A stretch of DNA of 64,000 nt from Terriglobia bacterium (GTDB lineage Bacteria > Acidobacteriota > Terriglobia > Acidiferrales > UBA7541): contig JBGQHO010000007.1 of NCBI GenBank assembly GCA_041497955.1, positions 15,691 to 79,690 on the forward strand, in the 5' to 3' direction. Position 1 is the stretch's first letter, and every line of letters begins with the position of its first letter. The notes beneath the pieces were generated by a model, which saw only the letters and a list, made by a program, of their open reading frames with translations, did not search any database and was not told the DNA's origin. Shown here piece after piece: positions 1-64,000 of the stretch. The translations under genes were made by a program, and so were the position numbers.

Positions 1-57
1 CGTTCCATTGACGCTCGCGGCACAGCCCGTAGCCGCCCTGCTGCTCCCGCCGCTAGA

Positions 58-696
58 ATGGTCTTTATGCGCGCCATGTCCGGTATTCGCCGGGGCGTTC
101 CTCTCGCACTGCTGCTTGCTGTGCTTGCGCTCGCGCTGCCGGGCTGCAAGAGCCTGAAGCCCACCGACACGCGCCCGCTCGATCAGGCGGGCATGTGGTA
201 CCGCAGCATTGAAGAACTCCGCCAGTTGAAAATCACCGACGCCGAGGTGGCCGAGCTCGTGAAAGCGCGCGACGCCGGGACCTCCGACCAGGCATGCATC
301 CAACTGATGCAGACCGCGCGTTCGCGCAACCAGCCGTTTTCTGACGGTGACGCGGTGGCCAATCTGCGCCGCGTGGGAATCGCCGAATCCACGGTGCTGG
401 AGCTGTCGCGCCTCAATCAGCTTGGGCTCTGGTCGGGCGAAGCGTTGTTGATCCACCTGACCGGGTTCTCGGATTCGTTGATTCTGGATGTCGCCCGGCG
501 CCGCGCAGCCGGCCAACCGGTGCCGTCGAGCGCCTCGTTCGGGCAGCTCAAGAACGCGGGCATGAGCGAAGCCGACGTCAAGGCCCTCGTTAATCGCGGC
601 GCTACCGAGGAGGAAGTCCAGCAGATGATTGCCGCCCACCGGCGCTCCACTGAGCACTCCGGCTTCGTGCGCACTCCGCGCCGCCGGCGCCGCTGA
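58..696 (+). CDS. Putative lipoprotein with four internal helical repeats (no family recognised)
   Basis: 212-aa ORF. N-terminal signal peptide ends in lipobox LALPG-C. Four related segments: ITDAEVAELVKARDAG, IAESTVLELSRLNQLG, FSDSLILDVARRRAAG, MSEADVKALVNRGAT. Arg-rich C-terminal tail. Confidence 0.55.
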   Translation: MVFMRAMSGIRRGVPLALLLAVLALALPGCKSLKPTDTRPLDQAGMWYRSIEELRQLKITDAEVAELVKARDAGTSDQACIQLMQTARSRNQPFSDGDAVANLRRVGIAESTVLELSRLNQLGLWSGEALLIHLTGFSDSLILDVARRRAAGQPVPSSASFGQLKNAGMSEADVKALVNRGATEEEVQQMIAAHRRSTEHSGFVRTPRRRRR

Positions 697-741
697 CTCC
701 GTTTTGACCGCCAGCCGTCCCCCCGGTAGAATCTCTTCACC

Positions 742-2205
742 TTGATTTGCCGCTTCGGATTTCGTGCTCTCGCTGCGCCGCTGCCCGTTCTGGTCCTGCT
801 CTCTCTGTGGGGCTGCGCCGTCCCGCTCGGGCCGGGCTACCAGATCGAGCGGCAGCAGACCGAGCTGCGCTACGTCGCTGCGCCGCCGCAGTTGCAACTG
901 CGCGCAACCTACAGGCTCCGCAACATCGGCAATCGCGAGCTCGGCTTTATCGACGCCGAGCTCCCCGGCGAGCGGCTTTACGGCCGGCAGAGCTTGCGCG
1001 TGCGGGTGGACGGCCGCGAGGTTGCGGTGCAGCCCGCAGGGGAGAACTCAGAGTCCGCGGTCCGCATCCCCTTCGATGCGTGGCCGCAAAACAGCCGCCG
1101 CGAACTCCTCATCGAGTACACGCTCGCGCCCCCGCCGCCCGGCCGCGCGAATCTGGCCGTGACCCGAGAGAGCTTTCATGTGCGGGACGCGGCTGCGTTG
1201 CCCCTGCTGCTTCCACCGAAGGCCGGCATCATCAAGCGCGGCAAGCCGGTGCAGGAAGCCGGCCTGGATATCTTCGCGCCCAGCGAGTTCCGCGTCCTGT
1301 CGGGCGGGCATTCGCACGGCTCGCGTAAGGGCACCAACGAAATCGAGACGCGCGTCGCTTTCCGGCCAGGCGACTACCAGTCTTTTGTCGTGGCCGGGCG
1401 CTATCAGGAGCAGGCCGTCCAGGCGGGAAAGGTGACCGTGCTCTTCTGGACCTTCGAGCCGCTCGATCCGCAGCGCGCCCAAGCCGCGGCCGGGCGCATT
1501 GCCGCTGCGTTCCGAACGTACCAAACCACGTTTGGACCCTTGTGGAAGAATCCCCCGCCGATCCGCTTTATCGAGGTCTCCTCTTCACTGACGCGGCGTA
1601 CGGCGGGCGCGGAAGATCCGGCCGCCGTGGCGCTGCCCGCAGGCGCGCTGCTGAATCACGCCGCGTTTGCGCTGGGAGTCTCGAGCGATGCGTTTCTCGA
1701 TCTTGTCGAGCACGAGCTGGCGCACACCTGGTTTGGCGAAACCGTGAGCCCGTGGCCGAGAGCCGAACCGGTGCTGGGCGAAGGGCTGGCCGAGTACGCC
1801 AAGGTGGTGGCCGCCGAGGCGCGCGGCGGTGACGCCGAACGCCGCCACCAAGCCGCGCTCCTGCTGCGCTGGTTCGACGAATCGCGCAAGCAGGCGGCCG
1901 ATCCGCCCCTGCTCCAGATCGGCGCCGACGACCCCTATGAGCAGCGCGTGTTCGGATACACAAAGGGCGCGCTATTCTTCCTCGCGCTCGAGGATCGGTA
2001 CGGCAAGGACAACGTCCGGCGCGCACTGGCCCACATGGTCGGCAGCCTGCGCGGCTCGGAGGTCGGCTACGCAGAGCTGCGCGCCGCGCTCGAGATCGAG
2101 GCCAAACAGAACCTCGCGGACTTCTTTCGCCTCTGGCTGGACGGCAAAGGCATCCCGGAAGATTTCCGCGCGCGCTACGAACAGAAGATTGAGCCGAGGC
2201 CTTAG
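742..2205 (+). CDS. M1-family (aminopeptidase N-like) zinc metallopeptidase, probably secreted or lipid-anchored
   Basis: 487-aa ORF with TTG at 742. Hydrophobic signal sequence ends LSLWGC. Gluzincin signature HELAHTWFGE, with GEGLAEY 18 residues after the second His (HEXXH-X18-E). Confidence 0.75.
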   Translation: MICRFGFRALAAPLPVLVLLSLWGCAVPLGPGYQIERQQTELRYVAAPPQLQLRATYRLRNIGNRELGFIDAELPGERLYGRQSLRVRVDGREVAVQPAGENSESAVRIPFDAWPQNSRRELLIEYTLAPPPPGRANLAVTRESFHVRDAAALPLLLPPKAGIIKRGKPVQEAGLDIFAPSEFRVLSGGHSHGSRKGTNEIETRVAFRPGDYQSFVVAGRYQEQAVQAGKVTVLFWTFEPLDPQRAQAAAGRIAAAFRTYQTTFGPLWKNPPPIRFIEVSSSLTRRTAGAEDPAAVALPAGALLNHAAFALGVSSDAFLDLVEHELAHTWFGETVSPWPRAEPVLGEGLAEYAKVVAAEARGGDAERRHQAALLLRWFDESRKQAADPPLLQIGADDPYEQRVFGYTKGALFFLALEDRYGKDNVRRALAHMVGSLRGSEVGYAELRAALEIEAKQNLADFFRLWLDGKGIPEDFRARYEQKIEPRP

Positions 2206-2271
2206 CTTTCGCGGGCGCAGGGCAACAATCGGATTCCTGGAGTTCACCATTCCTGCAAAGGAGAACCCACT

Positions 2272-2649
2272 GTGAAAGAAGTGATCACAACAAGCCACGG
2301 CCCAAAGGCCATCGGGCCCTATTCGCAGGCCATCCGCGCCAACGGCTTCGTCTTTATCTCGGGACAGATTCCGCTCGACCCCAAGACGCAACAACTCGTC
2401 GAAGGCGATATCGCCCGTCAAACCGAGCGCGTGATGGAGAACCTCAAGGGGATTATGGAGGCGGCAGGGTCCTCACTCGATAGGGCCGTCAAGACGACGG
2501 TGTTTCTCGCCGACATGGGTGAGTTCGCGGCCATGAACGAAATCTATGGCCGCTACTTCCCGAAGAATGCGCCCGCGCGCGCTACGGTGCAGGTCGCGCG
2601 CCTGCCGCGCGACGTCCGCGTCGAAATCGACCTCATCGCCCTGGCCTAG
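2272..2649 (+). CDS. ridA: RidA/YjgF/TdcF family reactive-intermediate (enamine/imine) deaminase
   Basis: 125 aa. GTG start 7 nt after AAGGAGA. Typical RidA sequence GPYSQAI...FVFISGQIPLDP...VKTTVFL.DM.DFA.MNE.Y..YF....PARATVQVARLP....VEID.IA. Confidence 0.9.
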   Translation: MKEVITTSHGPKAIGPYSQAIRANGFVFISGQIPLDPKTQQLVEGDIARQTERVMENLKGIMEAAGSSLDRAVKTTVFLADMGEFAAMNEIYGRYFPKNAPARATVQVARLPRDVRVEIDLIALA

Positions 2650-2674
2650 CTCCGGCTGCCGGCGAGCCGCCGCC

Positions 2675-5600
2675 CTAGAAAGTAATCGTTGCCAGACCCG
2701 CCGCCCGCAATTGCTGGTTGAGCGCAGGCATATCGTGAGACTTGAGCGCATCCCAGCGCGCGAGAAGCGAGGCAAGCGCCTTCTCGAGGTTCGCTGAGGC
2801 GGCGGTCTGAGCAGTGGTTGGGGCCGCATCGGCGCTGTCCACGGCGCGGTAAAGAGTTCCAAGCTCCTGATTCAATCGCGACAGATTTTCTTGCCCGGTC
2901 GTCGGGCCAAAGGCTTCGCCCGGCGCAACCGCGCCTTCAAGCGCTGCCGCTTTCGCATCCAGCGCGGCGATTGTCTCGGCAAGCGGCCCTTGCCCCGCCT
3001 GTCCGGCCAGCTTCTTCAGTTGCTCGCGCAAGCGCTTCACTTCCTGGAGCGCAGCGAAGTCCTTATTCATCTCTGAGGTGATCTTGCTCTCGGCGGCAAA
3101 TTGCTGCGCGAGTGCCGCCTGCGTCACTTGAACCCGCGGGTCCATCTTGATCGTTAGAGGCTGTTGGTAGCTTTTGCCGTCCACAGTCAGCTTCACGGTG
3201 TACGCGCCGGGGAGGGCACGAGGTCCGCGCGGGTCGCGTGGTGTGTCGTGAACGATCGCCGCAATGGGGTATTCGTGGCGCAAGGATTGTGGCGCTGGGT
3301 AATGCAGATCCCAAACGAACCGGTGCATGCCCGCGCCGGCTGAGAGGATCTTCGGGAGGCGCACCCAGTAGGTTGGAACATTCAGTTCTTTCTGCAGTTC
3401 CGCTTCGGCCACCTCGGGTTTGTCGGCACTCGAAAAACGGCGGACAAGCTTTCCGGTGCTGTCGAGAATCTCCATCGTCACGGGACTCGCACTGCCGGAC
3501 TTCAGGAGGTAGTCAAGGACGGCTCCGTCCGGGGGATTCTTTCCTGCGGGCTCCTCCGGCGGGAGCGGCGTATCCGTGTTTGTATTGCGCTGGATGCGGT
3601 AAGTGAGTTGCGGCCGGAAAAGATAGGCATCCGATACGGCCGCTTTTTCGCTGATCTGGCGCAGCGGCGTGATGTCATCAAGAATCCAGAACGATCGCCC
3701 GTGGGTGCCCACGACGATGTCGTCGCCGTGGACGACAAGGTCACGCATCGAGCTGGCGGGAAGGTTCAACTGCAGCGACTCCCAGTGATCCCCGTCGTCG
3801 AAGGAAACCCAAATGGACGTCTCGGTCCCGGCAAACAGCAGGCCCTTGCGCACCGGGTCCTCGCGCACGGTATTGATCGGTGCGTTGTCCGACAATCCCT
3901 GCGTGATTTTCAGCCAGGTCTTGCCGCCGTCGTGGGTGCGGTAAATGTAGGGGCGCAGGTCATCCAGCCGCAAACGGTTCACCGCAGCATAGACCGTGAG
4001 CGCATCGAAATGCGACGCGTCCAGCTGTGCCACTTTGCTCCACGGCGTCAACTCCGGCGGCGTGACGTCCTTCCAATTCTTGCCGCCGTCGCGCGTTACC
4101 CAGATCAAACCGTCGTCGGTGCCAGCCCAGAGCAGGTTCACGTCGCGAAAGGAAGGCCCGATTGAATAGATGACACCGCGGTGCTTCCCGTGCGCCGGGT
4201 CGGATTTCACGAAGTCACCCAGATTTGGCGGCACGCCCGGGTCCTTGCGCGTGAGGTCAGGGCTGATGATCTGCCAGTTCAAGCCTCCGTCTGCCGTCTT
4301 GAACAGGACGTTCGACCCGAGATACAGAATGTGCGGATCCACCGGCGAGAACAACAGCGGCGCCGTGCGGTTGAACCGGTAGGTGCCGTCGCGGAGAACG
4401 AAGGGGGCGACATTCTGCGTTTGGCCGGTCAGCCAGTTGAACCGCGTCACCTTGCCGCCATACACGAGGTTCGGATGGAGCGGGTCGGGCGCGACGTAGC
4501 CGTATTCTTCGACGCCCACGGGATGGAATTCGCGGAAGGTGATCGCGCCGTCGTTGCCGCGGCTGGCGACGCCGGCCGAGCCACTTTCCTGCTGCCCACC
4601 GTACACCCAGTAGGGAAAGCGGTTGTCCGTGGAGACGTGATAGAACTGCGCGGTGGGCTGGTTGTACCACGAGCTCCACGTGCGGCCGCCGTTTACGGTG
4701 AGCGTCGCGCCCTGGTCGCTGCCCAGCAGGATGATGTCGGGGTTTTCGGGGTTGATCCAGATCGTGTGATAGTCGTCGCCGCCCGGGGCGCCTTTGATGG
4801 CCAGAAACGTCCGCCCGCCGTCCATCGAGCGGTACGTCGAGGTGTTCGCCACGTAGACCTCGTCCGGGTTTCGCGGGTCCACCACAACCTCGGCGAAATC
4901 GGCGCCGCGGCCCCAGATGCGGGCCTCGTTGTTGACGCGTTGCCAGCTCTCACCCGCGTCATCAGAGCGATATAAGCCTCCCACTCGCGGCGCATCCGCC
5001 AGCGCATACATCCGCTGCGGATTGCTCGGCGCGATGCCGAACCCGATGCGGCCCAACTTGTCCGCATTGACCGGCAGGCCCTTGGCCGGCAGCGGCAGCC
5101 ATGTACTGCCGCCGTCGGTGGACTTGTACAGCCCGCCTGCGTAGCCTTCGAGCGAACTTCCCGTCGTCCAGGGCGGCCTGCGCGCGGCCCAAAGAACCGC
5201 GTAAATCGTTTGCGGATTGGCCGGATCGAAGGCGAGGGCCACAGCGCCCGTGTTCTCGTCTTTGTAAAGAACCTTCTCCCAGGTCTCGCCGCCATCGAGC
5301 GAGCGGAAGACGCCGCGCTCGGCATTGGCGCCGTACGGGTGGCCGAGAACCGCGACATACACGCGATTGGGGTCGCGGGGATCGACTCGCAGCGCCGAAA
5401 TCTGCTGGCCGTCCCGCAGGCCCAAGTGCTTCCACGTGGCGCCGGCGTCGGTGGACTTGTAGATGCCGTCGCCGATGGAGAGATCGGGCCGCTGAAGGCC
5501 TTCGCCGCTTCCGACGAAGATGATACTGGGGTTGGAGGGCGCGATGGCCATGGCGCCCACCGAGCCAGTCGGCTGTCCATCAAAGATCGGCTGCCAGGTG

Positions 5601-5818
5601 TGGCCGGAGTCCGTGCTCTTCCACACGCCGCCATTGTTTGCAGCGATGTAGAAGACGTTGGGCTGGTTGGGCACGCCGGTGGCGGCCACCGTCCGGCCGC
5701 CGCGGAATGGCCCGATGCAGCGCCACTGCATTTCCTGATAGAGACTGGGAGGAAACTGTTGTGCTTCCAGAGCGGTCGAGAGCAGCGTAATCACGAAGCA
5801 AGCTGCAGTAAGCGGCAT
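2675..5818 (-). CDS. Large secreted BNR/Asp-box repeat protein (sortilin/Vps10-like, usually annotated glycosyl hydrolase BNR repeat protein)
   Basis: At least 11 Asp-box motifs (STDSGHTW, STDAGATW, SLDGGETW, STDGGSTW, SDDAGESW, SMDGGRTF, TADGGLNW, TRDGGKNW, THDGGKTW, SFDDGDHW). Start set at internal ATG 5818 (MPLTAACFVITLLSTALEAQ signal peptide). The upstream 168 codons of the 1215-aa ORF overlap the neighbouring CoA-transferase gene and look non-coding. Confidence 0.85.
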   Translation of the reverse strand: MPLTAACFVITLLSTALEAQQFPPSLYQEMQWRCIGPFRGGRTVAATGVPNQPNVFYIAANNGGVWKSTDSGHTWQPIFDGQPTGSVGAMAIAPSNPSIIFVGSGEGLQRPDLSIGDGIYKSTDAGATWKHLGLRDGQQISALRVDPRDPNRVYVAVLGHPYGANAERGVFRSLDGGETWEKVLYKDENTGAVALAFDPANPQTIYAVLWAARRPPWTTGSSLEGYAGGLYKSTDGGSTWLPLPAKGLPVNADKLGRIGFGIAPSNPQRMYALADAPRVGGLYRSDDAGESWQRVNNEARIWGRGADFAEVVVDPRNPDEVYVANTSTYRSMDGGRTFLAIKGAPGGDDYHTIWINPENPDIILLGSDQGATLTVNGGRTWSSWYNQPTAQFYHVSTDNRFPYWVYGGQQESGSAGVASRGNDGAITFREFHPVGVEEYGYVAPDPLHPNLVYGGKVTRFNWLTGQTQNVAPFVLRDGTYRFNRTAPLLFSPVDPHILYLGSNVLFKTADGGLNWQIISPDLTRKDPGVPPNLGDFVKSDPAHGKHRGVIYSIGPSFRDVNLLWAGTDDGLIWVTRDGGKNWKDVTPPELTPWSKVAQLDASHFDALTVYAAVNRLRLDDLRPYIYRTHDGGKTWLKITQGLSDNAPINTVREDPVRKGLLFAGTETSIWVSFDDGDHWESLQLNLPASSMRDLVVHGDDIVVGTHGRSFWILDDITPLRQISEKAAVSDAYLFRPQLTYRIQRNTNTDTPLPPEEPAGKNPPDGAVLDYLLKSGSASPVTMEILDSTGKLVRRFSSADKPEVAEAELQKELNVPTYWVRLPKILSAGAGMHRFVWDLHYPAPQSLRHEYPIAAIVHDTPRDPRGPRALPGAYTVKLTVDGKSYQQPLTIKMDPRVQVTQAALAQQFAAESKITSEMNKDFAALQEVKRLREQLKKLAGQAGQGPLAETIAALDAKAAALEGAVAPGEAFGPTTGQENLSRLNQELGTLYRAVDSADAAPTTAQTAASANLEKALASLLARWDALKSHDMPALNQQLRAAGLATITF

Positions 5819-5940
5819 CAAGCGACGGATTCTTGGCACGGTGCACCCCCCGAAAAACGCCCGAGCATAATGCAGCCGCGCCAGCAGCAGAAGAGTTTTT
5901 TCGATGTGCCAGCCGCTGAAAGAGACCGATTTGTTGCCTG

Positions 5941-7284
5941 CTACGCCAAAGTGGAAGTGGAGAAGACAGAGTCTTCTCGCGTGGGATCGCTCAGCCACTT
6001 TGTGCGCGCGCAGTATTCGTACAGTTCGTCGCGGAACTTCGGGTGGGCAATTTGAATCAGGGCCTCGGCGCGCTGGCGGATGGAGCGGCCGTGCAGGTAG
6101 GCGACGCCGTATTCGGTGACGACGTAGTGCACCGTGCCGCGCGAGGTCACGACACCCGCTCCAGGGCTGAGCATCGGAACGATGCGCGAGACCGTGCCGT
6201 CCTTCGCCGTGGAAGGCAGCGTGATGATGGGCTTGCCGTCTTTCGAGCGCGCTGCGCCGCGGATGAAATCCACTTGACCGCCGATCCCGCTGTAGAAATA
6301 CGTGCCCAGCGAATCGGCGCACACCTGCCCGGTGATGTCCACTTGCAAGGCCGAATTGACGGCCACCATGCGGTCGTTCTGCGCAATCAGGAAGGGATCG
6401 TTCGTGTAGCTCGTGGGGTGGAACTCGAAGATTGGGTTCTCATCCACGAATTCAAAGAGCTCCCGTGTGCCGAGCACGAATCCCAGAATGACCTTGCGTG
6501 GATGGAGTGTCTTGCGCCGGCCGTTTACTGCGCCGGATTCAATTAGCGCGATAGCGTTATCGGAAAGCATTTCCGTGTGGATGCCGAGGTCGCGGTGGTT
6601 CGTCAGGTTCCGCAGCACCGCGTCGGGGATATTGCCGACGCCGAGCTGCAGCGTGGCGCCGTCTTCGATCAGGCCGGCGACGTGGCGGCCGATCGTATCG
6701 TAGAGCGGAGTGAATTCGGACTTTGGCAGCTCGCAGAGCGGCCGCGACACTTCCACTACCGCGTCAATATCGCTGATGTGGATGAAGCTGTCGCCGAAGG
6801 TCCGCGGCATCTGGTCGTTCACCTGGGCGATGACGCGGCGCGCTGCCTTTGCTGCGCTCAGTGTGGTATCCACGCCCACGCCGAAGCTACAGAACCCGTG
6901 CGCATCCGGTGGCGAAACCTGGATGAGCGCAACGTCCAGCGGCATCTGCCCGCTCTCGAAGAGCGCTTCGATCTCGCTCAGCAGGATGGGCGTGTAGTCA
7001 GCGCGGCCTTCGTTGACGGCCTGGCGCACGTTGTCACCGATGAACATGGCGTTGTGGCGGAAGTGGCCGGCCATTTCGGGCTGGATGTAGTCGGCGCGGC
7101 CCAGGGTGAGCAGGTGGACGATCTCGACGTCGCGCACGTCCGGCGCGCGGCCGATCAGCGCCTCGACCAGCGCCTCGGGTTCCGCGCAGCCGGGATGAAT
7201 GTAGACGCGCATGCCGGACTCGATGCAGCGCAACGCGTCGCGCGCGGAAAGTACCTTGCTGTGGTACTCCTCATGCCAGGACAT
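5941..7284 (-). CDS. Acetyl-CoA hydrolase/transferase family protein (Cat2 / 4-hydroxybutyrate CoA-transferase-like)
   Basis: 447 aa. N-terminus MSWHEEYHSKVLSA.DAL..I.SG.RV....G..EP..L..AL and GIGGQVDF motif are typical of this family. Confidence 0.8.
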   Translation of the reverse strand: MSWHEEYHSKVLSARDALRCIESGMRVYIHPGCAEPEALVEALIGRAPDVRDVEIVHLLTLGRADYIQPEMAGHFRHNAMFIGDNVRQAVNEGRADYTPILLSEIEALFESGQMPLDVALIQVSPPDAHGFCSFGVGVDTTLSAAKAARRVIAQVNDQMPRTFGDSFIHISDIDAVVEVSRPLCELPKSEFTPLYDTIGRHVAGLIEDGATLQLGVGNIPDAVLRNLTNHRDLGIHTEMLSDNAIALIESGAVNGRRKTLHPRKVILGFVLGTRELFEFVDENPIFEFHPTSYTNDPFLIAQNDRMVAVNSALQVDITGQVCADSLGTYFYSGIGGQVDFIRGAARSKDGKPIITLPSTAKDGTVSRIVPMLSPGAGVVTSRGTVHYVVTEYGVAYLHGRSIRQRAEALIQIAHPKFRDELYEYCARTKWLSDPTREDSVFSTSTLA

Positions 7285-7305
7285 GGGTTTCCTCGGTTTC
7301 GCCGC

Positions 7306-8262
7306 TCACTGCAGCCGGAAGCGTACCGTCACAAACAATCGCACCGGCACCGGCTCGTCGTTCAGCCGCGTCGGCTCGTACTTCCACTTGCGAAGCGCTT
7401 CTACGGCTGCCGGGATTAGCAGCGGGTGACCCGACACGACTTGCATTTCCGTGATGTTCCCGGACTCATCGATCACCGCATCGATGACCACATTGCCCTG
7501 GATCTTCGCCTGTCGTGCAAGAACCGGGTAGATGGGATCGGGCACGGAGATCGGACGAGGCTCCCGGATCCTGCCGCCGACGCGAATGGGGGCTTTCGGC
7601 ACTGTTGTCGGAGCTGTGAGAACGAGGGACTTGGGTGCACTGCCGATGATTCCGCCAATCACGCCGCCGGCCTGGCCGCCGGGAACGCCGCCCGGAACGC
7701 CGCCAGTAGTCCCTCCACTGGCGACCTCAGGCGGAAGAGGTTCTTCCTTGATCATGGCAATCTGCTGCGGGATCGCAGTCGGCGCCAAGAGCCTTCCGCC
7801 TGACATGAACACCCGGCGCGTCGGAACCGTTTTGATGATCGCGGGAGCCGCCGGCGGAGGAGGCGGCGGTGGCGGAGGCGCCACGAGAAATGTTTGCGTG
7901 AACTGCTTCAGGTCAATCGCCTCGGTGAAGTACAGCGGCACGAGGATCAGAGTGATGAGGAGCGAGAAATGAACGAGGATCGACAACACGAAGTCAATCG
8001 TGCGGCGGCGGGGACGCGTCGTGCTCATCTCCAGCAACGCTTCCTCAAACAGCTCGTGCCTGAGGTGCGGAGCGGCGCATGCCGAGCAGTGTGCCGATGC
8101 GGACTTCTTCGGGGCGCGCGGGGTGGCCTGCTCGTCGTCCAGATGGAGTAGTGCTTCCTCTTGTTCCGGAGGAGGCGCGACAGAATGTGGCGACATTTTC
8201 CTATCCTCCAAAGGGGATAAGGGCACGCCGTCCTCCAAGCAGGCCGTGGTCGACCCATCCAT
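7306..8262 (-). CDS. TonB family energy-transducer protein
   Basis: N-terminal ELFEEALLE motif, one TM helix (FVLSILVHFSLLITLILVPL), a poly-Pro (P9) and Gly-rich linker, and a C-terminal TonB domain (PIYPVLARQAKIQGNVVIDAVIDESGNITEMQVVSGHPLL..AAVEALRKWKYEP). True start may be Met23 rather than 8262. Confidence 0.8.
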   Translation of the reverse strand: MDGSTTACLEDGVPLSPLEDRKMSPHSVAPPPEQEEALLHLDDEQATPRAPKKSASAHCSACAAPHLRHELFEEALLEMSTTRPRRRTIDFVLSILVHFSLLITLILVPLYFTEAIDLKQFTQTFLVAPPPPPPPPPAAPAIIKTVPTRRVFMSGGRLLAPTAIPQQIAMIKEEPLPPEVASGGTTGGVPGGVPGGQAGGVIGGIIGSAPKSLVLTAPTTVPKAPIRVGGRIREPRPISVPDPIYPVLARQAKIQGNVVIDAVIDESGNITEMQVVSGHPLLIPAAVEALRKWKYEPTRLNDEPVPVRLFVTVRFRLQ

Positions 8263-8524
8263 AAGCCATTATAAATAAGGGAGTTGTCTATCTTTTGCAG
8301 GTTTACGGCCGCGGCCCCTGCGCCGGTTGCCCCATTTTCCGGAGGCCCCTGCGCCACCTTCCCCAGTGTATCCTTTGACTTCGACCGCGTGAATGCGCCA
8401 CCTGGGCCTTCTCTGCCTGCATGATGCGGCTTTTCCCGCCTTCCACGAGCAAAATCACGGGTTCAATTGCTCCTAAGAACACGCGGGTCCTCCTGCGGCG
8501 GACAAGCGGAGCGCGTTACTCTGC

Positions 8525-8992
8525 CTACTGGGTGCACTTGGGCAGACAGTTCTCTCTTGCTGAGATTCTTTCTTCGATCTGTGTGAGAAGTTGATCCTCG
8601 TAGTTGATGTGCTTGCGGAGTAGCTCGATCAGTTCTCCGCCCCGCGCCACGACTTCGCCAGTTCGCAGGACGCTGGCAAAATCCAGCTCAGTGAGAAAAC
8701 TGCTCGTCAACCGAGCCAGCTCGTCGTGCTCTCCGCGGAGACGCCCCAGTGCGGAGCCGTCCAAATACATTTGGAAGGAAGACTCGAACTGCTGCTCCTC
8801 CCGATGGCAGTGCTCTTGTATCCTGCGAATCTGTTCCTTCAACTCGCGCAACTGCATGAGCCCTTTGCGGCGTTCCGCGTCGTCGGCACTTCCTACCCGC
8901 TGAAGAGCGGCCTCCCAGGCGTTAAGGGCCACGTGAATCTCATCATGCTCCCCGTGGAAGTACTCCAACTGCGTATGCAGATTCATGCTCAC
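8525..8992 (-). CDS. Hemerythrin HHE cation-binding domain protein
   Basis: 155 aa. Four His/Glu-bearing helices (HGEHDEIH, HCHREEQQF, GEHDEL, KHINYEDQLL) in hemerythrin-like spacing. Paralogous in pattern to 36861-37319. Confidence 0.55.
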   Translation of the reverse strand: MSMNLHTQLEYFHGEHDEIHVALNAWEAALQRVGSADDAERRKGLMQLRELKEQIRRIQEHCHREEQQFESSFQMYLDGSALGRLRGEHDELARLTSSFLTELDFASVLRTGEVVARGGELIELLRKHINYEDQLLTQIEERISARENCLPKCTQ

Positions 8993-9022
8993 CCATCCTT
9001 TGCGCGCTCCACATTCAGCGAC

Positions 9023-10561
9023 TCAGTCTTTCCGCTGGCGCAAGCGGGCCCGCAACGCGGCGTCAATCGAGCGCGCAGCTTTGCGGGCAGGCACCATGGC
9101 CGTGACGATCAAGTCCGCGCCGCGTACGCAATCGCCCGCCGCCCAGATTTCCTGTTCGCGGCTGGTCTGCCCATCCTCTTCCGTGCCCACCCAGATCGTG
9201 CCCCACTTCGTGGACTTCAAATTCTCGGCGCTTTGCGCGATTTCATCTTCCACGCTGTAGCCGATTGCCACCACGGCCGTATCGCACTCGAGAACGAAGT
9301 TCGACCCCTCGATGGGCACCGGGGTGCGGCGGCCCTTGGCGTCCGGCGCGCCCAGCTTCATGCGGATGCATTCGCACGCCATGACGTTTCCTTCCGCGTC
9401 GCCGATGAATTTCACGGGCAGCGTGAGCCACTCGAACTTGACACCTTCCTCACGCGCGTTGATACGTTCTTCGTAGCGCCCGGGCATCTCGGTTTCGCTG
9501 CGGCGATAGACGCACCAGACTTCGCCCTCGGTACACAGGCGCCGTGCCGTGCGCACGCAATCCATCGCCGTGTCGCCGCCGCCGACTACCACGGTGCGCC
9601 GGCCCACGTGCGGGCGCCCGCGCAGGTTCTCGGGGAGCAGCTCGTCCGGCAAGTTCCCGCGCACTAGATATTCGGTGGCGTTGTAGACGTTCTTTAGATC
9701 CTCGCCGGGGGTTTTCATGCGATTGCCGGCGCTGGCCCCGTGGCCCAGGAATACGGCGTCGAAGCCGTGCTTGCACAAGAGATCATCCGGGGAAAGATCC
9801 TTCCCGATGCGCACGTTGCAGCGGAACTCGACGCCCAGTTTCTCGAGCCAGCGGATTTTTTCCCAAACGATGCGCTTGTCGAGTTTGAATCCAGGAATAC
9901 CGTAGACGAGCAACCCCCCCGGACGCGGCCACGCCTCGAAGATCGTGACGGTGTGCCCGCGCTTGACGAGCTCTTCGGTCACCGCGAGTCCCGCCGGACC
10001 CGACCCCACCACAGCGACGTGCGTGCCGAGCGGCGGCGGCAGCGACGGCACAGGATAGCCGCCGAGATGGTCGCGGGTGTAGTCCACGCAGAACCGCTCC
10101 AGCTTGCCGATAGCTACCGGCAAGCTGTAGGTGCGGACAACGCACGCGCCCTCGCACTGTTTTTCCTGAGGGCAGAGCCGGCCGCAAATATCGGGCAGGT
10201 TCGAGGTCTCCATGAACTTCAGTGCCGCGGCGCGCACATCTCCTTGCTCCAGCATCCACAGCGCTGCCGGGATATCGTTGTGCGCCGGGCAGCCGAACGT
10301 GCAGGGGTGATGCTCGCACTGCAGGCAGCGGCCGGCTTCCAGCATTGCTTCGCGCAGCGAAAGCGCGAAGGAAACCTCATCGAAATTGTTCAGCCGCTTT
10401 TGGGGGTCTTGTTTGCGCGCCTTCACCGGCTCTTTGCGCAAGCGTTGCCGGCGGATCAGCGGTTGCGCCTCGGGAGCATCCGCGGACTCGACCGGCGGCT
10501 GCTCCGCGCCTTCCCAGGAATTAGCACGCATCAAGTCCGCCACTGCATCTTTGTCCTTCAT
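9023..10561 (-). CDS. GltD-family NAD(P)H-dependent FAD/Fe-S oxidoreductase (glutamate synthase small-subunit-like)
   Basis: N-terminal Cys clusters (CLQCEHHPCTFGCPAHNDIP, CGRLCPQEKQCEGAC). Two Rossmann motifs (VAVVGSGPAGL, VVVGGGDTAMDC). C-terminal IWAAGDCVRGADLIV. Start taken at Met37 (MKDKD), whose ATG overlaps the hemN stop (ATGA). Confidence 0.85.
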   Translation of the reverse strand: MKDKDAVADLMRANSWEGAEQPPVESADAPEAQPLIRRQRLRKEPVKARKQDPQKRLNNFDEVSFALSLREAMLEAGRCLQCEHHPCTFGCPAHNDIPAALWMLEQGDVRAAALKFMETSNLPDICGRLCPQEKQCEGACVVRTYSLPVAIGKLERFCVDYTRDHLGGYPVPSLPPPLGTHVAVVGSGPAGLAVTEELVKRGHTVTIFEAWPRPGGLLVYGIPGFKLDKRIVWEKIRWLEKLGVEFRCNVRIGKDLSPDDLLCKHGFDAVFLGHGASAGNRMKTPGEDLKNVYNATEYLVRGNLPDELLPENLRGRPHVGRRTVVVGGGDTAMDCVRTARRLCTEGEVWCVYRRSETEMPGRYEERINAREEGVKFEWLTLPVKFIGDAEGNVMACECIRMKLGAPDAKGRRTPVPIEGSNFVLECDTAVVAIGYSVEDEIAQSAENLKSTKWGTIWVGTEEDGQTSREQEIWAAGDCVRGADLIVTAMVPARKAARSIDAALRARLRQRKD

Positions 10562-12021
10562 AGCGTCTTTGAAAAGAGCGGGCGGCTCGCCAGTTTCTGC
10601 CGCTCGAGATAGGGGTCGAAAACCATCGCCACGTTGCGGATGAAAATCCGCCCCAGCGCCGTGACACAAATCTCCGATGGATTTATTCGCACCAGTCCGT
10701 CGGCGACGTACTCGCGCAAGCGCTCGAGTTCTGCGCCGAAGTATTCGTCAAAAACGATGCCCTGCTCGCGCTCGACCTCGGCCTTGGGAATCACCGTGTG
10801 GCAAAGCAACCGGCTGATCACAGAGCGACGGATGCGGTCGTCACGCGTCAGGCGATATCCGCGCATCGTGGCGATGCCGCGGCGCTCAACCTGCGCCTGA
10901 TAACCAGCCAGGTCTCGGTGGTTCTGCGCGTAGGTGTCGCCGACGCCGCTGATGGCGCTGACGCCCATGGCGTAGAGATCGGCGCCGGCTTTCGTCGTGT
11001 AGCCCTGAAAATTCCGGTGCAGCGTGCGGTTTCCCTGCGCAATAGCCAACTCATCCGTGGGACGCGCGAAGTGGTCCATGCCGATATAGAGGTAACCGGC
11101 CTCAACAAACTTCTCGAGGCCCGTCTGGAAGATTCGGAATTTCTCGATGCCTTCAGGCAGGTGCGTGGCGAACGAGCCCTGTTGCTTCTTGAGCCATGGC
11201 ACGTGCGCGTAGCTGAACATCGCCACGCGATCCGGCGCGAGTGAGAGCACCCGATCGACTGTCGCGGCGAAGCGCTCGGCGGTTTGATACGGCAGCCCGT
11301 AGATGAGGTCGGCGTTGATGCTCTCAAATCCAAGCGCGCGTGCCGCGAGAATCAGATCGCGCGTCTGCTCAAACGCCTGTACGCGGTGGACGGCGCGCTG
11401 CACCTCGGGATGGAAGTCCTGAATGCCCAGGCTCAGGCGGTTGAAGCCCAGGCGGCGCGCCGTCTCGACGTGCTCACGTGTAGTGACGCGCGGGTCCACT
11501 TCAATGCCGATCTCTGCGCCGGGAGCAATCGAAAAATGCTCACGCGCATAACCGAACAGATCCTCCATTTGCGCCGGGCTCAGGTACGTCGGCGTGCCGC
11601 CGCCCCAGTGAAACTGAATCACAGGGCGTTCGCGGGAAACGAACCGGCTGACATGAGCGATCTCCCGCTTCAGCGAGGCGAGGTACGGCAGCGCGATGGA
11701 CTTGTCTTTTTGGATGACAACGTTGCACGCGCAGAACAGGCAGAGGCTCTCGCAGAACGGAAGGTGCATGTAGAGAGAAACGGGCGTCGTTCTCTTGGCT
11801 TCACCGAAGGCTTGCTCAAGGTCGTCCGGCCCGAAGTCTTCTTGCCAAACAGGAGCGGTGGGGTAACTCGTGTAGCGCGGGCCAGGGCGGTTGTACTTAT
11901 TCAGGAACTCTTCGGTGACATTGAAGCGTTGGGGGCCGAATTCCAACGGGACGCCGGTGGCCGTCTTGGCGCCGCCTTCCCAATCTGGAACTGAAGACCC
12001 GGAACGCCCAGCCATCCGCAT
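10558..12021 (-). CDS. hemN: Oxygen-independent coproporphyrinogen III oxidase (radical SAM)
   Basis: GPRYTSYPTAP N-terminal motif, radical-SAM cluster CESLCLFCACN and GGGTPTYL. Full-length HemN size. Start chosen at Met11 (12021), which has a GAGGGG Shine-Dalgarno; Met13 is also possible. Confidence 0.9.
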   Translation of the reverse strand: MRMAGRSGSSVPDWEGGAKTATGVPLEFGPQRFNVTEEFLNKYNRPGPRYTSYPTAPVWQEDFGPDDLEQAFGEAKRTTPVSLYMHLPFCESLCLFCACNVVIQKDKSIALPYLASLKREIAHVSRFVSRERPVIQFHWGGGTPTYLSPAQMEDLFGYAREHFSIAPGAEIGIEVDPRVTTREHVETARRLGFNRLSLGIQDFHPEVQRAVHRVQAFEQTRDLILAARALGFESINADLIYGLPYQTAERFAATVDRVLSLAPDRVAMFSYAHVPWLKKQQGSFATHLPEGIEKFRIFQTGLEKFVEAGYLYIGMDHFARPTDELAIAQGNRTLHRNFQGYTTKAGADLYAMGVSAISGVGDTYAQNHRDLAGYQAQVERRGIATMRGYRLTRDDRIRRSVISRLLCHTVIPKAEVEREQGIVFDEYFGAELERLREYVADGLVRINPSEICVTALGRIFIRNVAMVFDPYLERQKLASRPLFSKTL

Positions 12022-12208
12022 GCCGAAGCCCCTCAAGCGTAAACGGAGCAAGAGCGGTGCCAGCCGAGCTGGCCTCGTTTTGCATGTAATTCCTTTTATT
12101 GCAATGATTTGAAAAGGCTCAGTGGCGCGGGTCTTCTGCCCTTCTGCGCGGCTTGGCTCAGTTGGAGCCGGCGGATGGGCCTGTTGCCCCAGTTTCCTTT
12201 GCCTCAGC

Positions 12209-14509
12209 CTAGGAGCTTTCCGGCGGCTGCTTACCTGGCCCGGAAGGCTTGGGCAGTGAGTCGGGGGCCGCGGGGTTTTTGGGGGCGTCTTGTGGCACGG
12301 GGCTGGCCTCGTCTTCCGAGGCAGGCTCCGCGCCAGCTTCCTCTACGTCCAACCCCGCAGTGCGGGAATCCTTCTGCTCGCGAACAAGCTGCACGTGATA
12401 CGCCGGGCGCGTGTGACGCAGGTGATCAGCCGAAGCCTTGCCGGTCAGCCAGGAAAGATCCATCGGGTAGACGTCGGGATCAAACATCACCACATAGAAG
12501 TGCCAGAGCAGAATGGAGAGCGTCGCCAGGATGGCTTCGTAGTAGTGGACGGCCGTAGCCGCATCCGCCACCCACTTCGGGAAGTGGCGCAGCGTGAAAT
12601 TGATGAACCACAGCAGGAAGCCCGAAAGGCCCATGACCACCGAGCCCCACACGAACGCCAGGTATTCCAACTTTTCGACGTAGTTGAACTTGCCGAAGGC
12701 CGGCGGTTCGGCCAAAAGACCCAGGTTGTAGCGCGCGGTGCCGAAAATGTCGAACACATCCTGAATCCGCGGCACCATCAACTGGAGAATCCTGCCGTCG
12801 CGCTGCGATGCCAGCAGATGAATGAAGTGATAGACCATCGAAGCAATCAGCACCACCGCCGCTGCGCGGTGCAACGTGCCGCGCAGCGCGAAGCGGCTTT
12901 CCCAATGCAGAAGCGGCTGAGCCCACCACGACTCCGGGAACTTCAGCGCAAACCCGGTGACCACGAGCACCGGGAAGCTCAGCATCACCAGCCAGTGCGC
13001 GATGCGGAAGTTCAGATTCATGCGCACGACTTGCTCGCCGGAATGGCTGCGCGGCCCGTTGCGGATGAGCTTTGCGAAAAAGTCCAGCCCATTGTGCAGG
13101 AGCATGAAGCCGAGAGTGAGCGGGATCAGCACCCAGTAGGTCACGCGGATCCACTTCACGACCGGATGCTCGCTCGCCGAGGCCGGGCGCACGTGAATCG
13201 CCCCGATGGCGAAGCTGGCGCCTGCGCCCGGATGACACGCGCCGCAGGTGCGCGCGAGGTTCGCAGCGTTCACCGTGGAACGCGGATCGTTGGACGGCAG
13301 GATGTTATGCACACCGTGGCACGAGGCGCAGTTGGCCACCGTCTGCGAGCCGGAACGCAGCGCCAGCCCGTGATAACTATCCGCGTACGAGGACACGCGG
13401 TCCGCGGGCAGGTTGTAGCGCTGCGCCAAGCGTTCGTCGGAATGGCAGCGGCCGCAGGTGACACTCGAGACGCGCGCGGGGTTCACCAGCGACTGCGCCT
13501 CGCTGGGCGCGAGGATTATGTGCTCGCCATGACAATCGGTGCAGACCGGCGCATCGCGCACGCCCTGCTTCACCGCCCGCCCGTGCACGCTTTCCTGATA
13601 CGCCTTCTTGATGTCGGTGTGGCACGTGCCGCAAGTTTCCGGAATGTTCCAGTGATTGATCTTTGCCCCAGGATCGCGCCCGGGAAGGATGCCGTGACTC
13701 CCGTGGCAATCCGAGCAGGAAGGAGCGGCCGGGTTCCCGGCAGCGACGGCGCGGCCGTGGACGCTACGCTGGTATGCCTCAACGGGATGAGCAAAAGGAA
13801 TATTGTGCCGCGCAAGAAATTCCGGATTCGCATGGCAGCTCCCGCACGTGGCGGGCAGGCGTTTCTTGGTGACGCGCGACGCTGGATCTCCGGCAGGCAG
13901 GATCTTGTGCACGGGCCCGTGGCACGACTGGCAACTCGCGCCTTCGAGGTCGCCACTTCTGCGCGCCGCGGCGTGGACGCTCTTCTCGAATTCGCGGACC
14001 TCGTCCCCGTGGCAGGCGGCGCACTGCACGGGCACGAGCGTCGCGCCGCGCTGTGCTTCGTGCGCAGAACCATGGCAGCTCACGCAAGCCTGCGTTCCTG
14101 TGCCGAGAGCCGCGTGGATGCTCTTGCCCGCGTCCGCGGCGGATTGGTCGTGGCACGTCCCGCAGCTCACCTTGGGCATGTGCTTCGGGTGCGGATACTC
14201 CTTCACGCCGACGTGACACGTGTCGCAGGTTAAAGCGCTGTGCGCACTGGCCGCATGCTTGGCCGGATCGACATAGATGCTGCGGCCCGACTCCGACTTC
14301 ATCCCCGCCTGGCCGTGACACGCCAGGCACTGCCCGTCCTGAGCCGGCCGCGGACGCGCAGCAACGCTGGCGGCGCACACCAACACGAGCAAGAGAGTGG
14401 CAGTAAGATCCGCCAAGGATGTGCTCAGCGACCGGGTTGTTCGACCGCGCGGATGGTGTCCCATCGGGCCGACCTTCTTCCGTTGCATGGCGCGGCGGCT
14501 ATTTGACAC
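12209..14509 (-). CDS. 13-heme c-type cytochrome fused to a C-terminal FdnI/HydC-type membrane cytochrome b domain (CbcL-like)
   Basis: 766 aa. Signal/anchor sequence, then 13 CxxCH motifs (CLACH, CDTCH, CGTCH, CVSCH, CAACH, CQSCH, CGSCH, CSDCH, CGTCH, CTDCH, CGRCH, CASCH, CGACH). The last ~300 aa has about 5 hydrophobic helices carrying conserved His (IAHWL, HRAAAVV, HFIHLL, VHYYE, LWHFY). Confidence 0.85.
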   Translation of the reverse strand: MSNSRRAMQRKKVGPMGHHPRGRTTRSLSTSLADLTATLLLVLVCAASVAARPRPAQDGQCLACHGQAGMKSESGRSIYVDPAKHAASAHSALTCDTCHVGVKEYPHPKHMPKVSCGTCHDQSAADAGKSIHAALGTGTQACVSCHGSAHEAQRGATLVPVQCAACHGDEVREFEKSVHAAARRSGDLEGASCQSCHGPVHKILPAGDPASRVTKKRLPATCGSCHANPEFLARHNIPFAHPVEAYQRSVHGRAVAAGNPAAPSCSDCHGSHGILPGRDPGAKINHWNIPETCGTCHTDIKKAYQESVHGRAVKQGVRDAPVCTDCHGEHIILAPSEAQSLVNPARVSSVTCGRCHSDERLAQRYNLPADRVSSYADSYHGLALRSGSQTVANCASCHGVHNILPSNDPRSTVNAANLARTCGACHPGAGASFAIGAIHVRPASASEHPVVKWIRVTYWVLIPLTLGFMLLHNGLDFFAKLIRNGPRSHSGEQVVRMNLNFRIAHWLVMLSFPVLVVTGFALKFPESWWAQPLLHWESRFALRGTLHRAAAVVLIASMVYHFIHLLASQRDGRILQLMVPRIQDVFDIFGTARYNLGLLAEPPAFGKFNYVEKLEYLAFVWGSVVMGLSGFLLWFINFTLRHFPKWVADAATAVHYYEAILATLSILLWHFYVVMFDPDVYPMDLSWLTGKASADHLRHTRPAYHVQLVREQKDSRTAGLDVEEAGAEPASEDEASPVPQDAPKNPAAPDSLPKPSGPGKQPPESS

Positions 14510-15944
14510 CCAGGTCTTTCAAGACTTTGGGGTCAGCTTCTTCCATCGCCAGGATGGTGTGGCACGCATTGCAATCCTGCGTGATCGAACGACCGTCTGA
14601 GCTGACGTGGCTTCCGTCGTGGCAACGGAAACAGCCGGGATAATCCTGGTGCCCGAGGTTATTCGGGTGAGTGCCCCACGTCAGGCGCATGGAGGGGAAT
14701 ACATTGCGCAGGTAGATGCCGGCTACTTGATCCGCCGCGGTCTGGACAAGCGAGCCGTGCCTGCGGAAGACGTCGGGATAGCTGGTGCGATAGAAGTCAT
14801 TAATCGTTGCAACGATCCGTTGGCGCGCCGTCTCGCGATCCGGATACTCGGTGCGCAAGACGTCCACCGCCTTTTTCTTGATGAAAGGAAGCTGCGGGCT
14901 GATGCGGCCCTCGGCCATTTCCTTGTCCACCGCAGGTTCCGGCAACTGGAAGGCGTGCGTGGGGCGATTGTGGCAGTCCATGCAGTCCATCAAGCGGTGC
15001 TCGCCGCGCGCGAGCTCTTCTGCCGCGGGTTTCACTTCCGTCGAGGCATACTCCACAGATTGGCCTTTATCGTCGGTGTAGGTCACCTTCGGGATGACCT
15101 GGCGGCCCCCGGTCGAGATGTAGTTGACCTGCAGGCCGTTCCCCAAATGCCGTCCATGGATGCCCACCGAGCCCTGCCAGGAGATCCCGCCGATCTTCAC
15201 GACGAGCACGGTGTACAGCGGCGTGTTCTTTTCGTCGTCGGAGAACTTCGTGCGCACAAGGAATTTGTCGCCGGTAAACTTCTGTGGCCAGTGGCATTGC
15301 TCACAGGTCTCCCGGGCCGGGCGCAGGTGCTCCACGGGCGAAGGAATTGGCCGCGAATACGTCTTGAAGGTAACTGCAAAAACCTGGCGGACGCCGGAAA
15401 GTTTGGACCGGACAAACCACGGCGCGCCGGGGCCAATGTGACACTGCACACAGCCGACGCGCTGGTGCGGCGAATTCTGGTACGCCGTGTACTCCGGGGC
15501 CATCACGCTGTGGCACGTCAGGCCGCAGAACTGCACCGAGTCCATGTACTCCACGCCGCGGTACGACGCCGTTCCCAGAATGGCCACATTCAATAAGGTC
15601 ATGCCTCCCACCCACGCGAATCCCCGGCGGACGAGCGGCCGACGCAAATCAATTTGCGGGTAAACCGAAGGCAGTTCACCCGCCCGGCGCAACTTGTGTC
15701 GCTGCCAGATGACCCCCGCCGGCATCAGCAAGAGCCCGAGGACAAACACTCCCGGCAAGACAAGGATAAATACGATGCCTGCATAGGGATGCACGGACCC
15801 GCCGCCGATAATCTCAAACAGCCAGAAGCCGATCAGCGTGATGGCCGAGCTAGTGGTCACCACCGCGCCAGTCAACGTGGCCGGGTTCTGACTCAGGTAA
15901 TATGCGGGCCGCAGCCAATAAGCGAGCCGTTCGGGGAGTCTCAT
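14499..15944 (-). CDS. Membrane-anchored NapC/NirT-type multiheme cytochrome c with 3 N-terminal TM helices (ImcH-like)
   Basis: 481 aa. Three N-terminal hydrophobic helices. NapC/NirT-like stretch FCGLTCHSVMAPEY...SPH..VGCVQCH. Five CxxCH (CVQCH, CEQCH, CMDCH, CFRCH, CNACH) plus one CX3CH (CGLTCH, nt 15510-15527). Overlaps the downstream gene by 11 nt. Confidence 0.8.
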   Translation of the reverse strand: MRLPERLAYWLRPAYYLSQNPATLTGAVVTTSSAITLIGFWLFEIIGGGSVHPYAGIVFILVLPGVFVLGLLLMPAGVIWQRHKLRRAGELPSVYPQIDLRRPLVRRGFAWVGGMTLLNVAILGTASYRGVEYMDSVQFCGLTCHSVMAPEYTAYQNSPHQRVGCVQCHIGPGAPWFVRSKLSGVRQVFAVTFKTYSRPIPSPVEHLRPARETCEQCHWPQKFTGDKFLVRTKFSDDEKNTPLYTVLVVKIGGISWQGSVGIHGRHLGNGLQVNYISTGGRQVIPKVTYTDDKGQSVEYASTEVKPAAEELARGEHRLMDCMDCHNRPTHAFQLPEPAVDKEMAEGRISPQLPFIKKKAVDVLRTEYPDRETARQRIVATINDFYRTSYPDVFRRHGSLVQTAADQVAGIYLRNVFPSMRLTWGTHPNNLGHQDYPGCFRCHDGSHVSSDGRSITQDCNACHTILAMEEADPKVLKDLGVK

Positions 15945-16012
15945 GAGGAGTTCCTGGCTGGTTTAGCGATCGCCGGGTGCTCTGCCCCGGCCACGGGCAA
16001 AAGTATCACACT

Positions 16013-17281
16013 TCAGGGCGTCCGACGGTTGGTCCTCTTTCCCTCCAGGTCACGAATGAGCAACCAGAGTGCAAGGATCACGAAGGCAATCACAACCAGT
16101 GACAGCGCCAGGCCCTTGCGCCGGAAAGCGCGCTCTGCCAGGGCCTGCTGCCCCGCCAGGTTTGCCTGTTCGGCGAGCTTTTTCCCCGCCGCCGTGGTTT
16201 CCTCGATGTTTGGCACGTTCAACGCGTGCACATCCACGCGCGCCTTGATCAATTTCTCTCGCCCGCTGTAGAGCGTCACGCGGCCTTCGCCCACATCCAT
16301 GCCCGCGCGTTCGGCGCGCTCCAGAATCGCTGCGGCCTGCTGAAGCGAAGTGTCCAATCCCGTCAGCGCGGCGTGGGCCTGCTTGGCTGTTTTTCCTCCG
16401 GGGTCATCCTCGGAGTGGCATCGCAAGCAAAGAGATTCGTTGCCCGCGCGCAGCAGGGCATCGCTCGTGCGGCGCACAGCGTGATTACTGTGGCAGGTCA
16501 GGCAGGCGGCGATCTTGGCCTGCTGCCAGGGCTGTTTGTGCGGGCTCTGGTCGAACAGACGTTCCTGAAAGACGTGACAGGTGCCGCAGACGCGCTCGAT
16601 GGAACCGACTCCGGGCGGTGCGGCGCCGTGATTGCCGTGACAGGTCGCGCACGTGGGCGCCGACAAATCTCCCCCCTGAAGCTTTTCATTGTGCACGCTG
16701 GCCTGGTAGTTCTTCAGTTGGTCGGTCGGGATCTTGTACGGCTTCATGTATGCGGCATCGGCGTGACAGCGCCCACAGGTCTTAGGAATGTGCAGTGGAT
16801 GCACACTGGAAAGCGGGCTCGAAGCCGGGCGAATGTTGTGCGCGCTGTGGCAATCCATGCAGACGGCCACGCGCGTATCGCCGCCGCGCAGGCGCTTCCC
16901 GTGCACGCTGGTCCAATATTGCGCCAACTGATCGGTGCGCAGCGACGGGTTGTAGGCCCGCATGTAGGCGCCATCGGAATGGCAGCGGGCGCACAGCGTG
17001 GGGACTTCCGAGCGCTTCGGCGTGCCGCGAAACCCTTTCGCGCGGTTCATGGCCTTCGTGGGATCTTCCTCGTTGGGATTGCCGCCGTGACAATCGGCGC
17101 AATTTAGCCCGCGCGCCGCGTGCACGTCGTCGGCAAACAGCTTGGCGGGATCGCCGAGCTTCCCCTCAAACGCAGCGTGGCATTCGCGGCAGCGGTCTAC
17201 CGGCGGCTTATCCGCAGCCGCAACGGCCACTGCGGTCGCCAGAAGAACCAACGCCATGCCGAGCCATCGCTGCCGCATCAT
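16013..17281 (-). CDS. Nonaheme c-type cytochrome with C-terminal membrane anchor (cytochrome c subunit of the adjacent Rieske/cyt b complex)
   Basis: 422 aa. Signal peptide, then 9 CxxCH (CRECH, CADCH, CARCH, CMDCH, CGRCH, CATCH, CGTCH, CLTCH, CLRCH). Helical C-terminal region ends in a TM helix (LALSLVVIAFVILALWLLI). The start codon directly abuts the cytochrome b stop. Confidence 0.85.
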   Translation of the reverse strand: MMRQRWLGMALVLLATAVAVAAADKPPVDRCRECHAAFEGKLGDPAKLFADDVHAARGLNCADCHGGNPNEEDPTKAMNRAKGFRGTPKRSEVPTLCARCHSDGAYMRAYNPSLRTDQLAQYWTSVHGKRLRGGDTRVAVCMDCHSAHNIRPASSPLSSVHPLHIPKTCGRCHADAAYMKPYKIPTDQLKNYQASVHNEKLQGGDLSAPTCATCHGNHGAAPPGVGSIERVCGTCHVFQERLFDQSPHKQPWQQAKIAACLTCHSNHAVRRTSDALLRAGNESLCLRCHSEDDPGGKTAKQAHAALTGLDTSLQQAAAILERAERAGMDVGEGRVTLYSGREKLIKARVDVHALNVPNIEETTAAGKKLAEQANLAGQQALAERAFRRKGLALSLVVIAFVILALWLLIRDLEGKRTNRRTP

Positions 17282-18367
17282 TTAACCTCGCCAGGCCCAA
17301 ACACTCATCGCCACGATGTACAACACAGCTCCGACGCCGGCCCAGGCAAGCAGCCGCCCGGTGCGTCCATGTGGATTGCGGTCCAGAAACGGCACCATCA
17401 GCCACAACGCACCGGCCAGCCCGAACACAAGCAAGCCGACCTGTTCGCCTTCAATCCCCAACACGCGCCCGGGAATCACCTTCAGCGTCTGGAAGAGAAA
17501 CAGGAAATACCACTCCGGCCTGATGCCGGCCGGAGTCGCGGCAAACGGGTCGGCCTTGACGCCCAGGTCCCAGGGAAAGAGCGCCGCCAGCGCGGCCAGG
17601 ACGCCGAGAGCGAAATACCACCCCATCAGGTCGCGCAGCAGGAAGTTGGGAATGAAACTGTAGGAAGGCACCTTGCCGTCCGGGTGGGCGCGCTCCACCG
17701 AAGGCGGAACGCTCATGCCGAACTTCTGCACAAGAAAGAGGTGGGTCGCGACGACCACTGTGGTCAGGGCCGGGAAAACGGCCACGTGAAAGCCGAAGAA
17801 GCGTGTCAGCGTCGAGCCGGTCACGTCTTCCCCGCCGCGCAGGAATGTCAGCAGCCAAGTGCCGATCACGGGCACCGCGGCCATCATCTGCGTGCCGACC
17901 TTCGTGGCGAAGAACGCCAGCGTGTTCCAGGGCAGCAGGTACCCGCTGAATCCGAAGCCGAAAAACAGCAGTAACAGGATGCAGCCTGTCACCCACGTCA
18001 GTTCGCGCGGCTTGCGGTACGCCTTCAGGAAAAATGCGGAGAACATGTGCAGCATGGCCGTGAAGATGAGCAGATTGGCCGACCAAGCGTGGATGCCGCG
18101 CACCAGCCAGCCAAAACGCACCTTGGTCATGATGAACTGCACGCTCTCGAAGGCTTCTCCGGGCGAGGGCCGGTAGTAGAGCAGCAGCAGAATGCCGGTC
18201 ACCACCTGCACGATGAAGAGGAACAGCGTCATCCCGCCGAGGTAATACCAGAGCGTGTGCCGGTGCCGGGGCACCTGCTTGTGGGTCAGCCAGTCCAACC
18301 CACCCTTGCCGAAGCGTTCCTCGAGCCAGCCGCGGATCCGGGCAGCCGGGCTGTGCTTTGCGTCCAT
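17282..18367 (-). CDS. Cytochrome b of a Rieske/cytochrome b (bc1/b6f-type) complex, b6 and subunit-IV-like parts fused
   Basis: Start at Met46 of the ORF (MDAKHS), 2 nt after the Rieske stop. Typical cytochrome b sequence ([57 protein letters not shown]). Confidence 0.9.
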
Positions 18368-18369
18368 GG

Positions 18370-18834
18370 TCAAGCGCGCGACCCGCGCGAGACGACAATC
18401 TCCTTCCCGCGCACGTGAACTTGAAACTCCTCGAGCGGACGCGGTGGTGGCCCGCTGACGTTTCGCCCCTGCAGGTCGTACACGCCGTTGTGGCAGGCGC
18501 ACCAGATGTCGTGCTCGCCCGTTCGGTATTGCACCGTGCAGTTCAGATGGGTGCAGACCGCACTGAGCGCCCGATAGCTGCCGTCGGCCTGGCGGATCAG
18601 GATCCCCGGGCGGTTGCCAAAACGAAAGATTTTCGCGGAGTTCGGAGCCAGTTCATCGGCGCGCGCCGCCACCGCATCGGCATCGAGCTCTCCGGTGCGC
18701 GGGGGGAGAAGAAATTTGAGGATGGGGTACAGAACGGAAACGAGCGAAGCTGCAACCCCGGATCCGACCAGCAACTCAAGGACACGCCGGCGGGCCGCCT
18801 TGGGCGGCCCGCCGGCGTCCACATCACTGGACAC
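18370..18834 (-). CDS. Rieske [2Fe-2S] iron-sulfur subunit
   Basis: 154 aa. Arg-rich N-terminus with TM helix. Cluster-binding boxes CTHLNC and CACHNG. Confidence 0.9.
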
Positions 18835-18880
18835 AGCCCGTTCTCCTTGCTCGGTGTCGCTTCAGCCTGCGCGGCGCTCG

Positions 18881-19213
18881 CTACTTCTTTGCAAGGCTGC
18901 GAAGAAACGCGATGACGTTGGCGGCTTCCTCGTCGGTCAGCTTCACCGGCTTCATCTTGCCGTTGCCCTCGACGATGACCTTGTGGAGCTGTGCGTCACT
19001 CTTGGCCTGCACTTCTTTGGAGGCCAGGGGGCGCATCTCCACTTTGAACATCTTCGCGATCGCGTCTTTTCCTTCGCCACCCGGCCCATGGCACGTGGCG
19101 CACTTGCTGGCGAAAACCGCCTTGCCCTTCGCAGCGTCGCCGGCCGCCCAAACCAGCGCGGACACGGTAAGCACCACAGCCACGAGCGCCGCTATCTTCC
19201 ACCCTGCCTTCAT
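18881..19213 (-). CDS. Class I monoheme cytochrome c (c553/c6-like)
   Basis: 110 aa. Signal peptide, a single CATCHG motif, and a distal Met region (GNGKMKPV). Confidence 0.85.
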   Translation of the reverse strand: MKAGWKIAALVAVVLTVSALVWAAGDAAKGKAVFASKCATCHGPGGEGKDAIAKMFKVEMRPLASKEVQAKSDAQLHKVIVEGNGKMKPVKLTDEEAANVIAFLRSLAKK

Positions 19214-19282
19214 TCCGCCTCCTCAAAACAGGACTATGTTCCGGAGCCACGAGCAGGAAACTCTTCGCCGCTTGCGCAAGGC

Positions 19283-19735
19283 CTAGGTCCCCAGCGCCGC
19301 AAATACCAGGAAGCGCGGCTCCACTTGTACCGTGGCACGAAGCGAGTTGTTGATGAAACAGTTCTTCTCCGCCTTGGCGAGAACCTTCTGCGCCTTCTCG
19401 AGATCTTCGGCGGCAACCTCGATCTCCGGAACCACGGTAAGTGCAGTGAAACGATACCCCTCCCCGGGGACTTTTTCCAGCCGACCAAGTACCTTGCTGC
19501 GATAAGAAGTTACGGTTAGGCCGGAAATCTCGGCAATGGCAAAGAAGGTTGACATCAGGCAACTTCCCGCAGCCGCCACGAGCAGGTGTTCCGGCGTCCA
19601 CTTACCCACCTCCCCGGCGAATTCCGGCGGCGGAGCGACCTCGAGGACGGGACGCCCCTCTGCGTGAACCTGCCCGCTGCGCCGGTCACTCCACACAACG
19701 TCGACATCGTACAGGTAAGAGTTCTGCAGGCTCAC
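19283..19735 (-). CDS. OsmC/Ohr family peroxiredoxin-like protein
   Basis: 150 aa. OsmC-type pattern PEHLLVAAAGSCLMSTF ... AEKNCFI with the two conserved Cys. Confidence 0.8.
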   Translation of the reverse strand: MSLQNSYLYDVDVVWSDRRSGQVHAEGRPVLEVAPPPEFAGEVGKWTPEHLLVAAAGSCLMSTFFAIAEISGLTVTSYRSKVLGRLEKVPGEGYRFTALTVVPEIEVAAEDLEKAQKVLAKAEKNCFINNSLRATVQVEPRFLVFAALGT

Positions 19736-19935
19736 CTCTTCCTCCCAGTGGACGCGACCGTTCGACGGACCACGCGCCGCTTCTTATCCCGGTGATGGCC
19801 ATGCGGCATCACCTCTGCGCGCGCAGCTTTGACATGCGTCCAGCAATGGTGGCATTGAAAACGAGAGTCGGATTCAGCCAGCACGGCTTCCAGCGAAGAC
19901 AGCGGCTGGCCGCAGACGGTGCAGTGCGTAGTCAT
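19732..19935 (-). CDS. Small zinc-ribbon protein with basic tail (hypothetical)
   Basis: 67 aa. CTVCG...CHHC pair of CxxC knuckles and a Lys/Arg-rich C-terminus. 4-nt overlaps with both neighbours suggest real translation. Confidence 0.45.
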   Translation of the reverse strand: MTTHCTVCGQPLSSLEAVLAESDSRFQCHHCWTHVKAARAEVMPHGHHRDKKRRVVRRTVASTGRKR

Positions 19936-20336
19936 TTTCTAGCTCCCGCGGCGAAATAATCCTGCCGCTTTGATTCGAGTGCGCGGCTCACGATCCGCAT
20001 CAGTTCAGTTTCGTTTAGGGGGAGCGCCACGCAATCAAACGCTCCGCGGCGCAGAGCTTCGAGGTACAGAGGCACGTCGTCGGTGACGACCACGACCGGC
20101 AGGGCCGTCGCGAGTCCCCGAAGGCGAGTGAGTAGCTCCAGCGATGGAAGAAAGCCGCGACACAACCGGGCAACGATCAGGTCGGCTTCGCCGCTGCGGG
20201 CCGCCGCATAAAGTTCACCCGCCGAAAGCCCCTCGCGGACCTGCATTCCCCGCCGCCCCAAGCTATCGGCAAGGACTTCGAGCTCACACCCAGGCTCTCC
20301 CCAGAGAAGCACGCGTTTGCCGATTACTTCAGACAT
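19932..20336 (-). CDS. Receiver-like (pseudo-receiver) domain protein lacking the phospho-acceptor residues
   Basis: CheY-like alpha/beta periodicity. The DD pair is replaced (LLWGEPG), the phospho-acceptor Asp position reads ADLIVARL, and the conserved Lys is replaced (FDCVALP). Start taken at Met13 (ATG 20336). Confidence 0.6.
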   Translation of the reverse strand: MSEVIGKRVLLWGEPGCELEVLADSLGRRGMQVREGLSAGELYAAARSGEADLIVARLCRGFLPSLELLTRLRGLATALPVVVVTDDVPLYLEALRRGAFDCVALPLNETELMRIVSRALESKRQDYFAAGARK

Positions 20337-20613
20337 AAGCACCCCCTTGGCCGCCCCAAGGGCAGAGTCCACTTACCATTCAGCAAGTTCCGCGCCGCGC
20401 GCCGCCTTGGATGAACCCGGAGCCAAGCCATTAATTTTCTATAACTTCGTAGCCCCACGCGCTCGCAACGCCTCGGCCCAATTGGAGGGAAAGCGTTGAA
20501 ATTCGCCTCGTCCTGCGCTCCTGTGCGTGATATGCCTCAAATCAGGCAGCTTTCGAAGGACCAGTCCACCTTACAAACTACTGAAAACATTATCACTGGC
20601 TACGTCTGAGTTT

Positions 20614-22146
20614 ATGGACTTGAAAGTGCCTCCAACGGGCGCGTGGGTCGGGGGTCTGATGGTCTTGCATTTCAAGGGCTGGTCGCAGCGAATCCAAAGG
20701 ACCTTTAGCTCGCTCCGCACTGGGATCGTGCTCCTGATTACGCTGGGAGTTGTGTCCGCCGCAGGCACGTTTGTCCTGCAGCGTCCCCTGACCGACGCGG
20801 AAAGGCTCGAGCGCGCGTACGCGCCGGAAACGCTTCGCTGGCTCGATCGTCTGAGTCTGACCGACGTGTTCCACTCCTGGTGGTTTGCCCTTCTGCTGGC
20901 TGCGCTCGGCCTGAACATCATCCTGGCTTCCCTTAAACGCTTCCCCGTGGCCTGGGCCTATGTGCAGCGCCGCTACGCCCGGCCCGATGCGCACTTCCTG
21001 AAAGGGCTCACGCTGCAGCGCGAGATTCAGATCCCGGGCAAAGAGATTGGCCTCGCCGCCGCCGAAAGGGCCTTCCGGCAACTGCGGTTCAAACCGCAGG
21101 GTGTGGCTAGCCAGGACGGCATGTCTCTTTTCGCCGAGCGGAACCGCTTCGTGCGGCTGGCCGCGTATCTGGTGCACGCCAGCCTGCTGCTGATTTTCGC
21201 CGGAGCCATTGCCGATGCACTGCTGGGCTACCGCGGCTACGTCGCGCTGACTCCGAACCGGCAAACCAACTTAGTCGAACTCAGCAACGGCAAGATGAGA
21301 ACGCTGCCTTTCGTGGTTCGCTGCGATGACGCGGGCCAGGAAAACTATGCTGACGGCTCGCCGCGCCGCTGGTGGTCAAAGCTCGTGGTGCTCGACAGCG
21401 GGCGCGAAGTGCTGCGAAAGGAAATCGCGGTCAATGACCCGCTGGTCTTCCGCGGCGTGCGCTTCTACCAGTCCGGCTACGGTTCGAGCGGCGATCTCGG
21501 CGCCCTCCGGCTGCGCGTCGTGCCCAAAGCGAATCCCGCCGACACAAGAGAAATTGTCCTGCACCCGAACGAGACGCTGGCGCTCGACGCGGAGAATTCG
21601 GTCCGCGTAGCTGCTTTCTTCCCCGATTTTGTGATCCGCGGCAAACAGGTGGAGACTCGCTCGGACCAGCCGAATAACCCGGCGATCCAGCTCACGGTGG
21701 ACTCGAAGAAGTCCGGCGCTACGAAGTTGTGGCTGTTTGCGAACTTCCCGGAAGTGAACCACGCGGATGAATCGCCCTTCAGCTTCCAGCTCCGCGATCT
21801 GCAAATGGGCTGGTTCACAGGCCTGCAGGTGTCACACGAGCCGGGCCAGTGGGCCGTCTGGATTGGCGTCGTGCTGATGATGGTGGGCTTGGCTGCGGCA
21901 TTCTATTTCATCCACACGCGTGTGTGGGCGGTGCCGATCAGCGACGATCGCGGTCGGCTAGTGCTTTGGGTGGGCGCTTCGGCCAGCAAGAACCGCGAAG
22001 AATTTGAAGAGCGCTTCAGCAAGTTGGTGGCGGAAATCTTGGACGGCCTTAAGGCGCCCTACGGATCGCGCGGCACAGTGAGCCGCACATCCGGAAGCCA
22101 TCACTTCCTGGTGAACGCGGCAGCGGCGCTCAAGGGGAGGAGTTGA
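20614..22146 (+). CDS. resB: Cytochrome c biogenesis protein ResB/Ccs1 (System II)
   Basis: N-terminal TM helices ([39 protein letters not shown]), a large periplasmic domain and a C-terminal TM. Immediately followed by ccsA. Start could also be Met at 20659. Confidence 0.85.
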
Positions 22147-22151
22147 GAGCC

Positions 22152-23576
22152 ATGGCGGGAGCACTGGCAACCACCGACCTCAACCGGCGCGCCGCAGCAC
22201 AGCCGGCTACGACCGGCAATCTGTTTCTGCTCCTCGTTGGGCTGGGCACGGCGCTGCTGCTTTTCACCGCCTTTCTCTCCGCGGTCAAGACCGGGCCGCT
22301 CTTCACTGAAGACAACCTGCTCTACGCCGCGCTGATTTTTTACGCTGCCGCGGCTGCGCTCTATATCGGTTACGGCGTGACCACGGCTCTGCGCCTGGCG
22401 CGTTTTGCCACCCTGGCTACGGCGCTGGGCCTGATCGCTAATACGCTGGCCGCCGGGCATCGCTGGTATGCGGCGGGGCACCCACCGTTTTCGAGCATCT
22501 ACGAAATGCTGCTGAGCTTCGTGTGGACGCTGGCAGCGCTGACGCTGTTTGTCGAGCGGCGCTACGGCGTGCGCATCATCGGCAGCGTGACGCTGCCGCT
22601 CGCGACGCTGGGCGTGATCCTGATGCAGTTGCTGCCCTCGCCGGTGCGGCCACTGGTGCCGGCGCTGCAATCCACCTGGCTGCACGTCCACGTGACGCTG
22701 GCGATGCTGGCCTACGCCGCGTGCACGGTGAGCGTGGCGCTGGCTCTGCTCTTCCTGATCCAGGACAAAGTCCGCACGGAGACGTTCCTGGCGGCCACCT
22801 CGGCCGCGCTTGTCGCGATCTATGCCGGCATCTCCACGCGCTTCGACGCTTCCGGAGCGCTGCGCGTCGTGGCCTGGGATCCCGGCGAAGGCCGCGAAAT
22901 CTTCATCGCCGAGAAGACTCCGCTGTTCGTGATGATTCCCGGCCTGGGCTGGCTGATGTTTCTCGTGCTGGCCGCGGCCCTCGTTCCGCTGGCGTTGTGC
23001 GCTTGGGCGCAGTGGAACCGCGAAGAGCGCGGCCTGGTCTGGGCCAATCGAGCATTCTTCCCGGGCCTGCTGCTGCAAGGGCTGGCGCTCGGGGCATTCG
23101 TCATGCGCGCGCGGCAGGGATTCTACGCGTCGCGCCAGGCTGACGGCCTGTTCCCCACGAACCTGGCTGCGAGTCCTTTTCTCCTTTCCGGCCTGGCGGG
23201 AGGCCTGCTGATTTCCCTGCTGTACCTGCTACTGTTCTGGCGCCGCGAACAGCTCGAGGGCCTGCTGCCCGTCGCCGAGCGGCTGGATCGCCTCACCTAT
23301 AAGACGATCGGCATCGCGTTCCCACTGCTCACGTTGATGATTGCAGCCGGAGCCTACTGGGCCAACCGCACCTGGGGCTCCTACTGGAGCTGGGACCCGA
23401 AGGAAACCTGGGCGCTCATCACCTGGATGATCTACGCCGGCTACCTGCACATGCGCATCACGCGGGGCTGGCGGGGCCGTCGCGCGGCCTATTTCGCAAT
23501 TCTCGGCTTTGCGGTGGTGATGTTCACGTTTTTTGGCGTCACATACTTGCTGCCGGGTTTGCACGCGTACGCCTAG
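22152..23576 (+). CDS. ccsA: Cytochrome c biogenesis protein CcsA/ResC (System II heme handling)
   Basis: Polytopic membrane protein with WWD-type motif [18 protein letters not shown] and conserved His residues. Confidence 0.9.
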
Positions 23577-23805
23577 GGTGCTGTCCGCATTTCTCCGCCG
23601 CGCCGGCTTGGAGAAAGGGGTAGGAGATGGCTAGAGGGCGAGGACGAGCACCGGCCCGTAACTCAACCGACTCCTGATCCGAATCACACTTGAAATTGAA
23701 TTCCAAATTCGTACAATGGGCACGCCGGGGAAATAGCCGGGTGCCCACCCTTCCTGCTTGCGGATTTCTGCAAGCCAACTGGCCGCCCCACTTGAGGAGT
23801 GTCCT

Positions 23806-24753
23806 ATGAAGAGATCACGAAAACTGGTGCTGTTCGCGCTCGGGCTTGTCCTCGCCCTGGTGCTCTTCTGCCTGGCGCCCGCGGGCGCCGCCGATCGCGC
23901 GCAGGAAAAGAAACCCGCCGCCCCGGCCAAAGATTCGTCCCAATACATCGGAGCGGATACCTGCAAGCAGTGCCACGAGGATGTGTACAAGAAATTCGAG
24001 ACCACGCCGCATTGGAAGACGACGCTTGGAGCCATCCGCGGCATCGAGGCGCACGGCTGCGAATCGTGTCACGGTCCGGGCGCGGATCACGTCAGTGGCG
24101 GCGACAAGAGCAAAATCTTCACCTTCAAGGGAGCGACCGCGAAGCAGATCAGCGCGCGCTGCCTGGAGTGCCACGAGTACGGGGAGGAACACAGCAACTA
24201 TGCCCGCTCGGTCCACAAGATCAACGACGTGAGCTGCATCGATTGCCACTCGGTTCATAAGGCCAAGGAGTCGCAGTTCCTGCTGGCGAAAGCGCAACCT
24301 CAGCTCTGCTACTCCTGTCACCAGGACATCAGGCCCGAGTTCAATAAGCCCTTCCGCCACCGCGTGAACGAAAGCCTGGTGAAGTGCACCGATTGCCATA
24401 ACCAGCATGGCGGCTACATGACCAAACAGTTGCGAGCCACCGCCGCGCAGGACGTAGTGTGCTTCAAGTGCCACGCAGACAAGGCCGGGCCCTTTGTGTA
24501 TGAACATCATGCGGTCAAAGGTGAGGGGTGCGTGGCCTGCCACATGCCGCACGGCTCGTCGAACCCGCGCCTCCTGAAACGAGCCCAGGTCAACCTGCTC
24601 TGCCTGGAGTGCCACACGCCGACCGGCGGACCATCAGACGCTGTACCGCCGGGAACGCCCTCGTTCCACAACCAGGCGCAGAAGTATCAGGCTTGCACGA
24701 TGTGCCACGTGCAGATCCATGGGTCCAACTTGGACAGAGTCTTCTTCAAGTGA
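23806..24753 (+). CDS. Periplasmic decaheme c-type cytochrome, DmsE/MtrA/PioA/MtoA family
   Basis: 315 aa from the ATG preceded by GAGGAG. Signal peptide, then 10 CxxCH (CKQCH, CESCH, CLECH, CIDCH, CYSCH, CTDCH, CFKCH, CVACH, CLECH, CTMCH). C-terminal CH.QIHGSN ending and about 330-aa size are typical of the family. Confidence 0.85.
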   Translation: MKRSRKLVLFALGLVLALVLFCLAPAGAADRAQEKKPAAPAKDSSQYIGADTCKQCHEDVYKKFETTPHWKTTLGAIRGIEAHGCESCHGPGADHVSGGDKSKIFTFKGATAKQISARCLECHEYGEEHSNYARSVHKINDVSCIDCHSVHKAKESQFLLAKAQPQLCYSCHQDIRPEFNKPFRHRVNESLVKCTDCHNQHGGYMTKQLRATAAQDVVCFKCHADKAGPFVYEHHAVKGEGCVACHMPHGSSNPRLLKRAQVNLLCLECHTPTGGPSDAVPPGTPSFHNQAQKYQACTMCHVQIHGSNLDRVFFK

Positions 24754-24853
24754 GGGGGCGGACATGACGAGAACAGTCCAAGAAGAGATGGGCCTTCAAT
24801 CGACAGGCAGCTCCGTTCATTCGCCGCGCCCTAACGCCTCCCGGGAGTGTTCT

Positions 24854-27361
24854 ATGAAACCGACTCGCTTCGCCCTGAACTTCAGCGCTCTTGCCCTGGT
24901 TCTGCTGCTTTGCATGAGCTTCCCCGCCATGGCCCAGGAATCGGAGAAAGCGCCTGAGGGCATCAACTCTGGAAATTACAACATCAAGCAAACGGTGGAG
25001 CTTGGCGGGCGCATTATTCCAGATTCTGACTTCCGAGACACCCGCGGGACCCGCGAGTTGTTCAACACCTTCGTGAACCTGCGGAGCGGGGCACGGCTGC
25101 TGGACTACACGCTGGAGATGCGCTCGCTGAACCACGAAGGTTGGCTGTTCGACAGCCTCTACTACAGCAATTTCGGTTACGGCGGCGACCCGAACAACGT
25201 CTCGCGGCTGCGGGTGTACAAGAACAAGTGGTATAGCTTCAGCGGCACGTTCCGCCGTGACTACAGCTTCTGGGACTACAACCTGCTAGCCAACCCGTTG
25301 AACCCGAGCACCCCGGTGGCAAACGCTCCGGCGGGTTTTTCGCCGACCATATTGTTTTCGCCCCATGCGCAGGCGCTGGTGCGGCGGATGAGCGATTACA
25401 ATCTCACCTTCCTGCCGCAGTCGCGCGTGCGTCTTCGCCTGGGGTACAGCCGCAACGTCCAGGAAGGACCGTCGCTCAGCACCTTCCACGAAGGGACCGA
25501 CGTGTTGTTCTTCCAGGACTGGAAGACGACCGTCAATTCTTACCAGATTGGTGTGGACTTCAAATGGCTGCCCCGCACCAACATCAGCTACGACCAGTTC
25601 TTCCACTATTTCAAGGGAGACACTTCCTGGGTGGACCGGAGCCAGACCTTCGCGCTTTCCAACGGCGTCCCAGTGGACATCGGACTCCCCATCAACACCG
25701 CCGCGGGCCAGCCGTGTGCCCAGCCTTTCAATCCGTCCACTGCACAACCGACAGCGCCTGCGGGGACCGTCAACGCCACCTGCAACGCCTACCTGGGTTA
25801 TACGCGCCAAGCGCCTACTCGCACGAACTCTCCCACAGAGCAACTGAGTTTCCAATCCAATTACTTCAAGAATCTCGACCTTTCCGGGCGGTTTGTTTAC
25901 AGCTCGTCTGACAATACGGCGTTTGGCAACGAAGCTCTAAACGCCCTGATTACACGCACGAGAACGCTCGTGCGCAACGAAACCGGGCCGGTTTCGGGGC
26001 GTCGCGTCTCGGTTTCGGCAGACTTCGGCATCACCGTGCACGTCACCGACAAGTTGCGCGTCATGGACATGTTCCGCTTCGCCAATTTCCGACTCCCCAT
26101 GCAGTGGCTTTTTACGGAGTGCTCGTTCTTCGCTGCCGGCAATCCTGCTTCTATGCTGCTGCCCCCCACGGTATTCACTGCGACGGCTCCTCTGCCGGCT
26201 ACCTGTGCAGCCCCAGCCAATGGTGCCGCGGGAACACCGACACACAGTACGTCCTCACCCCCTGACGTTGAGTTGCGGGTCTCCAGCCGATTCTTCAAGC
26301 AGGACATCAAGAACAACCTGTTTGAGGTGGAATACGATTTCACCCGGCGCTTCGGCGCTCGGGTGGGCTACCGCTTTCGGCACCGCACGATCGCCGATGC
26401 CATCTCCGAATCAGGAACGTATGTCTTCTTTCCCAGCTTACAAAACGGGCGTACTCCCGAACCGCCCCTCAACGTGACCGAGAGCGGCGCATCGAACACT
26501 TGTCCGGTGGCCAACAACCGGTCCGATAACACGTGCCTGCTCACCGCCGAGTTGAGTGACTCAGGCAGTACGGAGATCAACGAGCACTCGGGTCTGTTCG
26601 GGATCTGGGCGCGGCCCACGGATGCGCTGCGCGTGAGCTTTGACCTCGAGCTGATGTCGGCCGATAACACATTCACGCGCGTTAGTCCGCGGCAGTTGCA
26701 GCACTACAAACTGCGCGCTAGCTACAAACCGACCCCGTGGATGGGCTTCGCAGGGACAGTGAACATCCTCGAAAACCGCAACAACGTTTTCCAGGTCAAC
26801 AACCTGCAACACAACCGCCTGTACGGGTTCAGCGCCGCCTTCGAACCCAACGAGCGAATCAGCTTCGACTTCGGCTACGACTACAACAACGTGTTCTCTA
26901 CTTCGCTCATCTGCTACCCGGTTACGCAGCCGGCGCCGTCCACCCTGCCCGCGTGCGTCGATGCGACCCTCGCGCCCATCCCCGGCTTGGTTGCGAACAC
27001 GTCCTTCTACAAGAACAAGGCGAACTTCTTTTACTTCGACGTGTCGTGGCGGCCGGTGAAGCGGCTCCGCACTTACGGCGGCTACTACCTTACCAGCACT
27101 TCCGGGAGCACCCTCATCATCGCTGGGCCGCAGGGAACGACCGGGGTGATCCCGAATCCGCCGACAGGCCCGCTGGCGTACAACTTCCACAAGCCCTACG
27201 CCGGCGTGACGTTTGACCTGTACAAGGGCCTGAGCTGGAAGGGGGAGTGGAACTATTACGGGTACAACGAGAAGGAGTCGGCCTTGCCGCTGGTGGACCC
27301 AACAGGCCCCCGGGACTTCCGCGGAAACATTGTGACGCTGGCGGTGCGCTACGCCTTCTGA
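24854..27361 (+). CDS. Large outer-membrane beta-barrel protein, MtrB/PioB-like partner of the decaheme cytochrome
   Basis: 835 aa from the ATG preceded by GGGAG. Signal peptide MKPTRFALNFSALALVLLLCMSFPAMA. Alternating hydrophobic, Tyr/Gly/Asn-rich beta-strand pattern throughout, with C-terminal ...LAVRYAF. Lies 100 nt downstream of the decaheme gene. Family assignment is by context and composition only. Confidence 0.65.
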   Translation: MKPTRFALNFSALALVLLLCMSFPAMAQESEKAPEGINSGNYNIKQTVELGGRIIPDSDFRDTRGTRELFNTFVNLRSGARLLDYTLEMRSLNHEGWLFDSLYYSNFGYGGDPNNVSRLRVYKNKWYSFSGTFRRDYSFWDYNLLANPLNPSTPVANAPAGFSPTILFSPHAQALVRRMSDYNLTFLPQSRVRLRLGYSRNVQEGPSLSTFHEGTDVLFFQDWKTTVNSYQIGVDFKWLPRTNISYDQFFHYFKGDTSWVDRSQTFALSNGVPVDIGLPINTAAGQPCAQPFNPSTAQPTAPAGTVNATCNAYLGYTRQAPTRTNSPTEQLSFQSNYFKNLDLSGRFVYSSSDNTAFGNEALNALITRTRTLVRNETGPVSGRRVSVSADFGITVHVTDKLRVMDMFRFANFRLPMQWLFTECSFFAAGNPASMLLPPTVFTATAPLPATCAAPANGAAGTPTHSTSSPPDVELRVSSRFFKQDIKNNLFEVEYDFTRRFGARVGYRFRHRTIADAISESGTYVFFPSLQNGRTPEPPLNVTESGASNTCPVANNRSDNTCLLTAELSDSGSTEINEHSGLFGIWARPTDALRVSFDLELMSADNTFTRVSPRQLQHYKLRASYKPTPWMGFAGTVNILENRNNVFQVNNLQHNRLYGFSAAFEPNERISFDFGYDYNNVFSTSLICYPVTQPAPSTLPACVDATLAPIPGLVANTSFYKNKANFFYFDVSWRPVKRLRTYGGYYLTSTSGSTLIIAGPQGTTGVIPNPPTGPLAYNFHKPYAGVTFDLYKGLSWKGEWNYYGYNEKESALPLVDPTGPRDFRGNIVTLAVRYAF

Positions 27362-27381
27362 CGCCTCACTGCCACCCGACT

Positions 27382-27412
27382 AGGGGCCGACGCGATTACT
27401 CGGTCGGCCCCT
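27382..27412. terminator. Candidate bidirectional terminator hairpin between convergent genes
   Basis: 10-bp stem AGGGGCCGAC / GTCGGCCCCT with an 11-nt loop, 20 nt after the barrel-gene stop. It overlaps the last codons of the receiver gene on the other strand. No U-tract. Confidence 0.3.
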
Positions 27413-27824
27413 GGACTTTCCCGCTAGCGCCCAACAGGTGCTGCACTTTTTCGACGAGCAGGCTGGCGTCAAAGACTGGTTTTTCGAGGTAGTCGTCCGC
27501 ACCAGAGGCTGCCAATAGGCGTTCGCGGTCGCCGGCCATGGCATGCGCAGTGGCGAGCAGAATCGGCAGCCGCCGCGGCGCGTGTTGCTTCAGCAGACGC
27601 GCTAGGTCGATGCCGTCAATCGGGTGGCCCTCCCATTCACTCTGGCCGAGCGAAACGTCCAAGATCGCGAGGTCAATCCGCCCGGCCTTCACCGCGGCCA
27701 GAATCTCGCTGACGTCTTCCGAAAGCATGCACGCAAATCCGCCCGCGCGTTCGAGCGCCAAGCGGTAGAACTTCGCGACCAGCGCATTGTCCTCCACCAC
27801 CAGAATCGTGCGCGAAGCGTTCAT
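27396..27824 (-). CDS. Stand-alone response-regulator receiver (CheY-like)
   Basis: 142 aa from Met29 (the ATG overlaps the kinase stop, ATGA). Canonical residues present: VVEDN, AILDVSL, LLATAH, DDYLEKP. Confidence 0.85.
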   Translation of the reverse strand: MNASRTILVVEDNALVAKFYRLALERAGGFACMLSEDVSEILAAVKAGRIDLAILDVSLGQSEWEGHPIDGIDLARLLKQHAPRRLPILLATAHAMAGDRERLLAASGADDYLEKPVFDASLLVEKVQHLLGASGKVQGPTE

Positions 27825-29110
27825 TGGCCAGCCCGGATTCGCGAGGTACCCTTCGAGGCGCTGGCCTTGCGCGAGGAATCTGAGCCGGCCAGCGGCAACG
27901 TGAACCACACGAGCGTCCCGCGCCCATCCGCTCCGGTCCCCAAGCTGATCTGCCCACCCATCATCTCCACCAGCTTGCGCGAAATCGCCAGGCCCAGCCC
28001 GGTGCCCTCGTAGCGGCGCCCCTTGACGTCTGTGGTGGCCTGGACGAACTTCTCAAAGACAATTACGCGTTGCTCGGCCGGGATGCCCACGCCGGTGTCT
28101 TCCACTTCCAACCGCAGGAAGCCGCTCACATTATCTACGCCGGCGCGCACGGTGACCAAGCCCTGCGCCGTGAACTTGACCGCATTGGAGAGCAGGTTCA
28201 GCAGCACTTCCCGGAAACGCACCTCGTCGGCCTCGACGAGCGGAAGCGCCGTACCGAGCGTGGCATCGCGCAGCTTCAGGTTCTTCGATGCCGCCTGCAC
28301 CGCCGCGAGCGGCAGCGTGGAGTCGAGCACGTGCCGCGGGTCCACCTCTTCAATATGCAGCGCCATTTGCCCGGCTTCGATGCGTGCGATATCCAACAGG
28401 TCGTTGACGATGCTCAGCAGGTGCTGGCCGCTCGAAAACGCGTCGCGCAGCAGCTCGTGCTCCTCGCCGCGATCCTTGCCCAATCCGTCGAGAATAAGTT
28501 TGATGAAGCCGAGGATTGAATTGAGCGGCGTGCGCAGCTCGTGGGAAATGTGCGCGACGAATTCGTCTTTCACGCGGCTGGCGTGCGCCAGCTCCTGGTT
28601 GGCGCGCTCGAGCTGCTCGTTCAACCGGCGAAGGTTCTCGAGCGTCGCGTGCATGTAGGACTCGCACATCAGGTTCAGGTCGAGGTCGAGAGCCCGGCTG
28701 AGCGAGCGCGTGTACCGCAGGCGCTCGTCGCTCGCGGGAAATTCCAGCAACAGGCATTCCGAGAGGTACGCGCGGACAACGCCCATCGCGCTGATCACGT
28801 ATTTTTGCTCGAGGCCGATGCGCACGTGGCGGTACCCGATCTGGTAGCGCTCCTCCGCGTAGGCTTCGTCGTACGCACCATTGAAAAGCCCGCGCGCCCA
28901 GTGCTGCAGCGTCTGCTTGAGCCGTGCGATCTGCGCCTCACCGCCGGTGAATACACGGAAGGCGTTGGGGTGATGCGGGATCTGCGAGTAGAAGCGCTCG
29001 GCCAGCTCAGGTAGATATTTGTCCATGCGCGGGCTGAGCTGACGCAGCAGTTGTTCGTCGGCTTCGTGGAAGCCGAGATAGCGCTTCATCTCCTGGATAA
29101 AGGTTTCCAA
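27821..29110 (-). CDS. Globin-coupled sensor histidine kinase (GcHK type)
   Basis: N-terminal sensor-globin domain (LGF.EAD...L......Y.PELAERFY...P....F; ERYQIGYRHVRIGLEQKYVISAMG) with candidate distal Tyr41 and proximal His95. Followed by HisKA (HISHELRTPLNSILGF) and HATPase_c (N, G1, G2 boxes). Confidence 0.8.
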   Translation of the reverse strand: METFIQEMKRYLGFHEADEQLLRQLSPRMDKYLPELAERFYSQIPHHPNAFRVFTGGEAQIARLKQTLQHWARGLFNGAYDEAYAEERYQIGYRHVRIGLEQKYVISAMGVVRAYLSECLLLEFPASDERLRYTRSLSRALDLDLNLMCESYMHATLENLRRLNEQLERANQELAHASRVKDEFVAHISHELRTPLNSILGFIKLILDGLGKDRGEEHELLRDAFSSGQHLLSIVNDLLDIARIEAGQMALHIEEVDPRHVLDSTLPLAAVQAASKNLKLRDATLGTALPLVEADEVRFREVLLNLLSNAVKFTAQGLVTVRAGVDNVSGFLRLEVEDTGVGIPAEQRVIVFEKFVQATTDVKGRRYEGTGLGLAISRKLVEMMGGQISLGTGADGRGTLVWFTLPLAGSDSSRKASASKGTSRIRAGQ

Positions 29111-29174
29111 ACAGACCTCGCTGCTCGCCGAAGCGATCGCCGTGGGCGCAGCTTGTTGCCCGCCGGAAGAAAGA

Positions 29175-29186
29175 CGATAATTATCG
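29175..29186. promoter_or_regulatory. 12-bp AT-rich perfect palindrome CGATAATTATCG in the divergent kinase-kinase intergenic region
   Basis: The only AT-rich element in the 80-bp spacer. Reads GATAAT (-10-like) on both strands. 5 nt upstream of the ATG at 29191 and about 65 nt upstream of the globin-kinase start. Confidence 0.25.
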
Positions 29187-29190
29187 TAGC

Positions 29191-30312
29191 ATGGGTGTCA
29201 GAATTTCGGCCGCAACCGGGCCCGCGGACGAACGTGCCGCGCACGCTTCTATTGCTCCCGGCTGGCGGGCGAAAGCGCTCTTGCCCGTCGGCGGCGTTCT
29301 TCTCGGGGGCCTGCTCGTCTTCATTTGGGTGACGCTTTCCTTCGAACAATCCCAACGGCATGCCGTCATCCTGGTGGCCGCCGCCGGAGCGGTCGCGATC
29401 GGGGCCGTCCTGCTGCTTGTGCTGGCCGTGCTGATCCAGCGCCCGCTCGTCGAGCTGCAAAAGAAGATTGCTCAGGTGCGCGCCGGTGATTTCTCCGTGA
29501 GCGTTAGCTTTGCCGGCCGCAGAGATGAAATCGGCGAACTGGGCCGCAACTTCAACGCTATGGTGCGCGAGTTGCGCGAGACCCGCGAGGAGCTGCAGCG
29601 CCTCCACCGCACGCAGATGTCCCGCGCCGAGCACCTGGCCACGCTTGGAGAGCTGGCCGCGGGCCTGGCGCACGAAATCCGCAACCCGCTCGCTGGCGTG
29701 GCTGGCGTGATTGACGTCATCGGTCGGGAGCTCCCTGAAGGCAGCCCCAACCGAGAGATCCTGAAAGAAGTGCAGGGCGAGGTACTGCACATCAAGCAGA
29801 TTCTCTCCGAACTGCTGGACTACGCGCGCCCCAAGCCGCCCAACTTCCAGCCGGCCGATCTGAACGCCACCGCCGAACACGCGGTCGCCCTCGCCCGCCA
29901 GCAGACGCTCTCCCGGCCCATCGAAATCAAGTTGGCGAAAGCGGAAAAGCTTCCCCCCGTCGAACACGACCCCATGCAAATCCAGCAACTCCTTTTGAAC
30001 CTCATGCTCAACGCCATTCAGGCCATCGGTGAGGCAGGGCGCATCGACGTCATCGTGGAGTCGCGCAGCGGCTTCGCGGCCATCACCGTGAGCGACACGG
30101 GCCGCGGCATTGCGCCCGAACATCTGCCGAACATCTTCCGCCCCTTCTTCACGACGAAGGGGCAAGGAACCGGGCTGGGGCTCTCGCTTGCCCGGCGAAT
30201 CGCCGAAGACCACGGCGGGCGGATCGAAGTCATCAGCCAGCTCGGCGCGGGCGCCCGGTTCACGCTGTTGTTGCCGATGGAGAAGGCGCTCTCTCCGATC
30301 GAACATCCGTAG
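29191..30312 (+). CDS. HAMP-domain sensor histidine kinase (NtrB/AtoS-like) with a minimal periplasmic loop
   Basis: Two TM helices separated by about 10 residues. HAMP (RPLVELQKKIAQVRAGDFSV...DEIGELGRNFNAMV), H-box LAAGLAHEIRNPL and HATPase_c boxes. Confidence 0.85.
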   Translation: MGVRISAATGPADERAAHASIAPGWRAKALLPVGGVLLGGLLVFIWVTLSFEQSQRHAVILVAAAGAVAIGAVLLLVLAVLIQRPLVELQKKIAQVRAGDFSVSVSFAGRRDEIGELGRNFNAMVRELRETREELQRLHRTQMSRAEHLATLGELAAGLAHEIRNPLAGVAGVIDVIGRELPEGSPNREILKEVQGEVLHIKQILSELLDYARPKPPNFQPADLNATAEHAVALARQQTLSRPIEIKLAKAEKLPPVEHDPMQIQQLLLNLMLNAIQAIGEAGRIDVIVESRSGFAAITVSDTGRGIAPEHLPNIFRPFFTTKGQGTGLGLSLARRIAEDHGGRIEVISQLGAGARFTLLLPMEKALSPIEHP

Positions 30313-30326
30313 TAAAGTGATCTCAA

Positions 30327-31787
30327 ATGGCGCACGCGAAAATCCTTATCGTGGACGACGAAAAGCTGGTGCGGTGGTCCCTGCGCCAGAAGTGCCAGGA
30401 ATGGGGCTACCAGGTTGTGGAGGCCGAAGCCGGCGAGCCGGGCTTGCGCCTGGCGCAGGAGGAATCGCCCGATCTGATCCTGCTGGACGTGCGCCTGCCC
30501 GACCTGAGCGGCCTCGAGGTGCTCGAAAAGCTCAAACAATCTGGCGAAGTGCCTCCCGTGATCATGATCACCGCCGACCCTCAGCTCGACGACGCGAAAG
30601 CTGCCCTGAAGCTCGGCGCCTATGACTTTGTCGGCAAGCCGCTCGACTTCGACGAGCTCCGCGTCACCATCCAGAACGCGCTCGAGGCCACGCGCCTGCG
30701 CACCGAGGTGGAATCGCTGCGCGGTGAGGTGCGGCGCCGCACCGGCTACCACGATGTCGTGGGCGTCTCGCGGAAGATCACCGAGCTGATGAACTTCGTC
30801 CGCAAGGTCGCGGCGAGCGAAGCCAGCACCATCCTGATCCAGGGTGAAAGCGGCACGGGCAAAGACCTCATCGCCAAGGCCATCCACTATCAGAGCTCGC
30901 GGCAGGAGAAGCCCTTCGTCGCCATCAACGCCTCCGCCATTCCCGAAACGCTGATGGAAGCCGAACTCTTCGGCCACGAGAAAGGCGCGTTCACCGACGC
31001 CAAGGCCATGAAGAAAGGCCTATTTGAAGTGGCCGACGGCGGCACGCTCTTCTTGGATGAGATTGGCGAGCTCTCACCTTTTCTGCAGGCCAAGCTGCTG
31101 CGTGTGCTGGAAGACCAGATCATCCGGCGCGTCGGCGGCGTGCGCGACATCCAGGTGAACGTGCGCGTCATCGCGGCGTCGAACCGCGACCTCGAGCGCG
31201 CCGTGCGCGAGAACCAGTTTCGCCAGGATCTCTACTATCGCCTGGCCATCATTTCGATTTTCATTCCGCCCCTGCGCGAGCGCAAAGAAGACATTCTGCC
31301 GCTCGTGGACTTCTTCGTAGATCACTACAACCGTAGGTTCCGCAAGTCCATCCGGGGGGTCAGCGATGAGACGCGCCGCCTGCTGCTCAACTGCGACTGG
31401 CCCGGCAACGTGCGCGAGCTCAAGAACGCCATCGAGCGCGCGATGATTCTGGAAGAAGAAACGCTGCTGCGGCCGAACTATCTGCCCTTTGCCGTCTCGC
31501 AGCCCCACGCGAGCGTCACCGCGTTCGAGCACGCCTCGTCACCCCCCGTCGGAGGCAAGCCCCTGCCCAACGGGCGCTGGCTGCCGCCGCTCGCCATCCC
31601 GGAAGGCGGCACATCGCTCGAAGAGGTTGAGCGCGCGCTCGTGGAGCTTGCGCTGCGCCAGGCCGATGGCAACCAGACGCACGCTGCCCGCCTACTCGAT
31701 ATCAGCCGTGACGCCTTGCGCTATAAAATGAAAAAATTCGGCCTGATGCACGCCGAAGAAGAAACGACCCCTCAGATCGATTCGTAG
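30327..31787 (+). CDS. Sigma-54-dependent Fis-family response regulator (NtrC-type)
   Basis: Receiver (ILIVDDE, LILLDVRLPD), AAA+ sigma-54 interaction domain (GESGTGKDLIAKAIH, GAFTDA, ELFGHEKGAFT) and C-terminal Fis HTH (THAARLLDISRDALRYKMKKFGL). Confidence 0.9.
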   Translation: MAHAKILIVDDEKLVRWSLRQKCQEWGYQVVEAEAGEPGLRLAQEESPDLILLDVRLPDLSGLEVLEKLKQSGEVPPVIMITADPQLDDAKAALKLGAYDFVGKPLDFDELRVTIQNALEATRLRTEVESLRGEVRRRTGYHDVVGVSRKITELMNFVRKVAASEASTILIQGESGTGKDLIAKAIHYQSSRQEKPFVAINASAIPETLMEAELFGHEKGAFTDAKAMKKGLFEVADGGTLFLDEIGELSPFLQAKLLRVLEDQIIRRVGGVRDIQVNVRVIAASNRDLERAVRENQFRQDLYYRLAIISIFIPPLRERKEDILPLVDFFVDHYNRRFRKSIRGVSDETRRLLLNCDWPGNVRELKNAIERAMILEEETLLRPNYLPFAVSQPHASVTAFEHASSPPVGGKPLPNGRWLPPLAIPEGGTSLEEVERALVELALRQADGNQTHAARLLDISRDALRYKMKKFGLMHAEEETTPQIDS

Positions 31788-31851
31788 TCCGAAGCAGGTA
31801 GAGCCGGGCCTCCGGCTCGCGCACCCTTGAGGATGTACTTTCGAGTCGAGA

Positions 31852-32226
31852 TTAGCGCGGAGCTGCCAACTCCGCTTCCAGGCGCACCACGGTCCGCTTC
31901 AGCCACTCGAGCACAGCAGCCTGCAGTTTGTTCGGGTCGCCTTCGCGCTCGAGCGACTCGATCGTGTCACCGCGGTCGTTCAGCGGAATCTTATGGCAGA
32001 GGTCGCCTTCGCTGTTGCGCACCTCGGGCGGCACGAATTCAATCAAGAAGCAGTGCGCACACGGCTCCCGCTTTTCCTCCAGTCCCATGTTCAGACAAGA
32101 AACGGAGTCGCGGAAGGTGCGCGGCTTGGCCTGAGGGTCGCGCGGCGACGGGTAGTAGCCACCACTTTCGATGACTCGGATCTCCAGTCTCAGGGCGTCG
32201 ATCATTTCCTTCTTGTCGAAGTTCAC
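31852..32226 (-). CDS. Hypothetical Cys/His-containing protein
   Basis: 124-aa ORF with non-shadow composition. Contains C44, CAHC (56-59) and CH (77-78). No family recognised. Confidence 0.45.
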   Translation of the reverse strand: MNFDKKEMIDALRLEIRVIESGGYYPSPRDPQAKPRTFRDSVSCLNMGLEEKREPCAHCFLIEFVPPEVRNSEGDLCHKIPLNDRGDTIESLEREGDPNKLQAAVLEWLKRTVVRLEAELAAPR

Positions 32227-32431
32227 GGACGTTCTCCCTCCAAGCAGCGCGGCGTCAGTATTCTCCCGGAAGTTTTGGAGCTGCGCAAGTAAAGAAGAGC
32301 AGTTGACGAACCACTTGTAGACGATTGGAAACAGGCTGTTTACCCCAAGGCGATCCGTCGGCGAAGGCCGGCCTGCGAGATTTGCCGCAGTGTTCGATCG
32401 AGCGCGAGGCCATGGATTTCCGGTTCTGCGG

Positions 32432-33058
32432 CTAGCTCTTCTGTTTCCGCGCCTTCTCGATCAAGTCGAGCACGCGCTGCTTTTCCGGATACTGCGGGTT
32501 CGTCTTCAGCAGCTTTTCCCAGGTGGCGATGGCCGCGCCGTAGTCCTTGAGCCCTTCTGACTGCACGATGGCCAGATTGAAGAGCGTGTTCGGATGCGTG
32601 GGTTCGGTGGCAAGGGATTTCTCGTACTCGGCCACCGCCTTCTGCGGGAAGCCGGAATACCAGAAGGCCGTGCCGAGGTCCGTGCGCACGTTCACCTGGT
32701 TCGGCCGCACTGCGAGAGCGCGCGTGTAATACTCGATCGCTTCGGGATAAATCTGGTGATCGTAGTAGAGGTTGCCGAGCTGCGTCAGCGTTTCGAAATT
32801 CTTGGGGTCGGCTTTGAGCGCGGCGAGCAGCGGGGCCGCCAGCGGCTGCAGCGACTCGGCCGACGGCATCGAGCTTGCGGCGCTCGGCGCAGCTCCGCCG
32901 GAGCCGCTCGAAGCGAGCGAGGCGGACATCGGCGCGATGGGCGCTGAGCCATGCAGGATGTAGCCCGCCACCAGGCCGACCGTCAGGCAGACCAGAGCCA
33001 GCAGATAAGCCTCACGATTGGTCCACGTGCCGGCGGGGCGGCTGCTTTCGTTCGCCAT
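32432..33058 (-). CDS. Membrane-anchored TPR-repeat protein
   Basis: Start at ATG 33058, 1 nt after the hemA stop. One TM helix (AYLLALVCLTVGLVAGYIL), a Ser/Ala-rich linker, then three or more TPR units (LGNLYYDHQIYPEAIEYYTRAL, LGTAFWYSGFPQKAVAEYEKSL, ...). The longer 395-aa ORF is an artefactual extension into hemA. Confidence 0.8.
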   Translation of the reverse strand: MANESSRPAGTWTNREAYLLALVCLTVGLVAGYILHGSAPIAPMSASLASSGSGGAAPSAASSMPSAESLQPLAAPLLAALKADPKNFETLTQLGNLYYDHQIYPEAIEYYTRALAVRPNQVNVRTDLGTAFWYSGFPQKAVAEYEKSLATEPTHPNTLFNLAIVQSEGLKDYGAAIATWEKLLKTNPQYPEKQRVLDLIEKARKQKS

Positions 33059-33059
33059 A

Positions 33060-34478
33060 TCAATCTCCTCCTGCCGTGCAACTTGCGAAAATCCCTTCAG
33101 GGCCTTCACGCTCGCTGTTTTCTTCCGCGGAAGCTCCGGTGTGAACGCCCAGGAGTCGCGCCAGAAGCGCGGCGAGATGATCTCGGTCAGGCCTTGTCTG
33201 TGCTTGCTTGAGCTCGTGCGCGACCTGGCCGGCAATGCGCTCGAGCAGAAGCGCGCTGAACGCCACGAGCGCTTTCTGCTGCGCGTCCCCGAGCGGGCCC
33301 GCTTCGGCCAGGTAACGCTCCAGCTCCTGCGAGCGGATTTCTTCCAGCCGCTCGCGGAATGCGCGGATCGCCGGAACCACGCGCTCGGCTTCAAGCTTCG
33401 GCGCGAAGCCGCGCGCTTCGCGGGCCACGAGTTGCTCTGCTTCTGCGGCAGCCGCAGCGCGCCCGTTCCGGTTCCGTTCTGCCACGCGCCCCAGATCATC
33501 AATGTCATAAAGAAACACGCCGGAAATCTCGCGCACGGCCGGGTCCACGTCACGGGGTACAGCGATGTCAATGAACAGCACAGGTCGGCCGCGGCGCTGC
33601 TCGTGCAGCCGCTGGGCATCGGCCTTGTTCACGATGGTGTGCGGGCAGCCGGTCGAGCTGATCACGATGTCGGCGTTCGAAAGATGCTGCTGCCACTCTG
33701 CAAATGGGACCGGAGTGGCTCCGAGCTTCCTGGCCAGATCCTGCGCGTGTTCCGCGGTGCGGCTGGCCACCCAGATTTGGCTCGCGCCGCTCTTGCGCAG
33801 ATAGCGCGCGGCGGTCTCGCCCATCTTCCCCGCGCCCAGCACAAGCACCGCGCGCCCCTCGAGCGAGCCGAAGACGTGCCTAGCCAGCCCGACGGCCACG
33901 TGCGGCACCGAAACCGGCGACGCGCCGATTTCAGTTTCATTGCGCACGCGCTTCGAGACGTTCAGCGCCTTCTGGAAGACCGTGTCCAGGAAATGTCCGC
34001 ACGCACCGGCCTTTTGCGCCTTGGCCCACGCGGACTTCACCTGACTCGTGATGTCAGACTCGCCGAGCACCATCGAATCGAGGCTCGCCGCCACGCGGAA
34101 CACGTGCAGGAGCGCATCCTGGCCGCGCAGGGAGTAGAAGTGCTCCCAATCCGCGGGAGTCATTGCGTATTCACGGGCCAGGAATTCGCGGACAGCTGCG
34201 AGCGCTCCGATCGGGTCCGACGCCCACAAGATGTATTCCGTGCGGTTGCAGGTGGAGAGAAGGATGACTTCTTCGACGGCGCGGCAGCCGGAGAGCTGGC
34301 GCAGCGCTTCGTACAGGCGACCCTCGCTTACCGAGAATCTCTCGCGCGTTTGGACAGGTGCGGTGCGATGGTTCAGGCCAATGACAACGAGCGCGGTGTC
34401 CAAGGCATAGCCCTCACTAGGTTGCGGAGGTTCAAGGGCACCCGGGATGCCAAAATTCGGAGCCCGTACGGCACACAT
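33060..34478 (-). CDS. hemA: Glutamyl-tRNA reductase
   Basis: LVVIGLNHRTAPV..RE, STCNRTE active-site Cys motif and NAD-binding LVLGAGKMGE. Start placed at Met48 (ATG 34478), preceded by GGAGGGAG; Met44 (34490) is possible. Confidence 0.9.
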   Translation of the reverse strand: MCAVRAPNFGIPGALEPPQPSEGYALDTALVVIGLNHRTAPVQTRERFSVSEGRLYEALRQLSGCRAVEEVILLSTCNRTEYILWASDPIGALAAVREFLAREYAMTPADWEHFYSLRGQDALLHVFRVAASLDSMVLGESDITSQVKSAWAKAQKAGACGHFLDTVFQKALNVSKRVRNETEIGASPVSVPHVAVGLARHVFGSLEGRAVLVLGAGKMGETAARYLRKSGASQIWVASRTAEHAQDLARKLGATPVPFAEWQQHLSNADIVISSTGCPHTIVNKADAQRLHEQRRGRPVLFIDIAVPRDVDPAVREISGVFLYDIDDLGRVAERNRNGRAAAAAEAEQLVAREARGFAPKLEAERVVPAIRAFRERLEEIRSQELERYLAEAGPLGDAQQKALVAFSALLLERIAGQVAHELKQAQTRPDRDHLAALLARLLGVHTGASAEENSEREGPEGIFASCTAGGD

Positions 34479-34871
34479 AACTCCCTCCATTGTTAAGAGT
34501 TCCGGGCGGGGCACGCGCGGAAGACCCCTGTCGGGAAAGCCCGTTTGGGCGATATTCCCCGACCCCGAGGGGCATATAACGCTGCAAAACGCATCACGAT
34601 GCGAAGGTCGCCAAGCCAATTGCTTCGCTGCCGAAAATGGACCGGTTGCTGAGCGAGATCTCCGCCGTCAAGTCTTGAGCGAGGAGCCGCAAGGGCCGCG
34701 AAAAGGCTCACGGCTTGGGGAAAATGGCTCAGCGACGCCGTTCCAGCCCGGCCCAGCGGACAGAGTGGCCGCCTAAGGTGCGGCGGTACAACGGTTTGCG
34801 GCAGGGGCGTGATTTTGAGCTTTGGCAAGGGTCGTGCCCCTAAGGAGGGGTGGTTAGCATTTTGAGAGGGT

Positions 34872-35449
34872 TAGGTCGGGCGACTGTGAAATACCCCACG
34901 CAAGACGCCGATAGGATGGTTATCGGTAGGCCGAACCAGGGTGGTGTCCGGCATGGGGAATCACTGAGCCCTATCCGCAGGGCTGTGCCTCCTGCAGTCG
35001 CCCGACCTACAAGAGTCTGGCAGCGGCGCGGTATCATGGGAATCCGGACGGAACACTCCGCTCTTCTTCGGACCGGCCAGCCCCTGAATGGGATGCCCCG
35101 GTTGGATTCTGCAGCGCGCCGCTGCCACAATCTTTCTGTTACGTTGACGCAAGACCGAGTTCCAACTGCGGGGCCTTTTGCCGCCCGGGAGCTCTCAGGT
35201 AGTCCCTACCCACCTTTACTCGAAGCCCTGAGCGCTTTCTGCAATCAAAGCCACAGCATTTTCCTCCCAAAACTGATCCTGGGCGGCGAACCCCGTAGTC
35301 TTCAAACAAGTTTGCGTTCTGTTCGAACGGTGCCCCCTCGAGAAGACCCGGACTCGTTCGGCAGGACCCATAGGACTCTTCCCGGGGCGAACGGCGTGGA
35401 TACTAAGCACGGGCGCGGCGATCCACGAACCGGTTGCCCCGGAAGAGTC
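34872..35449. ncRNA. Candidate large structured RNA or nested palindromic element (unclassified; strand unknown)
   Basis: Lies in a 1036-bp gene-free gap. Three long-range helices: 15-bp perfect 34872-34886/34995-35009, 13-bp perfect 35018-35030/35115-35127, and about 13 bp with one bulge 35374-35387/35437-35449. Internal hairpins: CCGATA/TATCGG, AGCCCT/AGGGCT, GTGGAT/ATCCAC. GC content is lower than the flanks. Confidence 0.3.
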
Positions 35450-35514
35450 TGACTTTCGAGCGCTTCTTTTTTCGCTTCCAAGCCCCAAGCACGATCCGCG
35501 CAATTCCTAGAGGT

Positions 35515-36351
35515 ATGGACGCAAACCAAAACGCGCTCTCTCTGCGCATGCCCGCCGAACACGGCGCCTGGGGCGTCACGTTTGCGCCGCTGGCCTGCGC
35601 CGCAATCATCGCCAACCGCTGGAACGTGCCCCTCTTGCTGTGCGCCCTCTGCGCACTCAGCCTGTTCTTGCTGCGCGGCTCGCTCGACCGGCAGTGGCAA
35701 CAATCGAAGGAACTCGCCTGGGGAACGCCGGCTCACCTGAGCCTGGCCGCTGTGGGCGTGATCACCGGCGGGCTGCTCATCTTCTTCTACCGGCGCTATG
35801 AGTTGTGCGGGATTGCCCTTGCGTCTCTCGCGCTTTTCTGGGTGCAACAAGAACTGGTTCGTTCCGGGCTGCGGCGTGAAAAGCGGAGCTTGGCTGCAGA
35901 GCTCGTGGGCGTTGTACTGCTGAGCCTAACCGCACCGGCCGCATGGATTGCCGCGCGGGGCTCGTTATTTGCGGGCTCAAGCGGCGTGACGGGTCTTGCG
36001 GTCTGGCTGCTGAACCTGTTCTTCTTCCTTGGCGGGGTTCTCTACGTGAAGTATCGCGTGCGTGGCCTCCTGGCCCATCGCGAGTTCACTACCGTGCGCG
36101 AGCGGATTGCGTTTGCCTGGCCTGTGTTTCTCTATCATCTGGCGCTGCTCGCGTTTCTGACGAGCTGGGCGCTCTTTGGCTTGCATCGCGCGAGCATCAT
36201 TGCGGCCTTCGTGCCCGGCACCTTGCGTGCGATGGGGCTGCTCGTTTCCCTCGGACGCCGGTTCGCCATCCCGCGGCTCGGCTGGAGCGAGATCCTTCAC
36301 TCAGCGCTGTTTCTGGCGCTGCTGGTCTTTACGATGGGTCTGGCGGCTTGA
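35515..36351 (+). CDS. Polytopic membrane protein, YwiC-like
   Basis: About 8 hydrophobic helices. N-terminal PAEHGAWGV motif resembles the YwiC-like family. Start uncertain (35515 or 35548). Confidence 0.55.
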   Translation: MDANQNALSLRMPAEHGAWGVTFAPLACAAIIANRWNVPLLLCALCALSLFLLRGSLDRQWQQSKELAWGTPAHLSLAAVGVITGGLLIFFYRRYELCGIALASLALFWVQQELVRSGLRREKRSLAAELVGVVLLSLTAPAAWIAARGSLFAGSSGVTGLAVWLLNLFFFLGGVLYVKYRVRGLLAHREFTTVRERIAFAWPVFLYHLALLAFLTSWALFGLHRASIIAAFVPGTLRAMGLLVSLGRRFAIPRLGWSEILHSALFLALLVFTMGLAA

Positions 36352-36372
36352 AGTTGCAGGAAGAGAATCCGT

Positions 36373-36864
36373 TCAGGAAGTGAGGACTTTGGCCGGCTCG
36401 GCGGGGTCAGGCACGGACAGATCCAGATGGAAGTCGCGGGGATCTTCACCGCGCACGAAGCCGAGCGAGTGCACCAGACGAAGCATGGGCAGGTTGTCGT
36501 AATCCGTCGTCCCCCATACGCGGCGCAAGCCCAGGCGCCTGCCCTCTTCGATTGCCGCTTGCAGCAACCGGCGCGCGATCCCTTGTCCGCGAAAATCCTG
36601 GTGAATGAAGACGGCGACTTCCGCGGTATCCAGGCATAGGCAGAGGACAACATGGCCCACGACACGCTCGCCGCTGAGCGCAATGAAATTCGGATACGCC
36701 GAAAGACTCTCGAGCCATCTCTGCGGCTGCCGAGGCGGCAGGCCGAGCGCTGCGGCCTTCGGCTCGAACTCAACGTACATGCGCAGCAACGCGTCGAAAT
36801 CCGCCACAGTTGCCCGGCGGACCTCGACGGCCACCTGCACTTCAACTTGCGCTTCGCCAATCAT
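36373..36864 (-). CDS. GNAT family N-acetyltransferase
   Basis: 163 aa. Acetyl-CoA binding motif HQDFRGQGIARRLL (Q/RxxGxG/A). Confidence 0.85.
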   Translation of the reverse strand: MIGEAQVEVQVAVEVRRATVADFDALLRMYVEFEPKAAALGLPPRQPQRWLESLSAYPNFIALSGERVVGHVVLCLCLDTAEVAVFIHQDFRGQGIARRLLQAAIEEGRRLGLRRVWGTTDYDNLPMLRLVHSLGFVRGEDPRDFHLDLSVPDPAEPAKVLTS

Positions 36865-37319
36865 AGAAAGCCGTCCAGCTCCTGCTCTTCGGTCGCTAGG
36901 TGACGCCGCATCTCCCGCGTCAGCTCTGTTCCCTTCTCCTTCAAGTGGTAGACAGCCTCGGACGCGTCGTCCATCCGGTTGAACTCATCTAGCGCCCCGC
37001 AGAAGTCATCCAGGCGCGCCAACAGCCCGACGTGCTCCACTTTCATCTGCCGGCTGAATTCGGCCAACTCCGGGCTCACTTCTGCGACGCGATCGAGCAG
37101 CACCGCCTCTTCACGGCGGCAATGTTCCGGGAAGTGCTCGGCGAGCTCCTTGCCGAAGCGCCGAAGCTCGTCACCGACGCTCAGGTCGGCAAAGACCTCC
37201 CCATAGCAAACCAGGCGTTCGAGGGCTGGCTCCGCTCTATCCAAGGCGCGCTCGAGCGCCCGGTGCTCGTCGTGGATTCGAGCCGCATCGGCGCGGAACG
37301 TTGGCGTAAGAGTAGCCAT
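36861..37319 (-). CDS. Hemerythrin HHE cation-binding domain protein
   Basis: Start at Met23 (ATG 37319). His/Glu helices IHDEHRAL, EHFPEHCRREEAVL, KVEHVGL, RRHLATEEQEL. 4-nt overlap with the GNAT gene. Confidence 0.6.
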   Translation of the reverse strand: MATLTPTFRADAARIHDEHRALERALDRAEPALERLVCYGEVFADLSVGDELRRFGKELAEHFPEHCRREEAVLLDRVAEVSPELAEFSRQMKVEHVGLLARLDDFCGALDEFNRMDDASEAVYHLKEKGTELTREMRRHLATEEQELDGFL

Positions 37320-37559
37320 TGTCTGCCTCCCACCTGAATCAAGCACTTGCCCTGCCAAGAAAGCATGTTCCTTGCGTTGCGCCAACCCGTGTTTTGACGG
37401 GAGCTTACGGACACATGGAGGGCTTCCGCCCGACAGCGATTAATGCTGTGTCTGAGGCGGCTGGCGCAGGTTCGTGCGCGATGTGGCGCAAACAGCCCCG
37501 GCGCGCTTCTCTACATCTCCGCAAGTCCCTCATTTTTTGTGAGTTGCGCCGCTTCCGGC

Positions 37560-37575
37560 TGGCATCGAAGCTGCT
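37560..37575 (+). promoter_or_regulatory. Candidate sigma-54 (-24/-12) promoter upstream of the PFOR gene
   Basis: TGGCAT-N5-CTGCT, with GG and GC separated by exactly 10 nt (consensus TGGCAC-N5-TTGCW). The -12 element is 27 nt upstream of the GTG start at 37602. Confidence 0.3.
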
Positions 37576-37601
37576 CCCCTGTCACTGAAGAGGAGAAGCC
37601 C

Positions 37602-40600
37602 GTGCCTGCCACATTGAACGCTACAGAGCAGTCCAACGAGGTCAAGGGAGGGGTTCGCGCAACTGAGTCTGCGTCGCGCTTCGACGGCATTCCGACGACG
37701 ACCGACGGTTCCGGCGCCGTCGTTTGGGTCGAGTCGCACATCTCGCAGGGCGCCTGCGCGTATCCCATCACGCCCTCGACGCCTATGGGCGACGGCTTCG
37801 CCGCCGAGTTCTCGAACGGAAGGCGTAACCTCTGGGACGAGCCGCTCGAATTCCTCGAGCCCGAATCGGAGCACAGCTCGGCTTCGGCGTGCGAAGGCTT
37901 CGCGCTCGCCGGCGGGCGCGTGACGAACTTCACCTCCGGCCAAGGGCTGATCCTGATGAAAGAGGTGCTCTACGTCATCGCCGGAAAGCGCCTGCCCGTT
38001 GTCTTTCACATTGGCGCGCGCGCGCTGACGTCTCATTCGCTCAACGTCCATTGCGGGCACGACGACGTGATGGGCGTGGCGGACACGGGCTGGGGCATGT
38101 TGTTTGCGCGCAATGCGCAGGAAGCGGCGGACCTGGCGCTCATCGCGCGCCGCGCCGCCGAGGATTCCGAAACACCGTTCTTCAATGTGCAGGACGGCTT
38201 TCTGACCACGCACACGCTCGAGACCGTTCGCCTGCCCGAGCCGGAATTGATGCGCGACTTCATTGGCGCGCCGGCAGATCGCCTGCGGAAGCTCTTCGAC
38301 CCCGCCCAACCCTTGCTCACCGGCTGCGTGCAGAACCAGGACAGCTACATGAAGGGGAAGGTCGCGCAGCGGCATTTCTATGACCGCGTGTCTCCAGCGC
38401 TTGCGCGCGCCATGCGTGAATACGGCAAGCGCACCGGGCGCCGCTACGATTTCGTGCGCGCCTATCGCATGGAAGACGCCGAGTACGCCCTCGTGGGGCT
38501 CGGCTCGATGATGGAAACGGCCGAAGCCACCGTGGACTATCTGCGCGCCCGCGGCATGCGCATCGGCGTCGTCAGCCTGACGAGCTTCCGGCCTTTCCCC
38601 ACGCGCGAGCTGGCCGCCGCGCTCCGCGGCTGCCGCGGCGTCACGGTGATCGAGCGCGCGGATGTGCCGCTGGCGCAGTCGAATCCGCTGACCACGGAGG
38701 TGAAAGCCGCGCTCGCTGACGAACTGCTGCGACTGGGCGCAGCGGCAGAGTCCCTGCCCGCCATCTACTCCGGAGTCGCCGGGCTTGGCGGGCGCGATGT
38801 GCGTCCCGGCTATTTCGTTGCGGCAGCCAAGAACATGCTCCAGCCCGGGGGACGCCGCTTCTTCGTCCTCGGCGTCAAGCATGACGATGCGCTCGAAGCT
38901 GCCACCGATCCTGACGTTCGCCCGGCAGGGGCCTACTCGCTCCGCGGGCACTCGATCGGCGGATTTGGCTCGGTGACGACGAACAAAGTTCTCGCCTCCG
39001 TTGCCGCAGAGCTTTTCGGGCTGCAAGCCCAGGCCTTCCCGAAATACGGCTCGGAAAAGAAAGGCCTGCCGACGAATTATTACCTGACGCTGGCGTCAGA
39101 ACGCATTCGCCTGCACGCCGAGCTCAACGCGGTTGATTTCGTCGCCATTCAGGACGCCAACGCCTTCGCCGGCGGCGATCCGCTCGAGGGTTTGTGTGCG
39201 GGCGGAACCGTGTATTTGCAATCGTCGCAGCCTGCGGGAAAGGTCTGGACCAGCCTGCCCGCTACGGCGCGGAAAGCGATCCGCGAGCGCGGGATCCGCG
39301 TGTTCGCGCTCGACGCTCTGCGGATTGCGCGCGATAGCGCGAGCCGCGCCGATCTACAGATTCGCATGCAGGGCATCGTCCTGCTGGGTGCGTTCCTGCG
39401 GCTGACGCCCTTCCGCGAGCGCGCCGGGCTGCACGAAGACGCTTTGTTTGCCGCGCTCGAGAAGACGCTGCAGAAATACTTCGGCAAGCGCGGCGGGCGC
39501 GTAGTGGCGGACAACCTGGTGGCTGCGCGCCGCGGGTACAACGAGGTCGCGGAGGTCGTCCCGCCCGCGCAGGAAGAGCGGTTCGAAGCTAAGGTGGCGC
39601 ATCACTGGGCGCCGGTTTGCCGCCAGGGCAGCGAGTTGGTCGCGCCGAGTTTCTGCGACCACGTGATCGGGAGTTACGCATGCGGCCGCGAGGCCGATCT
39701 CGAAGCGGATGCGTACGTGGCGCGCAGCCTGATGCCGCCATCGAGCGCGGCGCGTCGCAGTTTCCGCACGCTCGGTGCGGAGATTCCTGAGTTCATCGCG
39801 TCCGCGTGCGTGGGTTGCATGGAATGCGTCAACGAGTGCCCGGACACGGCGATCCTCGCCAAAGTGGTGGAGCTGCCCGCGCTCGAAGAACGGCTGGGAC
39901 ACATTGAGCGGCCTGAGCTGCGGGAAGAACTCCGGAAGAATTTCTCGGTCACCAACAAGTACAGCGCCATGTTCGTGAAGCGCGGCGAAGCCGGCGGCCT
40001 GTTCGGTTTGTTCATTGACCCCGACAAGTGCAAAGGCTGCGGGGAATGCATGACGGTGTGCGGCTCGCACAACGCGCTGCGCATGCGGCCCAAGGCCGAG
40101 CTCACCTTGGCCGCATACGACCTGGGGATGGATTTGTTCCGCCACCTGCCGGAAACGCCCGCGCGCTACCTGAACGAAAAATCACTGGGCGATATGATGC
40201 TCGCCGGGCGCTCGCTGCTCTACGCGGGCGGGGCGGGCTCCTGCATGGGTTGCGGCGAAGCCACCGCGATCCGGCAGATGCTCGCAGCCACCGGATTCAC
40301 CTACGGTGCGGACCAGATTGGCATTGTTGCGGCCACCGGCTGCAACACCGTGTTTGGTTCCACCTATCCCTTCAACCCGTTCGCCGTGCCGTGGACCAAC
40401 TCGCTCTTCGAAAACGCGCCTGCCGACGCCATGGGCATCCGCATACGCTGGAACCAGGAAGGCCACGCTAAGCGGCGGCTCTGGGTAATCGGCGGCGATG
40501 GCGCCCTCTTTGACATCGGCTTCCAATCGCTCTCGCGCATGCTGATGTCCGGCCTGGACATCAAGGTCCTGGTTCTGGACACGCAGGTGTACTCCAATAC

Positions 40601-41168
40601 CGGCGGGCAGAGCTCGACCGCAACGTTCACCGGCCAGGACGCCAAGATGGCCGCGGTAGGCCTTGCGCAGCCCGGCAAGCGTGAGCGGCGCAAAGAGCTG
40701 GCACAGATCGCGCTGATGCATCCGCATGTCTTCGTCGCGCAGACTACCGCCGCGCACACGAACCATTTTTACAAGAGCATCCTCGCGGCCAACGAATTCC
40801 CGGGCCCGGCCGTGGTGGTCTGCTACGCGAGCTGCATGCCGGAGCACGGCGTGGCGGACGATCGCTCGGCCGCGCAGGCCAAGCTGGCTGTTGAATCGCG
40901 GATGTTCCCGCTGCTCGTCTACGACCCGCGCAAGGGCGAACGCCTCCGCGAATGCCTGAGCCTGCAGGGGAACCCGGCGTTGAAAGAAGACTGGTACATG
41001 GACCCCAAGAGCAGTGAACCCGTGGACTTCATCGCGTTCGCGAAGACCGAAGGCCGCTTTGCCCGGCACTTCGATGCCGAAGGCCGCCCGGACGAATCCC
41101 TGCAGGGGGCCCGACAGGAGCGCCTGGAGAACTGGCATCGCCTGCAGGAACTCGCGGGGCTGCGATGA
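37602..41168 (+). CDS. nifJ: Pyruvate:ferredoxin (flavodoxin) oxidoreductase, single-chain PFOR
   Basis: 1188 aa from the GTG preceded by AGGAG. N-terminal ACAYPITPSTPMG. Two ferredoxin-type clusters (CVGCMECVNECP, CKGCGECMTVCG). TPP motif GGDGALFDIGFQSLSRML...NTGGQ. Confidence 0.9.
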   Translation: MPATLNATEQSNEVKGGVRATESASRFDGIPTTTDGSGAVVWVESHISQGACAYPITPSTPMGDGFAAEFSNGRRNLWDEPLEFLEPESEHSSASACEGFALAGGRVTNFTSGQGLILMKEVLYVIAGKRLPVVFHIGARALTSHSLNVHCGHDDVMGVADTGWGMLFARNAQEAADLALIARRAAEDSETPFFNVQDGFLTTHTLETVRLPEPELMRDFIGAPADRLRKLFDPAQPLLTGCVQNQDSYMKGKVAQRHFYDRVSPALARAMREYGKRTGRRYDFVRAYRMEDAEYALVGLGSMMETAEATVDYLRARGMRIGVVSLTSFRPFPTRELAAALRGCRGVTVIERADVPLAQSNPLTTEVKAALADELLRLGAAAESLPAIYSGVAGLGGRDVRPGYFVAAAKNMLQPGGRRFFVLGVKHDDALEAATDPDVRPAGAYSLRGHSIGGFGSVTTNKVLASVAAELFGLQAQAFPKYGSEKKGLPTNYYLTLASERIRLHAELNAVDFVAIQDANAFAGGDPLEGLCAGGTVYLQSSQPAGKVWTSLPATARKAIRERGIRVFALDALRIARDSASRADLQIRMQGIVLLGAFLRLTPFRERAGLHEDALFAALEKTLQKYFGKRGGRVVADNLVAARRGYNEVAEVVPPAQEERFEAKVAHHWAPVCRQGSELVAPSFCDHVIGSYACGREADLEADAYVARSLMPPSSAARRSFRTLGAEIPEFIASACVGCMECVNECPDTAILAKVVELPALEERLGHIERPELREELRKNFSVTNKYSAMFVKRGEAGGLFGLFIDPDKCKGCGECMTVCGSHNALRMRPKAELTLAAYDLGMDLFRHLPETPARYLNEKSLGDMMLAGRSLLYAGGAGSCMGCGEATAIRQMLAATGFTYGADQIGIVAATGCNTVFGSTYPFNPFAVPWTNSLFENAPADAMGIRIRWNQEGHAKRRLWVIGGDGALFDIGFQSLSRMLMSGLDIKVLVLDTQVYSNTGGQSSTATFTGQDAKMAAVGLAQPGKRERRKELAQIALMHPHVFVAQTTAAHTNHFYKSILAANEFPGPAVVVCYASCMPEHGVADDRSAAQAKLAVESRMFPLLVYDPRKGERLRECLSLQGNPALKEDWYMDPKSSEPVDFIAFAKTEGRFARHFDAEGRPDESLQGARQERLENWHRLQELAGLR

Positions 41169-41191
41169 GCGCCGCAGGTGGGGAGGGCATC

Positions 41192-42112
41192 ATGAAACTC
41201 GTTGAACCAAGATCGCGTGTGCGTCTGGCGAACATCCTGTGGACCACGGATTTCTCGTCCATCTCGGAAGCGGCCCTGCAATACGCCGTTTCCATCGCCC
41301 GGCGCTACGACTCGCAGATTTACATCGCCCACGTGATTCGCCCGGACAGCTACCAATTGGTGCCGCCGGAAGTTCTTGGCTCGGCGCTGACGCATACGCG
41401 GTGTTACGCGGAGCAGCAAATCGGTCAGTTGCTGGTGTCCGGCCGCCTGCGCGGCATCCCGCACCAGGTTCTGCTGACGGAAGGCGATCTCTGGACGACG
41501 CTTTCCATGCTGATTCTGGAGCATGAAATTGATCTCGTGGTCGCGGGCACGCACGGGCGCACGGGCATCCGGAAGCTCTTGCTCGGCTCGGCCGCCGAGG
41601 AAGTTTTCCGGCGGGCGCCGGTGCCGGTGCTGACAGTAGGCCCGCTCACGCGCCGCGAAGTTCCGGCCGAAGCCGAGCTCCGCCACATTCTCTACGCCAC
41701 TGACTTCACGCCCACCGCGGAACACGCGGGCGCGTATGCGCTCTCGCTGGCTCAGGAACATCAGGCGCACCTGACGGTGATGCATGTCGTGCGCGAAGAG
41801 GCTCCGTCGAGCCGGCCAAACGTCACACGCGTGCGGGAATACTTCCTGCAGCGCCTCAAGGAAATCGTGCCTGCAGAGGCGGAACTTTGGTGCGCGCCGG
41901 AATTCCATGTCGGCTTCGGCGAGCCTGCATCCTGCATCTTGCAAGCCGCCGAAGAGACGCAGGCCGACCTGATCGTGCTCGGCGTGCGGCGCACCGCCAA
42001 CTTTCCGGGCCACCTGCCTCCGGCGACGGCGTATCAAGTCGTCTGCCAGGCGCGTTGCCCGGTGATCACCGTGCGGGGCAATCTGGAATCGGGCGGGCCG
42101 GAGAGCACGTAA
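41192..42112 (+). CDS. Tandem universal stress protein (two UspA domains)
   Basis: Two repeats ending in the ATP-binding-type motif (VVAGTHGRTGIRKLLLGSAAEEVFRRAPVPVLTV and a degenerate second copy VLGVRR...). Start at the ATG preceded by GGGGAGGG. Confidence 0.85.
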   Translation: MKLVEPRSRVRLANILWTTDFSSISEAALQYAVSIARRYDSQIYIAHVIRPDSYQLVPPEVLGSALTHTRCYAEQQIGQLLVSGRLRGIPHQVLLTEGDLWTTLSMLILEHEIDLVVAGTHGRTGIRKLLLGSAAEEVFRRAPVPVLTVGPLTRREVPAEAELRHILYATDFTPTAEHAGAYALSLAQEHQAHLTVMHVVREEAPSSRPNVTRVREYFLQRLKEIVPAEAELWCAPEFHVGFGEPASCILQAAEETQADLIVLGVRRTANFPGHLPPATAYQVVCQARCPVITVRGNLESGGPEST

Positions 42113-42127
42113 TCGAGAGGTGAAACC

Positions 42128-42403
42128 ATGCCCTCACAGGATCGCGGTCGGGTAACTATCGATCCCGATGAATGCAAGGGATGCGGGCTTTGTCTGGACG
42201 CCTGCCCGCCGAAGTGCCTGGCCTTCGCCAAGGACTTGAGCCCATACGGCGTCCACCCGGTGCTGTACCTGGGCGAAGGCTGCACGGGCTGCGGCATCTG
42301 CTTCTACGCCTGCCCCGAACCGGGCGCGATCACGGTCTATCGCGCGGCTCCCCCGCCCAAGCTCGCCAACCAGCCGGCCGCGCAAGAGACTCCCCGTGCG
42401 TGA
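42128..42403 (+). CDS. 2x[4Fe-4S] ferredoxin, delta subunit of 2-oxoacid:ferredoxin oxidoreductase
   Basis: 91 aa with [12 protein letters not shown] and [12 protein letters not shown]. Confidence 0.85.
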
Positions 42404-43460
42404 ACTCTCAAAGGGCAACGTCGCCGTTGTAAAGGGCGCCATCCTGGCGGGCTGCCGCGCCTTCTACGGCTATCCCATCACGCCGGCCAGCGAAATCACC
42501 GAAGCTGCCGCGCTCTATCTGCCACAGGTGGGCGGGGTGTTTCTCCAGGCGGAAAGCGAAGTCGCAGCGATCAACATGGTGTACGGCGCCGCTTCAGCCG
42601 GCGTGCGCGTGATGACGGCATCGTCGGGGCCGGGTCTCAGCCTGATGCAGGAAGGCATCTCGTATCTGGCCGGCGCCGAGTTGCCGTGCGTGATCGTGGA
42701 CGTCGTGCGCGGCGGGCCGGGCCTGGGCAACATCGCGCCGGAGCAGAGCGACTACTTTGCGCTGGTCAAAGGCGGCGGTCACGGTAACTACCGCAACTTC
42801 GTCCTCGCGCCTGCGTCCGTCCAGGAAATGTCCGACCTGACGCAGCTTGCCTTCGATCTGGCCGACCGCTATCGCAACCCGGCGATCGTCCTGAGCGACG
42901 GCTTCATCGGTCAGATGATGGAGTCCATGGAGTTGAAGGCCCTCCCGTATGAGGCGCTGGACAAACCCTGGGTGGTGTGCGGCACGCCCGAAACGCGCGC
43001 GAATCTGATCACTTCGATTCAGCTCGAACCCGACGCGCTCGAGGCGCACGTGCGCCACCTCGAGGCGAAGTACAAGTTGGCGGAAGAATTGGAAGCGCGC
43101 CACGAGCTCTATCACGCCGAAGACGCGGAGGTGCTGTTCGTCGGCTATGGCATCACGTCGCGCGTGCTGCGCTCGACGGTCGAACAGGCGCGCGAGCGCG
43201 GCGTGCGGGCCGGGCTTTTCCGGCCGGTCACGCTGTGGCCATTCCCCAAGCACGCGCTCGCCCAAGCTGCGCGCCACGTCCAGATGGTGTTCGTCGTGGA
43301 GATGAGCCTCGGCCAGATGGTCGAAGATGTGCGGCTGACGCTCGAAGGCCGCGTGCCGGTGGAGTTCTACAGCCGCGTGGGCGGCAACGTGCCGCAGGCG
43401 GAGGAGATTCTGGAGCAGTTGCTCAATCGGCTTGTGCCCACAACCGAGTGGGGCGTCTAG
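42396..43460 (+). CDS. 2-oxoacid:ferredoxin oxidoreductase alpha subunit
   Basis: [28 protein letters not shown], typical of POR/KOR/VOR alpha. GTG start overlaps the delta gene by 8 nt. Confidence 0.9.
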
Positions 43461-43478
43461 CGCCGGAGGAGAATCGTC

Positions 43479-44912
43479 ATGCAGGACTACGAAGTAGTCC
43501 ACGCGAAGTCGCCGGTTTTCTACGACCGGTACGAGCGCAAGTCGGAGCTCCAGCAGCAGACGCACTACTGCCCCGGCTGCGGGCACGGAGTGGTGCACAA
43601 GCTGGTCGCCGAGGCCGTGGCCGATCTCGACTTGCAGGACCGCACGATTTTCGTCAGTCCGGTGGGCTGCTCGGTTTTCGCGTACTACTACTTCGACGTG
43701 GGCAACGTGCAGGCGGCCCACGGACGCACGCCCGCCGCGGCAACGGGCCTGAAGCGCTCGCGTCCGGAAAGCATCGTCATTGCGTACCAGGGCGATGGCG
43801 ACCTGGCCGCCATTGGACTCGCCGAGATCGTGCACGCCGCAAACCGCGGGGAGAACATCTCCGTCTTCTTCATCAACAACGCGATTTACGGGATGACGGG
43901 CGGGCAAATGGCGCCCACAACTTTGTTGGGCCAAATCAGTACGACCACGCCCTTCGGGCGCCGCGCCCGCAACGAGGGTTTTCCACTGCACATGGCCGAG
44001 CTGCTCGCCACGCTACAGGCGCCCGCATACATCGAGCGCGTCGCACTTTCCGACAACAAGAACGTGATGCGCGCGCGCCGCGCGGTGCGCAAAGCGATCG
44101 AGAACCAGACGAAGGGGCTTGGTTTTTCCTTCGTCGAGATCCTCTCGCCTTGCCCGACGATCTGGAAGATGACGCCCACCGAGGCGCGCGACTGGGTGGC
44201 GGAGAAAATGATTGCTGTGTTCCCGCTGGGCGTGCTGCGCGACCGTACCGAGCTGCTCACCGATAACGGCGCGCCACCCGTGCGCTCCGTCGAAGAAGTC
44301 CTCGGCGTGAAGTCGGTCAAGGCATCCGAAGCCGCTGAATCCGCCGGCCGAGCGCTGCCGACGAAAACCTGGACGGCGAAGATTGCGGGCTTTGGCGGGC
44401 AAGGCATCCTGCTGCTCGGCCAGATGCTGGCCGAAATGGGCATGCGCGAGAAGATGGAAGTAAGCTGGCTGCCGTCCTACGGGCCGGAAATGCGCAGCGG
44501 CAGCGCGCATTGCCACGTCTGCGTTTCCGACGGACGCATCGGCAGCCCGCTCGTCGAGCACCCAAACGTACTGATCGCCATGAATGAGATTTCGCTGCGC
44601 AAGTTCGCGCCGCAGGTGGCGCCGCATGGAGTCGTGTTCTATAACGCCGCCGTGCTACCCGTGGGCTACGATGTGCCGCAGGGGCGCGTGCTCTGCATCC
44701 CCGCATCAGAGATGGCCGACCACCTTGGCAGCGCCAAAGTCGCCAACGCCGTCATGCTCGGCGCGCTCATCGAGCTCACCGACTGGCTGCCCGCTGCAAC
44801 CGCTGAAGCCGTGCTGGAAAAGACGATTCGCAACGCCGCGCTGCTCGAAATCGATCGGAAAGCGCTCGCCGCCGGCCGCGCTTTCGTGCAGGAAGCAGTT
44901 CGCCGCCCTTAG
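43479..44912 (+). CDS. 2-oxoacid:ferredoxin oxidoreductase beta subunit (TPP-binding) fused to the gamma subunit
   Basis: Beta: YCPGCGHG and GDGDLAAIG...NNAIYGMTGGQ. The C-terminal ~190 aa is gamma-like (KIAGFGGQGILLLGQMLA...SYGPEMRSGSAHCHVCVSD). Confidence 0.9.
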   Translation: MQDYEVVHAKSPVFYDRYERKSELQQQTHYCPGCGHGVVHKLVAEAVADLDLQDRTIFVSPVGCSVFAYYYFDVGNVQAAHGRTPAAATGLKRSRPESIVIAYQGDGDLAAIGLAEIVHAANRGENISVFFINNAIYGMTGGQMAPTTLLGQISTTTPFGRRARNEGFPLHMAELLATLQAPAYIERVALSDNKNVMRARRAVRKAIENQTKGLGFSFVEILSPCPTIWKMTPTEARDWVAEKMIAVFPLGVLRDRTELLTDNGAPPVRSVEEVLGVKSVKASEAAESAGRALPTKTWTAKIAGFGGQGILLLGQMLAEMGMREKMEVSWLPSYGPEMRSGSAHCHVCVSDGRIGSPLVEHPNVLIAMNEISLRKFAPQVAPHGVVFYNAAVLPVGYDVPQGRVLCIPASEMADHLGSAKVANAVMLGALIELTDWLPAATAEAVLEKTIRNAALLEIDRKALAAGRAFVQEAVRRP

Positions 44913-44933
44913 GCGGCCCTTCGGCAGCCGCCT
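44911..44933 (+). terminator. Candidate intrinsic terminator after the OFOR operon
   Basis: 7-bp stem AGGCGGC/GCCGCCT with a 9-nt loop overlapping the stop codon, followed by TGCTTGATT (weak U-tract). Confidence 0.35.
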
Positions 44934-45021
44934 TGCTTGATTCCCGGCCTTGTAGGCTAGAACAACATCAACGGACGTTGGTTGGTCCCGCTCGACAAGC
45001 GGCCAAGCGGCGCATAGGGAG

Positions 45022-45098
<77 letters not shown>

Positions 45099-45321
45099 AA
45101 CGAGGCAGGCAACAGCAAAACCAGTTTAGCGGCTGCCTTTGAGAGGGTCAAGCGCCGCGCCCAGCGAGCCTGTATCCATTCGCGCGCGCCAGCCGTCAAG
45201 AAACGGCGCCGTAAGTGCAGCAATCCTCGTGCTACGGCGTCATGGCCGGCGAGCGCTTGAGGCTGCGCGTGGCGGTGTCGTATGATGCGTGCGGAATCGG
45301 AGCCCTGGGGAATCCTCAGCG

Positions 45322-45933
45322 ATGGTCACGGAACTGATCGGCCGGGGCAGCCGCTGGCTGCTCGACAAGATCGTCGGCGCGCTTGCCACCGTTGGTATCA
45401 ACCCCAACATGCTTACCTTTTTGGGGATGCTGGTGAACGGCTGGGCAGCGGTGCTTTTTGCGTGGGGAGAGTTCCGCTACGGCGCCGGCGTGATTTTCCT
45501 TGCGGGCTTCCTCGACATGCTGGACGGCCAGGTGGCGCGCCGGCGACAGCGCGTTACGGCGTTTGGCGCGTTCTTTGATTCGACGCTCGACCGCTACTCG
45601 GACATGGCGCTCTACATGGGCTTGCTCGTTTACTACGCAAGTATCGGCCGCAACTCGTACGTCATCCTCGCGGCGGTGGCCACGGCGGGCTCCGTGATGG
45701 TCAGCTACGCACGGGCGCGCGCCGAATCGCTGATCCCCACCTGCAAAGTCGGCTTCATGGAGCGTCCCGAGCGGCTGGTGCTGTTGATCATCGGCGGCGC
45801 GCTGAACCGCATGGCACCCGTGCTCTGGGTGATCGCCGTAATCTCCACGATCACGGTGATCCACCGTATCGTTTACACCTGGCAGGAGACGCGCGCCGGG
45901 CGCACGCTGCCCGGCATTCACCTGACGCTCTAA
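45322..45933 (+). CDS. CDP-alcohol phosphatidyltransferase family protein
   Basis: Signature DMLDGQVARRRQRVTAFGAFFDSTLDRYSD, matching D-x2-DG-x2-AR-x8-G-x3-D-x3-D. Multiple TM helices. Confidence 0.85.
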   Translation: MVTELIGRGSRWLLDKIVGALATVGINPNMLTFLGMLVNGWAAVLFAWGEFRYGAGVIFLAGFLDMLDGQVARRRQRVTAFGAFFDSTLDRYSDMALYMGLLVYYASIGRNSYVILAAVATAGSVMVSYARARAESLIPTCKVGFMERPERLVLLIIGGALNRMAPVLWVIAVISTITVIHRIVYTWQETRAGRTLPGIHLTL

Positions 45934-45966
45934 CTCCCGATTCGAAACGGAATTCCCGCAACGCGC

Positions 45967-46764
45967 TCAGCCGCACATGGCTTCTTCGATGGGCCGCGCG
46001 ATGATCTCGCGCACGCGTTCCCGGAGCGCGGGAACATCCTGCTTGTGCAGGCCGCGGGTTTCAATGGTGTCGTGAATGTGCACGATGATCTTTGAAGGGC
46101 GCAGCATCCAGGTATCTTTATTGTTGAATTCGAACGCGCCCACCAGACTCACCGGCACGATCGGATAACCGAACTGCTGCGCCATGCGGAAGCCGCCGTC
46201 CTTGAACGCGCCTACGCGGCCATCGCACGTACGCCCGCCTTCCGGGAACACCACGAGGCTCACGCCTCTTTTGAGCGCTTCCCTGGTCATCTTCCACATG
46301 CGCTTCAGGTCCGAGGGCCGCGTCTCATCCGGCACGGGCACGTTGCCGAAGCGCTTCATCATCCAGCCATAGACAGGAATCTTGAAGTGCGATTCGAGCT
46401 CCAGTCCGCGGATGAATTGCGGCACTACGGAATAAAGCACGAAGGGGTCGAAGAGATTCACGTGGTTTACGATGAAAAAGCTGGTGCACTGGGGATCGAA
46501 GCCCGGCGCGCGGCGCACTTCGATCCGGGCACCCGCCAGGCGCACGACCGTCCGGCTGAAGATGCGCTGGGGCCAGTCGTTTTTGCGCGGATCAATAAAA
46601 ACCGCCATCAGGATCAGAAGGCTGCACACGAGGAAGAAATGGATCCCGCTGACGATCCAGAGGACGAGGCAGCGCAGGATTAAGTACGCCCTGCGCAGGC
46701 CCGTTTCACGCGGGGCGCGCGCGGCAGGAACGGCGCTGATTGGGTTGCCGGAAGCTGGATTCAT
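45967..46764 (-). CDS. 1-acyl-sn-glycerol-3-phosphate acyltransferase family (PlsC/AGPAT-like)
   Basis: N-terminal TM, HX4D motif NHVNLFD and a FPEGGRT motif. Confidence 0.85.
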   Translation of the reverse strand: MNPASGNPISAVPAARAPRETGLRRAYLILRCLVLWIVSGIHFFLVCSLLILMAVFIDPRKNDWPQRIFSRTVVRLAGARIEVRRAPGFDPQCTSFFIVNHVNLFDPFVLYSVVPQFIRGLELESHFKIPVYGWMMKRFGNVPVPDETRPSDLKRMWKMTREALKRGVSLVVFPEGGRTCDGRVGAFKDGGFRMAQQFGYPIVPVSLVGAFEFNNKDTWMLRPSKIIVHIHDTIETRGLHKQDVPALRERVREIIARPIEEAMCG

Positions 46765-47659
46765 ACGAACACGTCGAGCGCCCCAGGCAGCACTTCGAGC
46801 GTCTGGCAGTCGAGCGTCAGCACCTCGCCATCCACCATGACGTCTACCGGTCCCGCGAGACTGAATTCGATCCGCCGCGCGGCGCGGCGCGAGGCCAGCG
46901 AGTGCCGGATGTGCGAGCCGTCATACAACGTATGCAGGTTTCCGAGCAGGCCGAGGCGCCCGATCGGCCCCCAGCGCACGCACTCCACGAGGCCGTCGCC
47001 CGTATCTGCCAGCGGAGCGATCATCATTGTACCGCCGGTGAATTTGCTGTTGTTGAAGCTGAGAAACAAACAGCGGCGGCAATCGAACTCCGTGTCGCCG
47101 TCTGCGCGCAGCGGGAACGCGCGGCGGTCCAGCCGCACCAGACAGGTAAACACGCCGAAGAGGTAGCCCAGGTGGCCGAGGCGCTTGAAACGGCGGTTGG
47201 TCAGCACCGCCACGTCTGCGGCGAAGCCCATGCTCAGGAGGTTGATGAAGTAGAGCACGCCTTCACGATGCGTAAGCTTCATCACGTCACAAGGCCGCGT
47301 GCGCCGAGCGAGAAGCGCTTCGATGGCATGATCTGCGCCGCGCTCCGTGAAATCGCGCAGAAAGGAGTTGCCGGTGCCGAGCGGAAGGAACCCGAGCCGC
47401 ACGCGCTCGCCGCGCGCAGCTTCGGGGAAGAGGCCGTTCACGATTTCGTAGGATGTTCCGTCGCCGCCGACAGCGAGGAAATCCCGATAGCCCTGCGCGT
47501 AAGCCTCTCGTGTCGCGCGGATGCCGTCGCCCGATGCATGCGTTTCGCGGATTTCGAGCGCCATCCCAGCAGCGCGCAGCTTTTCGAGCGCCGGCCCGGC
47601 CAACCTGCCGCAGCGGCCGTTGCCCGCCGCCGGGTTGACCACGGCGAGGAACCTGTTGT

Positions 47660-47663
<4 letters not shown>
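46761..47663 (-). CDS. Diacylglycerol-kinase catalytic-domain lipid kinase (YegS/LCB5-like)
   Basis: Start at a GTG overlapping the upstream stop (GTGA). [12 protein letters not shown] and [14 protein letters not shown] motifs. Confidence 0.8.
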
Positions 47664-49368
<1,705 letters not shown>

Positions 49369-49372
<4 letters not shown>

Positions 49373-49611
49373 AGGCGCGATTGGATGCGGGAAGCAAGTG
49401 TGCGGAAGTCGGTCACGCCCTGCATTTCGTAATCGGGCAGCTCGATACCAAAATGGCTCTCGAGGCGCGTCAGCATTTCGAGCGCCTGCAGGCTGTCAAT
49501 GCCGAGCTTCTTGAAGAAGTCGTCATCGGCAGAAAGTTTCTCGCGCGGCACCTTGAAGTGCGTAGCCGCCAGGCTCAGGATTTCTTCGGTCGTTTGTTCC
49601 AGCGTTCGCAT
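49369..49611 (-). CDS. Acyl carrier protein (discrete, non-housekeeping context)
   Basis: 80 aa with phosphopantetheine attachment motif [11 protein letters not shown]. Confidence 0.85.
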
Positions 49612-49647
49612 TTGGTTTCTCCGCTTGATGCTACAGCGTCGCCCAGT

Positions 49648-50451
49648 TCACGGCAGATAGGGTAGAGCGGCCGTGCTCTCGATGAACTTGCGCAGGCCCT
49701 CCATCACCGCCGGCCGCGTGAAGAGCTCGCAGAAAATCTCAATCTCCTGCCGCAGCTCCGCATAGGGAATCGGTTTCATAAATCTCTTTGCAGCAATCGT
49801 CGTGGCGCGGTCGAATTTCTTAATCTGGGCGGCGGTCGCGCGCGCAATCCTCAGCGCTTCGCCTTCAGCGGCCAGTTGGCTGACAAGCCCTGCCGCGGAC
49901 GCCTTCGTCGCGTTGATGCTGCGGCCGGTGAGCAGCAGGTCGCGGACCACGCCGTTGCCCAGGTCCCGTTTGAGCCGCGGGATGCCGCCGAAGCCGGGGA
50001 TCAGCCCCAGGCGCAGCTCAGGGAAACAGAAGCGCGCCATCTTGTCAGCGATCACGAGGTCGCAGGCGAGCGCCAATTCCAGGCCGCCGCCGAAGCAGAC
50101 GCCGTGCACGGCCGCGATCGTCACCACGGGCGCTGCGTCAAGCGCATTCAGCACGAGGTGAATCCTCTCGAGGAACTCGCGCACGCCCGCCACCGCGGCT
50201 GCTTTGTCCATTTCTTGTGTGCGTGCGTAGAGTTCGCGCAGGTCAGCGCCCGCGCAGAAACCAGATTTTAGCGAGCTATAAATGATTACCACACGCACGG
50301 CGGCGCCTGCGCCCTCGAGCGCCGAGGCAAAGCTCTCGAACTCCTCGAGCGTGGCCGAGCCGAGCTCGTTGCAGGGCGGCCGGTGCAGCTCCAGCTCCAC
50401 CACGTCATCCGCCAGCGTCCAGGAGAGCGTCTTGCCCTTGAAGTCCTTCAT
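49648..50451 (-). CDS. Enoyl-CoA hydratase/isomerase (crotonase) family protein
   Basis: FCAGADL oxyanion-hole motif and the [14 protein letters not shown] segment. Confidence 0.85.
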
Positions 50452-52097
50452 GCCTCTTTCCTGCAGTACATCGCTTCGATCTCTCCCGCAAAGCGCGCGA
50501 GGATGGCGTCGCGCTTCAGCTTGCCGTTTGCCGTGAGCAGGCCATTTTCAATGGTAAAGGCCTCTTTTTCCAAGTGAAACGCGCGGACCTGCTTGTAGTG
50601 GGGAAGGCTGGCATTCAAAAGATCTATCTGCTTCTGCACCCCATCGGGAGCGGCCACTCCGGTCACAATCGCCGTCAGATAGCCGCGCCCATTGCCCACC
50701 AGCACCACCTGCTCCGCGCCTGGAAGCCCTCGCAGCAGTTTTTCCTCAATCGGCTCGGGCGCAACATTGTGGCCCGAGTTCAGAATGATCAGGTTTTTCA
50801 GTCGGCCGATGATGTGCCAGTTGCCGGCTTCGTTCACTTCGCCCTGGTCGCCGGTATGAAACCAGCCATCGTTCAGCACGCGCGCGGTTTCCGCGGTTCG
50901 GTTCCAGTAACCCGGGAAAATATTCGGTCCGCGCACCAGGATTTCGTCGTTTTCGCCGGCGCGCATTTCAATCCCCGGGATCGCCGGGCCCACGCGCCCG
51001 GGCTCGACGTGCCGGGGATCGTCCAGCGTGCAGATCGCCGTAGTCTCCGTCAAGCCATACACCTGGAGCACCCGGATGCCCAGCATATGGAAGAAAAGCT
51101 GGGTCTCTTTGGCCAGCGGCGCCGAGCCGCAAATCAGCGCTCGCAGATTGGGCCCCAACCGCTGCCGGACCGTGGAGAAAATCATCCAATTGGCCAGCGC
51201 CAGCCGCACAGAATCAAGCCACTCAGACTTCCCCGATTGCTTTCGCTCCCATGCCGCCCGGCCGCTGCGGAAGAGTGCGAGTGCCATGCCTCCGCGCTTT
51301 GCCAGATTTTCTTCGACGCCGCTGCGGATGCGCTCGAGCAGGGTGGGCACGTTCAGGAAGTAGTGTGGCTCGGCGAAGCGGAGTTCGTCGGCGAGCTTTG
51401 TGAGGTCGGTCGAAAGCGTCAGCACGCTCGCACGTGAGAGAGCCGTCAGCAGCAGGATCCACGAGCCCGCAAAGCAGAAGGGCAGGTAGTGAAACACGGA
51501 ATCGGGCTTTGCCGGCGAACCCATCAGTTGATCGAGCCGCGCCGTCGTGCAGGGCACCATATGGTTCACGTTGCCGACGGTCAGGATCACGCCCTTGGCT
51601 TCACCCGATGTGCCCGAGGTGTAGATGATCGTCACCGGATCGGTCGCGGAAAGCGTCGCTGGCGCGGCCACGCGATCGGCTGCCGTCGCGCCAGCAAAAA
51701 TGTCGCTGAGCAGGACCCGCGGCGGAGCTTCAGGCCAGACCTTTGTAATGGCTTCGCGGAGCGCTTCGTCGCCGCACAGAATCAGTGACGGCTGGCAGTC
51801 CTGCATGATGGCCACGAGCTCCGCGGGCGCCTGCCGAGCGTAGAGCGGCACGACGATGATGCCCTCGGCCATTAGTGCCAGGTCTGCGGCGGCCCAGCGG
51901 ATGCTGTTGTGCCCCAGCAGCGCGCAGCGATCCCCTTTTTTCAAGCCAGCGCGGGCCAGATGGCCGCGCGCTTCAGCAACGAGACCGAGCAACTCCGCGC
52001 CGCTTGCGTTCACCAGACTGCCATCGCGCGCCTCACACAGCACGGGGCGCTCGAGAGCTTGTCTGATCCGTGCGAAAATGTCTTCGAGGAAATTCAA
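50448..52097 (-). CDS. Long-chain fatty-acid-CoA ligase (AMP-dependent synthetase), second copy
   Basis: [19 protein letters not shown] and TGDQG motifs. 4-nt overlap with the crotonase gene. Confidence 0.9.
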
Positions 52098-52148
52098 GGA
52101 TTCGTCGTTCTAGCCAGTGCGCCAACTTTTTTCTCTGGGCAGCGTCCC

Positions 52149-53558
52149 TCAGATGTAAGTTTCGGCCAGCTTGCAGAGATTCGGACTGAGCGGCGGCAAG
52201 TACTCCTCCCAGCCGTGGATGCCGCTGCGAATCGGAAACTCTGGGTAGCGCTGCTGGACGTGTTGCTCCAAATAGACGCCCATGCGCGCCATGAGCTTCA
52301 GGTTCTTCGCCACCGTGCGGCCGATGCCCGCGCGCATGCACTCGCGCTCCTGCCACAGCGTCTCCAGCAGGGCCTCGAGCTTCGTGCCCAGCTCAGGATC
52401 GTCGACTTCGAGCAGCAGGTGTGTGTGGCCGCGCTCGCGCATGAGGTTGCGGATGCGTTCATCCATGGTGACGCCCACCGAAGGCAGCAGCGTCGGCATG
52501 CTCGTTACGATGGCGTGGTACCGCGACGACACCATCAAGTGGCACGCGCGCAGGATGCTCACGAGCTGGTACATGTCGTAGTCTTCAGATGTGAAGACCG
52601 GCGCCCCGCCAAGAGGCTCTGCGACCGCGCGGCACGCACGCGCGTCAAGCCGCTCCATGCCGACCAAAATGATGAAGACGCGGTGCCGCTTGCGGAAGGC
52701 GTCTGCGGCATTCGCGAACGCCGTCAGATAGCGGCTGTACGCTTCGGAGACCTTCGGGCCGGACTTATGAAAATAGACAGTGCGGTAATGGCTGTCTCTG
52801 TAGGCGCCGGTTGTGACGTGCGCGAGATACTTCGCAATGGAAGCCTTCACCGGCCACCAGAAGGGATTGATGGGGCAGAGCACGAGAACGGGCGTGGTAC
52901 CGTCCCACCCCGCGCGCGTGAGCTCCTGGCGGCCGTATTCAGGGCCATGCGGCTCGAAAGTCCAAGCTGTGTCGGTGCCGAGCTCGGAAGGTACGCCGAG
53001 CCGGCCGAGGGCAGTCTGCGATTCCTCGCTGCGCGTGATGATGAGCGACTCCCGGCAATACCGCGCGCACATCTTGGCCAGCAGCGGGTCCATGTCGCCC
53101 GCTTCGGCACCGTAGCCCACCGAAAGCTTATTTTCTGCCGCGGCGATGCCCAGCGAGCCGATCATCATCGTGGTGAGCGCGTTGGCGAACTTGCTTTTGA
53201 ACATGGAGCCTTCGCACGCCACCACGCCGTGGTTCCTGCGCACTTCTTGGTAGAGGAACGGTGGGAAAATGTCGGGCAGCTTCACCTGCTGCGCGCCCTG
53301 GAAATAGCCGCGCGTGCGGTCGAAATTCTGCGTCATCACGCTGATCGCGAGGTCGTCGTCGCCCAGCACGCGACGCACCTGCCGGACAATCTCCTCGACG
53401 CGCAGGTCGGAGCCCGTGTTGCGCGTGCCGTTGTAGGTGGCGAAGAGCAACTTGAGTTTCTGCCCGGGCCGCCAGCGCTCGCCCGCGCCCAGCATCCACC
53501 CGAGCTTGGTGCGCTCGATCAGGCTGCTGACCCACGCTTCGAGCAACAGGTCGGTCAT
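52149..53558 (-). CDS. Polysaccharide pyruvyl-transferase-like (CsaB/PS_pyruv_trans fold) protein
   Basis: 469 aa. N-terminal [21 protein letters not shown] resembles [21 protein letters not shown] and SSRYHAIV (cf. R.H..I) segments. Assignment from remembered motif pattern only. Confidence 0.5.
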
Positions 53559-54706
53559 TCGAATGATCCCCCGGCGGCGACGGTGCCCTCAGCCGCCCCG
53601 GGCCACTCCTGGTAGTTATACGTAAAGCGGTTTTCGCGGCTGAACTTCAGCAGCGGATAGCTATACTGCGAAAACGGTGCGGGCGCGCGGCCTAACTCCG
53701 CAACCACGCGCCCGTTGTCGAACACCGTGTTCCACACCAGATACGGCCAGAAAACTCTTAGCAGCGATGCGCCGCCGCCGATGTTGCCGCTGCGGTTCGA
53801 GAGGAAGTTCACCGTGCCTCCGAAGGCGCTTTCGAGGCTCGGCACGAAAACGGGCTTTGTCTTGCCCTGCGCGCAGGCCAGGGCTTCGGTGAGCTCGCGG
53901 AATGTCTGCGAACCCGTGCCTGAAGAGAGGTGGTAGATCTCGTGCGCTGGCTTTTCTTTCTGGTGGAGCGTCACGATGGCGTCGGCAACGTAGTCCACCG
54001 GCACGATATCCAGGCGGTCATCCGGGCAGAACGGAAGCACGGGCAGGCCTGCAAGAAATACGAAGGCGCGCACCATGTCGAACTGCGTGGTCTCGCCGCG
54101 GCGGCTGTCGCCCAGCACGATGCTCGGGCGGAAGATCGTTCGCGGCACGTCGGGCAGCAGCTCGCGGATCATGTGCTCACAGAATTTCTTTGTGCGCGCG
54201 TAGGGATCGTAGTCGGAGCGGTTCCAGTCAATTGAAGCGTCCTCGGTGACGACTTCGTTGCTCCGCATGCCCGCCACGGCCACGGTGCTAACGTGCGAGA
54301 AGCGGCGCAGACCGTGGGCGTCGCGCGCGCGCATGGCCAGCTCGACCACTTCGAGCGTGCCGCGCAGGTTCACGTTCAGGCAGCTCTTCTCGGACTTGCG
54401 GTTCAGCGAAGCGGCGCAGTGGATCACCGAATCCGTTGTGGCCACCAACTCCTTGTACTCCTGCTCGGGCAAACCGAGGAACTTGCCGGTCAGATCGCCG
54501 CGGAAAATGCGGATGCGCGCGCGGAGAAAGCCAAGGAACGTGGGGAAATCCATGTGCAACTGGAGCGCGCGCCAGAGCCGCACTTCGGCTTCGTGAGGGT
54601 CTTTCGCGCGCACGAGCAGGTTGAGCCGCTCGCCGTGCCGTTCGAGCACGCCGGCTACGAGATGCGCGCCGATGTAGCCTGTGGAGCCGGTTACGAGGAT
54701 GGCCAT
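53555..54706 (-). CDS. SDR-type thioester/fatty-acyl reductase (NAD_binding_4 family)
   Basis: [14 protein letters not shown] Rossmann motif, catalytic YARTK, and the LLVRAK......R motif typical of terminal reductase domains. Confidence 0.8.
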
Positions 54707-57087
54707 GTGGCTTTGACTTGCTCAGGCCGCGTGCCGGAAAAGCCCGATGCGGCTTCGGCGGCGGACTCCGCAGCGGCCAGCGCGCGCCGCGGGCGCGCCT
54801 CCAGCGAACGCCCCTCGATCAGCGGGTAGCACCACCGGCGCAGTGCGGGGACATGGATATTGATCCAGTACTCCCACCAGTCGATCGTGGCGTCGTCGTA
54901 CCCAAATGCCGCGCGCTCCGCTTCCGGCAGCGATTCGGAGAGCAGCCGGACGTTTTCAGCTTCGAACACATGCTCGTTGTGCAGGATGAACGGCTCGTAG
55001 AGCTCGATGAGTTTCTCGACTCGCGCGAGGTCGCGCTCCTGCCGGGCGAGCGGCGCGTGCTTCAAAACCGGCGAGGCAATGCGGTTGATGCGCTGCACCA
55101 CGGCCTTCTGCGCAGGCACAGAGAGTTTCTTGTAGCGGTTCTTGGAAACGGGGATGGATTCGAACTTCACGCGCAACCAGTTCTCGAGCCCCTGCTGCGC
55201 GCGGTAGTGCTTGCGGTGTGCCAGGGCGGTCAGCTCAATGGAGCGGCCCATGTCGCAGGGGTTTGTCGCCGACGTGGCGAGCTGATAGAGGCGCTGGTGG
55301 CGCCGCGTGACCACCGCCGCGGCAATGAGCGTGAGTCCGCGGCTCACCAGATCCACCGGGATGATGTCCAGCAGCTTGCGCTCGTTCGTGGGCAACTGCC
55401 GGAAGTGCGTGCCGAGTAGGTAAGAAAGCGGCGCAGAGGTATTGATGCCCTCGTTCCAGCCGCGAAAGGGCTTCTCCACGGACGTTTCGACAATCGAGGG
55501 CCGCACGACCGCAATTGGGAGATCGGCGCCGCGCGTGGCGATCAGCGATTCGGCCAGGCTCTTGGTGAATGTGTAGGTGTTCGGCCAGCCCAGGTGCTGC
55601 GCGCGGCGCGTGGCGATTTTCGTCAGGCGGTTGCGCAGCCAGCGCGCGCGGTTCTTGCGGATCTGTTCCTCGAGCGCCGCGGGCGAAAGATTTGTTGCCT
55701 TGCCCTTGCGCCCGAGCACCTGTCGGCGCAGCGCAGCGGTCACCTCCGGGCCTGTGGCGCGGTCTTCGACTTTGCGCACCACGTCATCGAGCGATTGCCA
55801 CTCAAGCTCCACATCGAAATCGCCTTCGTGCGCGGGCGTGTAGTTTGCTTGCAGCTCTTCTGCGACACGGCCGTCGCGCCCGCCGACGACGTAGCAGGTG
55901 GAAAGATGGACGAGCCCCGCATGGTCGGAGCTGCGGATGAAATCAATCAGGTGCGCAACCCCGGCGACGTTTGTGGCCAGCGCGTCGCGCAGGTCCGGGT
56001 TAAAGTCCACGAGACCCGAGCTGTTCACCACCAGGTCGAGTGTGCGCGCGAGCCGCGACTTCGTTTCCGGATCGAGCCCCAGGCCGGGCTGGCTGACATC
56101 GCCTTCCACCACCTCGACGCGGCCGGCGAGGAAACTCCGCAGGCCGTCGGCGTAGCGCTCGTGCAGGGCTTCGAATATCGGCGATTCCTCGACGATCTTT
56201 TCGAAACGCTTCTGCGCGGTATGTGATTTCTGCCGGCGAATCAGGAGATAAATCTTGCCGAGTTCCGGCAGGTCTGTGAGCAGGCTCACCAGCCAGACTT
56301 TCCCGATGAAGCCCGTCACGCCGATGAGCAGGACGTACTTGCCGCCGAGCGCTTGGCGCACGGAGAACGGTTCGGCGCGCTTGCGCGAGTCAAACAGCAC
56401 GAGCGGCCGGTGGCTGTTTGGCGCAGGCCGCGCCGCCGGCCGGACCGCCGCCTCGAGCAGGTCCGGGCGCCCGCCGAGGCCCAGGTCGCGCGCCAATTGC
56501 TCGCGGGACAGTCGGCCATCGGGATTGCGTTCGAGCAGAAGCGCCAGCGCGCCGCGAGGCCGGATCACGGGTCCGCGCAGGCGGCCCGTGGCCACGCCGT
56601 CGCGGAACTCAAGCCGGTTGGCGATCAGCCGCTCGACGCCCAGGTGGTTTGCCAGCGGGCGCATCACGTGGTCGAGCCCCTGGCTGACCAACACCACCGG
56701 GCCGTTTTGTTGCACCCAGGCTGCAAGCTTCTCGACGCCTTTGCGCTTGAGCTGGGGCTTCAAGACGTAATTGAAATATTCTTCGCCAAGCAGGTCCAGG
56801 CGGTCGCGGCTGACGCCCCGCAGCAGCGTATGCAGCACGCGCGTGGCAAAGACGCGGTCGGTGAAATAGAGCAGCGGACGCAGCAGGGTCAGCAGGGCAA
56901 AGCCGGCGCGTCGTGCCCAGCGCTCGGCAAAGCTTCGGGCGTGCCATGTGAAGTAGGCCACCGGCCGGCCTGCGCTCAGGTCGAGCAGGCTGCCTTCCAC
57001 GCGCCAGAAGGTCGGCTCGCCCGCCCCGGCCTGCGGGCCGTGCGGCTGGGCTGCCGCTGGTTCGAATTGGACGCTTGGCGTGCTCAA
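54691..57087 (-). CDS. Fusion protein: HAD-IB-like N-terminal domain plus fatty acyl-CoA reductase (FAR) domains
   Basis: 798 aa. Residues ~30-200 resemble HAD-IB hydrolases ([41 protein letters not shown]), but the DxDxT nucleophile motif reads VEGSLLD. Then the FAR core: [27 protein letters not shown], and a C-terminal sterile-like region. Confidence 0.75.
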
Positions 57088-57233
57088 CGCTGGCTACCAG
57101 TTCCCAGGAACGCCGGTTAGAAAGTCGTGCGGCTGCACGGGCTTCGGGCGAGGAATGAAATTAGCACTCCGGGGGGCGGCGGGCAAGGGTGGCCCTATCC
57201 GGAGCCCCGGAGAAGCGGGGTACCTGCCGGAGC

Positions 57234-58349
57234 CTAGACGCCCCAGCCGTAGCGCTCCAGGTGTTCGAGCGAGGCGCGCATTTCCGAGCGAATCTGCGTA
57301 ATGAGGCCGCTGCAACCCACGATCGAGCTGTCCGGCTCGGCAATATCTGGGGTGCGATAACCCGCGGCCAGGACGCGGTCCACGGCCGCCTCCACCCAGT
57401 CGGCTTCGACGTCGAGTTGGAAGGCTTCGCGGAGCATCAGGCTGGTACACAGGATGGCGCCGATGGGGCAGGCAACGTCTTTCCCGGCAAGTTGCGGCGC
57501 CGAGCCGTGGATGGGCTCGAAAAGCGGCGGGCCAAGGCCGGAGCTCATCGAAGGCACCAGCCCGATCGAGCCCACCAGCGCCGCGGCGGCATCGCTCAGG
57601 ATGTCGCCGAACATGTTCGAGGTCAGCATGACGTCGAACTGTCCGGGCGCCAGGATGAGCTGCATGGCTGCGTTGTCCACGTAGAGGTGCTCGAGGCGCA
57701 CGGCAGGGTAGCTGGCGCCGAGGCGCGTCACGGTGCGCCGCCAGAGGGAAGAGCTCACCAGCACGTTGGCCTTGTCTACCGACGACAGCCGCCCTGCGCG
57801 GCCCTCTGCGCGCGCGAACGCGAAGCGCGCGACGCGCTCGATCTCGTCGGTCGAGTACGTCTCCGTGTCGGAGGCGCGCTCGGTGCCGTTTTTTTTCTCC
57901 GTGTGTCGGTGGCCGAAGTAAATCCCGCCGGCCAGCTCGCGCACAATCTCGAAATCAATCGAGCGGGTTCGCGCAGGCTTCAGCGGCGAAATCCCACGCA
58001 GCGGCTCTCGCAGGCGAATCGGGCGCAGGTTGACGTACAGCCCCAGCTCCTGGCGCAATGCGAGCAGCCCGCTTTCGGGGCGCTTCCCGATCGGCAACTC
58101 GTCCCAGCGGGGCCCCCCGACCGCGCCGAGCAATACGGCGTCCGCTGAGCGGCAGGCATGCAGCGTTTCCGCCGGAAGCGGGTTTCTGGTGGCGTCAATG
58201 GCCGCGCCGCCGATGGGGAACTCAACGATCTCGAAGCGGTGGCCGAATTCTGCCGCGCAGTCCTCGAGTACGCGCGCAGCGGCGCCAATCACTTCCGGGC
58301 CGATGCCGTCGCCCGGCAAGAGAACGATCATTTTTGAGACAGTGCTCAT
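57234..58349 (-). CDS. leuB: 3-isopropylmalate dehydrogenase (isocitrate/isopropylmalate dehydrogenase family)
   Basis: LLPGDGIGPEV, NLRP and NMFGDILSD motifs. Confidence 0.88.
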   Translation of the reverse strand: MSTVSKMIVLLPGDGIGPEVIGAAARVLEDCAAEFGHRFEIVEFPIGGAAIDATRNPLPAETLHACRSADAVLLGAVGGPRWDELPIGKRPESGLLALRQELGLYVNLRPIRLREPLRGISPLKPARTRSIDFEIVRELAGGIYFGHRHTEKKNGTERASDTETYSTDEIERVARFAFARAEGRAGRLSSVDKANVLVSSSLWRRTVTRLGASYPAVRLEHLYVDNAAMQLILAPGQFDVMLTSNMFGDILSDAAAALVGSIGLVPSMSSGLGPPLFEPIHGSAPQLAGKDVACPIGAILCTSLMLREAFQLDVEADWVEAAVDRVLAAGYRTPDIAEPDSSIVGCSGLITQIRSEMRASLEHLERYGWGV

Positions 58350-58370
58350 GGCGATTCACCGAAAGAAGAG

Positions 58371-59573
<1,203 letters not shown>

Positions 59574-59650
59574 GGCTCGGCTCCTTGTCTGGATACCATC
59601 CAGCTAAGCGCCTCGGGCGAACGCAGTCAAATTTATATTTCTTGTGTATA

Positions 59651-59669
59651 CCATAAATATTTGTTATGG
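59651..59669. promoter_or_regulatory. Candidate LysR-type regulator box (T-N11-A) in the divergent leuA-like/lysR spacer
   Basis: CCATAA-N7-TTATGG inverted repeat within an AT-rich stretch, 19 nt upstream of the LysR start. Confidence 0.35.
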
Positions 59670-59687
59670 ATGAAACGGATCGAGACC

Positions 59688-60587
59688 ATGGAACTCGCGC
59701 AACTGGAAGTCTTTCTGGCGGTGGCCCGTGAGCGCAGCTTTTCGCGCGCTGCGGAAAAGCTTTATCGCACGCAGCCCGGGGTCAGCATCGTCATCCGCAA
59801 GCTCGAAGAAGCCGTGGGCCAGCCGTTATTTATCCGCGGGGCGCGCGACGTCAAGCTGACGGACGCTGGCGCGCTGCTGTGCGACTACGCCGAGCGCCTG
59901 CTGAACCTGCGCGAAGAAATCGGGCGCGGCATGCGCGATCTGGGCGGCTTGCGCCGCGGGCATCTCTCGCTGGGCGTCAACGAAAGCTCGATCCACGCGC
60001 TGCTGCCCGCGCTGGCGCGTTTCCGGCGGCTGCATCCGCAGGTGCACATCGCCGTGCACCGCACGTTTTCGCGCGACATCCCGCGCGAGGTGGTGAACTA
60101 CCGGCTGGACCTGGGCGTGGTCTCTTTCGCGCCGCAGGACGCGAACCTGGCGGCGGCGGAGATCTTCCGCGATGAGCTGACGTTCGTGGTGCCGCCACGG
60201 CACCGGCTGGCGCGGCGCCGCGTGGTAGATATCGCCGAGGTGGGAGCGGAGACGTTCGTCGCGCACATCGTAGATTCGCCCTACCGCCGGCGCGTGATTC
60301 AGCTCTTCGAGAAGCACCGCGTGCCGCTGGATATGAGCGTCGAACTGCCCACGATCGAGAGCATCAAACGGTTCGTGCTGATGGGGATGGGCGTGGCCAT
60401 CGTGCCGCGGATGTGCGTGCGTTGGGAAGTGGAGCGGCGTGCGCTGGTCGAAGTGAAAATCCGGCAGTTAAAGCTGCCGCGGCACCTCTACCTGATTTCG
60501 CGCCGGGGTGTGCGGCTCTCGCACGCGGCGCTCGCGTTCGTGCGCCTCGTGCGCGGCGGCGCGGCGCTTGCGGACGCGGGCAGCTAA
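59688..60587 (+). CDS. LysR family transcriptional regulator
   Basis: MELAQLEVFLAVARERSFSRAAEKLYRTQPGVSIVIRKLEE wHTH plus a substrate-binding domain. The first 432 codons of the 731-aa ORF are antisense shadow of the leuA-like gene. Confidence 0.9.
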   Translation: MELAQLEVFLAVARERSFSRAAEKLYRTQPGVSIVIRKLEEAVGQPLFIRGARDVKLTDAGALLCDYAERLLNLREEIGRGMRDLGGLRRGHLSLGVNESSIHALLPALARFRRLHPQVHIAVHRTFSRDIPREVVNYRLDLGVVSFAPQDANLAAAEIFRDELTFVVPPRHRLARRRVVDIAEVGAETFVAHIVDSPYRRRVIQLFEKHRVPLDMSVELPTIESIKRFVLMGMGVAIVPRMCVRWEVERRALVEVKIRQLKLPRHLYLISRRGVRLSHAALAFVRLVRGGAALADAGS

Positions 60588-60601
60588 ACCGCGCGCGACG
60601 G

Positions 60602-61327
60602 CTAGGACGTCACTTCGATGCCGCCCATCATGGCGAAGCCGCGGATCACGAGCCGCCCTTCCGACGCCGACACCGGCGGAGCAGAGCCGCCGGGCGCGGC
60701 TGGGCGCCGGCGGTCTTCAATGGCGCCCATCAAAGGCGTGCCTTCGATTGAAACCTGCCAGCCCTCCGGCACGCGCACTTTGATCCCGCCCATGATGGCG
60801 CTCAGATGCAGCCAGTGCTGGCCCGAAGCCAACCCTGCGCGCCGCAGGTCCAAGTCGATCCCGCCCAGTAGCGCCGTGGCGTCGCCGCCGCGGAACCCTG
60901 GCGAGGTCACGGCGCGCTGGATTCCCCCGAAGATCACGAACGCATCCACGAGCTCCGTGGCTTCTTCCGTGGCCGCGGATGATGCCGCCGGCCGCGAACG
61001 CAGCCGGCTGAACAGCAAGCGCAGGCCGACCGCGACCAGCAGAATTGGCCAGAGATCCTGAAAGCGCCACCACACGAACACGTGCAGGCGCTCGCCCTGG
61101 AAGAGCAGCCCGAGACAAATCAGCAGCAGCGGACCGCCCCAGCCGCGTCCTCGTGCGCCGATGAGCTGGATCACGCCGATGAGGATGAGCACCGTCGGCC
61201 ACCACGTTCCCAGGAAGTCCCAGAAGCGCAGGTGGCCGAAGTGGTCGAGCAGAAACAGCACACCCAGGGCAATCAAGACCAGGCCAGACCAGATCCGGCT
61301 GCGCGAACCAACTGCTTGTCCCATCAT
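60602..61327 (-). CDS. LiaF/DUF2154-like membrane protein (cell-envelope stress family)
   Basis: Start at the MMGQ pair preceded by GGAGG. Four TM helices of LiaI/LiaF type (GLVLIALGVLFLLD...). C-terminal beta-rich domain: GGIDLDLR....G...L.LSAIMGGIKVRVPEGW.V...G...MG. Confidence 0.6.
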   Translation of the reverse strand: MMGQAVGSRSRIWSGLVLIALGVLFLLDHFGHLRFWDFLGTWWPTVLILIGVIQLIGARGRGWGGPLLLICLGLLFQGERLHVFVWWRFQDLWPILLVAVGLRLLFSRLRSRPAASSAATEEATELVDAFVIFGGIQRAVTSPGFRGGDATALLGGIDLDLRRAGLASGQHWLHLSAIMGGIKVRVPEGWQVSIEGTPLMGAIEDRRRPAAPGGSAPPVSASEGRLVIRGFAMMGGIEVTS

Positions 61328-61503
61328 TGCCTCCGTGCGGGGCTCGAGGTTTCGATGGAAGCATCCTCGGCGGGGACGCAACCCGCATGTGCGGCTCATT
61401 CTAAGCGCATTCCGCGGCAAAAGAGAAGAACGTGAGCCGCGATGTACACGCTCTGGCTGCCGGAGCAGTACCGCACCGAATGCCACTGCCCGTTTAGGGC
61501 TGC

Positions 61504-63252
61504 TTAGAAAAAGAAGACGACGTCCCCGCCAAATGTGAATTGGTTTTTCTTGGTGCCGTTGTTGTAGGCCGGGCGATCGTAGGCGCGCTCGAACCTGAGT
61601 TCGGGGCGCAGCAGAACAGTCGTGCCAATCCAGTGTCCCCACATCAGGAGGTGCTCCGTGTACCGCGTCCTGGTGCCGGTCCGCTGGCCTTTCCGATCAT
61701 CGAAGTACTCATTGCGAATCGTGAGGTAGTCCTTCTTCGAGAACTCTTTCTCCACGTAGCTGAGCACCGCCCACTCCGGGGCAAAGCAGGTCCGCTCTGT
61801 GGTGCTATTACAGAAGGCCCCGTTCGCATTCGTCTCCAGCAGAGGTGTTGCCGCGGGATTCCTGACGTTGGGCACATCCTTTTCCCACATGTACCACGCT
61901 TCGGTGGAGAGGTGGATGGAAGGGTGGCTGCGAAACTTGTGGTACCAGGTGAGATAAAAGGAATTCAAGTTGTTGTAAGCATACTTCCCGTCGTTCAGTG
62001 CGTTCAGAACGGGGTAGACGGTATCGTTGCCGTCGTTCCACGTGTACTGAAAGCCGAGATTGAGTGTCAGCTTTGCGTCACGCAGGACCCATGGCGCCAC
62101 GTCGCAGCCCGGCGAGAGTCCCGCTTGAACCAACCAATGGTCATTGAGCTTGGTGGTCACTTCAATGCCGGCTTGCGTGTAGCAGTCAAACGAATACAGG
62201 AGCGAGTGGCTATACGTATAGTTATTCGGCGCCAACTGCGCTTCGATGTCTGGAACGGAAATGTAGCGCCCAATTCGGATGTTCATTCCATCCGCGACTT
62301 GGCCCCAGTACAGGTCCACGTACGCCATCACGGGGTCGTAACCGTACTCCAGGTTTTTTCCCAGCAGCTGATTGCTGAAAAATCCCTTGGCCGTGGTGAA
62401 GCGATAGTCGATGCCATACAAGTTGGCGAAGCGGAACCCCCAATCAAAATGGTCGGTCTGCACCGTGTCCGGCTGGCGCTCGATGTACAGCACCTCCTGG
62501 TCCGGCTGCACTGAGTTGGCGACCGTGTCGTAGGCCTCCGGGAAATTTGTGTACTTGCCGGCGGATTTATTGTTGGAGGTGCTGACGTTGAAGCCGAAAT
62601 TCAACCAGCCGTATATCTGGATCCCGCTCTTTTTCCAGGCGTCCCCGTGCGGACCGCTCCATAGGGCCTGCATCAGCGGGTACGAATTGGTCCACGGCGC
62701 GCCGATATCCACCGAACCCCCGTAGGGCCAATCGGAGAAGGGATACGGCGGCGTGGTCAAGGGCGACGGGAACCCCCGCTTGGCAGGTGCCGCTGCACTC
62801 GAAGCCAATCCTTTCCAGTCATCGCCATAGGCCTTGAACAGCCGCTGGAAGAATCCGCCGGGGCCCGCCTTTGGACTCACCGCAGGGTCGCTGGAAGCAC
62901 CTGCGCTGAGGGTAAGGTCGCTCTGAAGGCTCTGCCCGGCCGCCAATTCGGCGGTCACTGGCAGGCTGATGAATCCTGCTTTGCTTGCCGTCAATTGGTA
63001 GCGCCCCGGCTTCAGGTGTTCCACTCGGAAGACTCCATCCTTGCCACTCAGGACGGTGCGATCGGCTTCTTCGTCCATGCTGTGCACAACAACCTGCACC
63101 TCTGGCAATGGCAGCCCATCCGTGTTCCGCGTAACCCCACGAAGACTGCCGAATGTGGATTGTCCGCAAGCGGGAACAGCAAGCGACGCCGCTACAACCA
63201 GGAGCGCGACGCACAGCGGCAGGACGGCGGTGAGCAACAGTCGGCGAGTCAT
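61504..63252 (-). CDS. Outer-membrane protein: CarboxypepD_reg-like N-terminal domain plus porin-like beta-barrel
   Basis: Signal peptide MTRRLLLTAVLPLCVALLVVAA. Ig-like domain (GVTRNTDGLPLPEVQVVVH...SGKDGVFRVEHLKPGRYQLTASKAGF). Aromatic-rich barrel ending GGDVVFFF. Confidence 0.7.
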   Translation of the reverse strand: MTRRLLLTAVLPLCVALLVVAASLAVPACGQSTFGSLRGVTRNTDGLPLPEVQVVVHSMDEEADRTVLSGKDGVFRVEHLKPGRYQLTASKAGFISLPVTAELAAGQSLQSDLTLSAGASSDPAVSPKAGPGGFFQRLFKAYGDDWKGLASSAAAPAKRGFPSPLTTPPYPFSDWPYGGSVDIGAPWTNSYPLMQALWSGPHGDAWKKSGIQIYGWLNFGFNVSTSNNKSAGKYTNFPEAYDTVANSVQPDQEVLYIERQPDTVQTDHFDWGFRFANLYGIDYRFTTAKGFFSNQLLGKNLEYGYDPVMAYVDLYWGQVADGMNIRIGRYISVPDIEAQLAPNNYTYSHSLLYSFDCYTQAGIEVTTKLNDHWLVQAGLSPGCDVAPWVLRDAKLTLNLGFQYTWNDGNDTVYPVLNALNDGKYAYNNLNSFYLTWYHKFRSHPSIHLSTEAWYMWEKDVPNVRNPAATPLLETNANGAFCNSTTERTCFAPEWAVLSYVEKEFSKKDYLTIRNEYFDDRKGQRTGTRTRYTEHLLMWGHWIGTTVLLRPELRFERAYDRPAYNNGTKKNQFTFGGDVVFFF

Positions 63253-63715
63253 CGGTGAGCTCGATGATAGGGTGCAGGCCATAAAGAAGGCAAGGAACAC
63301 GCTCTTGGGGATTGTCCACACGATTGTTCAACGGCTCAGTCCTTTATTTGCTTGGAGATAGCGGGACCGGCGGGGGTACCCCCCACCCCCTTTTTTCGTA
63401 AGTGAGCATTCCAAGAGAGTTAGACCTTGACCCTAACGCAAGTGTTCATTCCACAGGAGATGCGTGCCCCCCCCCAAGAAAGCCTCCAAATCTCGTTCCG
63501 TGCGCGACGTTCTTCCATTCGGCAGAGAGATATCGTATGTTAACACAGATGTAAACACTTGTCAATAGCCGTTTACTGGGTGAGTATTCGAAAAGACTTT
63601 CGAAAGCTCCAGAGGACGACCCCTCAGGTCTTGCTCTTAGGCAACCCTTCGGCTAGCTCGGGGCAAGCAGGGCAAGCCGGACCCTTCGGTGGCCGCCAGT
63701 GCGGCTGCTCAGGGT

Positions 63716-63761
63716 GAGCACAGCCAGGAGTGGCTGTGCTACGGGTTGCCGCTGGCGCTGG
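63716..63761 (-). repeat. REP-type hairpin repeat, copy 1
   Basis: 46 nt, 44/46 identical to 63881-63926. Core hairpin AGCACAGCC-N6-GGCTGTGCT. Confidence 0.8.
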
Positions 63762-63810
63762 TCGGGACGGGGCTGGCGACGATGGTGTTTGCGCGGTGGC
63801 GACAGAAGGT

Positions 63811-63836
63811 GTAGCGCAGCCACTCCTGGCTGCGCA
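63811..63836 (+). repeat. REP-type hairpin repeat, copy 2 (inverted orientation)
   Basis: GTAGCGCAGCCACTCCTGGCTGCGCA is the same hairpin in opposite orientation. It carries a compensatory pair change (A-T to G-C) relative to copies 1 and 3. Confidence 0.75.
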
Positions 63837-63880
63837 GTTTTCTTTTGCGAACGACAGGAAACAAACCGGAGAAAAGACAA

Positions 63881-63926
63881 GAGCACAGCCAAGAGTGGCT
63901 GTGCTACGGGTTGCCACTGGCGCTGG
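63881..63926 (-). repeat. REP-type hairpin repeat, copy 3 (overlaps the stop codon of the RAYT-like gene)
   Basis: See copy 1. The repeat includes the last 7 codons and the TAG of the partial gene at 63904-64000. Confidence 0.8.
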
Positions 63927-64000
63927 ACCAGGGCCATTCTTGGGGCCGGGTGACGAGGCCTGCGGCCACGGGATTCCGCTCGATATACGCGCGAATGCGC
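63904..64000 (-). CDS. Partial (5'-truncated by window edge) REP-associated tyrosine transposase (RAYT / IS200-like Y1 transposase), C-terminus only
   Basis: The minus-strand frame reads ...RIRAYIERNPVAAGLVTRPQEWPWSSASGNP*. YI..NPV.AGLV..P..WPWSS is the characteristic C-terminal motif of this family. Only 31 codons are visible. Confidence 0.6.
   Translation of the reverse strand, partial: RIRAYIERNPVAAGLVTRPQEWPWSSASGNP

Follow-up and report, generated by a model that had tools for sequence, protein, structure and literature searches.

The locus raises the question of which lipid is made by nine consecutive minus-strand lipid genes (45967-57087), tightly packed according to the ORF listing and Pfam, for which no published description was found in the literature. 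The window, that is, the whole 64-kb stretch of DNA analysed, belongs to an Acidobacteriota genome of the gp2/Acidiferrales type. The best explanation, to which about an even chance is given, is that the myxobacterial elb system is present here in a disassembled and extended form, which probably makes alkyl-glycerol-type, reduced-acyl membrane lipids in Acidobacteria. The analysis establishes the order and domains of the genes, their intact catalytic motifs, their homology to parts of ElbB and ElbD, their conservation across the phylum and their linkage to Tes, whereas the substrates, the product and the enzyme for the ether bond are predictions. The genes of the locus are the following.

54691-57087, minus strand: HAD-FAR fusion, 798 aa; HAD (PF12710), NAD_binding_4 and Sterile
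53555-54706, minus strand: stand-alone thioester reductase (TR/SDR), 383 aa; NAD_binding_4, Pfam 165 bits
52149-53558, minus strand: pyruvyl-transferase-like GT-B protein, 469 aa; PS_pyruv_trans (PF04230) 32.2 bits, cut-off 25.3
50448-52097, minus strand: acyl-CoA ligase 1 (FadD11/ACSL-like), 549 aa; AMP-binding and AMP-binding_C_3 (Pfam)
49648-50451, minus strand: crotonase of the enoyl-CoA hydratase/dehydratase family, 267 aa; ECH_1 142 bits
49369-49611, minus strand: dedicated ACP, 80 aa; PP-binding 51 bits, DSL phosphopantetheine site
47660-49372, minus strand: acyl-activating enzyme 2 (ligase 2), 570 aa; AMP-binding 237 bits
46761-47663, minus strand: soluble lipid kinase of the YegS/DgkB family, 300 aa; DAGK_cat and YegS_C
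45967-46764, minus strand: PlsC-type acyltransferase, 265 aa; Acyltransferase 72.7 bits, HX4D and PEG
45322-45933, plus strand: CDP-alcohol phosphatidyltransferase; full CDP-OH motif, matches to NF040950 and NF045883 below cut-off
45022-45098, minus strand: tRNA-Ile, between the CDP-alcohol transferase and upstream 2-oxoacid:ferredoxin oxidoreductase genes

The sequence-only reading of a nine-gene minus-strand operon with these domains was borne out by the ORF listing and Pfam. In gene order, the junctions are a 16-nt overlap, a 4-nt overlap, a 51-nt gap, a 4-nt overlap, a 36-nt gap and three further 4-nt overlaps, so the overlaps and close spacing claimed earlier were measured as overlaps of 4 or 16 nt and gaps of 36-51 nt. 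For instance, the ACP stop overlaps the ligase 2 start by 4 nt, and the GTG start of the kinase (47663) shares a GTGA with the stop of the gene before it. The arrangement is not due to chance, because some 60 independent acidobacterial loci have the genes in this order, with 55-85% protein identity. The catalytic motifs are intact: both reductases have GxxGxxG and YxxxK, PlsC has HX4D and PEG, the kinase has GGDG and the ACP has DSL, and the two Glu motifs of the crotonase and the full CDP-alcohol motif are likewise present. The CDP-alcohol phosphatidyltransferase, which had been called divergent, is in fact convergent with PlsC, tail to tail and 33 nt from the PlsC stop. It forms a stand-alone unit, since the minus-strand tRNA-Ile separates it from the upstream oxidoreductase genes.

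Relation to the elb clusters

The M. xanthus elb operon is described in PMC9131029 (Lorenzen et al. 2014 as summarised there) as encoding a HAD protein (ElbB), ElbC, a FAR-ACS-ACP-AGPAT protein (ElbD) and an SDR (ElbE), and the same source reports that ElbD is required for alkyl ether lipids. The proposed resemblance to a disassembled ElbD proved to be true homology in BLASTP for the FAR half of the fusion and for ligase 2, but PlsC and the ACP match ElbD at the family level alone (30-59 bits; 41-59 bits for PlsC against the ElbD acyltransferase, the general family level).

In detail, the fusion protein comprises a HAD-like domain (about aa 27-190) and a reductase with NAD_binding_4 and Sterile (aa 245-765). 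Its FAR half shares 31-38% identity with ElbD-like proteins (BLASTP, 248-379 bits), and its HAD half 33-34% with ElbB-like HAD proteins (BLASTP, E 1e-16 to 1e-20), the protein matched being the one which precedes ElbD in three unrelated canonical elb clusters. Motif I of the HAD domain reads WRVEGxL, not DxDxT, in 30 homologues. By these comparisons, the predicted product is a degenerate ElbB-like HAD with the catalytic Asp (nucleophile) lost, joined to an alcohol-forming-type FAR homologous to the N-terminal reductase of ElbD. With its N-terminal HAD an ElbB homologue, the resemblance to elb is wider than had been seen earlier.

The two reductases cannot both be counted as parts of ElbD. The FAR half of the fusion fits, whereas the second reductase is of the MxaA/CAR type: in the PDB it comes closest to the MxaA terminal reductase (99 bits), with CAR reductase domains next, it scores 140 bits against TIGR01746 (below the cut-off of 213), and its matches to the ElbD FAR domains (38-58 bits) and ElbE-like SDRs (23-26% identity) are weak. 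Its substrate is probably a carrier-bound acyl thioester, and it may be the functional counterpart of ElbE. Ligase 2 matches ElbD-like proteins in BLASTP with 29-33% identity (241-263 bits), which identifies it as a clear homologue of the ElbD ACS domain, and it probably loads the dedicated ACP. The latter reaches 40.9 bits against the housekeeping AcpP model, below the cut-off of 70.45.

A concatenated query of FAR, ligase 2, ACP and PlsC, which favours multidomain matches by construction, retrieved dozens of proteins of 1400-1650 aa matching in three stretches and in ElbD order, with the ElbD architecture NAD_binding_4/Sterile, AMP-binding, PP-binding and Acyltransferase. In identity, these ElbD-like proteins are surpassed by stand-alone FARs (43-47%) and by stand-alone ligases (43-49%).

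The operon thus shares with M. xanthus elbA-E a HAD protein, an alcohol-forming-type FAR with Sterile, a long-chain acyl-activating enzyme, a carrier protein, a PlsC-type acyltransferase and an extra SDR. In contrast to elbA-E, the ElbD parts are separate genes, the HAD is fused to the FAR and the lipid kinase belongs to the conserved core, while the pyruvyl-transferase-like protein, ligase 1 and the crotonase are without counterpart in the canonical clusters. A domain-by-domain comparison with elb, as had been suggested, therefore succeeded for the FAR, ligase 2 and the HAD, which match proteins of ElbD architecture or ElbB type, but ElbC (Lar_N/DUF2088) was not found in the window and the HAD nucleophile is gone.

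Variants with elbD split between reductase and adenylation domains are described in bioRxiv 10.64898/2026.06.23.733905 (and in Sinninghe Damste et al. 2018 as cited there). Sponge elb-like clusters have a G3P/lysoPA acyltransferase, a DAG kinase and a CDP-alcohol phosphatidyltransferase as neighbors (bioRxiv 10.64898/2026.06.23.733905). The elb-like clusters of SD4/SD6 and Poribacteria resemble the present one in their ElbB homologue and in these three neighbors, and those of SD4/SD6 are likewise acidobacterial. However, they keep a multidomain ElbD, split in two at most, and the Lar_N gene, whereas the operon here is fully disassembled and has extra enzymes. For Terriglobia (gp1, gp2 and Acidiferrales), where the present cluster occurs, no elb cluster was found reported in the literature.

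Additional enzymes, kinase and head-group gene

The pyruvyl-transferase-like protein passes the Pfam gathering score of the family of CsaB, Pvg1p and WcaK (PF04230), with a predicted GT-B-like fold of two Rossmann domains (AF2 model, pLDDT 85.7; generic GT-B matches in Foldseek, TM 0.45-0.5). Its R346-Y-H348, an invariant R-x-H, is similar to R306-x-H308 of CsaB, which binds PEP (PMC10435577), and 70-81% identity is kept among the aligned acidobacterial homologues. On the contrary, it is about 100-150 aa longer than these proteins, it lies far below the CsaB equivalog cut-off (56.8 bits against 213), and a profile search did not reach Pvg1p. The acceptor is probably not a sugar, because the gene sits in a lipid operon devoid of polysaccharide genes; a role in linking the reduced chain to a C3 or head-group unit through a C-O bond may be envisaged.

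AGPS and PlsA/Ger were not found in the window, and no known ether-bond former is present in the cluster. The peroxisomal-type pathway (FAR1, GNPAT and AGPS; M. xanthus MXAN_1674-1676) similarly takes its alkyl chain from a FAR-made alcohol followed by AGPAT-type acylation, but the window has neither a homologue of AGPS (the FAD-linked alkyl-DHAP synthase) nor a GNPAT-type fusion. The missing ether-forming enzyme is also an argument for a different product, namely fatty alcohols or aldehydes that end up in wax esters, alkyl phosphates, long-chain 1,3-diols or the like, with no glycerol ether. Ligase 1 would form the acyl-CoA, the crotonase would interconvert enoyl and 3-hydroxyacyl forms, the FAR would reduce the thioester and the kinase would phosphorylate the alcohol or diol. 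Several findings are in line with this scheme: the FAR part resembles alcohol-forming acyl-CoA reductases (the closest PDB sequence to the fusion is fatty acyl-CoA reductase 7eoz, 155 bits), its nearest non-fusion relatives are stand-alone FARs, ligase 1 is translationally coupled to the crotonase, and the DAGK_cat family covers sphingosine and other alcohol kinases. Ligase 1 itself scores 188 bits against NCBIfam FadD11 and stands further from the ElbD ligase domain (127-169 bits) than ligase 2 does, and the crotonase, closest in PDB to 3-hydroxybutyryl-CoA dehydratase and EchA8, has both catalytic Glu in GGGLE and PELRLG motifs. Nevertheless, no wax synthase/DGAT gene lies in or beside the cluster in any locus examined, the acidobacterial literature consulted makes no mention of free alcohols, wax esters or diol lipids as membrane lipids, and the homology to ElbB and ElbD, together with the kinase and PlsC neighbors common to canonical elb clusters, favours an ether pathway. 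Furthermore, since the window's clade carries PlsC and the PIP-synthase-like gene, its end product should be a glycerophospholipid. An alcohol or diol product is for these reasons regarded as doubtful.

The kinase is the last gene of the conserved core. It scores 113.6 bits against TIGR00147 (cut-off 118.65), its closest PDB sequences are DgkB and YegS, and it is 33% identical to the kinase adjoining a canonical elb cluster. In a Pyrinomonadaceae MAG (L082), such a cluster is flanked by a DAG-kinase-like gene and a PlsC gene. PlsC, a predicted lysophosphatidate (or 1-alkyl-glycerol-3-phosphate) acyltransferase, was found in 31 of the 80 loci and is restricted to the window's clade of the cluster. 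The CDP-alcohol transferase, judged from its matches to NF040950 (167 bits, cut-off 180) and NF045883 (135 bits, cut-off 170), is most like (archaetidyl/phosphatidyl)inositol-phosphate synthases. Its adjacency to PlsC is kept in 27 of the 31 PlsC-type loci, and also in L085 and L086, while both genes are missing beside the kinase in Terriglobales-type loci. The dedicated head-group step proposed earlier is thus consistent with the PIP-synthase-like gene that adjoins the operon, but this gene and PlsC are clade-specific and outside the conserved core.

A unit for lipid salvage or remodelling is improbable. In such a unit, an Aas-like ligase 2 would work with the ACP and PlsC to re-acylate lysophospholipids and the kinase would recycle diacylglycerol, with exogenous fatty acids supplied through ligase 1 and the crotonase and an accessory role for the reductases. 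PlsC does match acyl-[ACP]--phospholipid O-acyltransferase (Aas) models (55.9 bits), the kinase comes closest to DgkB and both ligases are of the long-chain fatty acid type. However, about half of the loci do without PlsC, on which such a model hinges, and the operon begins with the two reductases and the pyruvyl-transferase-like gene, which are translationally coupled and its most conserved genes. Moreover, salvage would require no dedicated ACP and no thioester reduction.

Putative pathway

Under the elb-variant reading, ligase 2 would adenylate a long-chain fatty acid, probably iso-branched, and load it on the dedicated ACP, as suggested by homology to the ElbD ACS and ACP domains, whose activities have been demonstrated in vitro. 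The FAR domain, with or before the MxaA-type thioester reductase, would then convert the thioester to a fatty aldehyde or alcohol. In the most speculative step, the pyruvyl-transferase-like GT-B enzyme, ligase 1 and the crotonase might join the reduced chain to a C3 backbone by a C-O bond. The YegS/DgkB-type kinase would phosphorylate the alkyl(acyl)glycerol and, in the window's clade, the family functions suggest acylation by PlsC, CDP activation and addition of an inositol-phosphate head group by the PIP-synthase-like enzyme.

Conservation and the Tes neighbourhood

The operon is conserved in hundreds of soil Acidobacteria, with the elb parts as separate genes and three extra enzymes. An eight-gene core (HAD-FAR, thioester reductase, pyruvyl-transferase-like protein, ligase 1, crotonase, ACP, ligase 2 and lipid kinase) is found in unchanged order in essentially all long related loci (about 60), relatives of the HAD-FAR are encoded in more than 572 species genomes, and the cluster appears to be near-universal in Terriglobia. 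A small NRPS-like cluster releasing a diffusible lipid aldehyde or alcohol signal, and not a membrane constituent, is highly improbable: an adenylating enzyme, a carrier protein and an MxaA-type terminal reductase do form a typical reductive-release module, and crotonase and fatty-acid ligase pairs occur in DSF-type signal synthesis, but order and 55-85% identity are kept across hundreds of species and several orders, unlike in accessory biosynthetic clusters, no KS, C or tailoring domains are present in the cluster, and PlsC, the lipid kinase, the PIP-synthase-like gene and a Tes homologue are associated with it.

Ether lipids are made by Acidobacteria, most of which lack Ger, and reports of elb are confined to SD4 (PMC13159169; PMC10087280). 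Most cultured SD1 strains have little or no ether lipid under standard conditions (PMC10087280; PMC13159169). Given a cluster that appears near-universal in Terriglobia and so little ether lipid in most of these strains, conditional expression or a different product may be considered.

The relevance to acidobacterial ether and membrane-spanning lipids which had been proposed is strengthened by a Tes homologue that adjoins the cluster in Terriglobales relatives, but no Tes homologue was found in the 64-kb window. In 13 of the 29 Terriglobales-type loci, this homologue is encoded upstream on the same strand, no more than 10 kb away; it directly adjoins the cluster in L017, L030 and L063, as it does in L050 and L081, neither of which belongs to that count. 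The linkage could be inherited synteny within one order, since the window is without Tes and the genes that separate Tes from the cluster in the relatives are unrelated. Like archaeal Tes, this radical SAM protein aligns to the whole Tes model (NF045702, positions 1-483 of 486), and its sole PDB match is GDGT-MAS 7tol (E 4.6e-60). Unlike archaeal Tes, it remains below the equivalog cut-off (320 bits against 450), and the role ascribed to bacterial Tes homologues is putative. By association, it might couple chain ends to membrane-spanning lipids in the Terriglobales relatives. As the Tes homologue adjoins the cluster in related species, the cluster is a testable candidate for the acidobacterial route to ether and membrane-spanning lipids.

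Composition of the operon and relation to the Elb system

The lipid operon consists of nine ORFs in a row on the minus strand (45967-57087 in the window), and their Pfam content is in exact agreement with the domain list that the sequence-only reading had given for them.

Genes of the operon in gene order, with Pfam content and product length
54691-57087, minus strand: HAD + NAD_binding_4 + Sterile fusion (HAD-FAR), 798 aa
53555-54706, minus strand: NAD_binding_4 (reductase 2), 383 aa
52149-53558, minus strand: PS_pyruv_trans (GT-B protein), 469 aa, 32.2 bits against a threshold of 25.3
50448-52097, minus strand: AMP-binding (ligase 1), 549 aa
49648-50451, minus strand: ECH_1 (crotonase), 267 aa
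49369-49611, minus strand: PP-binding (ACP), 80 aa
47660-49372, minus strand: AMP-binding (ligase 2), 570 aa
46761-47663, minus strand: DAGK_cat + YegS_C (kinase), 300 aa
45967-46764, minus strand: Acyltransferase (PlsC), 265 aa

Going down the list, the first two junctions are overlaps of 16 and 4 nt. A 51-nt gap, a further 4-nt overlap and a 36-nt gap come next, and the last three junctions are overlaps of 4 nt each. This spacing would imply co-translation if the row is read as an operon. The kinase starts with a GTG codon at 47663, forming a GTGA overlap with the stop of the preceding gene. Inspection of the motifs showed that the diagnostic catalytic motifs are all intact across the operon proteins. 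A promoter and terminator scan of the locus returned nothing informative.

The FAR half of the fusion carries GVTGFIG (GxxGxxG) at residue 256 and YTFTK (YxxxK) at residue 505, and it matches PF07993 (184 bits) and, C-terminally, PF03015 (Sterile, 36.4 bits). Its nearest solved relative in a PDB sequence search is the fatty acyl-CoA reductase 7eoz (155 bits). The best PDB match of reductase 2 is the terminal thioester reductase of MxaA (99 bits), with CAR reductase domains also found, and the protein is therefore assigned to the carrier-protein type of reductases. In the HAD domain (residues ~27-190 of the fusion), WRVEGxL replaces the DxDxT nucleophile motif in 30 out of 30 aligned homologues, and the alignment also lacks the motif IV region. 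With the Asp nucleophile replaced in every homologue, an active phosphatase is unlikely; the domain looks like a pseudo-phosphatase retained as the partner domain of the reductase.

Ligase 1 and ligase 2 both fall into the class of long-chain fatty-acid ligases. The crotonase has its two catalytic Glu and is a hydratase/dehydratase of the ordinary kind. The kinase is of the DgkB/YegS type (DAGK_cat 86.6 bits, YegS_C 81.1 bits, GGDG at residue 69) and scores 113.6 bits against TIGR00147, marginally under the cut-off of 118.65. PlsC (PF01553, 72.7 bits) contains HVNLFD (HX4D) at residue 101 and PEGGRT (PEGxR) at residue 174.

The AlphaFold2 model of the GT-B protein (pLDDT 85.7, pTM 0.85) shows a two-Rossmann GT-B fold, for which Foldseek returned generic GT-B enzymes alone (TM 0.45-0.5); single-sequence and profile searches of the PDB gave nothing meaningful. 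Its predicted family assignment rests on the Pfam match (PF04230), a match to the CsaB equivalog model that is below threshold (56.8 bits, cut-off 213) and an R346-Y-H348 (R-x-H) invariant among the aligned homologues. The latter resembles, as a motif, the PEP-binding R306-x-H308 of CsaB (PMC10435577); the profile search stopped short of Pvg1p (5ax7).

In Myxococcus xanthus, the operon for ether lipid biosynthesis encodes the SDRs ElbA and ElbE, the HAD-like ElbB and ElbC, the function of which is not known (PMC9131029). ElbD consists of an N-terminal FAR1-like domain, ACS, ACP and AGPAT; alkyl ether lipids need it, its ACS and ACP activities have been demonstrated in vitro, and the ether-forming mechanism of the system is not known (PMC9131029). 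ElbD-type proteins from public data formed the comparison set, standing in for the M. xanthus sequences. For a search of 1.84 billion representatives, the FAR region, ligase 2, the ACP and the PlsC core of the window were joined into one query. This query, which by construction favours multidomain matches, was matched by dozens of proteins of 1400-1650 aa in three stretches and in ElbD order. Pfam confirmed the ElbD architecture in all four that were checked. Identity is higher for stand-alone FARs (43-47%) and stand-alone ligases (43-49%) than for the ElbD-type proteins.

Pairwise BLASTP of window parts against eight ElbD-type proteins (identity; score)
FAR half (residues 243-765): 31-38%; 248-379 bits
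Ligase 2: 29-33%; 241-263 bits
Ligase 1: 27-34%; 127-169 bits
ACP: 33-37%; ~30 bits, matched in 2 of the 8
PlsC: 22-30%; 41-59 bits
Reductase 2: 26-35%; 38-58 bits

The operon had been likened, from the sequence alone, to a disassembled ElbD. This holds as clear homology for the FAR half and ligase 2, whereas the PlsC and ACP matches are at the level of the family. A single ElbD polypeptide is not encoded, the FAR, acyl-activating, ACP and AGPAT functions lying on four separate genes. Reductase 2 is ruled out as the ElbD-type reductase, since it reaches 38-58 bits to ElbD FAR domains against 248-379 for the FAR half.

A profile of 18 ElbD-type proteins retrieved many proteins of Pyrinomonadaceae (SD4) and one of Lujinxingia litoralis. 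The canonical order of HAD (PF12710), Lar_N (PF09861), ElbD and SDR is found in three genomic contexts, namely the fetched loci L082 (from a Pyrinomonadaceae MAG), L083 and L084. Residues 27-175 of the window's fusion are 33-34% identical to the ElbB-like HADs of these clusters (E 1e-16 to 1e-20). The free-standing ElbB-like proteins retain DxDxT or DxExT; on the contrary, the window's HAD has RVEGS at this place and misses the motif IV region. Reductase 2, an SDR of the NAD_binding_4/Epimerase type, is 23-26% identical to two of the three ElbE-like SDRs (56-63 bits), the third giving a match of 30 residues. In the Pyrinomonadaceae elb locus, a DAG-kinase-like and a PlsC gene lie immediately downstream, and the window's kinase is 33% identical to the kinase of this locus. 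The third canonical context includes an AGPS-like flavoenzyme gene; none is located in the window.

In all three canonical clusters ElbC is a Lar_N protein (PF09861, LarA-like/DUF2088; L082:5985-7583, L083:6313-7908 and L084:5392-7038). A tblastn search with these three ElbC-like proteins gave no match in the window, and the GT-B protein was rejected as an ElbC counterpart. Enzymes of the LarA family have 2-hydroxy acids as substrates, and the Lar_N identity of ElbC may be a clue to the ether-forming step of the Elb system.

The BLASTP and context results therefore describe an operon of homologues of ElbB and of three parts of ElbD (FAR, ACS, ACP), plus an acyltransferase, as separate genes and with the HAD fused to the FAR. 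It differs from the Elb system in the absence of ElbC and in the extra GT-B pyruvyl-transferase-like enzyme, second ligase, crotonase and integral lipid kinase. Judged by these homologies, it would belong among the elb-type ether lipid clusters, as a variant with separate genes.

Conservation, locus types and the Tes homologue

HAD-FAR relatives number more than 5600 at E <= 1e-10, and the three-domain architecture is found in all of the best 120. In a scan with one genome per species they occur in at least 572 genomes, the best 80 of which are all Acidobacteriota. Among the matches listed, the closest HAD-FAR is from a 'gp2' MAG (73% identity), followed by those of Candidatus Acidiferrales, Terriglobales/Acidobacteriaceae and some MAGs labelled Blastocatellia.

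The gene order was compared by tblastn of all window proteins against the related loci (protein identities 55-85%). Essentially every locus of sufficient length shows one order, that is, HAD-FAR, reductase 2, GT-B protein, ligase 1, crotonase, ACP, ligase 2 and kinase. The GT-B protein is 70-81% identical among 29 aligned homologues. In some relatives, the operon tolerates insertions around the ACP gene: an 87-aa PDDEXK_3 ORF separates the ACP gene from the ligase 2 gene in one locus (L085:14293-14556), and in another a 120-aa ORF without family separates the crotonase gene from the ACP gene (L081:13899-14261).

Two types of loci differ in what follows the kinase. PlsC follows in 31 loci, which are of the window's type, and then a convergent PIP-synthase-like gene in 27 of these. 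In the Terriglobales-type loci, PlsC does not follow; instead, thioredoxin-like (CxxC), VKOR-like membrane protein and esterase-like genes do, as a conserved trio (e.g., L014:20566-21521, L029:20353-21245 and L076:20353-21341, and onward). Since PlsC and the PIP-synthase-like gene are confined to one locus type, the conserved unit is the eight genes and the two are a clade-specific extension.

Features at the left border of the operon
45322-45933, plus strand: PIP-synthase-like gene (CDP-alcohol phosphatidyltransferase)
45022-45098, minus strand: tRNA-Ile(GAT)

The PIP-synthase-like gene had been described as divergent, which is wrong; it is convergent with PlsC, the stop codons being 33 nt apart. 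Its CDP-alcohol motif, D(x)2DG(x)2AR(x)8G(x)3D(x)3D, is complete. The best family match is archaetidylinositol-phosphate synthase NF040950 (167 bits, cut-off 180), and phosphatidylinositol-phosphate synthase NF045883 gives 135 bits, under its cut-off of 170. With two 2-oxoacid:ferredoxin oxidoreductase genes on one side of the tRNA-Ile and the PIP-synthase-like gene on the other, the tRNA gene bounds the lipid locus on the left and leaves the PIP-synthase-like gene as a stand-alone unit. Its membership in an upstream plus-strand operon was rejected, as the minus-strand tRNA intervenes and the upstream genes encode oxidoreductase subunits. No other lipid genes were found within the 64-kb window, in which Tes, Mss-like, AGPS and inositol-phosphate synthase genes, inositol-1-phosphate synthase included, were looked for.

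In the context of one Terriglobia homologue (a 4.2-Mb contig), a 706-aa radical SAM gene is placed directly upstream of HAD-FAR. In NCBIfam its product best matches NF045702, 'tetraether lipid synthase Tes', with 319.9 bits (cut-off 450) over 1-483 of the 486 model positions, and in the PDB it matches the archaeal GDGT-MAS structure alone (7tol, E 4.6e-60). By these matches the protein is classed as a Tes homologue, its score lying under the equivalog cut-off. All fetched loci were searched by tblastn for a Tes homologue. Of the 29 Terriglobales-type loci with upstream sequence of 8 kb or more, 13 have one on the same strand and no more than 10 kb upstream; none of 29 PlsC-type loci has it, nor has the window. 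It is directly adjacent, with gaps of 220-540 nt, in L017, L030 and L063, and likewise in L050 and L081 (L081:3844-5964), which stand outside the 29; in L014, L041, L067, L075 and L079 it lies 4-8 kb upstream. Where the two are separated, variable non-lipid genes intervene (MFS transporter, shikimate-kinase-like, ABC ATPase, PLP enzyme). The linkage is an association within one order and could partly be inherited synteny. Tes is the sole gene family now proposed to couple chains in the membrane-spanning lipids of Acidobacteria (PMC10087280; PMC13159169), and by association the linkage connects the cluster with this family.

Candidate pathways

An Elb-type ether-lipid pathway is the best-supported reading of the operon and may well be the right one. 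Following family functions and the Elb homology, ligase 2 would put a fatty acid onto the ACP, and the FAR domain and/or reductase 2 would convert it to the aldehyde or alcohol. An ether bond would then join the reduced chain to a C3 unit, and the kinase would phosphorylate the product. In the window's clade, acylation by PlsC and addition of a head group by the PIP-synthase-like enzyme would follow.

The main evidence against an ether lipid is threefold. The operon includes no known ether-forming enzyme, and PlsC and the ACP are similar to ElbD at family level only. Furthermore, the cluster seems near-universal in Terriglobia, yet most cultured SD1 strains contain few ether lipids under standard conditions, brGDGTs being found in some at low O2 (PMC10087280; PMC13159169). 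A pathway to fatty alcohols, diols or waxes, in which the FAR domain would reduce the thioester, is rather doubtful. Lipid salvage of the Aas/DgkB kind would suit the type of the kinase and is improbable, and a small metabolite cluster with reductive release, for which reductase 2 would be the candidate, is very improbable.

Branched GDGTs are among the most used terrestrial proxies of palaeotemperature and pH, and Acidobacteria are their best-supported producers. To our knowledge, no ether-bond enzymes are known for brGDGTs in the mostly aerobic Acidobacteria. Most ether-producing Acidobacteria are without Ger/PlsA homologues (PMC13159169; PMC10087280), and according to the literature Mss is absent and S. 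usitatus has no ElbD. Reports of elb genes are limited to SD4 and, among sponge symbionts, SD6 (PMC13159169; PMC10087280; bioRxiv 10.64898/2026.06.23.733905). Full-text searches found no published account of the cluster or of its Tes linkage; Sinninghe Damste et al. 2018 may hold relevant screening and, with it, a prior partial recognition of the cluster.

The operon bears directly on how brGDGT-type lipids are built in aerobic Acidobacteria. That the cluster and the Terriglobales Tes homologue form the missing oxygen-tolerant route to acidobacterial alkyl-glycerol/brGDGT-type lipids, with an ether-bond chemistry new to lipids, is a bold proposal with a slim chance of being correct. One such chemistry, purely speculative and drawn from gene content, would start from PEP. 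The GT-B protein would move its enolpyruvyl unit onto the fatty alcohol from ligase 2, ACP and FAR, and ligase 1 would turn the 2-alkoxyacrylate into its CoA thioester. Hydration by the crotonase would give 2-O-alkyl-glyceroyl-CoA, which reductase 2 would reduce to the O-alkylglycerol, to be phosphorylated by the kinase and acylated by PlsC. In this scheme no gene would be left without a role, not even the crotonase and the second copies of ligase and reductase, which are otherwise hard to explain; if true, the ether-bound glycerol carbons would come from PEP/pyruvate and not from glycerol-3-phosphate or DHAP.

For the Elb-type reading in general, a second and differently assembled version of the system could help to pinpoint the enzyme which forms the ether bond, also in myxobacteria. 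As the cluster is conserved across Terriglobia, homologous to ElbB and to parts of ElbD, and linked to a Tes homologue, it offers a concrete set of 8-10 genes for expression, deletion and transcriptomics.

Surroundings of the operon

Upstream of the operon and on the same strand are leuB and a short leuA-like gene, adjoined by a divergent regulator.

Genes upstream of the operon
57234-58349, minus strand: leuB
58371-59573, minus strand: short leuA-like gene
59700-60587, plus strand: LysR-type regulator

The LeuA/homocitrate-synthase-like protein (400 aa) has no match to the C-terminal regulatory domain. Of the 31 PlsC-type loci, 18 have the leuA-leuB pair beside the cluster, and it is conceivable that the pair helps to supply an iso-branched fatty acid primer.

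Elsewhere in the window, a sensor histidine kinase with a protoglobin domain (27821-29110, minus strand), possibly a gas or O2 sensor, has as neighbours another kinase and a sigma-54 response regulator (29191-31787). Near it is an ORF of 880 aa without Pfam match (24719-27361, plus strand). A block of respiratory and haem genes (9023-23576) comprises a HemN-like radical SAM gene (10558-12051), multihaem c-type cytochromes fused with or adjacent to cytochrome b (12209-18502) and ResB/CcsA genes of cytochrome c maturation (20527-23576). Together with a PFOR gene (37443-41168) and OFOR subunit genes (42396-44912), this block suggests a microaerobic or facultatively anaerobic lifestyle.
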